The translations under genes and the position numbers were made by a program. The notes under the pieces were generated by a model. That model saw only the letters and a program-made list of their open reading frames with translations. It did not search any database and was not told the origin of the DNA. DNA of 59,742 nt, the filler included. It is 3 parts of 3 records of this genome, joined end to end, with 100 filler letters (N's around TTAATTAATTAA, not from the genome) between each part and the next. Parts side by side here need not be neighbours in the genome. Positions count along the whole stretch, not along the records: positions 1 to 18,732 come from SRR20825019_1282; 2 more parts are not named here. One strand, 5' to 3'. This document shows, in pieces, positions 1 through 59,742 of the stretch (position 1 is its first letter; each line of letters starts with the position of its first letter).

Positions 1-3000
1 GGGGATTCACATGCCTTTTCGGCTTGAGGGTTCATAGACTGTATAATTCCTCCATCATCAACAAGCATGATTGCCACCGACACACTATCGAGAGTGGCCT
101 TGGCCCTCCTGAAGTTAGCATTTGCAGTTCTTTCTGCTACTACTGACTCGGTGATATCCACAAAATTACAAATTATCACTTCATCTCTCCCATCGCCCAG
201 TGTCGCCTGTACTATGTGTATTTCTACCACCGATACTTGATCCTAGAGAGTTGTCAGCACAAGTGGTCATTCCCACACCGACCGAGGCCAACCTTCTCGT
301 CTCCAACGACAATGGTGTGCCCACTGCAAGGTACTGAACTTCCCTCCACCCGAAACGCAGGATGGTAGAAATCCTCCATCTCTCTCATGTGAGGGCCGGA
401 TTTGAATGACTACAGTGTCCATTAGAAACTTTAGACCTTATTGCATCAGCCTAAATACCTGAACTTTGTTGAGCAGATACGAGATGTGCTGTCCCTCCAG
501 AACAACCTTCCTACTAATGTGAAACATCGAATACGTAGCCTCATTTGCCTGGACAATCGCTCCGTCCGTTCGACAGAACATGATGCCATTGTCAGACGTG
601 TCCAGAATAGTCTCAGTCATTCGCTGGTACCGAAGGCGCGTCAGAAAACCTTCCTCAGGTTGTCCAACGTGGAGTATTCTCATTCTCACCTCAATACTGC
701 GAGTCTCAATGCGCAAATCGTCCATGAATCCCATTGAACGCATTACAGCATAAAAGGAGCCCGGAATCCCTGTTCCACCGAGGGACGAAGAAAAAGGATC
801 ATCATTTTCATCCACTTTTCCCTCAAGAGGATGCGTGCTAGTTCCTGCAGTAATCACATCATTAGAGATCGACTTAGAGATGCTTTTCAAAATATTCCCA
901 CCGGTGAACACACGCTTCGATCCTGACTTTGATGTTCGCAGAAACGCCTCACGGTGTCTACCCAAATATGGGCATCTCAATGGATCGGTGAATCTGTTTA
1001 CAAGCATTCGTTCTTCCTCAATCTCCCGAATCTCATCGGCCTCCTCGTCTTCAGGGCCACCCAAGGAATTTGGTTTCCCTAATGAACTCAGTTCTACGAT
1101 CAGGATGCAGTCAGAACAATGTACAAAAAGAAAGGAATATCCGTACGGCGAAGTTGATCCAGTCTATCGGTCATTGATCGGATAGAAGAGACCCTTCGGG
1201 ATTTTGGGGGAGGGGCGACTAGAGAATTATTGTCATCTTCGACTGTATAACCACATCCTCGTGAGTATATAATGCCTCTTTCGTCTAAAGATTATTATCT
1301 CGCCATCCTACCTTCGATATCATCCCGCGAAAGAATGTCGTGAATGTTGTATCCGACAATGTCTTGTGCATTCCCTTTGGAGTGATCGAACAACTCATCT
1401 CCTCCATGCACAGCCTCTACAACACCAAGTGGACTAATCAATACTATGCAGGCAGCAGAACCGGCACCGTTTCCAAGTTTCATCTCATCCACAAGTACTT
1501 TCAGAACCTGTGTCTCAACGTCCACACTCTTGTGATCACTGATGTCAACAACCTCGGCCACGAAAAAAATATCCCCACCTTTAACCTTCCGTCAGCATAC
1601 CAAAGGAACATGACACTAATTTGCACCATACCGTTTTCAATCTCCCGCACCAATATCCTCGCTGGAAACACCCGCCCCCCTCGGCATTTTCCAACAAAGT
1701 CTTGGGGAGATCCAAGCGTCTTTGGCTTTCCTCTTCTCAGATAATTGCGCAGGTGCATATCGTGGTCACGAGCATATCTATCGGGCATTAGGGTAGTGAT
1801 GTTCGTGTAGCCGTCGAACAAACTCTGGCGAACAGCGTGGTCATCATACTCAAAAAGTTTCAGGAGGGAAAGGTTCGCGTATTTGATGGTGCCGAACGCA
1901 TCTGCAATCACTACACCGCGTCCCTGAAGTGGCCACGGTTAGCTTTAGGTACATCCATCAAAGGCACGCGCGCACTACCTTCATGAGGCCCATCGTGAAC
2001 ATTGCCGAGAAGGCAATATCTTTAGCCTCCATCTTATCTTCTCTTATTGCCTGCTTTACAGTGTCTGCCATCTGTAGGATACTCCCGCTTCCATCGGAGT
2101 ACTCGTCATTGCCAAGGTTTGCGGATCGTCCGGATATTACTGCCGTGAAGCGCATATCTTCTAAATTGTCGGAGGTTGACGAAGCATTATGCCTAAAAAG
2201 CATGATCGATGTGGATATTTCGTCTCCGTTCTTATGCACAAACGCTGCGGTGAAATTTGTGTTCAAAACTCTGAATTACGCATATGTCAGTCGGCACGAG
2301 CCAAGGGCCGAATATTCACTCACGTGGGTTCTCTAGTCCGCAAATACATCTCTATATACTTGTCATGGTACCGCTTGTGCGGCATAGCCACCAGCATGTT
2401 GATTTTCTAAAATATTGGTTGTTAGCACCCTCTTCTTCACATCCTTTGGCGAAGCAGAATACCTGGCCAATGAGCTCGCTTGGTGGGTATCCCGTTATCG
2501 CTTCCACAGCTTGGTTAGTTTCTGAGTAGCAAGTATTTAGTATTCACAGACTTGGGATACTCGGATTCTAACCGACCTGTGATGACTCCTGTCGCGTCGG
2601 CAGTTATCGAAGCATACCCACTGGACTCCATCATAGCACCTATAATCCTCGCGTCCACCCCCATCAACCGTGCGTCCTCTGTTTCAAGCATCTGTCAGTG
2701 ACTCTAATGTGGTCCGCCACGATGCACCACCCACCAGTCTCCTGCTCGTGTGATGCTGCTTGAAGAGCCAGCAGTTGCGACCCGTCGTCGTCGCTTGCGG
2801 CGATTGCCTCGAATTTCCCTTGAGCGCCGTAGATAGTCGTTTCTGTTGGCTTCCCACTCTGCAGGTGCTTCAGGGTTTCCTCCGAGAGGATATTCGAGAT
2901 CTGCGTGAAATATATATCAACTAAAGAACGTTTCGTCTCATCTTCTGACATACTTGTGGGTTGGACTCCGACGCATTAGCTGAACTGAGGAGGGGTATGC

Positions 3001-3148
3001 TCTGTTTCCCGGCCACGTTACTCCACTCCACCTCGCCCTCCCTCGACACCACCGCTGCGTCAGGGAGTGCCTTGAAGACAGACTCCCATAGCAACTCGGG
3101 CTGTGCCTTCACCTCGCGGTCTAAAGACATTCGCGAGTTGTCTGCCAT
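1..3148 (-). CDS. Multi-exon, multi-PAS domain protein (at least 6 PAS-like repeats, 2 FixL-like); 3' end runs off the contig
   Basis: ORF fragments join through short GT..AG introns (e.g. 2901-2953). PAS-like segments: WESVFKALPDAAVVSREGEVEWSN; NQAVEAITGYPPSELIGQ|KINMLVAMPHKRYHDKYIEMYL; VIADAFGTIKYAN...LMPDRYARDHDMHLRNYL; IVLISPLGVVEAV; ETILDTSDNGIMFCRTDGAIVQANEA; ATLDSVSVAIMLVDDGGIIQSMNPQA. Confidence 0.8.
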
Positions 3149-4635
3149 CCTCGTATATGGATGAGACTAACTTAAATGCCTATGTATAAGTATACACAGC
3201 TCCACAGTCGTTCCAGTGGCAACAAGGGGAGAAGGCGTGCCAAAACGAACGACTCTTGGGCTGCAGGGTCATAATACACAGCTGTACGTGACCCACGCTG
3301 TGCGTTATCACACAACAAGTCACTCAGACTGGCGGCAGTAGGAATGGGGCTCATATTGTGCCCCATCCTCCCCTGAATAACCCAAAGGTCGCTGAACACA
3401 ACGAAGCCCCTCATGAAGTGTCACAAGAAGTGCTTACAGCATACGGTACACTGGGGCCACATCGGTGGCTGTTCAGGTACCCGGACTGGGCCGCAACTAA
3501 TCGGTATCTTCTCGACGAACGGTTTGGTGACTCGTGACTACCGCCAGATTGCGGCCTGGTTACTGGCCGGGTGCCCTGTTGGCCCGGGCAGCCACGCCCC
3601 CGGCCGGCAGGAGCGCGACCACGCCCAACAGCCAGAGCAGTCAGTGTGGTGCTGGAGGTGCACAGCCGGGCCCCGTCAGGCGACTGCTCTCACGATTGAG
3701 GACAGTCAAGAAGCTAAAGCGGAATGCACAGCCTCTGCACGGACCGTGCTGGGGCACCGCCACCGGGAGGCTAGACCGAGGCTGGGGGGTGCCTGGTGAG
3801 GTGTATGTGAGGTACACGGCACTAATGGTCACGTGACGGCTCAGTGCCAAGCCCTGAATGTCCTCGTCGGACAGTTGAGTTATTACCTCATCGGAAAAGT
3901 AATGTCTGATAACAACAGGGGGTGCAGCAGCCTTCGCCCGCACTAATGAGGTCTTTCCCCGATCTGGATGAAATAATTACTCCGAAATAATCATACTATG
4001 GTGCCTATTCACTCCGGCGATAGGCAAAGTGAGAGCCTTTATTGCACCTCTCCACAGTATTGATCTGAGCCAGATTACACCCGAGAACTGAACCAGAGTG
4101 AGTGCCGGGCGGGCTCATGCGAGCGTGTGTCTATGGGGAGGATCCAAAAGGAATCGGAGCAGTGAGGTGATAGCGGTCCGCATGGTAGCCAAGGCAGGTT
4201 CCCGGATGTAACTGAGAGATGTGAGTTGGTGACGTCACGGATGTTGTTTGGCCTCTCCATGCCTCTGGTAGGCACTGCCGTAGGGCACGTGACACGGGCT
4301 TATCATGGCCCGATTATGAAACAGGCGCAAGGCGGCCACCAAAACCTTCTTCAAGCCGGGTGCCAGCTTCCTGTGCCAGCACTCAGAGCACAGACAGTCC
4401 TTTTGAGTCTTTGTCCGAACTTCACTATCGAAAGAGTAGGACAGGGCACCAGAAGGGCAGCCCGTGCAGCCGGTGGGCCCCACCCAAAGCGGCTCGGCCG
4501 GTTACGCCCTCATTATTGTGGCTCGCTGACTGACTTCGTGACCGAGAAAAGGGCAAGACCCCCTCGCATGAAATACAAGACATGAAGCACGTATCGTCAT
4601 ATTCAAAGAACAAGGCTTGAGACCAGTTTCGCAGC

Positions 4636-7600
4636 ATGGCGCCCGTTATAAACTTTCACACCCTAGCGAAACGGTACGACAAAGGGCTTGTTGTACTTGA
4701 CCGCCAGCACGGTCGGGTTGTCTCGTGTAACCCCAGAGCTCTATCCATGCTTCAAAAAGGTGATCAACCAAAGCTGTGTGGGGTTGATGATGGTTTGACT
4801 TTCTCCTAGGTGAACTGGACACAGATTGGATGTCCTTGGTTGTCGAGGACCCAGGCCTCGGTATTTCCTATCAGCCTGAGAGCAATGACAAGAATGCGTT
4901 CCCTAAGTTCTTCAAGAGCTTTGAAGGTGAAACAGGTATGCTTGTTTGCACCATGCATCAAAAGTAGACGGGGACCTAACTCCCGCAGGTGGGCGCATCG
5001 TGACATATGAGGCTCCGAAGTCTGGACGGAAGCCCAGTCCTGGCATTCAGTAAGGGCTTTGGCTATAGCTGCGTAATATCGATGCTTATATTTCCTCAGG
5101 CTGCACACGCGTCTATTTTCTGTCAAACATGGGTCGTATGATTTGATTTGTGTGGTATTGGCCACGCCTACAAAGGCCCAGGTATGGATACCCCTCTGGG
5201 CATAGTGGAGCGATCTAACAACAAACAGTTTGCCCTCCACAGTGCCAGCATCAAGCTCAAAGCAGCAAAGTCAAGTGCATCAATGCTCAGGCAAAACTCC
5301 AGTCACGTCGTATACGACATCACGACACGAGTGATTTTGGGATCCCAGAAAGCTGCTGACGCACTGTTGGGACTGCCGGCGGGAGGGTATGTAGTGTTTG
5401 TGAAAGAGAAAGCCTGTGAGACTGACCTTGAGGATAGACTGGTTGGCCGCACGTTGCTCTCGATATGTGAGAGTGGTCTAAGCGACTCCATTTTTAACGA
5501 AACCAGCGCAAAGTACCACGAAGACTCAGGCATGCATTATTTTGAAGTCGGTTCGGGTGTTGGTTACTTAAGGTATTGTCTGACCATTCTCCTAGGTGAA
5601 TGCGGTTAAGAGTGATGGGACTGTGTTCCCTATGCGGGCCTGGCTCCGTGCAGAAATACCTGGCATGATCCCAAGATGTCGCGTGCTCTACCTAGAAAAT
5701 ACAGAGTGAGTTCCATCCACTCGCGCCCCGGAAATTTATGTATCGCTCATGGCTCGTAGGGACCAAGACTTTTTGTCGAGCATGATCAAACAAATCAAAC
5801 CCTTCTATAAGGCATGTTATCTCCTGCATTTTGTAATATCCACGTTCCTAATGGTTTGTACAGACCATCTTGGAGGGCCATGGTTTGGAGGGATACATTC
5901 GTTGTTCTGACGAAGGTGTAATTCTCGCTTCAAGTCGCTCTGCTCTAGAGATTCTGAAGCCAGGAGCCCCACCGAATTCTGTACGCATAATTTCTTTCGG
6001 AAGGGCTTTTGTTTCCATCTGACAAATTACAGGTTCTGGTTGGTGAGAGTATACACAGCCTATTAGAGGGCCTCGACTTGGTTTCTATGCCATGTGGTCG
6101 CTTTGCTCGCATCGGAAGCAAGGACGCTGATGTTGACGTGCAGTCGTTTAGACTGGATGCGATAGGCATTCCCGAATTGAGAGACCAAGGCCTCGAAACA
6201 GTGGAAATCTTTGTTAGGGATGTGTGGGTAGGATCGGGAGGTAGGGATTGAGGTTTGGGTATTATGCCACCACTAATGGACTTGTGAAGATGCCCAAGCT
6301 CACACTGAAGTCCTGGATGAGTTCGGTAGCCTGGCACGGTACGGTGTGAGGGATAAGACAATTCTTTTCTTTTGACTTCATCGTATCAGGGCAATGGACG
6401 AGGTGATCATTGTATGCCTTCCAGACATGTCTATTTCTGTCGTCGGGGGCGCCATTGGGGAGCTTCTTGGTACGCAACAAAACTGAAAAATGGGATTGCC
6501 TCTGAGCGACTGATTGCTTTACTATCTAGGATTCGATGCTTCGGAGATTGAAGGCGAAAACGTCAACGTGCTAATGTCTCGATATCACCGAGAGGTACCC
6601 AGTTGTCTGTGTAAAATGGCTGGAGAGTTTACGCGGCAATGTGTCCAGAATCACGACAAGTACGTGGATGAATATCGTAGATCGGGAATCCGCAAACGCA
6701 TTGGGCATCCGGCCTCTGCCCCATTGTCATGTATCCATAAGTCAGGAAAGACGGTCGATCTCCTAGTAGAAGTGAAGAGCTTCATGATGGATGGCGTTGA
6801 AATGTTCTATGGAACCCTTCGTTCTGTTGCCTCCGGACGTGATGCGGCCATATCCCAACTTCACTACGCCAACGAGGCGTTCAGTAATGTTATTTCGAAT
6901 TCGCCCAGGTGAGTCCTTCGTACCCTCAAATATGATGAGTTCTGCTGACGAGGTCCGGGACTGTTGTTCAGTGCGTATGTGGTTACCGACGGGAACATGA
7001 AAATCATTGAAACAAACGAGCATTTCTCCCAAATGGTTTCCATTACGAGCCCAGAAATGCTGTCCGGAAAAGAAATTGTGAGACTAGATGGAGATTTCTA
7101 GTCAGTTTTAAGTCTGTACTAACGTTTGCCCAGACCGACCTTTTTGATATCCATGATGCGGTTAAAGGTATTAAGAACAACATAGTGAACCGGATTCCAT
7201 TCCCGAATAAGAAAATTGCAACTTTGGCATGTAGTGCACGTAGGGTGCAAGGAACTAGGTTAGGAATTTTTGACATTGTGAATGGAATTGCTGACCACAG
7301 CGGTGATCTTTCACAGGTTCACTGCTCAAGTAGAAGTACTTCTCCTCACGGATCTGAAAGCTTCAAAAGATCCTGAATCTATCGAATCGTTGCTGGGCCG
7401 TGTCCGCTTCCTTTGTAATGTAAAGAACCTCGAGACTGAGTTTGAGTCGAGGCAGGAGTATGAGGAGAGGTGCCGTTTATTTCCGTTCGTGTATGCCTCG
7501 TTTTGACATCGCTGTTCTAGCTGTACGCGCCTTTCGGCCCTCATAAACTCGGTGGATGACACGATTCTTGTTGCTGATATTTCCGGAACGATTCAAGAGT

Positions 7601-10600
7601 GTAACACTTGCGCGTGCCGAACATTTTCGTACGGAATAATGTCCTATAGGCTGAACAAGGATTTAACGTTACTTTGTGTTTAGGTATGAGAGATCGGAGT
7701 TAATTGGGATGGAAGTCGAAGATCTTTTGCCGATGGAATTTCGAGAGAAGCACAAGAAGGCCCGCACTTCATTTCGTATGTTGAGGCGAAAGACTACCAT
7801 GGGAAGTCCCATCACTACCGAGGTGAGTCTTCAACACGAAGAAAGGGTATTTGTTGAACATTTGTAATATTCCGCAGATCTTGCTCAAAAGCGGGAATCG
7901 GATGAATGTGGATGTCATCTTGAATGAGATGGTGGTTTCTGAAAATGAGTATGTGGACCACACAGGGCGGTTGACGGCGTGCTTCTAACCTATTCGTCAG
8001 GGTAATGCTCGTGGCTCTTGTGCGCGACGTGTCCATTCGGGTTGCCTTTCAAGATGCTATGAAGACCAAAGAGGCATCGCTGAGGAACCAGATCAATGGA
8101 TCCAGCAGTCCAGTCATCGTCGTAGATAGCCGGGGCCAAATCACCATATTTAATCCCGCAGCTTGTTCGCTCTTCAAGTATGAAGAGAAGGATATCATCG
8201 GCAAAAATGTTGATATCTTGATGGGAGGAGAAGACAAGCAAAACCACATGACATACATGGAAAACTACTTGGTGGGTACAGGTATTGTAGATACTTTCAA
8301 CGTTGCACCAACAATCCCTCCAGAGAACGGGCGATAAAAGGGTAGTGGATAGTATGCGCATTTTCAATGGTTACGCAAGTGACGGTGAAAAACTTACTCT
8401 CGAAGTCCGTGTGAGCGAAAGTCTAATTGCTGGAGTTCATCTATTCACGGGTTAGTTTGGGCCTTGTCTATGTGCGGCGAACATGAGATAGCTGACTCGT
8501 GTTCTAGCCGTTTTGAATGATATATCGGAGCGTATGCGCAATGAAGAGGCCATTTCCAAGAGCGAAGAACAGATGAAAGTCCTGGTTGAGCACGCCTTCG
8601 ACGGAATCATCGTTTCAGACAAGACCGGAATAATTCATACCTTTAATCCTTCTGCCCAGATTATGTTTGGCATCAGCGAAGAAGAGGCTATTGGCAGCAA
8701 TGTTTCCATACTTATGCCTAGTCCGTATTGCGAGGAGCATGACTCTTATATACAAGCATATTTGAAAACGTCGCGGAAGAATGTCCTTGGTAAGTGCAAT
8801 GCACCGTGATCTCTCCAAAGGACCCTCACTCTTCATGGACTCAGGATATCCAACTAACCTGAGAGGAAGATCCAAAAATGGAGCCACCTTCGATTTAGAG
8901 ATGAATTTGAGTGAAATCACAGTAGGGAGCTCGGTTCTGTTCACGGCAGTCGTCAGGAATGTTTCAGAACAAGTTGCAGAGAGTGCCCAGTGGCTTGAAA
9001 TGTCTTCGATAGTCTCAAAGCAGGTATGAAACATATCTGATAGATGGGACCATGTCACTAAGTGGGGTTTATGATGGTAGATCAACTGGGTAGAGGAGGG
9101 TGTTATGATTGTCAATAACAAGATGAAGATGTGTGTTGTTAATAATGCTCTTAAGAGCATGGTGGAAAATGAGAAATTGAAGAACAAGCCGTTAACTGAT
9201 CTAATGGTATGGCCATGAAATACCCAAAATGCGGGGTCTTAACGTTGTGCTTAGGTTCTTGGTGATAATGACCGGTGCAAAGCCGCTTTTACAGCCTTCA
9301 TGAAAGAAATCGGTGAGATATCTGGATCTCGGCAGCTTAAAGACCGAGTCGCGCAATCGAAGGTAGGGAGTCTGGTGCTTTCGTATATATATGTTCCCCA
9401 ATGTCTACTTGCAGATCATCGGAGGTCAGCCTCATGCGGTTATTTTGAAGACGAAGGCCGGCGCCAAAGTTAAGGCGTCAATGAGGGTGTATCCTAGCCT
9501 GGAAGGTATACTTGCGCTCTCTTATGATTTGAAGCGCTCACCCGTTATTCAGGCCTCCATGAACTTGTTGGAATCTTCAAATTAATCCCTATCCCGGCAA
9601 AGCAGCAAGCAGATCCTTCCGTCGGTAGTGAGCCCGCCAATAGTACCACGAAGACCGCATCCCCCAGGCTTAGGAGTCCTCAGCTGCCCTCCCTGAACAT
9701 AGAAGAAGACCCGTCTGATCAGGCATCTCTCATTGTAATGCGACCGGATGTGAACTCGGTATGTTCTATCAAACGAATTAACTTCTCAGTGACTGACGGG
9801 GGTAATTTTGGCGCAGCATACAAAGAAGAAGAAATCCCCCTCAATGATATCACAAGCTTCTGCTGAACTCGCTCCACCCATGAAGGCTACGAATGTGGGC
9901 AGGCGGTCAGCAAGCTACACCGGCAGGGAGACGAAGAAGGGTCACCATATGCCTCCTCTTCAAGCCCCCAACCGACAAGTTCATGACCTCATATCACCCA
10001 TGAGAAGAACGTCAACTGCTGCACTATCCGCTGGATCACCACGAGTAGCACTCAAGACCAAACAGATCCCCTCACATAGTGCCTGGGAGACAGCCACGAC
10101 ATCAAGTAGTAATGGCGACACCACTTCGAGTGGAAGCGTGTCTCTCCAAGCATATATGGAGGACACACTTCCACTCGGCCCTCGTAAGACCGAGGTTTTG
10201 CTTGAGAAGGTAGAGTCTCCTAACTTTTTGTTTTGGCCGATGACTAAAATTTCCACAAACAGTTCTCAAATGATCCGAAGAAGGCACAGAAAGATGAGCA
10301 CATCGCTCAGGCAGCCATTGGTGCTTGGGCTGTCGGTGACATCAAGGCCAAGATTGCCAGTCTTCCTTGGAGTATGAAGCGGGTGTGCAATGCCCTTGAG
10401 GACAAGTCCGTATTTTCCTATTTGTAACGTTTTCATGGAACTCACAGTCTTTGGCAGGATCGAAGAATCTCGAAAGAAGGGGGCGAGGCTGGAGCCGGCG
10501 AAACTAATCCGTGAAATGCTTAAACTGGTCCTCAAGATGATGGGCTGGGAGGTGGCGAATGTGTTTGAGTGGAACGCTCTCCAACAAACACTCTCGGTGA

Positions 10601-11096
10601 GTCGGGAGAGAATGGTTTTACTATGCACTGCGTCCTGACCAGGTTGAGTCAGACGACCGCACTGTATGTGAGCAGTGACGATAGAAGGTACAGAGTCTTC
10701 GAAGAAAAGACTCATGGTATCGAGTTCCGCCTTGGTGTTGGCATACCAGGGTTGGTTTTCAAATCGAAGGAGCCCATGTGCGTCGTAAACATGAGCCTAG
10801 AGTCGGATGAGATTTATCCGCGTGCCGCTACTGCGCGCGAGGCCGGTCTCAAAGGATCGATGGGATTGCCACTGCCCATGGGACCAGAGGTGAACGGTGA
10901 AAGGAATATGATAGGTGAGTCAAGGCTTATGATATCTGCCGGGTATGGCCATGCGCTAACTTGGTGATTTCTAGGGGTGGTGGAGTTTTTCTCATCGGCG
11001 GAGCAGACCGCGGACCGATCGCTTCTTCGCATGCTGGAAGTGGTCACAGATCTTATTGGGCAAGTCTTCATGGATGCCCGGACCACTTTGGGCTAA
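4636..11096 (+). CDS. Multi-exon protein with ~9 PAS repeats, a Ser/Pro-rich linker and a C-terminal GAF domain
   Basis: ATG at 4636 (MAPVINFHTLAKRYDKGLVVLDRQHGRVVSCNPRA). Repeated PAS motifs, e.g. VIVVDSRGQITIFNPAACSLF and DGIIVSDKTGIIHTFNPSAQIMFG...LMPSPYCEEHDSY. GAF-like GIPGLVF...YPRAATAREAGLKGSMGLPL...GVVEFFS. TAA at 11094-11096. Exons were joined manually through ~50-nt introns. Confidence 0.75.
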
Positions 11097-11148
11097 TTTC
11101 AAGGATTTGGCTACCAAGCGTACCTAACACCATCAGTGTAATGAAGGT

Positions 11149-14100
11149 TTATTTCCTGGAGGTGCCGCGTCCACTCGTGCTCGTCCGAGAGGTGTCGGGT
11201 CCGTCCATTCCAGTATCGGATGTAGCCAGGGCAAAGAAGAAATGTGGGGTACTGACAGGCCGGCCCTCCTCATAATCATCTTCCAAACCCTTCCCCTTTC
11301 CCTTGCGTTTAAACGTAATCCCTGTTTTCTTGGCTTTTGCATTCTTCAGGTCACCTTCCTCTTCCGAACTTGTCTCCCACATCTTATCCTCGGGCTGAGG
11401 CACCTCAATGTCACGCATTAGATTATCGTCATAGTACTCAGGGAAAGCCGTCATGCCCTCCAGCTTATGCGCGCGGGCACGGATATCGATAACAGTCCGG
11501 GCAGGCTCCTCCTTTGGAGGCTCCTTCACTCGCGTGGCTTCCACCATTGTCTCGTCAATAACGTGATTCATCAGCCCCAGCCTGCGTCTGGGATGTCCCA
11601 CTAGAGCCCAGATCGCTTTGACAAGCGTGAAGAAGTGGAAACCGTTTTCATCAACCCCCATTTCTCGTTTCAATAGTCGGTTGACTATAGGACGTGTCTT
11701 AGGATCACGGTACAAGGTATGAAGACGGACCGTAGCAGCCAGGACGCGGCAAGGATTGCAACAAAGTTCATTCGCGACATAGTATGAGCTTATGCAACAC
11801 GATACTGGGGCCTTCATAATCCGGAGAAGTCCATCGAGTCCTCCGATCACCACGTAGGAAAGACCGACAAATGTGATGACAATCGTAGAGAGAGTCACCG
11901 TAGTTAGGAGCTCCGATCCCAGAGTACTCAGATCGTCACTTGCGGAATCGAATATCAGACCACAAATGACGACTACAACAAGGCAACACATGAGGATGCC
12001 ATCAGCCAGATTGTCGAATTTGTAGCGGTACGGCTTATACCACAGATGCAGTGCAAGAAAGAACACAGAAACAAACAACATGAAATACAGCTGGTCAGCT
12101 GGGGCCAGCACTGCCAGGGCCGCACCCAGTGTCACAAGGAACTTGAATGACATCGTGACAACCTCCCAAAAATAGTATTGCGGCCGGTAGCTGTTCCACA
12201 GCACTCCGTAACGATCCCTGATCTGCGGATTGAACTTCGACTTGGCATGGTTGAAGCACACAAGGACCACAATGGTGACGGGTATGCCAAATGACAGGAC
12301 AAATATTCCCAGGATGTTGATGGGAAGTAATGCTATCCATGTGCTGTCTGTAAAGCACTCGATGGAAGGCTCCGCAGTCAAGACATACACGCCCGCTTCG
12401 GAATCGGTTTGCCCGCACCCATACAGCTCCACAACGGTGGCATGCACGACCACGTATAATAGAATAAGCAACCAGCAGCTGAACATCACTGTGGTATTTC
12501 GCAAGCGAATATGAAACTGGGCCATCCACTTGACCAGCTCCTGGATAACATCCCACGTATTGGTTGCGTCCTCGACCTCAACGTGGCTCAGTTCCGTCCC
12601 TGGAATCTCATACATTCTTTCCCGGTTCTGGCGCGCCCGATCCGCCTCCGTTTCCAATTTTTTTGTCTCCAGTTTGACATGACCCTTCCAGTAAAATGTT
12701 GCCGAGAATGCCACCTTAGCCACGGTTGCGCAGAGGTAGATAAATATACACGACACGAAGAAAAATATGGGGAAGAACACCCGGATAAAATACCGATCCT
12801 TATACATCTCGCCCACAGTCTTAGCGTCTTCTGCGCACTCCATCGAAAACAAGTCATTGACGTCAAGGGTAGTAATGGCGAAAGCGCTTGAGACCGTGTT
12901 AACTGTCGAAGGCCATCTGGTCTTGATGTTGAACAGGATCACAGTAAGCTGCAAGAACTTGATCAGTTTTGAGACCATCTCCGCGGTACGGTGGGGTATG
13001 GAACGATCCTCGGCGCGGTAGCCATTGTCATCCACGATATCTCCAGCTTCAATGCCGGTGTGATTAGCCTGCTGACTACAGCTCTTCGCACAGATTATAA
13101 TAAGAAAGCATGCAACGAGCAGAAAGCTTCCCAACACCATGAGGGTGTACGTCAACCACAATGGTGAGCTTGCGTCCGGGCAGGCAATGCACTTGCCCTT
13201 GGAACGGAAAAAGGTTTTCTGACACAAGCGACACGCCGTGCCCTCATAACCTGTCTCGCACGGACTCTGGTATGTGGTAGTCGACATAGTCCGAAGGGGA
13301 TCTGAGTGGATCACCGAGAGCGTCGTGGTGTTCTCGGGGGCATTGTCTTTCACCCAAACATCACCCGCGTCCACCTCAGGCGCATTTGGTTTCCCTCCCG
13401 GACAGGATGATAAGGGAATGCACGACTGAATATTGAACACATTTCCCGTGTCAATCCATTTTCCCTTCTCAGTCTCGGGCCAGGACTGGCCCTGGCTGCA
13501 CTTGGCGCCGGTGGGCGGGCACGGCTTACACGCGCGGCCTTCGTGTGGCGCGCCGTAGGTATCCTTGTTACATTTGCACGCGAGGATATGAATCGATCCT
13601 CTTGGAGACCACGAATTTTCAGGGCATTTCTTGCACACCGGCAGACCCTTCACGTCCGAATAGGTCTTCTCATCGCACTGGGCACATCGGAGCTGTCCGG
13701 TCAAGGACTGATACTGTCCAACGTCACAGGCCACGCACTCCTTCATGCCAGGGTTCGTGGCAAATGTCCCTGCAGGGCAGATTGCGCATTCAGCCGTGCC
13801 GGGCTTGCTTGCATGATAACGGAGAGGGCATTCGACACAAAAATCAGTTCCGGTTGCGTTCTGGAATGACCCAGGTGGACATGGCTCACTGAGGAGAGCG
13901 TGTTAGTACAGCACATCAATGTATCATAAGCCCGGGGAATTCCTACCAATTTCCCGCCCCGGCCTTGACGGCTTTCGTGCCTGCCGGGCATATCTCACAC
14001 TGGGACAGCGAGACACCGCCCCAGATAGGAAGTTGGTAGCGAAATGGGCACGGATCACAGCTGGTCTGACCAGTCAGACTCTCTATACATGAATTCATGT

Positions 14101-16815
14101 CGTAAGTCATGGCAGGAGGAGGCACGGTTGGCTCTTACGGTAGTGGCCAGGGCTGCATTTCTTGCATATTGCCGTGCCCGTGGCATCAGCGTACGACCCC
14201 GCCGCGCAGGCGACACATGTGCTGATGTCCGTAGCGTTGAAGACATGGCTCGCGGTTCCGTTTCCACACTGCTTGCAATGCTCGGTGGCTGATGCATCAC
14301 TGTAGGTCCCTGGGTAACACGCGTCACCTGGCAGGATGCGTAAGTACTTTGGGTATCATGGTTCATGAAATGCACTGACAATAAGGACTGCCAGTGCTGT
14401 TGGCATGAGTTCCTGCGGGGCATGGAAGGCAGCTCGTCTGACCAAACTGCGGCTGGTAGTATCCGACCGGACCTGAGATTGTTTTAGAATCCATCACTGA
14501 CTCTATAATACAACAACACTAAGCTCCATAAACTCACAAGGTGCACACTCAGGAGTCCTCTGATTTGCAGCAAAATAACCCGGCCTGCACTTATGGCAAT
14601 AATAGCCATTCTGCTCAGGCTGGTCCGTTCTACATGTATTTCAACATCATTCCCACGTGACAAGGCAGCACACTCACCCTGGTGGACAAATGTTACACGT
14701 CAATGGAGAATGCCCCTCGTGGATGCCCGCAACCGTCCCATTAGGGCACTTGCCAAACTCCACAAGCATCCCCCCAGCGGCAAGGCTGTCCGCAGGCCCG
14801 TGCAGGCCATATCCTCCCGATAAATAGCACGTGTCCATCGCACAAGTTATGTCAAATATGGCATCATTGTACAATTTCGGTGTATCAGGGTGCACGTAAA
14901 TATGACTGAAGGGGAGTCAGCTCAAGATTCCTGCTTGCCATGGTCGAAACGCACCTTCCCACTTGGGGGTTCAACAGGGCAAACCCGCCCTTGTCTTGTG
15001 GGTCCACCCACGTTTGTCCCAACAATGTGGGCATAAGAAGAACCGCCCCTTCATACTCGTCAAGAACAATATTTTGGCGCTTTTGACGGCGGCTGGCATA
15101 TCCATTGAGCTTGATCCCAGCATAGACGTAATTGGAATCAACAGCAGCCCGGCCGGGAAGGCAGAAGGCGGTCTTGAGAGGAGTCTTATGAGCCCCGATA
15201 AGCCGCATATCCTTCCCGAACATGCACACCCAGCCATCATTCTCGACACACGGAATTACTCCGATGTTCTGGTATAGAACATAGTAATCAGGAGGGCCAC
15301 CACCTCCTAAGTCCATCTTGACACCACCCATCGCCCAGTATTGATAGTCTGACAGGCGGGTTAGTCACCAGCAAGCCCACATATCAGACACCCACTTCCG
15401 TCCTCGTCCTTGGACTCAAACCTTCCCCCTTGCATGAACCAGTTCTGGGCCACAAACACCGCTGCACACACCGAATTCAGCATAGAGTCCAGATCCCGGC
15501 ATGGGCATCTCGATCATTCTCACCTCGCTGGAACATCCTAGTAATGATTTTGGTCTCCATGGTCATAGTAAAGAAGAACGCGTCATCTTGACCCATGTCC
15601 CGGCCCGGCCCCGCGCGATCAACATCACCATGTGACGCTCCACTAACCAGAACTTCCTGCAAGGGTTCATCCAAGTCTATGCCCAGTACTGCCGTGTCTG
15701 GTTTTTGTCCAACCGACAACACCTCATAGCGCCACGTCAGAGACGGGAGAGCCCGTGGGGTCAGTGCGCTCTGAGTCAGCCAGATGAGACTACGGATCAT
15801 TCCAGCAGGACAGCGGCACTCACATCAAGTCTAACAACGGTGCCTCTTCTGTTTTCATATGCATCCAAAACGTAGTTGACAGCGGCAAAGATCGTGCCCG
15901 CCGATGTAACCGCCATGGAGGGAATATCCGCATGCGACATCAATGTATCAAACGTAGTGATCTGCGATAGTGGATTAGTGGAGGGCAAATCACATTTGTT
16001 TTTCTGTGTGTGATGGTGCCCGCACGACACCTGAGAGAGCGTGACTCACCCCAACACCCTCGTCCACCCACTCCCAGTTGATAGCCAGGTCCGTTTGATT
16101 CATGCAAACTATTTTTGGCACCCTTTGCGAGAACGAAGACGTGACTGGCCGTAGGGCGGATATAGTCATGTAAACGAGGTCCTCATGCGTAGCAAGATAC
16201 GCACTGCGAAACCTAAAGGTCTTCGTGCTCTCCTCCCCTTCAACAATGGGCCCCGCGCCCTTCCCGAGGTCACGTACCGCAAGCACATTGTACGATGGCA
16301 AACCCTGTGGGCCATGTCAGATAACTAACGTTCCGCGTCCGCCGCCGTACCAGCTTAACCACTTTCAGGGAGATGTCGGGCAAAGGAGCTCCCTGTGGTG
16401 TCGATACAAAACTCTCCACTGCAAGACCACTCAGCTGACACGCACGGACAGGCCTCCAGAGTCACTTACTCCTTGTATTATTCCCGTGCCCTGATGATAC
16501 AATGCTAACAAACAAAGTATCCCCGCCCTTGCTGAGGCGAATGGAGGAGTAGACGTCGTCGCCGTTCGCGTTTGGGAGAATGGTGGACCCATGTGTGACT
16601 TTGACCTTGCCAGAGATATCAACCACTGCAGCCGGGTGTTAGCAGGCCGTCCACATCCAGCAAGCCCCCTCTTCAGTCCTCCACCCACCGTTGTTTGGGT
16701 TCACCACCGCCACTTCTTTAGGGGTTAGGCGGTTATCAGCTAAAGGGATCTCAAGGGCCGATATCGTCGCAAGACAAAGCACTAGCACAATAGAGGTCGC
16801 AGCCGTCCTACCCAT
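11149..16815 (-). CDS. Large surface membrane protein: signal peptide, propeller-like N-terminal region, Cys-rich (TNFR/ephrin-receptor-like, GCC2_GCC3-type) repeats, C-terminal multi-pass TM domain
   Basis: Signal-like MGRTAATSIVLVLCLATISA at 16815. Repeated C..C..G.Y/F motifs (CVACDVGQYQSLTGQLRCAQC; CKKCPENSWS). The 865-aa terminal ORF has many hydrophobic helices and the RYGVLWNSYRPQYYFWEVV...KPY motif of protist TRP-like C-terminal domains. Confidence 0.75.
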
Positions 16816-18096
16816 GACGGTGCCGCCCACTCAGCCGCAACCGTCGCTCGGTATCAGACCTCACCGCAGCCCCCTCCAGTCACGGAGGGAGAAGAGGTCG
16901 TAAATGTAGACAGCGATACGGAAGCTAGGAGAAGGGGCTCCGTCGATGGCAAGGAAGAACTCCTGCGGTTTTCGAGGCCCAGCCTGGCGTAGCCAAACTG
17001 AGGCGACACTGGCCGCACTTGGGTTCCGTAAGTTACGGCGTGGTGTGGAACCTAGAGCTCTAGCGATGCCTCGAGCGAAGTGACGGTTGGAGATCGACTT
17101 GGGTGGCAGGGCCAGTGACGCCATGGGGCACGCCGGGCGGCTCCCTCGGCGTGAAACCCGCCGTCCGGTCGACCTACTAAGTATGACGAGGCACCGGAGT
17201 TTGCTTCTAAAGAAACTTGGCATCCCAGGAGCTACGAGAGTCGCTAACACCACCTGTGAATCAGAGGCCAGTCTATCAAACGGCCACCACTCCACAAAAT
17301 TATTGGGGGTGGAAGTATTAATGACTACGGGGAAGGGTGTGGTCATTCTCATAGACCACCCTCCAGGGCGCAGCACTCCTAATTAGGTGCCACCACTATA
17401 CCTCGGGGAGGAGCGCCGCCTCGGCTGGTGTGCATGCGGCAGCAGCCGGGCAGGAACCGTCCTTGAATTCCACTGCCGGGGGAACGGGCGACACTGAACT
17501 CTGCCACAGTGAGAGCGCACGACGCCTTTGGGCACAGACAGACTCGGATTGTCGGGGTGCCGCTTTGGATCCGCACTCCACGGGCACCAACCTGAGCTTG
17601 TCGGGTTGTTACCCCAATCCGCCCGTCATGCGACCGCCCGGGGGGGTGCAGTGCGCCCGTCTGGGCGTCTCAGTCGTAAGCATGATACGTGTCCGGATAC
17701 TGGTAGGCCAACCCCATCGACAAGACTGATGACATCATGCAAAAACTACGTTCAGAGGCGAACCGTTTCAGCTCCACCACCATTGACCTCAGGCCAGGCT
17801 GTGGGCGGCGAAGAGAGAGTGTTCTCACCGTCGGCAAAGCTCGGCGAGCGTCGTGGGCCTCTGCAGTCGCCCTAGCTATGCCAACGTTTCGGCAGCGCTG
17901 GAAACACCCACGCGGCAATATTGCAGCTACCTACACCAAGAGGGATGGCGCGCCACACCGAGAGAGATGGCGTTGGATGCCCCTGCCACGTTGTTGAGTG
18001 GCTCGGGACTTCTGAGGAAGGGGTTGTATATGAACCCTCCACTTTCAATGCAGTCTTATTGCAAGGATTGTGCTGTGAGGACCCTGGTCGTATGAG

Positions 18097-18732
18097 ATGG
18101 CGCGGGCCTCGTGGACACAGTGGCAGGTGCTGTTGGCGCTGTGCACTTTGATGCTGTGGCCGGAGTTGGTCCTGGTTCGCGCAGCGATTTACACGGGTGG
18201 AGGCGTTGCTGGACGAGGGGACTTCAACGTCCGCCATGACTCGAATCAGTGTGTATATTGCTTGGAGCCGCAAAGATATCGAAACCATCGAATTGAAGGT
18301 AACTGCTATGTGACTGCAAACGCCAGTCATCCTGAGCTGAAACTACTCGCGTGCAGGCTTCACCGATAAACTTGGCTATCCGTTTGCAAAGCTGACCAAC
18401 AGAGACCCATCCAACGGGTTAGTGATCGCAACACTATGGACAGCTGGTGGATACTGCGCGTGGATAGGCCCGGGGTGTGGTACCGGCACAAGGTCGCGTG
18501 TCGACTACAGCAGGGAGGGGTCTTTTGGGTGGTTCACAGCCAAGTATAGCACGGATGGCTCCCTGGTTCGAAGTATGATCACGTCCACACCACGCGTTTG
18601 CATATATAATGGCGGGTTGTGTGTGTACCTAAGAAGTTACCTATATTTCTCTACTCTAGGTTCATGCAACTTCGGAGTGATCTAGTTGGATTCATGTTGC
18701 CTTATTGTCTTGAGATACGACTCCCTTGCTCT
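18097..18732 (+). CDS. Secreted protein, 5' part (multi-exon, truncated by contig end)
   Basis: Signal-like MARASWTQWQVLLALCTLMLWPELVLVRA. A GT..AG intron near 18299-18356 joins it in frame to ORF 18422-18685, which contains FTAKYSTDGSLV (propeller-repeat-like). Confidence 0.5.
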
Positions 18733-18832
18733 NNNNNNNNNNNNNNNNNNNNNNNNNNNNNNNNNNNNNNNNNNNNTTAATTAATTAANNNNNNNNNNNN
18801 NNNNNNNNNNNNNNNNNNNNNNNNNNNNNNNN
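18733..18832. other. Artificial contig spacer N44-TTAATTAATTAA-N44
   Basis: N runs flank a six-frame stop linker; composition and taxon change abruptly across it. Confidence 0.99.
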
Positions 18833-20515
18833 TCAGACGATAAAAAAGTCATTTTTTCAATGGTCGGTGTTTCGAAAAGCACCCCGCAGGGAAAACAAAT
18901 CATAAAGAATATCTATCTCTCGTTTTATTACGGAGCAAAAATTGGAATCATTGGTCTAAATGGTTCTGGAAAATCTACAGTAATGAAAATTATTGCGGGA
19001 TTGGATAATGCCTACCAAGGAGATGTTGTTTTCTCTGATGGATATACAGTCGGTTACTTGCCACAAGAGCCTGAGCTCGATGAATCCAAAACGGTGAAAG
19101 AAATCGTAATGGAAGGTGCACAGGAAACTGTAGATGCTCTTAAGGAATTCGAAGAAATCAATAATTCATTCATGGACGAAGAAATCATGAATGATCCTGA
19201 TAAAATGGATAAGTTGATTACTCGCCAAGGTCAAGTGCAAGATCGAATTGATGCGTTGGATGCTTGGGAGTTGGATACAAAATTGGAACGAGCGATGGAT
19301 GCCCTGAGATGTCCACCTGACGATCAGAAAATCGGAACACTTTCCGGAGGAGAAAGAAGACGTGTCGCGCTTTGCCGTTTATTACTTAAAAATCCAGATA
19401 TTTTATTGTTGGATGAGCCAACCAATCACTTGGATGCTGAGTCGATTGAATGGCTTGAGCAGCACCTACAGCAATATGCAGGAACCGTGATCGCTGTAAC
19501 TCACGACCGTTACTTCCTTGACAATGTAGCTGGTTGGATTCTTGAATTGGATCGTGGAGAAGGAATTCCATGGAAAGGAAATTATACTTCATGGTTGGAA
19601 CAAAAAGGAAATCGCCTGAAAGAAGAGGAGAAAACAGAGTCGAAACGCCAAAAAATGCTTGCACGTGAGTTGGAGTGGGTGAGAATGAACCCAAAAGGAC
19701 GTCACGCGAAAAATAAAGCACGGATCGCTAACTACGACAAAATGCTTTCAGAAGACAGCAAGTCTAAAGAAGATATGTTGGAAATGCCAATCCCGAATGG
19801 ACCTCGATTGGGAAGTAACGTGATTGATGCAGTTGCCGTTTCTAAAGGTTTTGGAGATAAATTACTTTATGGAGATTTGAATTTCAAACTTCCACCAGCG
19901 GGAATTGTTGGAATTATCGGACCAAATGGTGCCGGTAAAACAACAATTTTCAAAATGATTATGGATGAATTACAGCCAGATAGCGGACAATTTGAAGTCG
20001 GAGAGACGGTGAAATTGGGGTATGTAGATCAATCTCACGAAGATATCCATCCAGACAAAACTGTATTTGAGGTAGTTTCAAATGGACTTGAGTACGTAGA
20101 AATTGGGAATCAAAAAATCAATTCACGTGCATACCTTTCTAAGTTCAATTTTGCAGGATCAGACCAAAATAAAAAAGTTGGAATCCTTTCTGGTGGAGAA
20201 CGAAATCGCCTTCACTTGGCAATGACCTTGAAAATTGAAGCAAACGTGCTTTTACTCGATGAGCCTACAAATGATATCGACGTAAATACCTTGCGTGCAC
20301 TGGAAGAAGGAATTCAAAATTTTGCTGGATGTGCTGTGGTAATTTCTCACGACAGATGGTTCTTGGATAGAATTTGTACACATATTCTCGCTTTCGAAGG
20401 TGATTCTGAAGTGTATTGGTTTGAAGGATCCTATTCTGAATACGAAGAGAATCGTAAAAAACGCCTTGGCGATAGTGGACCAAAGCGAATTCGTTACAAG
20501 AAATTGATTAAATAA
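18833..20515 (+). CDS. ettA: Energy-dependent translational throttle protein EttA (ABC-F ATPase); start codon just off the contig
   Basis: Two ABC domains ([43 protein letters not shown]); frame is open from the contig edge ([10 protein letters not shown]). Confidence 0.95.
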
Positions 20516-20748
20516 TGGGAGAACCTTCAAATGATCCACTGCACGGGAAAACACTAGAGTTTATTTTGAACGAACTAGTGAAAAATCTCGGGTGGAAACA
20601 CATGGGGGAATTGGTTCCAATTAATTGTTTTTTAAGCGATCCAAGCATAAAAAGTAGTTTGAAGTTTTTGAGAAAAACACCATGGGCAAGAGCCAAAGTG
20701 GAAAAAATGTACATCGAACGATTAGTTCAGTTTTTAGATAAAAAATGA
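20515..20748 (+). CDS. VF530/DUF2132 family small protein
   Basis: [10 protein letters not shown]...INCF...[21 protein letters not shown] signature. Confidence 0.9.
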
Positions 20749-22202
20749 GTGTAAGAAATTTAGAACCAAGTGGATTGTGGAATCATTTTGCCGATTTGAA
20801 TGCGGTACCTCGACCTTCGAAAAAGGAAGAGCGTGTGATTCAATTCATGATGGATTTTGGAAATAATCTAGGATTGGAAACAATTCAAGATAAAATAGGA
20901 AATGTAATTGTTAAAAAGCCTGCTTCAAAAGGGATGGAGAACCGAAAAACGGTAATTCTGCAATCCCACTTGGATATGGTGCATCAGAAAAACGCGGATA
21001 CTGAGTTCGATTTTGATTCTCAAGGAATTGAAATGAGAGTAAATGGAGATTGGGTAGATGCTAACGGAACAACGCTTGGTGCGGATAACGGAATTGGTGT
21101 GGCCGCAATTATGGCTGTATTGTCTTCTGAAACTATTGAGCATCCTGCAATTGAAGCCATGTTTACGATTGACGAGGAGACTGGAATGACTGGAGCGATG
21201 CAACTCGATCCATCGAATTTCTCAGGTGAGATACTATTGAACTTGGATACTGAAGATGATGACGAATTATCGATCGGATGTGCTGGTGGTATAGATACAA
21301 ATACAGAATTTCAATACAAAGAAACTGATATTGAAGAAGATAGCAGTTGTTTTGAAATCAAGATTCGCGGACTTGTTGGTGGTCATTCAGGAATGGATAT
21401 CGATAAAGGACGTGCGAATGCGAATAAATTAATGAATAGAGTGTTAATGCATTTGGCTTCAGAAATGAAGTTTCAACTTGTGTCGATTGATGGAGGAAGC
21501 TTGAGAAATGCCATTCCGCGTGAATCATCAGCGGTGATTGCAATTAATCATGAGTTCGATGGTCAACTTGAAGTAGAATTCTATGCAATTTCCGCATTGA
21601 TCAAAAAGGAGTTCGAGAGAATCGAAGAAAATTTAAGCATGACGCTTGCGCCAACAACTGATGCAAAAGGAGCGGTTCCAACAGTATTGGCAGAAAAGAT
21701 TTTTAAAACACTGGCTGCCGTTCACAATGGTGTGTTCCGAATGAGCCCAGATATTAAAGGATTAGTTGAGACTTCTTCTTCTTTAGCACGCGTGATTGTT
21801 GGAAATGGAAAGTTTTCGACGCAATCGTTACAAAGAAGTAGTGTTGAATCGACAAAAACAGAAGTAGCCCAAACTGTGCGCGCTCCTTTTGATTTAATGG
21901 AATGTGACGTGGTGCAAAATGGAGACTATCCAGGATGGCAACCAAATCCAAATTCGGAAATTCTAACGATTATGGCTGATTTGTACAAAACTTCGTTCAA
22001 TGAAGAGCCACAAGTTAAGGCATGTCACGCAGGACTAGAATGTGGGATTTTACTCCAGCACTTGCCAACTGTTGATATGATTTCATTTGGACCGAATATC
22101 CGTGCAGCTCATTCACCAGACGAAAAAGTGCAAATTTCTTCAGTGCAAAAATTCTGGGGGTATTTTATTGAAACTCTCAAAAGAATCCCAAGTCGGGTAT
22201 GA
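20745..22202 (+). CDS. pepD: Aminoacyl-histidine dipeptidase (M20 family)
   Basis: [50 protein letters not shown] motifs. Confidence 0.95.
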
Positions 22203-22423
22203 GCAGTGGATCAGGAAACCATGAATTGGTAGACTTGGCAAATGCACGAATGCCATACGGGAAATATGAAGGTAAATTACTTTTGTATCTACCCGAAAAT
22301 TATTTAGTATGGTATAAAGGAAAAGGATTTCCCGCAGGTAAACTTGGTCGTCAATTAGAATTGATGCTTGAAATTAAAACTAACGGATTAGAAGAGTTGA
22401 TTCAACCGTTGGTTAAGCGTTAA
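22199..22423 (+). CDS. DUF3820 family protein
   Basis: MPYGKYEG...LPENYLVW...GFPAGKLG...EIKTNGLE signature. Confidence 0.88.
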   Translation: MSSGSGNHELVDLANARMPYGKYEGKLLLYLPENYLVWYKGKGFPAGKLGRQLELMLEIKTNGLEELIQPLVKR

Positions 22424-22462
22424 CGACTTGTTGCTTAGCGGCAATAAACGTATTTTTAAGAA

Positions 22463-23032
22463 ATGGAAAATGATCGTTTTGAATATCTCAATACGAATAG
22501 GTTATTACTTCGAAAGATAACACCTGAGCTTTATCAATTGGTTTTCAGAACCTTGAGCGATAGTAATCTCATGAAGTTTTTTGGTTTTTCAACAAAAGAG
22601 GAACTTCTAAATGAAAGAGTCAAATTTTTAAAAGGAGTGGCGACACACAACAAGTCGTTTCTATATTTTCAATTGATTGAGCCGAAATCCAAGGAAATAA
22701 TAGGTTGGTGTGGATTTCATACATGGTATTTAGATCATTCCAGGGCCGAAATTGGCTACGGACTTTATTCTGACGAATTTAAAAATACAGGATTGATGTC
22801 GGAAGCAATGACTAAAATTGTCGAGTTTGGTTTTTCTAGCATGAAATTGAATCGAATAGAGGCCTTTATTTCTCCGTCGAACGAACCTTCGTTGAAGCTC
22901 GCACGAAAATTCGGTTTTAAAAACGAAGGATGTTTAAAGAGCCATTACCTATTTAATGGTACGTTTGAAGATTCTGAAATTTTTGGTTTACTGAAGGCTG
23001 ATTATGAATATGCTGTAAAGAATAGCGTTTAA
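22463..23032 (+). CDS. GNAT family N-acetyltransferase (RimJ/RimL-like)
   Basis: LNTNRLLLR...AEIGYGL...GLMSEA...LNRIEA...N.PS..L..K.GF..EG. Confidence 0.88.
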   Translation: MENDRFEYLNTNRLLLRKITPELYQLVFRTLSDSNLMKFFGFSTKEELLNERVKFLKGVATHNKSFLYFQLIEPKSKEIIGWCGFHTWYLDHSRAEIGYGLYSDEFKNTGLMSEAMTKIVEFGFSSMKLNRIEAFISPSNEPSLKLARKFGFKNEGCLKSHYLFNGTFEDSEIFGLLKADYEYAVKNSV

Positions 23033-23073
23033 AAATTAAACGTTTCACTCATTTGAATCGTTATGTCATAGAT

Positions 23074-24495
23074 ATGATAAGAAAATTGGTTTTTTGGATC
23101 GTGTTTTTTACTTCGACCTGTTTTGGTCAAGAAGAAATAGAGATTGGAACTAAAAAATTCTCCAGTGCTGAATTGAGAAAAGATTTTGAGCTAGTTTCAT
23201 CTACACTCCGTGAAATTCATCCTGGCGTTTACCATTTTATTTCGGAGGATAGTTTGAATCGACTTTCGGAGCAATACCTTGCGGAATTGAATGAACCGTT
23301 AACGGAAGAAGAGTTTCATGTACTTGTTCGCCAATTTGTTCGCGTGATAGGTTGTGGACACGTTACCGCAAAACCATCTGAAGATTGGTACGAGAAAAGA
23401 AGATTGAATCCTTACCTGATCCCGTTGAATGTGTATATTATTGACAATGAACTTTATGTCAAAGATGTGCTGGATACAACGGTTAATATTCAGTCTGGAT
23501 GGAAAATTTTATCCATCGATAATGTATTGTCTCAAGAAATACTATCTCAACTAACCGCCATTCATGAGCACGATGGATTTAATGAAACATTTGAAATCAG
23601 AAAAATAGAAAAGAGCTTTCAAACTTATTATTTGTTTTTGACAGGTGTAAAGCGAGAATTTGAAGTTGAGCTTGAGTCTTTTGAAAAGGATACTATTTTT
23701 GTAAAATTAGAGAAGGCGAGAGGAAGACGAATCAGGGAAGATGCGAATTTTGATTTCCAGAACAAATTGGTGTCAAAATCTAACGAGTTTGGAATTTTAG
23801 CAAAAGATTCAACAATTGCGGTTCTTGACTTGAATTCATTCGATTCAAAAGGATATAGTAAATTTTACAAAAAAGGATTTAAACTTCTCGAAGCACAAGA
23901 GGTTGAGACCTTAGTTATTGATCTTCGTGGAAATGGAGGTGGTTACTTTCCGAATGGAAATCAACTTTTGAGGTATTTGCTTCCAGATAATTTCACAACC
24001 AATTTTTGGACGAAGAAACATAAGATTAAAAGATCATCTTATTTATCGATGGATCCTGGAAGTAGAGTTACACGAAAGTTATTTAATTTAATGCCTGACA
24101 AGGATAAAGCTGATCCGAATAGAAACTATGAAATTCGTTACCGAAAAATTAAGAAGAATCATTTCAATGGAAAAGTGTACGTTTTAACTGACGGAGCAAC
24201 ATTTTCAATGGGGAGTTACGTTGCTTCTAAACTTCAAAACTATTCAGATGCAATTACCTTGGGTGAAGAAACGGGCGGTGGAGAGGCTGGATTCAATGCT
24301 GTGCTCTCGTGGAGTTTAACTTTACCTTCAACGAAAATTCGAATTTCAATTCCAAATTATCACATTGATCTTCAGGTACAGACGGAATTGGAAGGGAGAG
24401 GAGTGATGCCAAACATTCCAATTCACTATACGATTGAAGATAAAATCAATCATAGAGATCTTGAAATGGAATATATTTTCAATAATTTACGTTAA
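23074..24495 (+). CDS. S41 family peptidase, secreted
   Basis: Signal peptide; LVIDLRGNGGG, TFSMGS, GEETGG, GRGVMP motifs. Confidence 0.88.
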   Translation: MIRKLVFWIVFFTSTCFGQEEIEIGTKKFSSAELRKDFELVSSTLREIHPGVYHFISEDSLNRLSEQYLAELNEPLTEEEFHVLVRQFVRVIGCGHVTAKPSEDWYEKRRLNPYLIPLNVYIIDNELYVKDVLDTTVNIQSGWKILSIDNVLSQEILSQLTAIHEHDGFNETFEIRKIEKSFQTYYLFLTGVKREFEVELESFEKDTIFVKLEKARGRRIREDANFDFQNKLVSKSNEFGILAKDSTIAVLDLNSFDSKGYSKFYKKGFKLLEAQEVETLVIDLRGNGGGYFPNGNQLLRYLLPDNFTTNFWTKKHKIKRSSYLSMDPGSRVTRKLFNLMPDKDKADPNRNYEIRYRKIKKNHFNGKVYVLTDGATFSMGSYVASKLQNYSDAITLGEETGGGEAGFNAVLSWSLTLPSTKIRISIPNYHIDLQVQTELEGRGVMPNIPIHYTIEDKINHRDLEMEYIFNNLR

Positions 24496-24718
24496 GAATA
24501 GTTTAAAAAACTTAGTAGAAACTAAGAAATTGCAAAGTTTTTTTGAGTTTTGTAAAAACCTTCATTTTAACGGTTAATCTGCTGTAAAACATGCAGTTGT
24601 CTATCAAGGCTTAATCCCTTCATTAACATAATTTGTTTACACAAGAACATTTTTTTTGATTTTTTCGTAACATTCTGAGAGAGACGGACGTAAATGCCTT
24701 TGTATAAAATTTGAAGTC

Positions 24719-24907
24719 ATGCAAATAACAAATTTAAATATGAACAACAGAGTCCAATCAGCAAAGTTTAAATTGTCTCAACACAGAGCGCAAGGATCTA
24801 AAAGTAATCTCAACATCTTTCAAGTCGCAAGGCTAATGGATACAGTCCAGAACAGAGTAGAAGATGCTTCGATTAATAAAAAATCCATTTTCTTTTCTCT
24901 TAACTAA
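24719..24907 (+). CDS. Hypothetical small protein (62 aa)
   Basis: ATG ORF in a ~520-bp gap, followed by an intrinsic terminator; no family recognised. Confidence 0.45.
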   Translation: MQITNLNMNNRVQSAKFKLSQHRAQGSKSNLNIFQVARLMDTVQNRVEDASINKKSIFFSLN

Positions 24908-24928
24908 GGGAAAGAGAGTACATATTTT

Positions 24929-24950
24929 AAGGTCGCCTCGGTGACCTTTT
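24929..24950 (+). terminator. Intrinsic terminator
   Basis: AAGGTCGCC-TC-GGTGACCTT hairpin followed by a T-rich tract. Confidence 0.7.
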
Positions 24951-24974
24951 GTTGTTTTTAGTAGTTTCTTTTTG

Positions 24975-25022
24975 TAATTTTGTTTTACAAATGTGTAAAT
25001 GTAAACTAATTACAAATGTTAA
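24975..25022 (+). promoter_or_regulatory. Bacteroidota -7 box (TAATTTTG, 24975-24982) plus two TTACAAATGT operator-like sites
   Basis: TAnnTTTG match; TTACAAATGT at 24985-24994 and 25010-25019, the second overlapping the XRE ATG. Confidence 0.6.
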
Positions 25023-25399
25023 TTCAGGATCGTATTAAGCTAATAATGAAATCTCAAGGAGCAAACGCTTCTGAATTCGCTGATACGATTGATGTAAAGA
25101 GATCTAACTTAAGCCACGTTTTAAGCGGTAGAAATAAGCCTAGTCTGGATTTTCTAGCTAAAATTATTAACCATTATCCAAATGTTAATGCAGCTTGGTT
25201 AGTCACTGGAGAAACATTACAAGGAGATTTTAGAGGAGGAGAGCAGACCGAACAAAGTACAGTTAAAGAATCTGAAGCTTCCGTGAATAAAGTAAGCCAA
25301 CGAAACCAACAACAAGAGAGTACATCTCAAAAGAGAATCACTAAAGTAATCGCGTTCTACTCTGACGGAACCTTCGAAACCCTTTCTCCTAGTGAGTAA
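25016..25399 (+). CDS. XRE/Cro-C1 helix-turn-helix transcriptional regulator
   Basis: [29 protein letters not shown]...WLVTG HTH; C-terminal [12 protein letters not shown] motif typical of Bacteroidota XRE proteins. Confidence 0.9.
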
Positions 25400-26567
25400 T
25401 GATCCCCGAAGCGATCAATTCATCTTCTATATACAGTGCTGCAAATTGTCCAGGAGTAATTCCGCGTTGAGATTCTGCAAAGAATAAGTAAACTCCATCT
25501 TCCAATACCTTTACAACTGTTTCTTGAAGTGATTGGCGGTAACGTATTCTAGATAAGCATTTTATATTATCTATATTCTCAGCATTGTAATGTTCGCTTA
25601 CAAAATGAAGATCTTCAAAATTGATCTTTAGTGCATATTTGTTTAGACCTGGATGGTTGTCATTCTGACCTGTGTAAACAATATTATTTTCCACATCTAA
25701 ATCAATTACAAAAGAGGGATTTGGTCTTCCGCCTATATGAAGTCCTTTCCGCTGTCCTATTGTGTAATAGTGCGCGCCTTGATGTTTTGTTACCTCGGTT
25801 CCAAAGCTTGATTCATAGTGAAATGGTGCTGCCAATGCTTTTACATTTTCTATTGAAACATCCAATGACTTATAGTCGTCAAACGTCGGATGGTCAGCAG
25901 CGACTTCTATAATCGATCCTTCTTTTGGCTTCAGTTGTTGTTGTAAGAACTGTGGGAGGCTAATCTTCCCAACGAAGCATAATCCCTGTGAATCTTTTTT
26001 ATCAGCGGTAAGTAGTCCGTTTTCCTTAGCGATTCTTCGAACTTCTGGTTTTAATAACTCACCAATAGGGAATAAGGCTTTCGAAAGCTGTGCTTGATTC
26101 AGTTGGCAAAGAAAATAGGATTGATCTTTATTCGGATCGGCGCCAGCGAGCAATCCGAAAGTTCCGTCTGAATGCTCCGTTCTTCTGCAGTAATGTCCTG
26201 TTGCGACGTAATCAGCGCCTAGATCCATTGCTGCTTTTAGAAATACGTCAAACTTAATTTCTCTATTGCAAAGTACATCTGGATTAGGTGTTCTTCCTGA
26301 TTCGTATTCTGAAAACATGTAATCAACAATTCGCTCCTTGTATTCTGCGCTTAAATCGATTACCTGAAAAGGGATTCCGAGCTGCTGGGCAATCAATAAG
26401 GCATCATTTGAATCGTCTATCCATGGACAATCATCCGACAGCGTAACGCTCTCATCGTGCCAATTACGCATAAACATTCCAATCACTTCATATCCCTGTT
26501 CTTTTAACAGGTACGCCGCTACACTTGAATCAACTCCGCCTGAAAGACCAACTACAACTCTTTTCAT
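25389..26567 (-). CDS. mnmA: tRNA-specific 2-thiouridylase MnmA
   Basis: [57 protein letters not shown]. Confidence 0.97.
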
Positions 26568-26571
26568 GGTG

Positions 26572-26579
26572 CAAAATTA
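26572..26579 (-). promoter_or_regulatory. Bacteroidota -7 promoter box of mnmA (near-leaderless)
   Basis: TAATTTTG located 4 nt before the ATG on the minus strand. Confidence 0.65.
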
Positions 26580-26614
26580 CTACTTATTTAAAGAAAGTAT
26601 GGCGCATTTATTGA

Positions 26615-26651
26615 TTTACAAATGTGTTTCATTGCTATATTACATTTGTAA
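26615..26651. promoter_or_regulatory. Two further TTACA-WW-TGT(AA) operator-like sites
   Basis: TTTACAAATGTGT at 26615-26627 (identical to 24984-24996) and the palindrome TTACATTTGTAA at 26640-26651. Confidence 0.55.
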
Positions 26652-26732
26652 CTATAGAGAATTGAAACTTTAACAATTGTTTTGAACGCGCTTTTATATC
26701 CTGCGGTACAATTTTTGTAATTTCACTTTTGT

Positions 26733-27482
26733 ATGAAAATAGTTATTGCACTTTGTGTAGCATTTTTTTCGTTTTTGAGTAATGCTCAATCCTGCGAAAA
26801 GGTTTTGCTTTCTGGTAAGGTGGTCGATTCTTTACGACCTCAAAACTTTTACAATCTAATGGTGGTTAATAAAAGTTCTGGACAAGGCGTTTTTGGTCAA
26901 CCAAACGGAAATTTCTCTGTTTATGCGAAACAAGGTGATACAATCGCTCTTTCTGTCCGCGGTTATCCTGTTAAATTGCTAATTGTAGAAGCAGATTCAA
27001 ATTGTCAGATGCGCGGAGTATATGGAATTGAAGGTAAAGCGCAGGAATTTGATCCTGTTGTTGTGCGTTCACTAAAGAGCTTGGAGGAAATTAGAGAAGA
27101 GCGAGAAGGACTTGCTTTGAGAGAAACGCGTTTGGTTACTGGGATTGATGCTCTTCAAAGCCCAATAACGGCATTGTATCAGTCTTTTTCGAAGCGAGAA
27201 AAGACAAAACGATGGATTGCTGAACAAGAATACAAAGATGATAAGGCGCGCGTACTTAAAGAGTTGCTAAGGACTTATGTCGCGTATGATATCGTTAATT
27301 TGTCTGATGATGAGCTTGAGGAATTCATTTTCTTCCTCAATATGGACGAAGATTTCTTAAAGACTTCCTCAGAGATGGAGTTGATTACGTTTATTCAAGA
27401 TAAATACATTCACTATTCGTCTATGAAGAATAATCCGGGACAATCAACCTATTTTGATGTGATCAATAAAAAAGAAGAATAG
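26733..27482 (+). CDS. Secreted hypothetical protein with carboxypeptidase-regulatory-like N-terminal domain
   Basis: Signal peptide; LSGKVVD...GNFSV...GDTIALS..GY pattern; SPITALYQSFSKREK. Confidence 0.65.
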   Translation: MKIVIALCVAFFSFLSNAQSCEKVLLSGKVVDSLRPQNFYNLMVVNKSSGQGVFGQPNGNFSVYAKQGDTIALSVRGYPVKLLIVEADSNCQMRGVYGIEGKAQEFDPVVVRSLKSLEEIREEREGLALRETRLVTGIDALQSPITALYQSFSKREKTKRWIAEQEYKDDKARVLKELLRTYVAYDIVNLSDDELEEFIFFLNMDEDFLKTSSEMELITFIQDKYIHYSSMKNNPGQSTYFDVINKKEE

Positions 27483-27512
27483 AGCACTCTATTTAAATTG
27501 CACTCTATTCTT
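27475..27512. terminator. Probable bidirectional terminator between convergent genes
   Basis: AAGAATAGAG ... CTCTATTCTT inverted repeat. Confidence 0.45.
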
Positions 27513-27527
27513 TAGTTAAGTCAATTT

Positions 27528-27848
27528 CTATGCATTTATTGCAGCGACGAGTATAACAACCAGTAGAATAAATCCTAAGAGAGAGATTCCAATAATTGCA
27601 CAAACTCTTCCCGCCTTTACATTCTTGTAAGAGCTTTGAGTGTACTTCGATGGGCTTTCGTTATATAATCTGAGAGCATTGGAAGACATTGATATCGATA
27701 CAATTCCAAGAATTAGACCGATTAGTCCTGCAAGAACAATAGATAATATCCCCATAGCTAGTATTCCTCCACTGCTTGGAAGTGGGATTTGCGCTGTAGG
27801 CGTAGGTTCAATGTGGACGCTGTTTTGATCCAGTATTTCGTTTGACAT
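27528..27848 (-). CDS. Small membrane protein (DUF4190/CCC-motif-like)
   Basis: LPSSGGILAMGILSIV...NVKAGRVCAIIG; hydrophobic TM segments. Confidence 0.75.
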   Translation of the reverse strand: MSNEILDQNSVHIEPTPTAQIPLPSSGGILAMGILSIVLAGLIGLILGIVSISMSSNALRLYNESPSKYTQSSYKNVKAGRVCAIIGISLLGFILLVVILVAAINA

Positions 27849-27909
27849 AGTAAATAGTTTGAACGAATATAATTAAATCGACGAAAAACAGCTTCTTTTT
27901 CTTGTGCGA

Positions 27910-28713
27910 CTATAATTTGTTTTCAATAGCCTTTCTTACGCTTCCATACTTAGCAAGTAATTCTTCCGCTTCTTGGTAGTTGATGTGCAAAGCTTCTTGG
28001 ATCATTTTAACCCCTCGATCAACTAGTTTGTTGTTACTGAGTTGCATATCAACCATTCGATTCCCTTTAATATGCCCCAATTTGATCATTAGCGATGTGC
28101 TGATCATGTTTAGAATGAGTTTCTGAGCTGTTCCAGACTTCATGCGCGTGCTTCCTGTCACGAATTCTGGGCCAACGACTGCTGTCATTGGAAACTGCGC
28201 CAGTTGTTCTATTGGCGAGCCTGGGTTACAGGAGATCGAACCAGTAAGAACGCCGAATTCATTTGCTGCTTTGAGTGCTCCAATAACGTATGGTGTCGTT
28301 CCCGAAGCCGCGATTCCTACCAAGGTATCGTTTGCAGTGATTTGGTGATTCGTCAAATCTTTCCATCCCTGTTCCGTATCGTCTTCTGCGAATTCAACCG
28401 CTTTTCGGATGGCGTAATCTCCACCGGCAATAATCCCTACAACAACTCCGTGGTCAACACCAAAAGTAGGTGGACATTCGCTGGCATCAATAATTCCAAG
28501 TCTACCACTCGTTCCTGCACCGATGTAGAAGATCCGACCACCGTTTTTCATTCGTTCGTAGCAAGCTTCGATAAATAACTCTATTTCTGGGATTATTTTC
28601 TCTATGGCTTGAGCAACTGTATTGTCTTCTTGGTTGATTCCCTTGAGAAGCTCAAGAGTTGACATTTGCTCCAAATGATCGTGATTTGAACTGGATTCTG
28701 TAATTCGTTCCAT
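27910..28713 (-). CDS. murQ: N-acetylmuramic acid 6-phosphate etherase
   Basis: GAGTSGRLG, DASECPPTFG, GIAASGTTPY, GPEFVTGSTRMKSGTAQK. Confidence 0.96.
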   Translation of the reverse strand: MERITESSSNHDHLEQMSTLELLKGINQEDNTVAQAIEKIIPEIELFIEACYERMKNGGRIFYIGAGTSGRLGIIDASECPPTFGVDHGVVVGIIAGGDYAIRKAVEFAEDDTEQGWKDLTNHQITANDTLVGIAASGTTPYVIGALKAANEFGVLTGSISCNPGSPIEQLAQFPMTAVVGPEFVTGSTRMKSGTAQKLILNMISTSLMIKLGHIKGNRMVDMQLSNNKLVDRGVKMIQEALHINYQEAEELLAKYGSVRKAIENKL

Positions 28714-29207
28714 TAGATCAGGTACGCTTTTTCGTTATTAGCTGATAAGTCGATTTCCACACGTTCTTTGAGTGTTGTAGAGAGACTAATCCCTACGAAA
28801 TCTGCTTTAATTGGGAAGCGACGGTGCTTTCTATCGACCAAGGCTACCGTTTTTATAGCTTTTGTTGGGAATTTTAAGAACTCGACCAACGAATATTGCA
28901 TCGTTTTTCCTGAGTTCAGAACGTCGTCTACAAGAAAAATGTAGGCGTTTTTAAGAGATTCATTCGGGATGGATAGAACAACTTTCTCTGACCACGGCTC
29001 ACTTTTATTAATATCTATTGTGAACACGTGAGCTTCTATTGACGAATTGGATCGAATAATTTCCCCAAGCTGATTTGCTAAAATGGCTCCGTTGCCTTGG
29101 ATTCCGCCAATGAAAATTTGGTTTTCTTCAAAGCAGTTCTCAATAATTTGATGGGCGAGACGCTCTGTTTTTTGATGAATTTCTCTACTTGATAAAATGT
29201 TCTGCAT
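28713..29207 (-). CDS. Phosphoribosyltransferase family protein (PyrR-like)
   Basis: FLVDDVLNSGKT PRPP motif; LVDRKHRRFPIKADFVG. Confidence 0.85.
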   Translation of the reverse strand: MQNILSSREIHQKTERLAHQIIENCFEENQIFIGGIQGNGAILANQLGEIIRSNSSIEAHVFTIDINKSEPWSEKVVLSIPNESLKNAYIFLVDDVLNSGKTMQYSLVEFLKFPTKAIKTVALVDRKHRRFPIKADFVGISLSTTLKERVEIDLSANNEKAYLI

Positions 29208-29281
29208 GAATTCTTCAATATGTGTGTCTGCTAAATTAGTTCAAACGCTGGAAATTATGTCAATTTCACACCAATTTTAGC

Positions 29282-31051
29282 CTATTTGGAGCTAAATTCT
29301 TCAACGGTGAGTGTAAAATCTTCAATTACAAAGGATTTTCCTTCTGGGTTGTAGATGTACATTCCAATTTGATTGTATGCTCTCCAGCCGTTATCACAAT
29401 AGGCTTGCTCTATAATTAGGTCTTTCGAATGCGAAGCTCCTTCTTTGAAGTATTCGTAAAGCGAATTCGCTGTATAATAGCGTTCTTGCGAATTGGTGTC
29501 AACTGCATCCATTACAAAATAGACATTCTTGAAATCACTTTGATCTTGCAGTTTTTTTCGGACTTTGAGTGTGAAATAATAGCATTTTGAGTTTTTGTCT
29601 TTCGGTAGGGTGAATGTTGTCGTAAATCCAAATTGAGTTGCAGTATCAAACGTATATGGAGCGTTGGAATTGGTATTTAGTTTCCATTCTTTTGTCTTTT
29701 TACCAAATGGAGCTACTTCGCGATTAAAAGCAAATTCGCCTTCGTGAATTCTATCAATCTTACCAATTGATCTAAAGTAAGTTTCGGCGGTAAAACGATG
29801 CGGAATAATGCCTTTTTCTAACTGAATTAAGCGTGTAGACATAAATAGAATGAGAATAGTTACAATTGAATAACTCATCCAGCTATACTTAAAGTGTTGA
29901 ATTAAGTAAGCGATTAAAAATGATAGTATAACAATATGTTCTGTAAACATTCTGTTCCCAAAGAAACCACCGAAATCCCAGCTCCACCATGCGCCAATCA
30001 ACAAGCTAATGATGAGGAAGTATCCCAGCCACGCTAAGACACGAAATTTATCCTTGGTAAATAAATAAATACAGCCAAAAATCGCCAGAAATGCAATAGG
30101 AGTATGAATGAAGAAGCCGGTTCGGAAGCTGAACAATACTTGCCAAATTTTCGGATGAAAGAAATTAAATCCTTCTCCCTGATACGACCAGTTTAACAGG
30201 TTTCCAGACTGAAGGTAATTGAAAATGAAAATAGGGGAGATCCCAAGGAGAAAAGAAGCTATAATCCACACAAAATGTTGATTCTTCCTATTGAAAACAG
30301 TGTTAAAAAACAATTTGTTGCCTTTTAATGATCCAATAATAAAAGGGAGAGCCAGAAATACCAAAATGTTGACAGGTCGCACCATGACGATTAGACCAAA
30401 AACAAGCCCCGCTAGAATCGATTTCTTACGAGTTGCGTTCACTTGGTAGCTCTTGACTGTGCAAGCAAACAATGCAAAGAGAAAAAAGGAATAATGATGC
30501 GATAAACTTGGCGTAAACACGATCTGATAAAAAAGTGTTGTCCCGAAGAACAAAGCAAATGAAGTAATGATCGCGGTTTTCTTGTTGATTCCAGAGAGCA
30601 TTAAGTATTTCCTCAGAAAATAAAACCCAAGAATGCCATAGATTAACGATCCGAACTGAAAAAAATAGTAAAAGATGGATGAATATCCAGTAATCGTGGC
30701 GCTTGATTCAGAAGAAAGTAAGTAAGCTGCTCCGAAGAAAGGAGACTGAAGAATCGCTACTCCAGGATAATATTTATTAATTGTCTTTCCATCTTGATTC
30801 TTGAGCAAGTAAAACGGCTTTGGACGGAGTTTGGTGCTATTTTCTTCCGCGAGGGCTGTAGATTTAAAACTTAAGTCTTTTTGAATAAACACAGCAGGCA
30901 AGAAAGCATAGTAGCCTGTTCCGTCTGATTGAATAATTTTATCCTCCGAATTAGGATCTTGCCACTGAATGCCTATCATCAGCGTTAGCAAGATGCCAGT
31001 AAGTACAATTTCGGGAAGCAGTCTTCGGAGTAGATTAGCCACTTGTTTCAA
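29282..31051 (-). CDS. Multi-pass membrane protein, probable GT-C-fold glycosyltransferase
   Basis: SDGTGYYAFLP, KYYPGVAIL, VRPVN, FGNRMF motifs; many TM helices plus a C-terminal soluble domain. Confidence 0.65.
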   Translation of the reverse strand: MKQVANLLRRLLPEIVLTGILLTLMIGIQWQDPNSEDKIIQSDGTGYYAFLPAVFIQKDLSFKSTALAEENSTKLRPKPFYLLKNQDGKTINKYYPGVAILQSPFFGAAYLLSSESSATITGYSSIFYYFFQFGSLIYGILGFYFLRKYLMLSGINKKTAIITSFALFFGTTLFYQIVFTPSLSHHYSFFLFALFACTVKSYQVNATRKKSILAGLVFGLIVMVRPVNILVFLALPFIIGSLKGNKLFFNTVFNRKNQHFVWIIASFLLGISPIFIFNYLQSGNLLNWSYQGEGFNFFHPKIWQVLFSFRTGFFIHTPIAFLAIFGCIYLFTKDKFRVLAWLGYFLIISLLIGAWWSWDFGGFFGNRMFTEHIVILSFLIAYLIQHFKYSWMSYSIVTILILFMSTRLIQLEKGIIPHRFTAETYFRSIGKIDRIHEGEFAFNREVAPFGKKTKEWKLNTNSNAPYTFDTATQFGFTTTFTLPKDKNSKCYYFTLKVRKKLQDQSDFKNVYFVMDAVDTNSQERYYTANSLYEYFKEGASHSKDLIIEQAYCDNGWRAYNQIGMYIYNPEGKSFVIEDFTLTVEEFSSK

Positions 31052-31222
31052 TGTTCAATGAACTACAAATATAACAGTGCTGATAAAACCATGGTTCTTA
31101 ACTAAATCGTTTTGTATTTAATTCCGCTCCGTTATCCTTGATTTATACGGCTTTGATTGGCTTATTATTCCGATTGTTTAAAAGAAGTGAAAAAATGCAG
31201 GGCGAGAACCCTATTTTTTAGC

Positions 31223-31230
31223 TAAATTTG
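31223..31230 (+). promoter_or_regulatory. Bacteroidota -7 box upstream of carB
   Basis: TAAATTTG matches TAnnTTTG. Confidence 0.55.
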
Positions 31231-31283
31231 CGCTCAATTTGTCGCCAATAATGGTGCATGTTGAACCCTCAAAGCGCATAAAA

Positions 31284-34100
31284 ATGCCAAAAGACAACGC
31301 GATTAAGTCCGTATTGATTATCGGAAGCGGACCAATTGTAATCGGACAAGCCTGTGAGTTTGATTATTCAGGATCACAAGCGTCAAGATCTCTCAGAGAA
31401 GAAGGAATTGAAGTAACGCTGATCAATTCGAACCCAGCGACGATCATGACAGATAAAGTTGTGGCGGATAATATTTATCTCAAGCCACTTGAACCTGCAA
31501 GTATTCGTGAAATTCTCGAAAACCATAAAATTGATGCTGTTTTGCCTACCATGGGTGGACAAACGGCACTTAATCTCGCTATCAAATGCGATGAGATGGG
31601 GTTGTGGGAAGAGTTTGGTGTGAAAATCATCGGAGTTGATATCAATGCTATCGAAATTACTGAAAACCGTGAGGCTTTTAGAAATTTGATGGAGGAAATT
31701 GGTGTTGCAATGGCACCACAGAAATCAGCTACTTCATTCTTACAAGGAAAGGAAATTGCTCAAGAGTTCGGTTTCCCGTTGTGTGTTAGAGCCTCATATA
31801 CCCTTGGAGGTGCAGGAGCTTCAATTGTACACGACCCACTTGAGTTCGATAATCACCTAGAGAACGGATTGAAAATCTCTCCAATTCACGAAGTAATGAT
31901 CGACAAAGCCTTACTCGGGTGGAAAGAGTACGAGCTTGAATTGTTGCGTGATGCGAACGACAACGTTGTGATCATCTGTTCGATAGAGAATTTTGATCCA
32001 ATGGGAATTCACACGGGAGATTCTATCACCGTTGCACCAGCAATGACGCTTTCTGACACGACTTACCAAAAAATGAGAGATATGGCCATCCACATGATGC
32101 GCTCTATCGGAAATTTTGCGGGAGGATGTAACGTTCAGTTTGCTGTTTCTCCTGATGATAACGAAGATATTATTGCCATCGAGATCAACCCAAGGGTTTC
32201 ACGATCTTCTGCTTTAGCATCAAAAGCAACGGGGTATCCGATTGCTAAAATTGCTGCAAAACTGGCAATTGGTTATCATTTAGATGAATTAAAAAATCAA
32301 ATTACAAAGACAACATCTGCTCTTTTTGAACCGACGTTGGACTATGTAATCGTAAAAATTCCGCGTTGGAACTTTAATAAATTCCCAGGGACAAACCGTG
32401 AGCTTGGGCTCCAAATGAAATCGGTGGGAGAAGTAATGGCGATTGGGCGTTCGTTTCAAGAAGCATTGCAAAAAGCATGTCAATCACTTGAGATTGGACG
32501 AAATGGCCTTGGAGCTGACGGAAAGGAATTAACAAGTCAAAACGAAATTCTTGAAAGTCTAGCGAAACCAAGCTGGAACCGTTTATTCCATATTTACGAT
32601 GCAATTAAATTGGGAATTCCATTTAAAAGAATCGTGGAAATAACTAAAATCGACATCTGGTTCTTAAAGCAGATTGAAGATTTAATTCACCTTGAACGAC
32701 GCGTTGAAAAGTTTCAATTAGATAGTATTCCAAAAGAATTACTTTTTGAAACAAAACAAAAAGGATACGCAGATAGACAAGTAGCTCATTTATTGAAATG
32801 CTTAGAATCTGAAGTATATAAGAAACGTGAAGAAATGGGCATTCAGCGTGTTTACAAATTAGTAGATACCTGTGCCGCTGAGTTTGAAGCGTTAACGCCT
32901 TATTACTATTCGACGTTTGAATACGAGAATGAAAGTCCCGTTTCAGACCGTAAAAAAGTAGTAGTACTTGGTTCTGGTCCAAATAGAATCGGGCAAGGAA
33001 TTGAATTTGATTATAGTTGTGTGCATGGTGTTCTGGCCGCGAAAGAGTGTGGTTACGAAACGATAATGATCAATTGTAATCCAGAAACGGTTTCTACGGA
33101 CTTCGATACTGCTGATAAATTATACTTCGAGCCTGTTTTCTGGGAACATATCTACGATATCATTCGTCACGAGAAGCCAGAGGGCGTGATTGTTCAATTG
33201 GGAGGTCAAACTGCCTTGAAACTCGCGGAGAAGTTAGAGCGATATGGAATCAAAATATTTGGAACAAGCTTCGAAGCGCTAGATTTAGCGGAAGATAGAG
33301 GTCGATTCTCTAAAGTTTTGGAACGAAATAATATTCCTTTTCCTAAGTACGGTGTTGTAGAAAGTGCTGAGCAAGCTCTAGAACTCGCTGATGAATTAGG
33401 TTTTCCATTATTGGTTCGTCCATCGTATGTTTTGGGTGGACAGAAGATGAAAATCGTCATCAATAAAAACGAATTGGAGCATCATGTTGTAGATATCTTG
33501 AACGAAATGGGAGAGAATCAGATCTTGCTTGATCACTTCATTGGTGGAGCGATTGAAGCGGAAGCAGATGCTATTTGTGACGGAAAGGATGTGTATATTA
33601 TTGGTGTAATGCAGCACATCGAACCAGCTGGAATTCACTCAGGTGATTCTTATGCGGTTCTTCCTCCATACAATTTGGGAGATTTGGTGATGCAGCAGAT
33701 CATTGATATCACAAATAAGATTGCCGTTGAATTGAAAACCGTTGGATTGATCAACATTCAGTTCGCGATTAAGGATGATAAAGTATACGTAATTGAAGCG
33801 AACCCTAGAGCATCTAGAACGGTTCCTTTTATTGCGAAAGCGTACGATGAGCCTTATGTGAATTACGCTACGAAAGTTATGTTGGGTCACAGTAAGGTAA
33901 AGGACTTTAATTTCCAACCAAAACGTAACGGTTACGCTATTAAAATCCCTGTATTCTCCTACGAGAAATTCCCGGATGTGAAAAAAGAGCTTGGTCCTGA
34001 AATGAAATCTACTGGTGAGGCGATTCGTTTCATTAAGGATTTGAAGGATCCATTTTTCTTTGAGATTTATTCTGAACGAAATATGCACTTATCGCGTTAA
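31284..34100 (+). CDS. carB: Carbamoyl-phosphate synthase large subunit (938 aa, no C-terminal MGS domain)
   Basis: GSGPIVIGQACEFDYSG, NPRVSRSSALASKATGYPIA, GSGPNRIGQGIEFDY, GPEMKSTGE. Confidence 0.97.
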   Translation: MPKDNAIKSVLIIGSGPIVIGQACEFDYSGSQASRSLREEGIEVTLINSNPATIMTDKVVADNIYLKPLEPASIREILENHKIDAVLPTMGGQTALNLAIKCDEMGLWEEFGVKIIGVDINAIEITENREAFRNLMEEIGVAMAPQKSATSFLQGKEIAQEFGFPLCVRASYTLGGAGASIVHDPLEFDNHLENGLKISPIHEVMIDKALLGWKEYELELLRDANDNVVIICSIENFDPMGIHTGDSITVAPAMTLSDTTYQKMRDMAIHMMRSIGNFAGGCNVQFAVSPDDNEDIIAIEINPRVSRSSALASKATGYPIAKIAAKLAIGYHLDELKNQITKTTSALFEPTLDYVIVKIPRWNFNKFPGTNRELGLQMKSVGEVMAIGRSFQEALQKACQSLEIGRNGLGADGKELTSQNEILESLAKPSWNRLFHIYDAIKLGIPFKRIVEITKIDIWFLKQIEDLIHLERRVEKFQLDSIPKELLFETKQKGYADRQVAHLLKCLESEVYKKREEMGIQRVYKLVDTCAAEFEALTPYYYSTFEYENESPVSDRKKVVVLGSGPNRIGQGIEFDYSCVHGVLAAKECGYETIMINCNPETVSTDFDTADKLYFEPVFWEHIYDIIRHEKPEGVIVQLGGQTALKLAEKLERYGIKIFGTSFEALDLAEDRGRFSKVLERNNIPFPKYGVVESAEQALELADELGFPLLVRPSYVLGGQKMKIVINKNELEHHVVDILNEMGENQILLDHFIGGAIEAEADAICDGKDVYIIGVMQHIEPAGIHSGDSYAVLPPYNLGDLVMQQIIDITNKIAVELKTVGLINIQFAIKDDKVYVIEANPRASRTVPFIAKAYDEPYVNYATKVMLGHSKVKDFNFQPKRNGYAIKIPVFSYEKFPDVKKELGPEMKSTGEAIRFIKDLKDPFFFEIYSERNMHLSR

Positions 34101-34348
34101 TGTTTTTTCTTCTAAGCATTACTGGATTATTCAAAATGATACTGATTATACTCGGAGCAGTTGTGCTGCTCCGATTTATCGGTCAATTTATGAATGCGAA
34201 GCGTAATATGGAGGAGGAACGAATGCTCAATGAGCGTGAACGTAAGCTCAAACAAGAAAGAGAGCGCAAGCAGAAGAATTTGGGTAAGACGCAGATTCTT
34301 TCAAGAAATGCAGACGGTGAGGATGTCGATTTTGAGGAGGTTGATTAA
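34100..34348 (+). CDS. Hypothetical membrane-anchored small protein
   Basis: N-terminal TM, coiled segment, C-terminal EDVDFEEVD; TAATG overlap with carB. Confidence 0.75.
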   Translation: MFFLLSITGLFKMILIILGAVVLLRFIGQFMNAKRNMEEERMLNERERKLKQERERKQKNLGKTQILSRNADGEDVDFEEVD

Positions 34349-34374
34349 TCAGCTTTTCTAAATTAATCGATTCC

Positions 34375-34866
34375 ATGATTTCCAAAAACATAGAATTTAT
34401 TGCTTCTTTTTTACTCGGGTTGATTGTGACATATTTCATGTATCATTTAGCGAGTGACTTTGTCCATTTCGTTGATCGCGGAATCTTTGATCTTTTTGAT
34501 GCCATAATGGGAAGGTGGTTTCTTCAACACATTATTTTCGCTCTCTCGATTGGAATTATTCCCGTTGTTTCTTTCATTGCCTGGAGTATCCGCAAGAAAA
34601 AAAATAAGGGCACAATACTCAAATACTATTTACTCGGCTACTTCATACAGTGCGGGTCAATAGTAGCTTCGTTCTTTCTACTCGTTTTTTATAATTCTTC
34701 GGGGAGAAGTTGGGCTATCCCAATGGTTATTCGACAGCCTAGTTTATGGTTTTGGAACTATGTTTTTATTGGGTCTATTTTTCTCGTACTTCTTGTACTT
34801 CTGATAATTAGTTACATCAAGAATAATGCGGGAGACAGGAATAACCAAGCAGTTATTGATGTGTAA
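34375..34866 (+). CDS. Hypothetical membrane protein (about 4 TM)
   Basis: 163-aa hydrophobic ORF. Confidence 0.65.
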   Translation: MISKNIEFIASFLLGLIVTYFMYHLASDFVHFVDRGIFDLFDAIMGRWFLQHIIFALSIGIIPVVSFIAWSIRKKKNKGTILKYYLLGYFIQCGSIVASFFLLVFYNSSGRSWAIPMVIRQPSLWFWNYVFIGSIFLVLLVLLIISYIKNNAGDRNNQAVIDV

Positions 34867-34956
34867 TTTTTAGTCACGATATTGGTCACCCTCCTCGGTA
34901 CTCCCATCAACGGAGGATGGTAGAATTTGCTAGCGGTTTTAACAGAGGATTTATTC

Positions 34957-35056
34957 NNNNNNNNNNNNNNNNNNNNNNNNNNNNNNNNNNNNNNNNNNNN
35001 TTAATTAATTAANNNNNNNNNNNNNNNNNNNNNNNNNNNNNNNNNNNNNNNNNNNN
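34957..35056. other. Artificial contig spacer N44-TTAATTAATTAA-N44
   Basis: Same structure as the first spacer; GC content jumps across it. Confidence 0.99.
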
Positions 35057-36112
35057 CCGCGCTATTGCCCGTCGATTGAAGACAAGATCGTGCGCTTTGC
35101 TGACAAAACCAGCCACCAGATTTTCCTTGAGCCCGAAGGGCTGGATGATGACACGGTTTACCCGAACGGCATTTCCACCAGCCTGCCGGAAGAGGTCCAG
35201 GACGAGCTGATCCGCTCGATTCCGGGCCTCGAGAATGTGCGTATCATCCGCCACGGGTATGCCATCGAGTATGACTGTATAGATCCGCGCGAGTTGAAGG
35301 TGACCCTCGAGACGCGCCGCGCGCCGGGGCTGTATCTCGCGGGTCAGATCAACGGCACCACAGGGTATGAGGAAGCTGCCGCCCAAGGCCTGATGGCGGG
35401 GGTAAACGCCGCGCTCAGGGCAAAGGGTGAGGGCGAGACTTTTGTGCTCGACCGTGCAGACGCCTATATAGGTGTGATGTTAGACGATCTTGTGACCCAG
35501 GGCACCCGCGAGCCTTATCGCATGTTCACCAGCCGGGCGGAGTACCGCTTGCTGCTCCGTGCCGATAACGCCGACCAGCGCCTGACGGGCAAGGGTATTG
35601 CCGTTGGCCTTGTGGGCGACGAACGCGCTGACGCTTATTCACTCAAAAAGGCCGCGCTTGACGCAGGGCACGCGACACTCAAGTCGCTTTCCCTGACACC
35701 CAATGAAGCTGCCAAGGTTGGCATCCAGATCAATCAGGACGGTGTGCGCCGGGATGGGGAAGCATTGCTCGCTTTCTCCACCATCGATTTTGCGCGGCTC
35801 AAAGAAGTGTGGCCTGATACACTCGGCACAGTTGAGCCTACCATCGCACGCCAGCTTGAGATCGATGCCATGTATGCGGGTTATCTGGAGCGGCAGGCGC
35901 AGGACGTGGCAGCGTTCAGGAAAGATGAAGCACTTGAGATTCCGGACGACCTCGATTTTGATACGGTCAACGGGCTCTCCAACGAGATGCGGCAGAAGTT
36001 CACTGAGGCGCGGCCCGCTACTCTTGGGGCGGCGGCGCGTATTGCTGGCGTAACGCCTGCAGCGCTCACCCTGCTTCTTGCCCATGTAAAAAAACGCCGC
36101 CGCGCGGCCTAG
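35057..36112 (+). CDS. mnmG: tRNA uridine 5-carboxymethylaminomethyl modification enzyme MnmG/GidA, 3' part
   Basis: [57 protein letters not shown]. Confidence 0.97.
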
Positions 36113-36130
36113 TTCCCGGAACACTTCTAT

Positions 36131-36751
36131 ATGTACGGACCAGATGATCTTGCCCGCGATGTCGATGTTTCACGTGAAACATTGGAGCGGCTGAAGACCT
36201 ATGCGGCCTTGCTCGCCAAATGGCAAAAAGCTAAAAATCTTGTGGCGAACTCGACGCTTGATGCCATGTGGCAACGGCATTTCCTCGATTCGGCCCAGAT
36301 GGCGCCGCACCTTCGGGATGTGTTTGGCGAGCGCAAACTCAGCATGCTTGATATCGGCTCGGGTGCAGGTTTCCCCGGTCTTGTGCTCGCCGCCATGGAG
36401 ATTGGGCACGCGCATATGGTGGAAGCCAACGGCCGCAAGTGTATTTTCATGAACCAGGTTTCACGTGAAACATCGGCTGCGGCCACCATTCATAATGAGC
36501 GAATCGAGGCGATTGAGCCGTTTCCTGTTGATGTTGTCACTTCCCGCGCGTGTGCACGTGTGCTTCAACTCGTGAATTGGGCGGCTCCGTTCCTTGGTGA
36601 GGGTGTAGAAATGTGGCTCCTCAAGGGGGAAGGGGCGGAAGAAGAATTGACCGAAGCGCAAGCTTGTTGGAAGATGGACATCAATCGGTATCAAAGCCTC
36701 TCAGACCCGGCAGGGGTCATCCTCAGGCTTTCAGCGATACAACGGTTGTAA
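36131..36751 (+). CDS. rsmG: 16S rRNA m7G527 methyltransferase RsmG/GidB
   Basis: RHFLDS, LDIGSGAGFPGL, VTSRA, LKG; position in mnmG-rsmG-parAB. Confidence 0.95.
   Translation: MYGPDDLARDVDVSRETLERLKTYAALLAKWQKAKNLVANSTLDAMWQRHFLDSAQMAPHLRDVFGERKLSMLDIGSGAGFPGLVLAAMEIGHAHMVEANGRKCIFMNQVSRETSAAATIHNERIEAIEPFPVDVVTSRACARVLQLVNWAAPFLGEGVEMWLLKGEGAEEELTEAQACWKMDINRYQSLSDPAGVILRLSAIQRL
36166..36181. promoter_or_regulatory. parS: parS site
   Basis: Perfect TGTTTCACGTGAAACA palindrome. Confidence 0.92.
36457..36472. promoter_or_regulatory. parS: parS site
   Basis: GGTTTCACGTGAAACA. Confidence 0.88.
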
Positions 36752-36803
36752 CAGTTCAGATCATGGGTGCGCGGACGTGGGCCCACAAGGGGAGAGTGAC
36801 CGC

Positions 36804-37619
36804 ATGTCGTTGGAAATGCAGTCAAAATCGGGTACGGGGGCGCATATTATCGCAGTAGCCAACCAAAAGGGTGGCGTGGGTAAAACCACAACAACCATCA
36901 ATTTGGCAACAGCAATGGCTGCGGTTAAGAAGCGCGTGCTGATTCTTGATTTGGACCCACAGGGTAACGCCAGCACTGGCTTTGGCATTGACCGCAGTGC
37001 GCGGGAGATCACGTCCTATGACGTGGTGCTTGGTGCAGCGCCGCTTGGGGACGCTATTGTGGTGACCGAAGTGCCGGGCCTCTCGATTGTGGCCTCAACC
37101 GTGGACTTGTCGGGCGCTGACCTTGAGTTGGCTGAGCTGCCGCACCGTAATTTCCGTCTGCGGTATGCGCTTGAGAAAGCCGTCGCGCGGCAGGAATATG
37201 ATTATATCCTCATTGATTGCCCGCCATCCTTGTCGCTCCTCACCATCAACGCGCTTGTTGCTGCCGATTCGGTGCTGGTGCCGCTGCAGTGTGAGTTTTT
37301 TGCGCTTGAGGGCTTGAGCTTGCTGCTCAAAACCATTGAGCAGGTGCGCGGCAGCCTGAACCCACACCTCACGATCAACGGTGTGGTGCTCACAATGTTC
37401 GACAAACGCAATAATCTCTCGGAGCAAGTGGCTGCTGATGTGCGCGATTATCTGGGTGACAAGGTGTACCGCACCGTCATTCCGCGCAATGTGCGGGTGT
37501 CGGAGGCGCCAAGCCACGGCAAACCGGTGCTTCTTTATGATCACCGCTGTGTTGGCAGCCAGGCCTATATAAAACTGGCGCGTGAGTTGCTCGGGCGTGA
37601 CCGCAAAGTTTCTGCATAA
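36804..37619 (+). CDS. parA: Chromosome partitioning ATPase ParA
   Basis: NQKGGVGKTTT, DLDPQGNAS, IDCPPSL, IPRNVRVSEAPSHG. Confidence 0.97.
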   Translation: MSLEMQSKSGTGAHIIAVANQKGGVGKTTTTINLATAMAAVKKRVLILDLDPQGNASTGFGIDRSAREITSYDVVLGAAPLGDAIVVTEVPGLSIVASTVDLSGADLELAELPHRNFRLRYALEKAVARQEYDYILIDCPPSLSLLTINALVAADSVLVPLQCEFFALEGLSLLLKTIEQVRGSLNPHLTINGVVLTMFDKRNNLSEQVAADVRDYLGDKVYRTVIPRNVRVSEAPSHGKPVLLYDHRCVGSQAYIKLARELLGRDRKVSA

Positions 37620-37653
37620 TATTTAATAAAAACAATAGGTTAGATTGTATATC

Positions 37654-38571
37654 ATGAGTAAAGCTGCACGTAAGGGACTGGGTAAAGGGCTGTCTGCTCT
37701 TTTGGGTGATGACCGGCCGGCGTTTGAGGATAGCGATGACGGCATTGCAACGCCTTCGAGCCCGCATTCGGGTCGTCGCCTGCTGCCGATCGAGTTTTTG
37801 GAAAGAAACATAGAGCAGCCGCGCCATCATTTTGATGAAGACGCGCTCGCTGATCTCGCAACTTCCATCAAGCAGAAGGGGCTTTTGCAGCCAATTCTGG
37901 TGCGTGAGCTTGGGCCAAACCAGTATCAGATCGTGGCGGGGGAACGCCGCTGGCGTGCCGCCCAAAAGGCGGGCATCCATGAAGTGCCGGTCGTCGTCAA
38001 GGAACTGACAGACGGCGAAGTGCTTGAGATCGCCATCATCGAGAATATTCAGCGTCAGGACCTGAGCGCCATCGAGGAAGCTATCGCTTATAAAAAGCTG
38101 ATCGAGGAATTTGGTCATACACAGGAAGCAGTTGCGGAAGGTGTTGGCAAAAGCCGCAGCCACGTAACCAACCTGTTGCGCCTCCTTAGCCTGCCTGAAA
38201 AAGTGCAGGTGATGGTGGATGAGAGCAAAATCTCCATGGGTCATGCCCGTGCGCTTATTGGTGCTGAAGACCCGCTCGCGCTCGCAAAACGTATTGTAGA
38301 TGAAGGACTTAGCGTTCGCCAGACAGAAGTGCTTGCAGGGGAAGCCAAGGGCCGTACCCGGCGTGAACCGCGCCCGGGTGGCAGTGGTGGTGCGTCATCT
38401 GCTGGTAAAAAAGACGCGGATACCGTCGCGCTTGAGAAAGACCTTTCCGCAGCAACCGGCATGAAGGTGTCTATCGATCATGAAGGCGAGGGCGGCAAGG
38501 TCACCATCGCTTACGCGACGCTTGAAGAGCTGGACGAGCTTTGCTCAAAACTGGGCGTTTGCGGCTTTTAG
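37654..38571 (+). CDS. parB: Chromosome partitioning protein ParB
   Basis: GLGKGLSALLG, QPR, AGERRWRAA, IENIQRQDL, GKSRSHVTN HTH. Confidence 0.97.
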   Translation: MSKAARKGLGKGLSALLGDDRPAFEDSDDGIATPSSPHSGRRLLPIEFLERNIEQPRHHFDEDALADLATSIKQKGLLQPILVRELGPNQYQIVAGERRWRAAQKAGIHEVPVVVKELTDGEVLEIAIIENIQRQDLSAIEEAIAYKKLIEEFGHTQEAVAEGVGKSRSHVTNLLRLLSLPEKVQVMVDESKISMGHARALIGAEDPLALAKRIVDEGLSVRQTEVLAGEAKGRTRREPRPGGSGGASSAGKKDADTVALEKDLSAATGMKVSIDHEGEGGKVTIAYATLEELDELCSKLGVCGF

Positions 38572-38582
38572 CCCGCTTTCCT

Positions 38583-38680
38583 GTCATGCCCGCGTTCGCG
38601 GGCATCCAGCATTCTCCGTTCTGTGGCTCTGCTCCGATATAGGCCGCTTGCTTGTGGACTCCCGCCTTCGCGGGCGTGAT
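38583..38680. repeat. Alphaproteobacterial REP-like palindromic element (inverted pair)
   Basis: GTCATGCCCGCGTTCGCGGGCATCCA ... TGGACTCCCGCCTTCGCGGGCGTGAT between the convergent parB and gshB. Confidence 0.75.
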
Positions 38681-38691
38681 AGCTGCCTACG

Positions 38692-39639
38692 TTAAAGCTT
38701 GGCCTCAATGGCATCCCAGATATCGGCTTCGAGTTTCACGCCGTCAAACCGGTTTACCGCCTGCAAGCCGGTGGGGGAGGTGACATTGATCTCCGTCAGC
38801 CAGTCGCCAATCACGTCAATGCCCACAAATATCAGCCCGCGCGCCTTCAACTCAGGCTTCAGCCGGTCGCAAATTTCCCTCTCACGCGCTGTCAGCGTTG
38901 AGCGTTCAGCCACACCGCCGACCACCATGTTGGAGCGCACTTCGCCTTCGGCGGGCACACGGTTGATGGCGCCGGCCACCTCACCATCAATCAGGATGAT
39001 GCGTTTGTCACCATGTCTGACCTCAGGCAGGAACTTCTGCACCATCACAGGCTCGCGGCTGCCTTCAAAAAACAGCTCCAGCAAGCTTGAAAGGTTGCTG
39101 TCGTCACCCTTCAGGTGAAACACGCCCGCGCCACCGTTGCCGTAAAGCGGTTTGACGATGATCTCACCATATTTGGCGCGGAAATCCTTCACGTCGCCTG
39201 CATGCCGGGTGATCAGGGTTGGCGGCATAAGGTCTTGAAATTTTGTAACAAAAAGCTTCTCTGGCGCGTTTCTCACCTCACCGGGGTCGTTGACCACAAG
39301 CGTGCGCGGGTGCACAAGCTCCAGCAGGTGGGTCGCGGTGATATAGGCCATGTCAAACGGTGGGTCCTGGCGCATCCACACCACGTCCATGTCCTCAAGG
39401 TCGATAACCTCCGCTTTGCCGTAGCTGAAATGAGCGCCCATTTCGCGCTTCACTGACATCGGGTGGGCGTGGGCAATCACCTTGCCCTCAACATAGCTCA
39501 TGTCTTCCGGCACATAATGCCAAAGCTTGTGTCCTCTGGCTTGCGCTTCAAGGGCAAGAACAAATGTGCTGTCGCCCTGAATGTTGACCCCTTCCATCGG
39601 GTCCATTTGAAAAGCGACTTTAAGCCCTTGTTTCGACAT
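38692..39639 (-). CDS. gshB: Glutathione synthetase
   Basis: [46 protein letters not shown]. Confidence 0.97.
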
Positions 39640-39668
39640 GAAAAAACCTCACTGTTAAACGATATTAT

Positions 39669-40040
39669 TTAAAGCATAGCTTGAAGATCAGCCTGCCAGG
39701 CGTCTTTGATATGGGTCGGCCAGCGCGGCCATGCAATGCTTATCACATCAAAGCGAAGTGATTGCTTCAATTTGCGGTGAGTTTGCATCCAGGAAAGTGC
39801 GGCACGTTCGATGCGTTTGCGCTGCCTTGGTGTGACAGCCTCGAGCGCCAAGGCATTGTTTTTGCGCTGTTTTACCTCAACGAAGATAATACGACCGGCC
39901 TTCTCAGCCACAATATCCAACTCGCCATAACGGGTGCGGCACCGGCGCTCGAGAATGCGGTATCCCTTGAGGGATAACAGAACACAGGCAATCGTCTCAG
40001 CCCTGCGTCCGCGTTTCTCCGCCTCCTGCCGCTTTCCCAT
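39669..40040 (-). CDS. yraN: YraN/UPF0102 family endonuclease-like protein
   Basis: GRRAE, GELDIVA, FVEVK, RFDV. Confidence 0.92.
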   Translation of the reverse strand: MGKRQEAEKRGRRAETIACVLLSLKGYRILERRCRTRYGELDIVAEKAGRIIFVEVKQRKNNALALEAVTPRQRKRIERAALSWMQTHRKLKQSLRFDVISIAWPRWPTHIKDAWQADLQAML

Positions 40041-40044
40041 AGGC

Positions 40045-40911
40045 CTAGCCCTTGCCGGTTAGCTCAAGCGCGCGGCTATAGAGCTGCTTTTTGGGTATAT
40101 CGGTCAGCTCCGCCACAAACGCGGCGGCTGATTTCACGCTCATATGTTTGAGCGCGGCGGTGAGCATGGTCTCTGCATCAATCTGCTGGCTGTCTGCCGG
40201 CGCGGTTTTTGAGGGCGGGCCGATCACCACAACAATTTCGCCCTTTGGTGCCCCAGCTTCCGCATAATGAGCGGCGAGAGCGATTAAGTCGCCCCGAACA
40301 ACTTCTTCAAATCGTTTGGTCAGCTCCCGGCATACGGCGGCTTCGCGGTCACCCAGCACCTCGGCCGCGTCGCGCAAACTCTCGGGCAGGCGTTTGGCGC
40401 TTTCATAATACACCAGGCTTGCGGGGATTTGGCGTTCCACGTGAAACCATGTCTGCCGGGCTTTTGATTTGTTGGGCGGGAAACCGAGGAAGAGGAAACG
40501 GTCTGTGGGTAGCCCCGCGAGCGATAGTGCCATGATGGCCGCACAGGGGCCGGGTATGGCGGTGACATAATGGCCGTCGTCCTGCGCTTCCGCCACCAGC
40601 TTGAAACCTGGGTCCGAGATCAGCGGTGTGCCCGCGTCTGATACTAGTGCCACCTTCTTGCCTTCCGCCAACATGGCCAGAAGTTTGGGCCGCTGGACCG
40701 CACCATTATGTTCATGATAGGCCAAAAGCGGTTTTTTGATCAGGTTGGCCGTCAACAGCTTTGCTGTCACGCGCGTATCTTCACAGGCGATGGCATCAAC
40801 CTGACCAAGCACATGTTTTGCCCGCGCGCTGATGTCACCCAAATTGCCAATGGGCGTGGCCACCACGTAAAGCCCCGGTTTAAGGATCTGCTGAGACCCG
40901 AATTCGGCCAT
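40045..40911 (-). CDS. rsmI: 16S rRNA C1402 2'-O-methyltransferase RsmI
   Basis: LYVVATPIGNLGD, CEDTR, VSDAGTPLISDPG, RELTK, PKGEIV. Confidence 0.96.
   Translation of the reverse strand: MAEFGSQQILKPGLYVVATPIGNLGDISARAKHVLGQVDAIACEDTRVTAKLLTANLIKKPLLAYHEHNGAVQRPKLLAMLAEGKKVALVSDAGTPLISDPGFKLVAEAQDDGHYVTAIPGPCAAIMALSLAGLPTDRFLFLGFPPNKSKARQTWFHVERQIPASLVYYESAKRLPESLRDAAEVLGDREAAVCRELTKRFEEVVRGDLIALAAHYAEAGAPKGEIVVVIGPPSKTAPADSQQIDAETMLTAALKHMSVKSAAAFVAELTDIPKKQLYSRALELTGKG
40433..40448. promoter_or_regulatory. parS: parS site within rsmI
   Basis: CGTTCCACGTGAAACC. Confidence 0.75.
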
Positions 40912-41075
40912 TTTTCTCTCCCATTATGGTATCCGAGGCTGATCGACGTTAAAATTATCCGTGTCCCGTGTGGGCGCAGATTTACAGCCGATTGATTTCA
41001 GACTAGGTTCGGCGCTCAGACCAGATAGTGTGAGCCTTCGCCCCTGACCGATATGGGCATCAGATAACACCAAGG

Positions 41076-42452
41076 ATGGATATGGTTGCAAGCCGCTTCT
41101 TCAAACAGTGCAAAGCTTTATGGGCAATAAGCCTGTTGATCTTTGTGGCTGCGTGTGGTGGCCAGACGCCAGCACCGCCGTCGCGCACCAGCCCCGTGCC
41201 CATGCGCCCCGCGCCGGAACGGGATATCGCGGAAAGCACTGAAACCCCGTCGCCGGAAGAGCTGAAAGCAGCGGGTGAGGCCGACAAGATCAAGGTAGCG
41301 ATCCTGTTGCCGCTGAGCGGTGCAGAAGGTATCACCGGAAACGCGCTGTTGCGCGCGGCCACCATGGCGCTTTTTGATGCTTATGACCCCCGGCTTGTGA
41401 TGCTGCCGTTTGATACCAAAGCTGACTATACGGAAAGTGAGCGTGTGGCGGAAATGGCCGTGGAAGCGGGCGCAGATATCGTGCTTGGGCCACTTCTTGG
41501 GCAGAATGTCACGGCGGCGGGCAATGTACTTGCGCGCGCAGGCATCCCTATGATTGGTTTTTCAAATGACCAGAGCGTGGCCGCACCCGGCCGCTATATC
41601 ATTGGGTTCATGCCTGAAAGTGAAGTGCAGCGCGTGGTGGATTATGCGCTTGAGACCGGGCATTCGCGTTTTGCGGCCCTGCTGCCTGAAGGCAAATATG
41701 GTGACCGCGTGCGTATGGCGTTCGGGGAAGCGGTGAGCTTTGGTGGCGGGCGCCTGACCGCGCTTGAAAGTTACCCGCCAAACCCGGAAGCAGTGTTTGA
41801 GCCGGTAAAACGCCTTGGCAATTATGATGAGCGGCGCAAGGCGCTCCGGGACGAGATACGTTTCCTGCGCAGCTTGAATGACGACATGACGGATGAGATC
41901 GCCAACCGGCTTGAAGCGGCAGAAGCGCTGGACCCTGTGCCGTTTGACGCGGTGATCGTGCCTGAGGGCGGCGAGCTTCTGCGCACCGTGGCACCGCTGT
42001 TGCCCTATTATGAGATCGACCCCAATGTGGTGAAACTTCTGGGCACCGGGCTTTGGAACGACGAAAGCATCCTTCGTGAACCGCCACTTCAGAACGCGTG
42101 GTTCGCGGCACCTACACCAGATGCCCCCATCGCGTTCCTCAACAGGTATCAGGAAACCTACGGCGAAGCCGCGCCGCGGCTGGCGTCCATCGCCTATGAT
42201 GCCATGAGCCTTGTGGCAGCCCTTGCGCGTGACGAAACCGTGAAAAAGAAAAACCGTTTTTCTGAAGAGAACCTTACCGCGAGTTTCGGTTTTGTCGGGG
42301 TGGATGGGCTGTTCCGCCTGTTGCCTGACGGCACAAACGAGCGCGCACTCGCCATTGTGGAAGTGCACCGTAAGGGCCTGCAGGTGATCGACCCGGCCGC
42401 AACGGCTTTCCCGGCGTTTGGGTATTCGCTCAGGCGGTCAGCTTCCCAATAA
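41076..42452 (+). CDS. Penicillin-binding protein activator LpoA/LppC-like lipoprotein
   Basis: Lipobox VAAC; VAILLPLSG, LGPLL, AYDA, GFVGVDGLFR; divergent from rsmI as in the conserved locus. Confidence 0.85.
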   Translation: MDMVASRFFKQCKALWAISLLIFVAACGGQTPAPPSRTSPVPMRPAPERDIAESTETPSPEELKAAGEADKIKVAILLPLSGAEGITGNALLRAATMALFDAYDPRLVMLPFDTKADYTESERVAEMAVEAGADIVLGPLLGQNVTAAGNVLARAGIPMIGFSNDQSVAAPGRYIIGFMPESEVQRVVDYALETGHSRFAALLPEGKYGDRVRMAFGEAVSFGGGRLTALESYPPNPEAVFEPVKRLGNYDERRKALRDEIRFLRSLNDDMTDEIANRLEAAEALDPVPFDAVIVPEGGELLRTVAPLLPYYEIDPNVVKLLGTGLWNDESILREPPLQNAWFAAPTPDAPIAFLNRYQETYGEAAPRLASIAYDAMSLVAALARDETVKKKNRFSEENLTASFGFVGVDGLFRLLPDGTNERALAIVEVHRKGLQVIDPAATAFPAFGYSLRRSASQ

Positions 42453-42486
42453 TAACATTGGGGAGCGACCGAGGCCGCGCCACACC

Positions 42487-44136
42487 CTAGTCTGTTACCC
42501 TGATCACGGCATGGGGCCCAGCGGTTGTTTCGCTATAGAGCGTTTTGCCGCTGACATGGTCGAAAACCTCCAGCGTCATCTTGCGGCCATTGCCGCCTCC
42601 GGTCTGCGCCGCGACTTCAAAGTCTTTCATGAGGAAAACTTCAAGGGTAGAGCGGCCTGTCAGGTCATGAGCGGTATAATGGTTGCTCTCCGCACCGCTG
42701 CGAATGCTGATGCCGCCGTCGTTGCCGAGACAGATATAAACCTGCCCAAGGTTACAACTGAAGCGCGCCCGATAAGGGTGATTTTCCGCGATACGTTTGC
42801 GTTCGGCGAGGTCTGCGGCTTCTGCCTGCTGCGCACGTTCCTGTTGTTCCTTGTCGTATGCCTGTCGCCAGGCCGCCGCTTGTGTTGGTGACATATCAAA
42901 CTGCAGCGGCTCGGTTTCAAGCACATGAATTTCGGACTCCGTCGGGGTTTCATCGTCCTGATTGACAAGAACAAACCGGTTCAGGCTCAAGGTACTTTCG
43001 GTGGCTGTAAAACCAGCAAGAAGAGTGGCCGCTTCAAGGTTTCCTTTTGTCTCACGCGCAATATCAAGCGGCACCTTAATATGACCCTCGCCCACAGGTA
43101 CACCGTTACCGGTCTTGATATCGACTAAGAAGCGCTGGTTATCTGCGTCATACCGAATGTTATGGGCCTTGAACGCGCCGGTTGCCATGGCCACGCGGTC
43201 ATCCAGGTCTGCCAGCAGCATGCGCTTTGTTTCATGGGCGCGCTCAGTTGCGTCTTCGTCATAGGCGGTTTTTAATGCCGTAACGCGCTCCTCATACCGC
43301 GCGGTGGTTTCAAACTCGCCCTTTTTCGGTGGCAGAAAGGTGTCCTCAACGGCGTCGTTCGCGCGTTTGATGTGCCAGTCGCTGATTGCCCACTTCATCA
43401 GGTCATTGAGCGTGGTGTCTGGCAGCACTTCAAAGGTTGAACGCATGGTGTTTTGATCGATGATGAAACCCTGTTGCGCACCGGAGAGCAGGGCGGCCAT
43501 GACCTTGTTCTGAAAAACAGACATGGCGGCGTCGCGTTCCGTCTTGGCGTGTGCGGCGGCCTTGGCAGCCAATGCCTTGTCTTCCTCTTGAACGCGGGCG
43601 TCAGCGGCGGCGCGTGCCTCCCGTCGTGCCGCAAGAAATGCCCTGTCTTTCCGTTTGGCCATGGCAACTTCACTGCGTGACATGCTATGGCGCGCAGTCT
43701 CGCGCTCAGCGGTTTGCACAGCATGGTCAATGGCTTCAGCAATCAGTTGGTGTCGCGCCGGTGTCAGCTTGTCAAACTCAACGGCCTCAAACATGCCAAT
43801 GCGGCTGTAGATGGCGAATATGCCTGTACATAGCTCGTTTTGTGTATTGCCGGGGTAATAGTTGGGTATGGCACTGAGCTTCGCCGCCAGCTGTTTTGAG
43901 ATTGCGTCAAACCAGTCTGCAATTTCGGGTGCGTTCTTGCTCCCGCATTTTCTGTTTTCCACACAGGCCGGTGGGAGAATAGCGTCGCGCTCATATCGCT
44001 CGATATCAATGGTGGCTGACTTGCAGGCTTCCGGCACCGGAAAGGCTGCGTGCGATGCGGTGGACACCAAGGCCAAACAAAGAGGGATGGCCGCGAAAAC
44101 TTGTCTGAAACGCATGTTTTTAAACTCCGAACTCAT
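42487..44136 (-). CDS. Hypothetical secreted protein (549 aa)
   Basis: Signal peptide; Cys-containing N-terminus; coiled segments; PKKGEFETTARYEER motif. Confidence 0.75.
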   Translation of the reverse strand: MSSEFKNMRFRQVFAAIPLCLALVSTASHAAFPVPEACKSATIDIERYERDAILPPACVENRKCGSKNAPEIADWFDAISKQLAAKLSAIPNYYPGNTQNELCTGIFAIYSRIGMFEAVEFDKLTPARHQLIAEAIDHAVQTAERETARHSMSRSEVAMAKRKDRAFLAARREARAAADARVQEEDKALAAKAAAHAKTERDAAMSVFQNKVMAALLSGAQQGFIIDQNTMRSTFEVLPDTTLNDLMKWAISDWHIKRANDAVEDTFLPPKKGEFETTARYEERVTALKTAYDEDATERAHETKRMLLADLDDRVAMATGAFKAHNIRYDADNQRFLVDIKTGNGVPVGEGHIKVPLDIARETKGNLEAATLLAGFTATESTLSLNRFVLVNQDDETPTESEIHVLETEPLQFDMSPTQAAAWRQAYDKEQQERAQQAEAADLAERKRIAENHPYRARFSCNLGQVYICLGNDGGISIRSGAESNHYTAHDLTGRSTLEVFLMKDFEVAAQTGGGNGRKMTLEVFDHVSGKTLYSETTAGPHAVIRVTD

Positions 44137-44279
44137 GATACGACAAACAAAAGTTATAGGTCTGTATCATGTTCCGGCAATGCCTTATTGGAAAAATTGC
44201 CCAATGCTCTCCAGCGCGCCCCGCACCTGTGCCGGGTTTTCGAATGTTCGCCGAAATGCCTCGAGCCGTTCCGAACGGG

Positions 44280-45494
44280 TCAGGCGATCAATTTTCCGAT
44301 TATGAAGTTGAGGAGAGGTCGCCCCTTTGGGGTGAGCCTCAACCGGCTCGTGTCCGGCTCAAGGTGCCCGCTTGCTATCAGGTCCTGTTGTGCGTGGGTG
44401 CTCACCACATTCATGACCTTGCCGCCGAACCGGCTTTCAAGAGCCGCTGTTTCGATGCCGTCTGTCAGCCTTAACCCCATCATGATAGCTTCCACCATGC
44501 GGTCGCTCGCATCAATATGCTCCAGCTCCAGCGTGCCGTGGCCAAAACCTTCCACACGCTCAAGCCAGTCTTCCGGGCGTTTCACCTGGGCGTGGGCATA
44601 GGCGGCACCATGGCTGAGTGCCGGGATACGGCCGTGCGCGCCCGGGCCAATGCCAACATAATAGTCCCCGCGCCAATAGCTCAGGTTATGGCGGCTTTCC
44701 TCGCCCGGCCTTGCGTGGTTTGAGGTCTCGTAAGGCGGCAGGCCAGCGGCTGTGGTCAGGTCCGTGGTCAGGTCAAACAGCGCGGCGGCTTCGTCTTCAT
44801 CCGGCAGGGTAAACTTGCCGCGGTGGAACTGGTGATAAAAGGCGGTGCCTTCTTCAATCGTCAGCTGATAAAGCGACAGGTGCGAGGTGGAAAAGGATAA
44901 TGCTTCTGTTAACTCTGCGCGCCAGTCTTCAAGCGATTGATGAGGGCGGGCATAGATGAGGTCAAATGACACTCTATCAAAGTTGTCTTGCGCGACTTTA
45001 AGGGCCTTCAGGGCTTCTTCGGCGCTGTGCAGTCGCCCGAGAAACTTCAGCACATCATTATCAAGTGACTGGATACCAACGGAAATGCGGTTCACGCCAG
45101 CGTCTGCGTAAGCCTTGAAGCGGCCCGCTTCCACGCTTGAGGGGTTGGCCTCAAGCGTGACTTCAATATTGTCCGCAATATCATCCGGGCCCCAATGATG
45201 GCGGATACGCTCTATCACCGCGTGGGTGGTTTCCGGCTCCATCAGGCTTGGGGTGCCACCACCGAAAAAGATCGAGCTGGCTGTCAGGTGCGGGAAGCTG
45301 GATGCGAATGTATCGATCTCGCGCACCAGCGCGTCGCGCCAGCGCTTGTGGCTCACTTCATCGCGCACATGGCTGTTGAAATCACAATAGGGGCATTTTT
45401 TGAGGCAAAAAGGCCAGTGCACATAAATGGCAGCTGGCCCTTTATAGTCGCTCTCTTGTAGCGCTGGCGGCTCAATTGTTTTTAAAGCAGGCAT
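44280..45494 (-). CDS. hemW: Radical SAM heme chaperone HemW
   Basis: [41 protein letters not shown]. Confidence 0.95.
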
Positions 45495-46074
45495 CGATCA
45501 GTTGCTTGAAAGCGTGCGCGCGGTGGCTCATGGCGTGTTTGGCCTTGGGCTCCATTTCCGCGAAGGTGGTATCAAACCCGGTGGGGATGAAAATAGGGTC
45601 ATAGCCAAAACCTTTTTCGCCGCGCATGGGCCAGGTAATGGTGCCAAACACCTTGCCTTCAAAACTTTCCATATGCCCGTCAGGCCAGGCGAGGGTGAGC
45701 GCGCAGGTAAAGTTGGCGGTCTTATCCGGGTTGTTGCCTACCTTCTCCGTCACGGTTTTCATCGCAACATTGAAGTCTTTTTCTTCACCGGCCCAGCGCG
45801 CGCTATAAATGCCCGGCTCACCGCCCAAGGCGCTAACCTCCAACCCGCTATCATCCGCGAGCGACGGCAGGTTTGATGCTTTGGCAGCTGCCAGCGCCTT
45901 GATCTCGGCGTTTGCGATAAAGGTCAGCCCGTCTTCAACAGGTTCGGGCAGGCCGAGGTCACCGGCCGAGATGGTCTCAACACCAAAGGGCGCCAGAAGC
46001 TCCCCAATCTCGCGCACCTTGCCCTTGTTATGGCTGGCGATCACCAGCTTGTTGCTGTCAAAAAGCCGGGACAT
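45472..46074 (-). CDS. rdgB: dITP/XTP pyrophosphatase
   Basis: [32 protein letters not shown]. Confidence 0.96.
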
Positions 46075-46079
46075 GGGGC

Positions 46080-46796
46080 CTATTTCCCCAAGGCTTTGTT
46101 TTGCGCTGCTTTGATTTCATCGCAGCCGATGCGTGCGAGGCGCAAGAGACGGAGAAACTCTTCTTCAGAGAAAGGTTCTTCTTCCGCCGTGCCCTGAATT
46201 TCCACAATGCCGCCTTTGCCGGTCAATACAAAGTTGGCGTCTGTCTCTGCGGTGCTGTCTTCGTCATAATCCAGATCAAGCACCGGCGTGCCCTGATAGA
46301 TACCGCAGGAGATTGCCGCGATGCTGTCGGTGAACGGCATTTCGTCGATATAACCTTCGCTGATCATCCATTCAAAACACTGGGAGAGCGCAACATAAGC
46401 ACCAGAGATGGAGGCTGTGCGGGTGCCGCCGTCAGCCTGGATCACGTCACAGTCGATACGGATCTGTTTTTCACCAAGTTTGGTGAGGTCAACAACCGCG
46501 CGCATGGCCCGGCCGATCAGGCGCTGGATTTCCTGTGTGCGGCCGGATTGTTTGCCTTTGGCGGCTTCGCGCGCCATGCGCCCGTGGGTGGAACGCGGCA
46601 GCATGCCATATTCAGCCGTAACCCATCCCTTGCCTGTGTTCCTGAGCCAGGGCGGTGTCTGGTCCTCAAACGTTGCGGTTACCAGCACGTGGGTATCGCC
46701 AAATTTCACAAGGCAACTGCCTTCTGCATGTTTGGCAAAACCGGGTGTCATTTCGATAGTACGCATTTCGTCGCTTGAACGGCCGCTCGGTCGCAT
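46080..46796 (-). CDS. rph: Ribonuclease PH
   Basis: [45 protein letters not shown]. Confidence 0.97.
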
Positions 46797-46893
46797 GAGG
46801 TATCCTTTTTCTAGGTCAACAGATGCCCGTTCTACTCCGCTCAAACCGCGAGGTCAAAGCCTTGCGGCGCAGAATTGGTGATGCGGCGGCGAT

Positions 46894-46982
46894 TGCACAC
46901 ATAAATGCCACACATCACGCCACAGATACGCCGCATATTCGCGCGCACTTGTGCCCCACGCATGCCACACATGCGCCACACC
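46894..46982 (+). repeat. Degenerate GCCACACAT direct repeats with ~11-12 bp period
   Basis: Copies begin near 46894, 46907, 46919, 46930, 46953, 46964 and 46975. Confidence 0.55.
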
Positions 46983-46990
46983 TTGAGAGA

Positions 46991-47018
46991 TTGACGTAGG
47001 GCACTGCCGTACCTACAT
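46991..47018 (+). promoter_or_regulatory. Putative RpoH (sigma32)-type promoter of hrcA
   Basis: TTGAC-N16-CCTACAT resembles the alphaproteobacterial CTTGAA..CCTATAT consensus. Confidence 0.45.
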
Positions 47019-47047
47019 TCACACCAGTGATTGGAGTTGTGCACTGT

Positions 47048-48082
47048 ATGTCGCTTGCCGAATTGAATGAACGCTCAAAAGCGATTTTCCGCCAGATTGT
47101 CGAGACTTATCTCGAAACCGGCGATCCCGTAGGCTCGCGTACCATCAGCCGTACCGGCAGCCTTGGTGTTTCGCCCGCGACCATCCGCAACGTGATGGCG
47201 GACCTTGAGGATGTGGGCCTGCTTGCCGCACCCCATACCTCTGCGGGGCGGATCCCGACCGACATCGGCCTGCGTTTTTTTGTCGATGGTTTGATGGAAA
47301 TTGGCAACCTCACCAAGTCGGAACGTGAGGCAATCCGCGGGAAATGCGCCACTACCGGCCGCGCGGTGGAGGATGTGCTTTCCGAGGCTACCCGCGCGCT
47401 TTCCGGTCTTTCGCGCTGTGCGTCTGTGGTGATGGTACCAAAGCAGGAGCTTTCGGTTCGTCATATCGAATTTGTGCCCATCGCGCCCGGCCGCGCCCTT
47501 GTTGTGCTGGTGGCGGAAGACGGCAGCGTTGAAAACCGCATCATTGATGTACCCATTGGTTTGCCTGCGTCTGCGCTTATTCAGGCGGGCAATTACCTGA
47601 GCGCGCGGCTTGTGGGCCGCTCGATCGATGATGTTGCAAATGCTGTGCATATGGAGTTGAGCGCCAAACAGGCGGAGCTGGATGCGCTGACCACCAAGGT
47701 GGTTGAGGATGGCCTTGCGGTCTGGACCGGGGGTGAAGCGCCGGCGTCGCTCATCATCTCAGGGCAGGGCAACTTGCTTGAAAGTGTGCAGGCGGCGGAA
47801 GATCTTGAGCGTATCCGCCAGCTTTTTGACGAGCTTGAGCGCAAAAAAGACTTGATCAAACTGATGGAGCTTGCCAAAGACGGGCGCGGTGTGCGCTTGT
47901 TTATCGGGGCAGAGAACAATTTATTTTCCCTTTCGGGTTCTTCTCTCGTTGTTTCTCCCTATATGAATGGCGCGAACAAAATTGTCGGCGTGATCGGTGT
48001 GATCGGCCCGACGAGACTGAATTACGCCCGCATCGTGCCCATGGTAGACTATACCGCGCGCGTTGTAGGCCGCCTCCTTTAA
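47048..48082 (+). CDS. hrcA: Heat-inducible transcription repressor HrcA
   Basis: PVGSRT, SPATIRNVMADLE, PHTSAGRIPT, GVIGPTRLNY. Confidence 0.97.
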   Translation: MSLAELNERSKAIFRQIVETYLETGDPVGSRTISRTGSLGVSPATIRNVMADLEDVGLLAAPHTSAGRIPTDIGLRFFVDGLMEIGNLTKSEREAIRGKCATTGRAVEDVLSEATRALSGLSRCASVVMVPKQELSVRHIEFVPIAPGRALVVLVAEDGSVENRIIDVPIGLPASALIQAGNYLSARLVGRSIDDVANAVHMELSAKQAELDALTTKVVEDGLAVWTGGEAPASLIISGQGNLLESVQAAEDLERIRQLFDELERKKDLIKLMELAKDGRGVRLFIGAENNLFSLSGSSLVVSPYMNGANKIVGVIGVIGPTRLNYARIVPMVDYTARVVGRLL

Positions 48083-48118
48083 GGCGATTGAAGAGTAAAC
48101 ACGAGTAGGGCAGATATA

Positions 48119-48706
48119 ATGAGCCAAGAGCAGACAAACGACATGCCAGAAGAAAACCCAGACGTGCCGGAAGAAGAGTTTGCTGAAGACGCTTTTGCAG
48201 GCCAGGAAGACGCGGGCGCTGATGAGGTGGCCAAACTTCAGGCTGAAGTGGCAGAGCTGAAAGACCGCCTGCTTCGCGCTGTGGCGGAGACGGAAAACGT
48301 GCGCCGCCGTGCTGAAAAAGACAAAGCGGATGCAAGCGCTTATGGTGTCACCAATTTCGCGCGCGATATGCTCAATATTTCGGATAACCTGCGCCGCGCG
48401 CTGGATAGCATGCCTGAAAAAGTGGCTGATGATCTCAAGGCCTTCATTGACGGCGTTGAGATGACAGAGCGTGAGCTTCTCAACATTCTTGAGCGCCACG
48501 GCATCAAGAAGGTGAACCCGGAAGTGGGTGAAGCTTTTGACCACAAGTTCCACCAGGCGATGTTTGAAGCACCAACAACCGAGCATGTACCCGGCAGCAT
48601 CATGCAGGTGATAGCACCCGGTTATGTGATCAAGGACCGTTTGCTGCGCCCTGCCATGGTAGGTGTTGCCAAAGGCGAAGTGCAGAAAGTGGACACCGAA
48701 GTTTAA
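48119..48706 (+). CDS. grpE: Nucleotide exchange factor GrpE
   Basis: LRAVAETENVRRR, DNLRRAL, FDHKFHQAM, GY..KDRLLRPAMV. Confidence 0.97.
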   Translation: MSQEQTNDMPEENPDVPEEEFAEDAFAGQEDAGADEVAKLQAEVAELKDRLLRAVAETENVRRRAEKDKADASAYGVTNFARDMLNISDNLRRALDSMPEKVADDLKAFIDGVEMTERELLNILERHGIKKVNPEVGEAFDHKFHQAMFEAPTTEHVPGSIMQVIAPGYVIKDRLLRPAMVGVAKGEVQKVDTEV

Positions 48707-48730
48707 CCACTTTCGCCGCTAGCGTTGAGG

Positions 48731-48756
48731 AAGCCCGGTTTTGCCGGGCTTTTTTT
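48731..48756 (+). terminator. Intrinsic terminator after grpE
   Basis: AAGCCCGG-TTTTG-CCGGGCTT followed by a T run. Confidence 0.85.
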
Positions 48757-48833
48757 GTTTGGCCTGTCACGCGCACGTCATTAGTCTCTGCATCAATGCG
48801 GGCTCGTTCAATGAGCGTTTGTAGGGGATAAAG

Positions 48834-49820
48834 ATGCTAAAGGCAGCCATTAAAACCACGCTTTTTTCTGCGGTATTATCCGCTAGTGCTTTTGCTGCGG
48901 ATACCAGCTTCCTTGTGTTTGGGGACATGCCCTACAACAAGGAACAGTTCCAGCAGATGCAGGCTTTAAGCGTTGAGCTGAAGGCGCGGGATACGGCCCA
49001 CAAGCTGCCGTTTGGCATTTTTTATGGCGACACCAAAGCGGGTGGCGAGCGCTGCACCAGGGAGCGCCTGACTGAGAACCGTGATCTTATCCTGGGCATG
49101 ATCAATGCGCCGGTGTTTTTCACCCCGGGCGATAACGACTGGACAGACTGTGACCGTGGCGGTGATGACGAGCTGCATATTCTGGATAACGTGTTGCGGC
49201 CGCTGTATTTCTCAGGCGATATGCTGCCCGAGAACCGGTTTGAGGAAGCGGCCGCGTGGCAGGTTAACCGCCAACCTCGTTTTCCTGAAAATGTGCGCTG
49301 GCGCTACCATGACATCCAGTTTGGGGCACTTCATATCCTCGCGACAGGCAATGGCCGTGAAGAAATCAGCGTTGGTGATGTTGCCGAGAAGCTTGACCGG
49401 GTTGACGCGCGGGATGCTGCCAATCTGGAATGGCTCGCGGATATTTTCATTGCGGGTGGTGATGCCAAAGCCCTTGTGCTCGCGATCCATACAGATCCCA
49501 CCAAAACCGATGACAGCCTGCCAAGCTGCAACGCCGATATCAGGCAGAACTGCCACCCCTATCGGGATTTTCTCGCGGCGCTTAAGGGCCACGCCCAAAA
49601 CTACGGCAAGCCGGTGCTTCTGGTGCACGGCGATACCAACCCTTACTGTGTTCAGGAAGGCTATCTGGGGGCTCAGAATTTAACCCGCCTCAATGCATCA
49701 GGCGATTATCACCCCGGTATGACGGAGGTGCGCTTCGCGGCCCAAGCAGGCGCTTTCCGTTTCCATCACCTCGGGGAAGGTGACAGCTTCAAAGAAACCT
49801 GCCCACTGAAAGGCGAGTAG
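48834..49820 (+). CDS. Secreted calcineurin-like metallophosphoesterase
   Basis: Signal peptide; FGDMPY, YGDTK, TPGDNDWTDC, LVHGDT metal-binding motifs. Confidence 0.8.
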   Translation: MLKAAIKTTLFSAVLSASAFAADTSFLVFGDMPYNKEQFQQMQALSVELKARDTAHKLPFGIFYGDTKAGGERCTRERLTENRDLILGMINAPVFFTPGDNDWTDCDRGGDDELHILDNVLRPLYFSGDMLPENRFEEAAAWQVNRQPRFPENVRWRYHDIQFGALHILATGNGREEISVGDVAEKLDRVDARDAANLEWLADIFIAGGDAKALVLAIHTDPTKTDDSLPSCNADIRQNCHPYRDFLAALKGHAQNYGKPVLLVHGDTNPYCVQEGYLGAQNLTRLNASGDYHPGMTEVRFAAQAGAFRFHHLGEGDSFKETCPLKGE

Positions 49821-49888
49821 CTTCAAAACGCATAAATAGGCGTTGTTTATAGTCGTCTACGTCGATTGAGGTGAGGCCGAGTCGTTTA

Positions 49889-49903
49889 GAACAAATCGGG
49901 AAC
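49889..49903. promoter_or_regulatory. Alphaproteobacterial LexA (SOS) box
   Basis: GAAC-AAATCGG-GAAC = GAAC-N7-GAAC. Confidence 0.65.
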
Positions 49904-50021
49904 TTGATCTCATATATTGTAGTATGTAGAAAATTTATCCATATATATAGTATACTTATGTACATATAACACTTTGTCTTGACTCCGCGAGCAGCTCTCC
50001 GACAAACTTTATAGGATGAGT

Positions 50022-50066
50022 AAACAAAAGGCCGTTATGGGCGGCAACCCTTAACGGCCTGTGTTT
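50022..50066 (+). other. Long stem-loop in the leader of the DUF3892-like gene
   Basis: AGGCCGTTA-T-GGG-CGGCAA-CCC-T-TAACGGCCT, extended by AAACA/TGTTT. Confidence 0.6.
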
Positions 50067-50181
50067 GCGATCCGCAATATGATTGACGTCAGGAGCGGAC
50101 TGCTGTGTAGATAAGGGAAATATTCCCGAAAACGGTATGAAGGTCAAGCCTGTCGTCTTTAATATCAAGGAGTCGAAGGCG

Positions 50182-50469
50182 ATGGCCAAGACGCAGACTA
50201 TTAGGTGCATCAATAAAGATGATCGTTTGAACCCCTATGAACGGATCATTTCGGTCGGAGGGGTAAATCCAGACAGTTCTCGCTGGAAAATAAGCCAGAA
50301 AAAAGCAATTTCGGGTATCAAATCTGGCGAGTGGGTTTACTATGTAGGCACTGGTAAAGACAGGGTGAGGGTTGTTGTTGCTCAAAGCCCTTATGGAAAT
50401 GATTACATCAAAACCCAATCTGATGGTAAGGAGCCGAACAACTTGCTCAACCTACCTGAGTGTCCATAA
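50182..50469 (+). CDS. DUF3892-like protein
   Basis: AAGGAG RBS; IRCINK...HERI-like YERI...VGG...[16 protein letters not shown] signature. Confidence 0.85.
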
Positions 50470-50484
50470 TTATCAGAAAATAAC

Positions 50485-50511
50485 AAAGGCCGCCAAAACT
50501 GGCGGCCTTTT
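50485..50511. terminator. Bidirectional intrinsic terminator
   Basis: AAAGGCCGCCA-AAAC-TGGCGGCCTTTT between convergent genes. Confidence 0.85.
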
Positions 50512-50531
50512 GTGTCGGGGGTTGGTTTCGC

Positions 50532-52115
50532 TTAAGCGACGGCTTTGCCGTTGATGGCTTTTTCCACCAGCTCGAGCGTTTCCTTGATGCCGTATAGGGC
50601 GATGAAACCGCCCATGCGTGGGCCCTGGCTTTGGCCCAGCAGCACTTCATAACAGGCGCCAAACCAGTCGCGCAGGTTATCAAACTGCGCGTCTTTACCG
50701 GCGGAATACACCTCGGTCATGATCACCTCGGCGTCGGTCTCGTTCGCGTCCAGATCCTCAAGGCGGCGCTTCAGGCTCTCAAACGCCGCACGTTCCTGCG
50801 GTTCCGCCAGGCGGTAGGATTTGTTCGGTTTTACAAAATCCTCATAATAGCGGATCGCATAGCCCATCAGCTTATCAAGCTCAGGGAAGGTTTCTGCCGT
50901 TGCGCCCTCTGCATAACGACCCACAAACCCCCACAGGGTTTCACGGTCTTCCGCATTGGCGGCGGAAACGAGGTTGAGCAGAAGCGCGAAGCTCACCGGC
51001 AGTTTGGCATCCGGCACTTCGCCGCCATGGATGTGCCATGCCGGGTTTTTATAGCGGTCCAGCGCTTCCTGTTCCTGATATTTGCCAACGAAGGTGTAAT
51101 ATTCATCAACCGCCTTGGGGATGACGTCAAAATACAGGCGCTTGGCTTTCTTTGGGCTCTGGAACATGTAAAGCGACAGGCTCTCGGGGCTCGCATAGGC
51201 CAGCCACTCTTCAATCGTCAGGCCATTGCCTTTGGATTTGGAGATTTTCTGCCCGTCCTGGTCAAGGAACAGTTCATAATTGAAGCCTTCAGGCGGTTGG
51301 CCGCCCAGAATGCGACGGATAATGCTGGAAAGCTTCACGCTTTCAATCAGGTCAGAGCCCGCCATTTCATAGTCAACGTCGAGCGCATCCCAGCGCATGG
51401 CCCAGTCAACCTTCCACTGGCATTTCACCCGGCCGCCGGTCACCAAGGTTTCCGTGCGCTTGCCGGATACATCCTCAAACGAGATGAGGCCCGCCTCCGG
51501 GTCTTCAATGCGCACAGGCACCTGTAGTACTTCACCAGTCTCGGGGCTGATCGGCAGGAAAGGTGAATAGGTCTGGCGGCGTTCTTCACCCAGCGTTGGC
51601 AGGATCACATTGATGATCTTGTCGTAGCGCTGGCAGATTTTCACCAGTGTCTCGTCAAACCGGCCGGATTTGTAGCAGTCCGTTGCCGAATAAAACTCAT
51701 AAGTGAAGCCAAACTGGTCAAGGAAGGCTTGCAGGCGTGCGTTGTTGTGCGCGCCAAAGCTTGCGTGTGTGCCAAAAGGGTCCGGCACCACGGTTAGCGG
51801 CTTGCCAATGGCGGCTGCCAGCAATTCCTGGTTTGGTACGTTTGTTGGTACTTTCCTCAGGCCGTCCATATCATCCGAGAAACAGATCAGCTTGGTCGGG
51901 ATGTCCGAGATTTCACGGAAGGCGCGCATCACCATGGTGGTGCGGGAAACCTCACCAAAGGTGCCGATGTGCGGCAGGCCAGAAGGCCCATAGCCGGTTT
52001 CAAACAGCACATACCCCTTTTCAGGTGCGCCCGATTTATACCGTTTGACCAGCTTCTCTGCTTCCTGGAATGGCCAAGCTTTGCTGGAGAGGGCGAGATC
52101 AATATTACCGGTCAT
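50532..52115 (-). CDS. lysS: Lysine--tRNA ligase, class I
   Basis: ETGYGPSGLPHIGTFGE (HIGH-like), KISKSKGN (KMSKS-like), GPRMG. Confidence 0.96.
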   Translation of the reverse strand: MTGNIDLALSSKAWPFQEAEKLVKRYKSGAPEKGYVLFETGYGPSGLPHIGTFGEVSRTTMVMRAFREISDIPTKLICFSDDMDGLRKVPTNVPNQELLAAAIGKPLTVVPDPFGTHASFGAHNNARLQAFLDQFGFTYEFYSATDCYKSGRFDETLVKICQRYDKIINVILPTLGEERRQTYSPFLPISPETGEVLQVPVRIEDPEAGLISFEDVSGKRTETLVTGGRVKCQWKVDWAMRWDALDVDYEMAGSDLIESVKLSSIIRRILGGQPPEGFNYELFLDQDGQKISKSKGNGLTIEEWLAYASPESLSLYMFQSPKKAKRLYFDVIPKAVDEYYTFVGKYQEQEALDRYKNPAWHIHGGEVPDAKLPVSFALLLNLVSAANAEDRETLWGFVGRYAEGATAETFPELDKLMGYAIRYYEDFVKPNKSYRLAEPQERAAFESLKRRLEDLDANETDAEVIMTEVYSAGKDAQFDNLRDWFGACYEVLLGQSQGPRMGGFIALYGIKETLELVEKAINGKAVA

Positions 52116-52240
52116 AATCGGTTACCTTCATTTGGGGTTTTTAACGCGCGGAAGCTAGGGTCTGCGCGCAGTTCCGTCAAGATATACTGCTTTTCATTTC
52201 AGGCAACATATTCACCTGTTTTTCTGCGAACTGTGGCGAT

Positions 52241-55042
52241 ATGCTCCCGCCCATGGAAGACCTTGTTGTTAGTGCGGAAGCGAAAAGCATCATCCTTGAG
52301 CAACTACCCGTAGCGGTGGTTGGGGTCAGGCATGTGCAATTTTTGACGGAGGACGGGGCTTTTGAGGTCACCGGCCTTGATGAGGGCGCGGAACGTATCA
52401 GCCGCGCGCCGCACCTGTTGGTCAACCGGGTTATCGCTGCCCGGCGGCTGAGGCTTGGGCCTATCCGTGCGTTTGATGTGCTGGAGCTATACGCATTTGT
52501 CAGGCCCGCGCGTTACTGTTTGCCCACGGTTCAGGGGTTACGGGACGCCTTGCAGCTTGATATGCCACTCGACTCAGACGAAGACCGTTGCCTTTGTATC
52601 CGTGAAGTTGCCCTTCGCCTGATTGCGGATATGGAAGCCCAAACCTACCGTTACCGCGCAGGCGGCTCAAAAGTTGCGATGATGATGGCGCGGGCCGGGT
52701 GGCCGTGGGGGCCGCATGTTTTGCGCGCGATTGAAACCTACGCCGACCATAGCCGGGAAGACGGCATGGCCGTTTGGTCTGCGCTCTCTGACTGGGAGGA
52801 TGCTGGCCCACCACCTCCGGCAGGCGATGAGGGGGTAGACGCGGAAGAGGCAAAAAGTCGTCTGGCTGAACTTTTGGGTGAAGGGTCTGAAAGCCGGGAA
52901 GGGCAGGTCAGATATTCAGCCGCCGCCGTGCATGCTTTTAAGCCCCGCGAGTTTGAAGAAGGGCCGAACCTCCAGCTTCTGGAGGCGGGCACAGGTACCG
53001 GTAAAACGCTTGGCTATATTGCGCCCGCAAGCCGCTGGGCTGAGAAGAACGACGGCGCTGTCTGGCTTTCAACTTACACCAAAAACCTGCAACGTCAGCT
53101 TGATCAGGAACTTTCAAAGCTTTACCCGGACCCGCGCATCAAAGCCAAACGTGCGGTTATTCGGAAGGGGCGGGAGAATTATGCCTGCCTGCTGAATATT
53201 GAAGAAACGCTGCGCGCAGTGATGATGCGGGCGCAAGCGGGGCCTGGAAGCCCGCCCAGGGGGAATACGCTTGGCGGGGAGCGGGACAGGCTCCTGATAG
53301 GTCTCGTGCTCAGGTGGGCGCGCTATACCCGTGACGGTGATATGATCGGCGGTGATTTCCCCAGCTGGCTTGGTGGCCACTTTGGCGTGGGCCGTATCGC
53401 GGGGCTGACGGACCGGCGCGGCGAATGCCTTTATTCGGCTTGTGCGCACTTCCGTAAATGTTTTGTCGAGAAAACGGCGCGTAAAGCCAAAAACGCAGAC
53501 CTCGTGGTGGCAAACCACGCACTTGTTGTGGCGCAGGCCGCGACGCGCTTTGGCGACCCGGAGCTGCCCAAACGCATTGTGTTTGATGAAGGACACCATG
53601 TTTTTGAGGCGGCGGACAGCGCGTTTTCTGTCCGGCTTTCCGGGCTTGAAGGGGCGGAGCTCAGGCGTTGGCTCCGGGGCAAGGAGCAGGGCGGCAGCAC
53701 GCGGGCACGCGGGCTCAAGTCGCGCGTTGAAGAGCTGGTTGTTGATGATATGGACGCCAAGCGTTTGCTTGAGGAAGTGCTTGAGGCTGCGACCATTCTG
53801 CCGTCTGACAACTGGCTTGGCCGGGTAACGGGTGCCGCCGCGATGACTCGGTTTGAAAGTTTTCTGATGCTGGTGCGGGCCCAAGTGATGGCACGGTCAG
53901 ACGCACGCGGGCCCCACTCGCTTGAAGCAACAACAAATGACCCGATTGAAGGGCTGACAGATGCGGCGCACGCGCTGGCCGAAGCGCTCAAAAACCTCGC
54001 GCATCCGATGCAGGCGCTTTCGACCGCACTCCTGAGGCGGCTGGATGAAGACGCTGATGTGCTGGACACAAGCGCGCGAGGCAGGCTTGAGACCAGCGCG
54101 CGGTCCGTGAAGCAGCGCGCGGATATGGTCACCACTTGGGCTGCGATGGCCGAGGGGTTCGGCGGGCCGCTGCCGGAAGAGTTTGTTGAATGGCTTGAGG
54201 TTGACCGCTTTGACGGGCGCGACCGGGATATGGCGCTTTGCCGCCACTTCGTCGACCCCACCAAACCCTTTGCGGATATCGTGCTTGATCAGGCCCACGG
54301 TGTGGTGATTACGTCTGCCACGCTCAGGGACAAAGCGGCCGAGGAAAACGACTGGACTTCTGCCGACATGCGCACCGGCGCGCAGCACCTGCTTATTCCG
54401 CCAAAGCGGCTTTCGGTGCCGTCGCCCTTTGATTATGCCACAAAAACAAAGGTGCTGATTGTGGGGGATGTGAACAAACACGACCCCGGGCAGGTCGCTG
54501 CTGCTTACCGTTCGCTTTTTCTCGCGTCCGGTGGTGGCGCGCTTGGGCTTTTTACCGCGATCAGTCGGCTTCGGGTAACCTATGAGCATATTGTCGGCCC
54601 GCTCGAGGATATGGATATCCCGCTTTATGCCCAGCATGTGGACCCTGTGGACACGGCGACGCTTGTGGATATCTTCCGCGATGAAGCGCATGCCTGCCTT
54701 CTTGGTACCGATGCGGTCAGGGACGGGGTGGACGTGCCGGGGGAAAGCTTGCGGCTGATTGTTTTTGACCGGGTGCCGTGGCCGCGGCCCACGCTGCTGC
54801 ACCGCGCCCGGCGTGCGGCTTTTGGTGGCAGGCATTATGATGAGATGCTGACCCGGCTCAAGCTCGCGCAAGCTTATGGCCGCCTTGTGCGCCGCGCGGA
54901 TGATAAGGGCTTGTTCATCATGCTGGATGGACAGACACCAACACGCCTTCTTGATGCGATGCCGCCGGGGGTTGAGGTGGCACGGGTTGGGCTCGCGGAA
55001 GCAGTGCAGACAGTGTGTGAGTTTTTTCCGCAAAACGCTTGA
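52241..55042 (+). CDS. dinG: DinG family ATP-dependent DNA helicase
   Basis: EAGTGTGKT, KGRENYAC, CLYSACAHFRKC, VFDEGHH, TSATL, GVDVPG, QAYGRLVR. Confidence 0.9.
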   Translation: MLPPMEDLVVSAEAKSIILEQLPVAVVGVRHVQFLTEDGAFEVTGLDEGAERISRAPHLLVNRVIAARRLRLGPIRAFDVLELYAFVRPARYCLPTVQGLRDALQLDMPLDSDEDRCLCIREVALRLIADMEAQTYRYRAGGSKVAMMMARAGWPWGPHVLRAIETYADHSREDGMAVWSALSDWEDAGPPPPAGDEGVDAEEAKSRLAELLGEGSESREGQVRYSAAAVHAFKPREFEEGPNLQLLEAGTGTGKTLGYIAPASRWAEKNDGAVWLSTYTKNLQRQLDQELSKLYPDPRIKAKRAVIRKGRENYACLLNIEETLRAVMMRAQAGPGSPPRGNTLGGERDRLLIGLVLRWARYTRDGDMIGGDFPSWLGGHFGVGRIAGLTDRRGECLYSACAHFRKCFVEKTARKAKNADLVVANHALVVAQAATRFGDPELPKRIVFDEGHHVFEAADSAFSVRLSGLEGAELRRWLRGKEQGGSTRARGLKSRVEELVVDDMDAKRLLEEVLEAATILPSDNWLGRVTGAAAMTRFESFLMLVRAQVMARSDARGPHSLEATTNDPIEGLTDAAHALAEALKNLAHPMQALSTALLRRLDEDADVLDTSARGRLETSARSVKQRADMVTTWAAMAEGFGGPLPEEFVEWLEVDRFDGRDRDMALCRHFVDPTKPFADIVLDQAHGVVITSATLRDKAAEENDWTSADMRTGAQHLLIPPKRLSVPSPFDYATKTKVLIVGDVNKHDPGQVAAAYRSLFLASGGGALGLFTAISRLRVTYEHIVGPLEDMDIPLYAQHVDPVDTATLVDIFRDEAHACLLGTDAVRDGVDVPGESLRLIVFDRVPWPRPTLLHRARRAAFGGRHYDEMLTRLKLAQAYGRLVRRADDKGLFIMLDGQTPTRLLDAMPPGVEVARVGLAEAVQTVCEFFPQNA

Positions 55043-55094
55043 GGGCATACCGCTTTAGCCCTAACGTATGGCCAGAGTTACGAGAGGAAAAACC

Positions 55095-55508
55095 ATGTCG
55101 ACCATAAGCCCAGAAACCGCCCTGATATACACGCTTGTGACCGTTTCCGCCTCAGACGAGGAGATGACGGATACGGAGTTGAACCGCATGACGGGGATCG
55201 TTGGGTACCTGCCCGCGTTCCGCAATTATAATGTTGAAAAGCTGCGCTCAGACACGAACAGCTGTATCGAACTGCTGCAAAGTGAAGAGGGGCTGGACGC
55301 TGTGATGGGCCTCGTGGAAGAAGCGATCCCTGAAAGCCACAGTGATCTGGTGTACGCGCTTGCCTGTGAAGTGGCGGCATCGGACGGCAACCTGACCCAA
55401 GAAGAGTTGCTTCTTCTCGAGATGATCCGTCATGCGCTGGATATTGACCGGCTGACAGCTGCTGCGATTGAACGTGGCGCGGCTGCGCGGCAGAAAACAT
55501 TCAACTGA
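55095..55508 (+). CDS. TerB family protein
   Basis: VSASDEEMTDTE...YALACEVAASDG...EE...DRLTAAAIE. Confidence 0.85.
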   Translation: MSTISPETALIYTLVTVSASDEEMTDTELNRMTGIVGYLPAFRNYNVEKLRSDTNSCIELLQSEEGLDAVMGLVEEAIPESHSDLVYALACEVAASDGNLTQEELLLLEMIRHALDIDRLTAAAIERGAAARQKTFN

Positions 55509-55535
55509 TTTCTGCGAGGGTGAGCTAAGAATTTC

Positions 55536-55558
55536 AGGGCGCTCTCGGCGCCCTTTTT
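55536..55558 (+). terminator. Intrinsic terminator
   Basis: AGGGCGC-TCTCG-GCGCCCT followed by a T run. Confidence 0.7.
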
Positions 55559-55575
55559 CATTCAGGCTGTTCTAT

Positions 55576-56385
55576 TCAGGAATGTTGGCCGTCAAAAGGT
55601 TTGAGTGGGTAGGGTTCGATCTCATCCCATTCATCGATATCGTCAAAAGCGGAGGTTTCTATCACCGTGTTTTTGGCGGCTTTTTTATCACCACTTTCCA
55701 GCGGTTCCATCAATGCTGACAGGCGATTGAGCATGATCTTTTCGGCGGCATCTCTTGGCCTGAGTGTGAGAACGATAGCGAGTTCCTTACGGGCAAGCGC
55801 ACGCTCTTCCTTGTCGCCGCGCGCGAGGAAACGCACATATTCAAAGCGGGTGCCGATCGACTGGCCATCCAGCGCAATGGCGCGTTCAAAATACTCCTGT
55901 GCTTCTTTCCGGCTTGCACCAAGGGCAAGGCGTGCAAGGAAACCGGCGTTGCTGACAGCAGAATGCCAGCCGCCCATGGCTGCTACAATGAGGGGGTCGT
56001 CTGGCAGGCGCGTTACCAGCGCTTCCAACCGTTCCTTGGAGGCTTTGACGTATGATGCCTTGCGCAGCCGCTTTGCTTCATACCCGATGCCGATGGCATA
56101 ACTGACAGCTGCAACCACATTGTCGGGGTCGAGCGCGAGCGCTTTCTCGCAGTCATCCAGCGCGCGGTGAAGGGATGTGACAGATTCTGAGCCATGCTGC
56201 TTGAAGCCCCCGATCACAAGGCCACTTCTACAGGCGAGGGCAAGGCCGTCTGCCGTATTGGTGGCGGCGCCGCGTTCGCGCGCCTCATCAAAAGACCCTT
56301 CAACAAAATCCAGCCAACCCGGGGTATTGAAGGGTTGCCATCCGGCTAACATGCTCAGCACAAGAATTGTTTTCATAGGCCTCAC
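55576..56385 (-). CDS. Hypothetical TPR-like helical protein
   Basis: EKALALDPDN and FERAIALD repeats; possible signal peptide. Confidence 0.65.
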   Translation of the reverse strand: MRPMKTILVLSMLAGWQPFNTPGWLDFVEGSFDEARERGAATNTADGLALACRSGLVIGGFKQHGSESVTSLHRALDDCEKALALDPDNVVAAVSYAIGIGYEAKRLRKASYVKASKERLEALVTRLPDDPLIVAAMGGWHSAVSNAGFLARLALGASRKEAQEYFERAIALDGQSIGTRFEYVRFLARGDKEERALARKELAIVLTLRPRDAAEKIMLNRLSALMEPLESGDKKAAKNTVIETSAFDDIDEWDEIEPYPLKPFDGQHS

Positions 56386-56426
56386 TATAACAGGGTTAAA
56401 GTGAACGGCAGCCTAACGTGATTTTT

Positions 56427-57875
56427 TTACACACGCCAGAAGGACGGCGAAAAAAGTACCAGAACGGAAAAAAGCTCCAGCCTGCCGATCAGCATACCAA
56501 AGGATAACATCCACTTTGCGGCATCTGTAAGGCCACTGAAATTGCCCGCTGGGCCAACCTTGTCGCCAAGGCCAGGCCCGACATTTGCAATGGCCGTGCC
56601 TGCGCTTGATAGCGAGGTGATCCAGTCCTCGCCGGTGGCGGCGATACCAAATGCAAGAATCAGAAAAATGCCCAAAAACAGGGTCATGAAACTCATGACA
56701 GACGCACGAACATCATCGGGGATCGGTCGTCCGTTATAGCGTGCGATAAACACGCCGTTTGGCTGCAAGGTATGTTCGATCCAACAACGCATGGACTTAA
56801 GGAGCACCTGAAAGCGGAAAATTTTCATGCCACAGCTGGTGGAACCGGCGCAGCCGCCAATGAACATCGCCACAAAAAATAACGAAGCAGAGAAGGCGCC
56901 CCACTGGCTATAGTCCGAGGACGCGAATCCGGTACCCGTAAGCACTGAAATGATGTTGAAACTGCCGTACCGGAAGGCTTCTTCAAGCGTGAAATTCTTG
57001 AATACCATCAGCCAGATCGTGACCCCGACACAAAGGAAGGCAACCAAGAGCAGGAACCCGCGGGCTTGCTCATCTCGCCACAGGGCAAGCGGCCGGCCTC
57101 TTATCACCTGCAGGAACAGGATAAAAGGCAAGGAGCCGAGGACCATAAAAATCAGGCAGACTATATCGGTGGACAGGCTGTCAAACTTGCCGAACGAACT
57201 GTCCGAGTTTGAAAAGCCGCCTGTTGCAATGGTTGTCATGGCATGCACGAGCGCATCAAACGCTTCCATGCCGGTCAGCATATAGGCGATCATGCACAAT
57301 GAGGTGAAGGCCACATAAACACCGGAGATAACACCGGATATCTGTGCGGCGCGAGGCAGGATCTTCTCTGCCGTTTCAAAACTTTCTACACGGAAAACCT
57401 GCATACCGCCCACCTGCAACATAGGCAGAACCGCCACAGCCATCACGACAATCCCGATGCCACCAAACCACTGCAAAAGCCCACGCCAGAGCAGAATGCC
57501 GGGCGGTGCAGTATCAAGTCCAGTAATGACCGTCGAGCCTGTGGTGGTCAGGCCGCTCATGGCTTCAAAATAGGCGTCTGTATAGCTGAGGTCGAGTTCT
57601 GAAAACGCAAGCGGAAGTGCTGCAAACGCGGGCAATACCGCCCAGGCGGATGTTGTAAGCAAAAAGGCTTGCTTGAGGTTCAGGTTATCGCCGCTGCCAC
57701 GTGTTGCCAGCATCAACATGCCGCCGATCATGGCGGTAAGGCATAGCGCGATGGCAAAGGTCTGCCAGTCCGGGTTATCGGCTACGAAGTCTGCGATTGT
57801 GGGCAGGCTCATCCCCCCCGCCAGAAGAGCGATCAGTGAACCCAGCGTATAGAGAACCGGCCTGAGGTCTACCAA
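56427..57875 (-). CDS. trkH: Trk potassium uptake membrane protein TrkH
   Basis: SGLTTTG, TIATGGFS, TGTGF, GGCAGST, NVGPGLG, GRLE. Confidence 0.95.
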   Translation of the reverse strand: MVDLRPVLYTLGSLIALLAGGMSLPTIADFVADNPDWQTFAIALCLTAMIGGMLMLATRGSGDNLNLKQAFLLTTSAWAVLPAFAALPLAFSELDLSYTDAYFEAMSGLTTTGSTVITGLDTAPPGILLWRGLLQWFGGIGIVVMAVAVLPMLQVGGMQVFRVESFETAEKILPRAAQISGVISGVYVAFTSLCMIAYMLTGMEAFDALVHAMTTIATGGFSNSDSSFGKFDSLSTDIVCLIFMVLGSLPFILFLQVIRGRPLALWRDEQARGFLLLVAFLCVGVTIWLMVFKNFTLEEAFRYGSFNIISVLTGTGFASSDYSQWGAFSASLFFVAMFIGGCAGSTSCGMKIFRFQVLLKSMRCWIEHTLQPNGVFIARYNGRPIPDDVRASVMSFMTLFLGIFLILAFGIAATGEDWITSLSSAGTAIANVGPGLGDKVGPAGNFSGLTDAAKWMLSFGMLIGRLELFSVLVLFSPSFWRV

Positions 57876-57885
57876 TGTTTGCCCC

Positions 57886-58311
57886 TTAGTTGATGTGCAG
57901 GGAAACGTGGGGGCTATCGAGGGAGAAAGCCGGTATGGTTGCGGAGAACATCATGCCGTCCTCGCGCTGCATCTCATAGCTGCCCCGCATGAAGCCGGAC
58001 GGCGTACCGAGCGGTGTGCCGCTTGTATAGATAAAGGTCTCGTTGGGCTCAATGATCGGCTGCTCACCAATCACACCAACACCCTTCACCTCCTGGATAC
58101 CACCAGTGCCGTCGGTGATGATCCAGTGCCGGTTCAGAAGCTGAACTGGCCGGTTTGAGGTGTTGGTGATTTTGATCCTGTAGGCCCACACATACTGGTG
58201 GGCCTCAGGTTTTGATTGCTCGTTCAGAAAGTAACTTTGCACAGCAATATGGATACCTTCAGTCGTTTCTTCAAACGTCAAAACACCATCGATGAGGTCG
58301 TCGTCAACCAT
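57886..58311 (-). CDS. apaG: ApaG protein
   Basis: WAYRI.I.N, RHWIITD, GVGVIGEQP, YTSG, G.M.GSY. Confidence 0.95.
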   Translation of the reverse strand: MVDDDLIDGVLTFEETTEGIHIAVQSYFLNEQSKPEAHQYVWAYRIKITNTSNRPVQLLNRHWIITDGTGGIQEVKGVGVIGEQPIIEPNETFIYTSGTPLGTPSGFMRGSYEMQREDGMMFSATIPAFSLDSPHVSLHIN

Positions 58312-58340
58312 ATTGCTCCCGTACTTTCTTCTGCGCCAGC

Positions 58341-59549
58341 TTAGACGCCAGCCGCGTCAAGCGCTTGATTTACATCCTGAACGAGATCGTCCGCATCCTC
58401 AAGCCCTACCGAAAAACGGATCAGGCCCGGCGTGATGCCAAGTTCAAGGCGGGATTCCTCGGAAAGTGCTTTGTGTGTCGTGCTCCACGGGTGCGTGGCA
58501 ATCGAGCGGCTGTCACCGAGATTGTTGGAGATATCCACGATCTTGAGGGCATTCATGAAACCGAACGCATGTTCGCGGCCGCCAGGCAACTCGAACACCA
58601 CCATCGTGCCCCCGCGCTCCATCTGGCTCAGGGCAAGGTTTTGCTGCTCAAAAGATGCTAGATTGGGATGGCGGGTGTCTGTCACACGTTTCGCTATGGC
58701 TGTTGCCACCTTCTCCGCATTATCGCACATGGCATGAACGCGCAGGCTCAGTGTTTCAAGCCCCTTGAGCATCACCCATGCATTGAAGGGCGACATGGCG
58801 CAGCCCGTATGCCGGTAAAAAGGATATAGGTGCTGTTCGTCAAATTCTTTGGAACACAATACAACACCGCCGAGGCAGCGGCCTTGGCCATCAATATGTT
58901 TGGTGGTGGAATAGGCGACGATATCCGCGCCAAGTTCCATGGGGCGCTGAAGCACCGGTGTTGCAAACACGTTGTCTACTACCAGAAGTGCTCCTGAATT
59001 GTGGGCGAGGTCGGCCAGCGCCTTCAGGTCCACAATCTCAAGCGTCGGGTTCGCCGGTGTTTCAGTGAAAAACAGCTTGGTGTTGGGTTTTATCGCCGCT
59101 TTCCAGGCATTCAGGTCAGTGCCGTCAACCACGGTGGTTTCAATACCAAAGCGCGGCAATTGTTCATCCATCAACCAGCGGCAGGAACCAAAAAGCGCTC
59201 GTGCGCCGACAACATGGTCGCCTGCGCGCAGGCTGGCAAGCAGCGCCGCTGTCATCGCCGCCATGCCGGTGCCGGTGGCGCGACCAACGTCAGCGCCTTC
59301 AATCACAGCCATGCGGTGTTCAAACATGGCGACAGTAGGGTTGGTTTGGCGCGAATAGGTAAAGCCTTCAGCGCGGCCATCAAAGCGCGCTTCTGCTTCT
59401 TCCGCATTTTCATATGAAAAGGCTGAAGTGAGGAACAGGGCTTCGGACATTTCTCCAAAGTTGGAGCGCATTGAACCAGCGCGTACCATCTGGGTTTGAG
59501 GTGCCCAAGTGGAAGTGAGGCTTTTATCGAGGCCTGAGCGCAGTTTCAT
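58341..59549 (-). CDS. metZ: O-succinylhomoserine sulfhydrylase-type trans-sulfuration enzyme
   Basis: SEALFLTS, YSRQTNPT, VDNVFATP, YSTTKHIDGQGR, SNNLGD, SVGLED. Confidence 0.9.
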   Translation of the reverse strand: MKLRSGLDKSLTSTWAPQTQMVRAGSMRSNFGEMSEALFLTSAFSYENAEEAEARFDGRAEGFTYSRQTNPTVAMFEHRMAVIEGADVGRATGTGMAAMTAALLASLRAGDHVVGARALFGSCRWLMDEQLPRFGIETTVVDGTDLNAWKAAIKPNTKLFFTETPANPTLEIVDLKALADLAHNSGALLVVDNVFATPVLQRPMELGADIVAYSTTKHIDGQGRCLGGVVLCSKEFDEQHLYPFYRHTGCAMSPFNAWVMLKGLETLSLRVHAMCDNAEKVATAIAKRVTDTRHPNLASFEQQNLALSQMERGGTMVVFELPGGREHAFGFMNALKIVDISNNLGDSRSIATHPWSTTHKALSEESRLELGITPGLIRFSVGLEDADDLVQDVNQALDAAGV

Positions 59550-59712
59550 CGTCCATTCTCCTGAAAACGTCGTGGGTGGCTGCATCCTTCATACAGCGGC
59601 GCCACGTTGCGGCCAAGCGCCATCAAGGTCAAGCGTTTCGGCACACTCAGGCATGATCATTTCTTGCTTTTTTAAAAAGCTCTGGTAAATGCTTGGGCGC
59701 ACAGTGAGGCGC

Positions 59713-59742
59713 GCGGGTGTAGCTCAATGGTAGAGCAGAAGC
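59713..59742 (+). tRNA. tRNA-Gly, 5' fragment (truncated before the anticodon)
   Basis: GCGGGTGTAGCTCAATGGTAGAGCAGAAGC matches the alphaproteobacterial tRNA-Gly 5' half. Confidence 0.8.

Follow-up and report, generated by a model that had tools for sequence, protein, structure and literature searches.

Two genes transcribed away from each other lie within the first 11,096 positions of the window, that is, the whole stretch of 59,742 nt that was analysed. The left gene is on the minus strand, and its coding part in the window (15..3148) comprises 14 exons and 803 codons with six PAS-like units. The right gene is on the plus strand (4636..11096) and was modelled with 31 exons and 1607 codons plus a stop. 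An earlier note on this DNA had described a divergent head-to-head pair with ATGs at 3148 (-) and 4636 (+), and this arrangement was recovered in our models, with 1487 nt between the two start codons (3149-4635). The ATG at 4636 is the first past an in-frame stop (4618-4620), and the stop codon of the right gene ends at 11096. The 5' UTR of the left mRNA is about 10 nt long (3149..3158, minus strand): the cDNA contig has its 5' end at 3158, against a template-switch-oligo-like tail, a loose end which we take to resemble the reverse complement of the SMART template-switch oligo. At its other extremity the left gene runs off the contig by way of a GC donor at position 14; it is truncated, as had been noticed before, by the end of the first contig and not by the end of a chromosome.

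Transcript evidence came from cDNA contigs of two public runs of one sample, which were taken as cDNA solely from intron skipping and oligo-like loose ends. Both genes are represented in both libraries. The 15 joints listed, out of 42 in the cDNA, are all GT..AG (CT..AC on the minus strand) with lengths of 47-69 nt, and they coincide with modelled GT-AG introns, so that the intron richness reported earlier holds; the spliceosomal introns are spliced out in the cDNA, which upholds the attribution to a eukaryote. Measured against these joints, the final models match exactly at least 9 of the 13 left-gene introns and at least 6 of the 30 right-gene introns. A single cDNA contig of 3473 nt runs from the 5' end of the left gene (3158) to about 1 kb past the end of the genomic contig, reaching 1027 nt past window position 15. 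It includes the exon pieces 15-241, 292-409, 459-623, 1312-1576, 1630-1922 and 1978-2270. In the right gene, where modelled introns measure 47-70 nt (median 54), cDNA supports the introns 9506-9552, 9759-9816, 10210-10262, 10406-10457, 10597-10652 and 10915-10974, as well as the exon 8508-8789. The other 24 of the 30 introns are ab initio and homology-guided, being absent from the listed cDNA joints, and the first ab initio model had placed only 8 of the 15 listed joints exactly; details of units R1-R5 may therefore change. Cover by cDNA is absent from 3394-4524 in both runs and from 4525-9425 in run X2. A self-trained splice model was discarded, as it over-split the genes into 54 and 26 exons.

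Each protein is largely an array of PAS-like units, R1 to R9 in the right gene and L1 to L6 in the left, regularly spaced at 113-205 aa. Units were tested on the spliced models with a FixL-type profile and hhalign; the HMM was seeded with L3, whose own 89 bits are thus by construction. The hhalign probability reached 98-99.8% for R4, R6, R7, R8, L2 and L3, followed by L6 (89), L5 (65), R2 (49) and R1 (33), and it was 8 or less for R3, R5, R9, L1 and L4, which present the N-terminal hairpin signature only. Four of the nine right-gene units are clear, two probable and three degenerate, and the six left-gene units of the window divide equally among these classes, two in each; nine of the 15 are weak or degenerate. 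The earlier note had counted at least six repeats on the left and about nine on the right: the arrays are real, while these counts should be read as upper bounds only, and the degenerate first unit that it saw in each gene was found again (L1 and R1). It had also suggested scanning for PAS and GAF families with Pfam. At the exon level Pfam PAS (PF00989) scored above its cut-off of 22.6 bits in R8 (46.2), R7 (41.7), L5 (26.2) and R6 (23.1), the remaining units falling below it, and GAF appeared only under threshold. No LOV motif, neither NCRF nor G-x-N-C, occurs in either spliced model. Since the two most hydrophobic 19-aa windows fall within PAS hairpins, both proteins are probably soluble.

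The right gene opens with the degenerate units R1-R3 (4678..6233, +), which gave HMM fragments at 4681-4755, 5596-5649 and 5891-5956; R1 has a sub-threshold PAS_8 match (19.4 bits) and R3 an hhalign probability of 2.6%. R4 (6397..6789, +) is of FixL type with a split HMM match (9.1 and 16.0 bits; hhalign 98.0%) and carries an insertion of about 17 aa ahead of the His helix. R5 (6904..7410, +) is degenerate and matches HMM positions 3-42 at 6973-7077 (E 0.0037; hhalign 5.5%). The three following units are all of FixL type. R6 (7555..7937, +) scored 46.2 bits with the FixL-type HMM and 25.6 with PAS_8 (hhalign 98.4%), and keeps the His within an altered flanking motif. R7 (8104..8425, +; 83.1 bits; hhalign 99.8%) keeps both the His and an Arg aligned with the family's conserved arginine past the FG loop, and R8 (8597..8924, +; 88.9 bits) has the best-preserved His motif. 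R9 (9090..9557, +) is again degenerate, with HMM fragments at 9096-9173 and 9424-9489 and an hhalign probability of 0.4%; it has no His at the heme position and owes its status as a unit to spacing and the hairpin signature only.

In the left gene, L2 (2189..2619, -; 62.8 bits with the FixL-type HMM; hhalign 99.1%) and L3 (1532..1923, -), the latter nearly all in one exon, are of FixL type and keep the proximal-His motif. L5 (129..593, -) has a clear N-terminal half and possibly keeps the His-containing helix. The first 22 residues of L6 (15..80, -; HMM E 0.0015) are in the window; this unit runs on past the contig end, where the loose cDNA end stays in frame.

The array of the right protein is followed by a low-complexity linker of 242 aa (9558..10394, +), with a high content of S, A, P, K and T and a KKKK patch, whose exons contain no Pfam family. 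Downstream of it lies a region split over four exons (10395..11093, +) which is probably a GAF-like domain of the NLP / bHLH-MYC_N / GAF_2 type, a feature missed in the earlier note. One of these exons (10653-10913) matched GAF_NLP (E 0.0015, 18.6 bits, cut-off 24.1) and GAF_2 (E 0.056, 14.1 bits, cut-off 28.6). The PDB search, with the EGL1 N-terminal domain at E 0.07, and the atlas look-alikes, with GAF_2/GAF/bHLH-MYC_N at 0.92, serve as leads only, and an AlphaFold2 model of the main GAF exon alone was unusable (pLDDT 38). The core motif of this last domain has profile and sequence matches, all under threshold, to the GAF-like domains of NLP (NIN-like) proteins of plants and of bHLH-MYC/EGL N-termini; in contrast to those proteins, the domain is here C-terminal, after a PAS array, and without RWP-RK, PB1 or bHLH.

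The closest solved relatives of the best units are heme domains of FixL. All seven PDB matches of the L3 exon are of this kind (best 1d06, E 1.1e-6, with the His aligned), and so are the first seven of 20 for the R8 exon (1d06, E 1.9e-15), after which comes DosP/EcDOS. The proximal His of helix F-alpha is kept at the heme-ligating position in six of the 15 units (R4, R6, R7, R8, L2 and L3) and, judged by eye, possibly also in R5 and L5. By their sequences these six well-preserved units fall into the FixL/DosP heme-PAS lineage, and the gas or redox sensing that the earlier note had in mind would fit, given that the best units match only FixL heme-PAS structures and then DosP, with the proximal His kept. 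FixL (PDB 1d06, 1dp6, 1xj2, 8js5) and DosP/EcDOS share the PAS subtype and align in the proximal His and its helix motif, whereas they have one or two units against the six to nine in tandem here, in eukaryotic and intron-rich genes where neither a HisKA/HATPase_c nor a GGDEF/EAL output was found. A further difference concerns an arginine past the FG loop.

A conserved Arg past the FG loop is implicated in the O2 signalling of FixL. In the HMM alignments this column holds Arg in R7 only; the residue is F in L2, Q in L3, I in R6 and T in R8, and R4 has an insertion at this point. Since only R7 retains it, it is doubtful whether the other units would behave in an O2-specific, FixL-like manner.

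One left-gene exon, used as a phmmer query, returned 2609 proteins at E<=1e-3, headed by multi-PAS giants with 12-13 matched stretches. At about 22-36% identity, the nearest arrays comprise giant proteins of diplonemids and Bodo that consist of PAS only, a PAS array from a diatom, and FixL kinases of bacteria. Among the top matches bearing a name are the Euglenozoa giants Namystynia P0151, Artemidia P0007, Diplonema papillatum KAJ9436222 and Bodo saltans CUG33156, the last annotated as 'methyl-accepting chemotaxis protein, putative'. They share long FixL-type arrays (9-13 units) without a Pfam catalytic domain, although each unit is only about 31-35% identical. Both full-length representatives are longer than 3000 aa and carry an N-terminal TPR_TmcB region, whereas the right protein has 1607 aa and the exon scans of both genes gave no TPR_TmcB match; none of the four scanned giants has a GAF match, unlike the right protein with its probable GAF-like end. 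The left mRNA has no spliced leader at its 5' end in the cDNA contig, which argues against a euglenozoan source. The diatom protein Odontella aurita P0062 (602 aa, 5 PAS), 27% identical to the right gene over 637 columns, is likewise a kinase-less FixL-type array; it is shorter than the right protein, has no counterpart of its GAF-like end and is documented solely by a transcript.

In Chlamydomonas, FixL-like heme proteins (FXL) have been reported; these are eukaryotic proteins with PAS of FixL type, in which the equivalent His is said to serve in binding heme and O2. The claim that such a module was not described goes too far, as kinase-less FixL-type arrays are known in diplonemids, Bodo saltans and a diatom. 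PAS chains in which no enzyme domain is found are an uncommon yet not unprecedented design. Supplements aside, literature searches turned up no publication about FixL-type PAS arrays in protists; eukaryotic members of the FixL cluster may be listed in Tables S1/S2 and data S8 of PMC10468136. Word-based protein searches with the L3 exon, the GAF exon and residues 230-917 of a neighbouring ORF were empty, an outcome of little weight.

We are inclined to propose, with a probability of roughly 0.55, that these are two expressed nuclear genes encoding PAS chains of the FixL lineage which would act as a heme-sensing relay without enzymatic activity. They are separate genes which a poorly sampled microbial eukaryote transcribes in opposite directions from a common spacer of 1.5 kb, and their transcripts are spliced at many short GT-AG and occasionally GC-AG introns. 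Each protein consists almost entirely of tandem PAS, to which the right one adds the linker and the probable GAF-like end, and the degenerate units most likely act as spacers or provide surfaces for dimerisation. Heme held in several units may bind O2, NO or CO, or shift its redox state; the resulting conformational change could be relayed through the PAS chain and the GAF-like end and in this way reach partner proteins, so that the output would be an altered oligomerisation or binding and not an activity of the proteins' own.

It is possible, though unlikely, that the proteins are instead heme-free scaffolds or binders of other small ligands, that is, adaptors in which the FixL-like motif is an inherited relic. 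The nine degenerate units out of 15 would agree with this, as would the loss of the post-FG-loop Arg in five of the six His-bearing units and the existence of related Euglenozoa giants without known function. Nevertheless, heme domains alone make up the closest solved relatives, and six units retain the His with its surrounding motif although the two proteins share no more than 21-24% identity, which points to selection on the pocket.

The heme-sensing relay supposes that no catalytic output is attached to the arrays. In the right gene, Pfam scans of 23 of the 31 exons found no kinase, cyclase, PDE or HisKA/HATPase_c domain, the eight exons outside the scan having 8-36 codons each; in the left gene, no catalytic family was found in 13 of the 14 exons of the window part, the remaining one having 27 codons. 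With up to 1027 nt of mRNA, the tail of the left gene might still encode a small output domain. From the reach of the cDNA contig past the window one might argue that the left gene is an ordinary PAS-enzyme sensor whose missing 3' part encodes a kinase, cyclase or GGDEF domain, the right gene being accessory, and the best matches of the right gene over three PAS units do include bacterial FixL-type histidine kinases. We regard this as improbable. The 1027 nt must also accommodate the rest of L6 and the 3' UTR, and because at most about 255 codons remain there are too few for HisKA, HATPase and a receiver; moreover the scanned eukaryotic relatives are PAS-only. The left 3' end and the paired layout were also sought in metagenome contigs with an exact 60-nt pattern and the L3 exon, and no match was obtained.

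The intergenic spacer (3159..4635; GC 56%) is a possible bidirectional promoter, and the earlier note had seen in the pair a co-regulated, heterodimeric gas or redox sensor. PAS domains often dimerise, the genes diverge around the 1487 nt between their start codons and both occur in both cDNA libraries of the sample, all of which would suit such a pair. However, the spacer showed no conserved element, its repeats being limited to two 14-nt matches at chance level, our searches yielded no relatives in which the conservation of the layout could be checked, and the proteins are not close paralogues, their low identity also excluding a recent inverted duplication. We hold a co-regulated, heterodimeric pair to be quite improbable, and the head-to-head layout may be mere neighbourhood.

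A more specific version of the heme-sensing relay, which we consider very improbable as it stands, is a kinase-less eukaryotic gas sensor in which several heme-PAS units of one chain would integrate O2, NO or redox state and signal to the NLP-type GAF-like domain, this one binding a second small ligand or a partner, with the left protein as heteromeric partner. If it were true, its logic would be unlike that of bacterial FixL/FixJ and of animal HIF or bHLH-PAS. Oxygen and gas sensing in microbial eukaryotes outside animals, plants and fungi is largely unknown, and enzyme-less FixL-type heme-PAS arrays are now found in the present organism as well as in diplonemids, a kinetoplastid and a diatom, protists of several lineages that are not related to one another. 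Should heme and gas binding prove true, this would suggest a non-enzymatic PAS relay as a recurrent eukaryotic solution; should they prove false, the locus would represent another lineage-specific PAS expansion. The locus offers two expressed genes with structures partly verified by cDNA, and several single-exon units would be suitable for direct expression.

Regarding the make-up of the DNA, positions 1-18732 are one eukaryotic contig, unbroken by any N, and the two remaining contigs of the window are bacterial and set apart by N/TTAATTAATTAA spacers. That bacterial PAS genes or a misassembly were mistaken for a eukaryotic gene pair could be suspected from these two contigs, one of which is 100% identical to a complete bacterial genome, but the spacers separate them, nothing in 1-11100 matches that genome, and introns interrupt the frames every ~150 nt and are removed in cDNA, by which this artefact is already refuted and has virtually no chance of being the explanation. 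A search for Rfam families and tRNAs in the window found none. That the window joins three contigs, two of them bacterial, is a point absent from the earlier note.

Two divergent genes lie at the start of contig 1 of the window. The left gene, on the minus strand, begins with an ATG at 3148 and has 803 codons inside the window, and the right gene, on the plus strand, comprises 1607 codons between an ATG at 4636 and a stop codon whose last base is 11096. The stop-to-stop frames on both strands are interrupted every 100-400 nt, yet PAS-like peptides are found in them. Exon chains were obtained with a small dynamic-programming script that takes account of codon usage, GT..AG sites and intron length, a CTRAY branch-point term being added later.

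Contigs of two public runs (X1 and X2) from one sample and one study, of unrecorded kind, in which 38% (X1) and 23% (X2) of the words sampled were present, aligned to 1-11300 with at least 99% identity, skipping short segments. As the skipped segments are intron-like and the loose ends at 3158 and 9453 resemble what we take to be a SMART template-switch oligo, these contigs were considered to be cDNA. Of 42 joints, the 15 listed span 47-69 nt and without exception follow GT..AG, which reads CT..AC on the minus strand. The final models, which were adjusted to agree with the cDNA joints, hold all 15 (6 of the 30 right-gene introns and 9 of the 13 left-gene introns); before adjustment the ab initio model had placed eight of them exactly (5/6 in the right gene, 3/9 in the left). 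Given this fitting and the ab initio score, those 24 introns of the right gene that lie upstream of 9415 are best guesses steered by PAS homology; the exception in that region is exon 8508-8789, whose ends agree with a cDNA piece (8507-8788).

A single cDNA contig of 3473 nt starts from the oligo at 3158, takes in every left-gene exon and continues for 1027 nt past window position 15; the left gene is therefore one transcript that continues off contig 1, with a 5' UTR of just ~10 nt. The transcript exits the window at a GC donor, AAG|GCATGT (14-15, minus strand), and since the cDNA departs from the genome at position 15 a GC-AG intron is implied there. The same nine letters recur at 5809-5817 in the right gene, where we infer a 52-nt GC-AG intron (5812-5863) because its removal restores a PAS hairpin. 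X1 contigs cover every bin of 4525-11300, and the longest record listed goes from ~8507 to past 11300; the right gene is thus supported as one transcript from ~8507 onward, 4636-8507 being joined to it by the predicted model. In X2 cover of the right gene is limited to its final 1.8 kb, the contig beginning at 9453 (plus strand) at the oligo-like tail; either the first strand was truncated there (3' bias) or transcription starts internally, which would give a short GAF-only product. The cDNA differs from contig 1 by nine single letters, a 3-nt insertion behind 1047 and three letters at 1091-1093 (differences at 1033-1093, 2120, 2204, 7006, 10522-10523 and 11084-11184), which may mean that the cDNA represents another allele or a strain close to this one.

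A FixL-type PAS profile built from 1039 domain instances of 156 proteins was run on the spliced models. Numbering the units from each N-terminus, R6, R7 and R8 of the right gene scored 46.2, 83.1 and 88.9 bits, the match of R4 was divided by an insertion (9.1 + 16.0 bits), and R1, R2, R3 and R5 gave weak fragments only. In the left gene L2 reached 62.8 bits, L5 13.2, L6 5.9 and L4 1.1, while the 89.3 bits of L3 are high by construction, this unit being the profile seed. Profile-profile comparison gave 98-99.8% for R4, R6, R7, R8, L2 and L3, 89% for L6 (cut by the contig end), 65% for L5, 49% for R2, 33% for R1 and at most 8% for R3, R5, R9, L1 and L4. The weak stretches were counted as units only because the PAS N-terminal hairpin signature recurs regularly, every 114-148 aa in the right gene and 113-205 aa in the left, and because sub-threshold Pfam PAS matches are also present there. 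The earlier note had described a head-to-head pair of PAS-array genes with at least 6 and about 9 repeats; the divergent FixL-type arrays are real and, according to the cDNA, expressed, and those numbers hold as upper counts, the robust predicted ones being four in the left gene and 4-6 in the right.

In PDB searches all seven matches of L3 were FixL heme domains (best 1d06, E 1.1e-6), and the first seven of 20 matches of R8 were also FixL (1d06, E 1.9e-15), followed by heme domains of DosP (EcDOS). The His of L3 and R8 aligned to the FixL His in the H-D-x-Y-x3-Y helix, and this position is kept in R4, R6, R7, R8, L2 and L3. No LOV motif was found in either spliced model. We consider heme-based gas or redox sensing, passed on via protein-protein contacts, to be the most likely function (probability about 0.55): heme-bearing PAS units would sense gas or redox state, and the signal would be relayed onward by contacts with other proteins. 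That the arrays are a heme-free scaffold is a less likely reading. Only R7 has Arg in the column behind the FG loop where the family conserves this residue, and ligand specificity is not inferable.

At E<=0.1 the exons scanned (23/31 right, 13/14 left) gave no match to kinase, cyclase, phosphodiesterase, HisKA/HATPase, bHLH or TPR families, the other exons having 8-36 codons each. An output domain unseen in the missing tail of the left gene, whose transcript does continue off the contig, is a further explanation that we regard as unlikely. In the right gene R9 is followed by a 242-aa linker rich in S/A/P/K/T and by a final domain of ~177 aa. The main exon of this domain matched GAF_NLP (E 0.0015, 18.6 bits against a cut-off of 24.1) and GAF_2 (E 0.056), and its single PDB match was the N-terminal domain of plant EGL1 (E 0.07). 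Language-model look-alikes carry GAF_2, GAF or bHLH-MYC_N at 0.92, a lead only, and the fold predicted for this exon by itself failed, at a pLDDT of 38. Judged from these matches, the domain is probably GAF-like.

A mostly single-exon piece of the left gene (1627-1938, L3) was compared by phmmer with 1.84 billion representatives, giving 2609 matches at E<=1e-3, of which 55 reach E<=1e-30. The proteins ranked highest have 1700-4500 aa, 12-13 matched stretches and ~33% identity, and those named belong to diplonemids (Namystynia, Artemidia, Diplonema papillatum) and Bodo saltans. The four of these relatives that were scanned are PAS-only, with 9-13 PAS each, and the two full-length ones also carry an N-terminal TPR_TmcB region. 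By BLAST, the best matches of the R6-R8 block were multi-PAS HisKA/HATPase kinases, including a Pseudoalteromonas protein called FixL in one source, but also a diatom transcript with five PAS and no kinase. Kinase-less arrays of similar kind are thus already known in other protists and the design is not unprecedented; FixL-like heme proteins have also been reported from Chlamydomonas. As identities were just 22-36%, no orthologue was called among the relatives compared, and word-based protein searches and metagenome scans were empty; the source lineage is poorly sampled. Although the top matches are euglenozoan, the oligo directly adjoins the 5' end of the left mRNA (3158) with no spliced-leader sequence, which, together with the short dense introns, argues against a euglenozoan source.

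The two proteins are alignable only across FixL-type units, with 21-24% identity, which rules out a recent inverted duplication and would make the genes old paralogues at most. Both were detected in both cDNA libraries. Since these libraries come from one sample, the proteins are distant and the intergenic spacer has no notable repeat, co-regulation and heterodimerisation of the pair are conjecture. The interpretation of the earlier note stands in part.

The 59742-base window is made of three contigs of differing composition and not of a single molecule, divided by spacers at 18733-18832 and 34957-35056 (each 44 N, TTAATTAATTAA and 44 N). The pair lies entirely inside contig 1 (1-18732), which contains no N and is the sole eukaryotic contig. 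Positions 35057-53999 of contig 3 (35057-59742) were the part of it compared, and showed 100% identity to C1:2184101-2203043 of a complete 4.2-Mb prokaryote genome (G001), to which 1-11100 gave no match; contig 3 is bacterial, and its source is probably a bacterium that grew in co-culture or entered the assembly as a contaminant. Contig 2 (18833-34956; GC 35-40%) encodes bacterial housekeeping proteins, namely EttA, CarB (the large subunit of carbamoyl-phosphate synthase) and a beta-Ala-His dipeptidase, as well as an S41-like peptidase, shows just 68-71% identity to G001 over two short pieces, and comes from a second bacterium, different from that of contig 3.

Convergent to the right gene, on the minus strand (11149-13902), there is an open frame of 917 codons with ephrin-receptor-like Cys-rich repeats and a TRP-channel-like membrane region, for which a word-based search found no relatives. 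Its stop lies ~52 nt from that of the right gene, and one cDNA contig crosses both, possibly through an unstranded merge.
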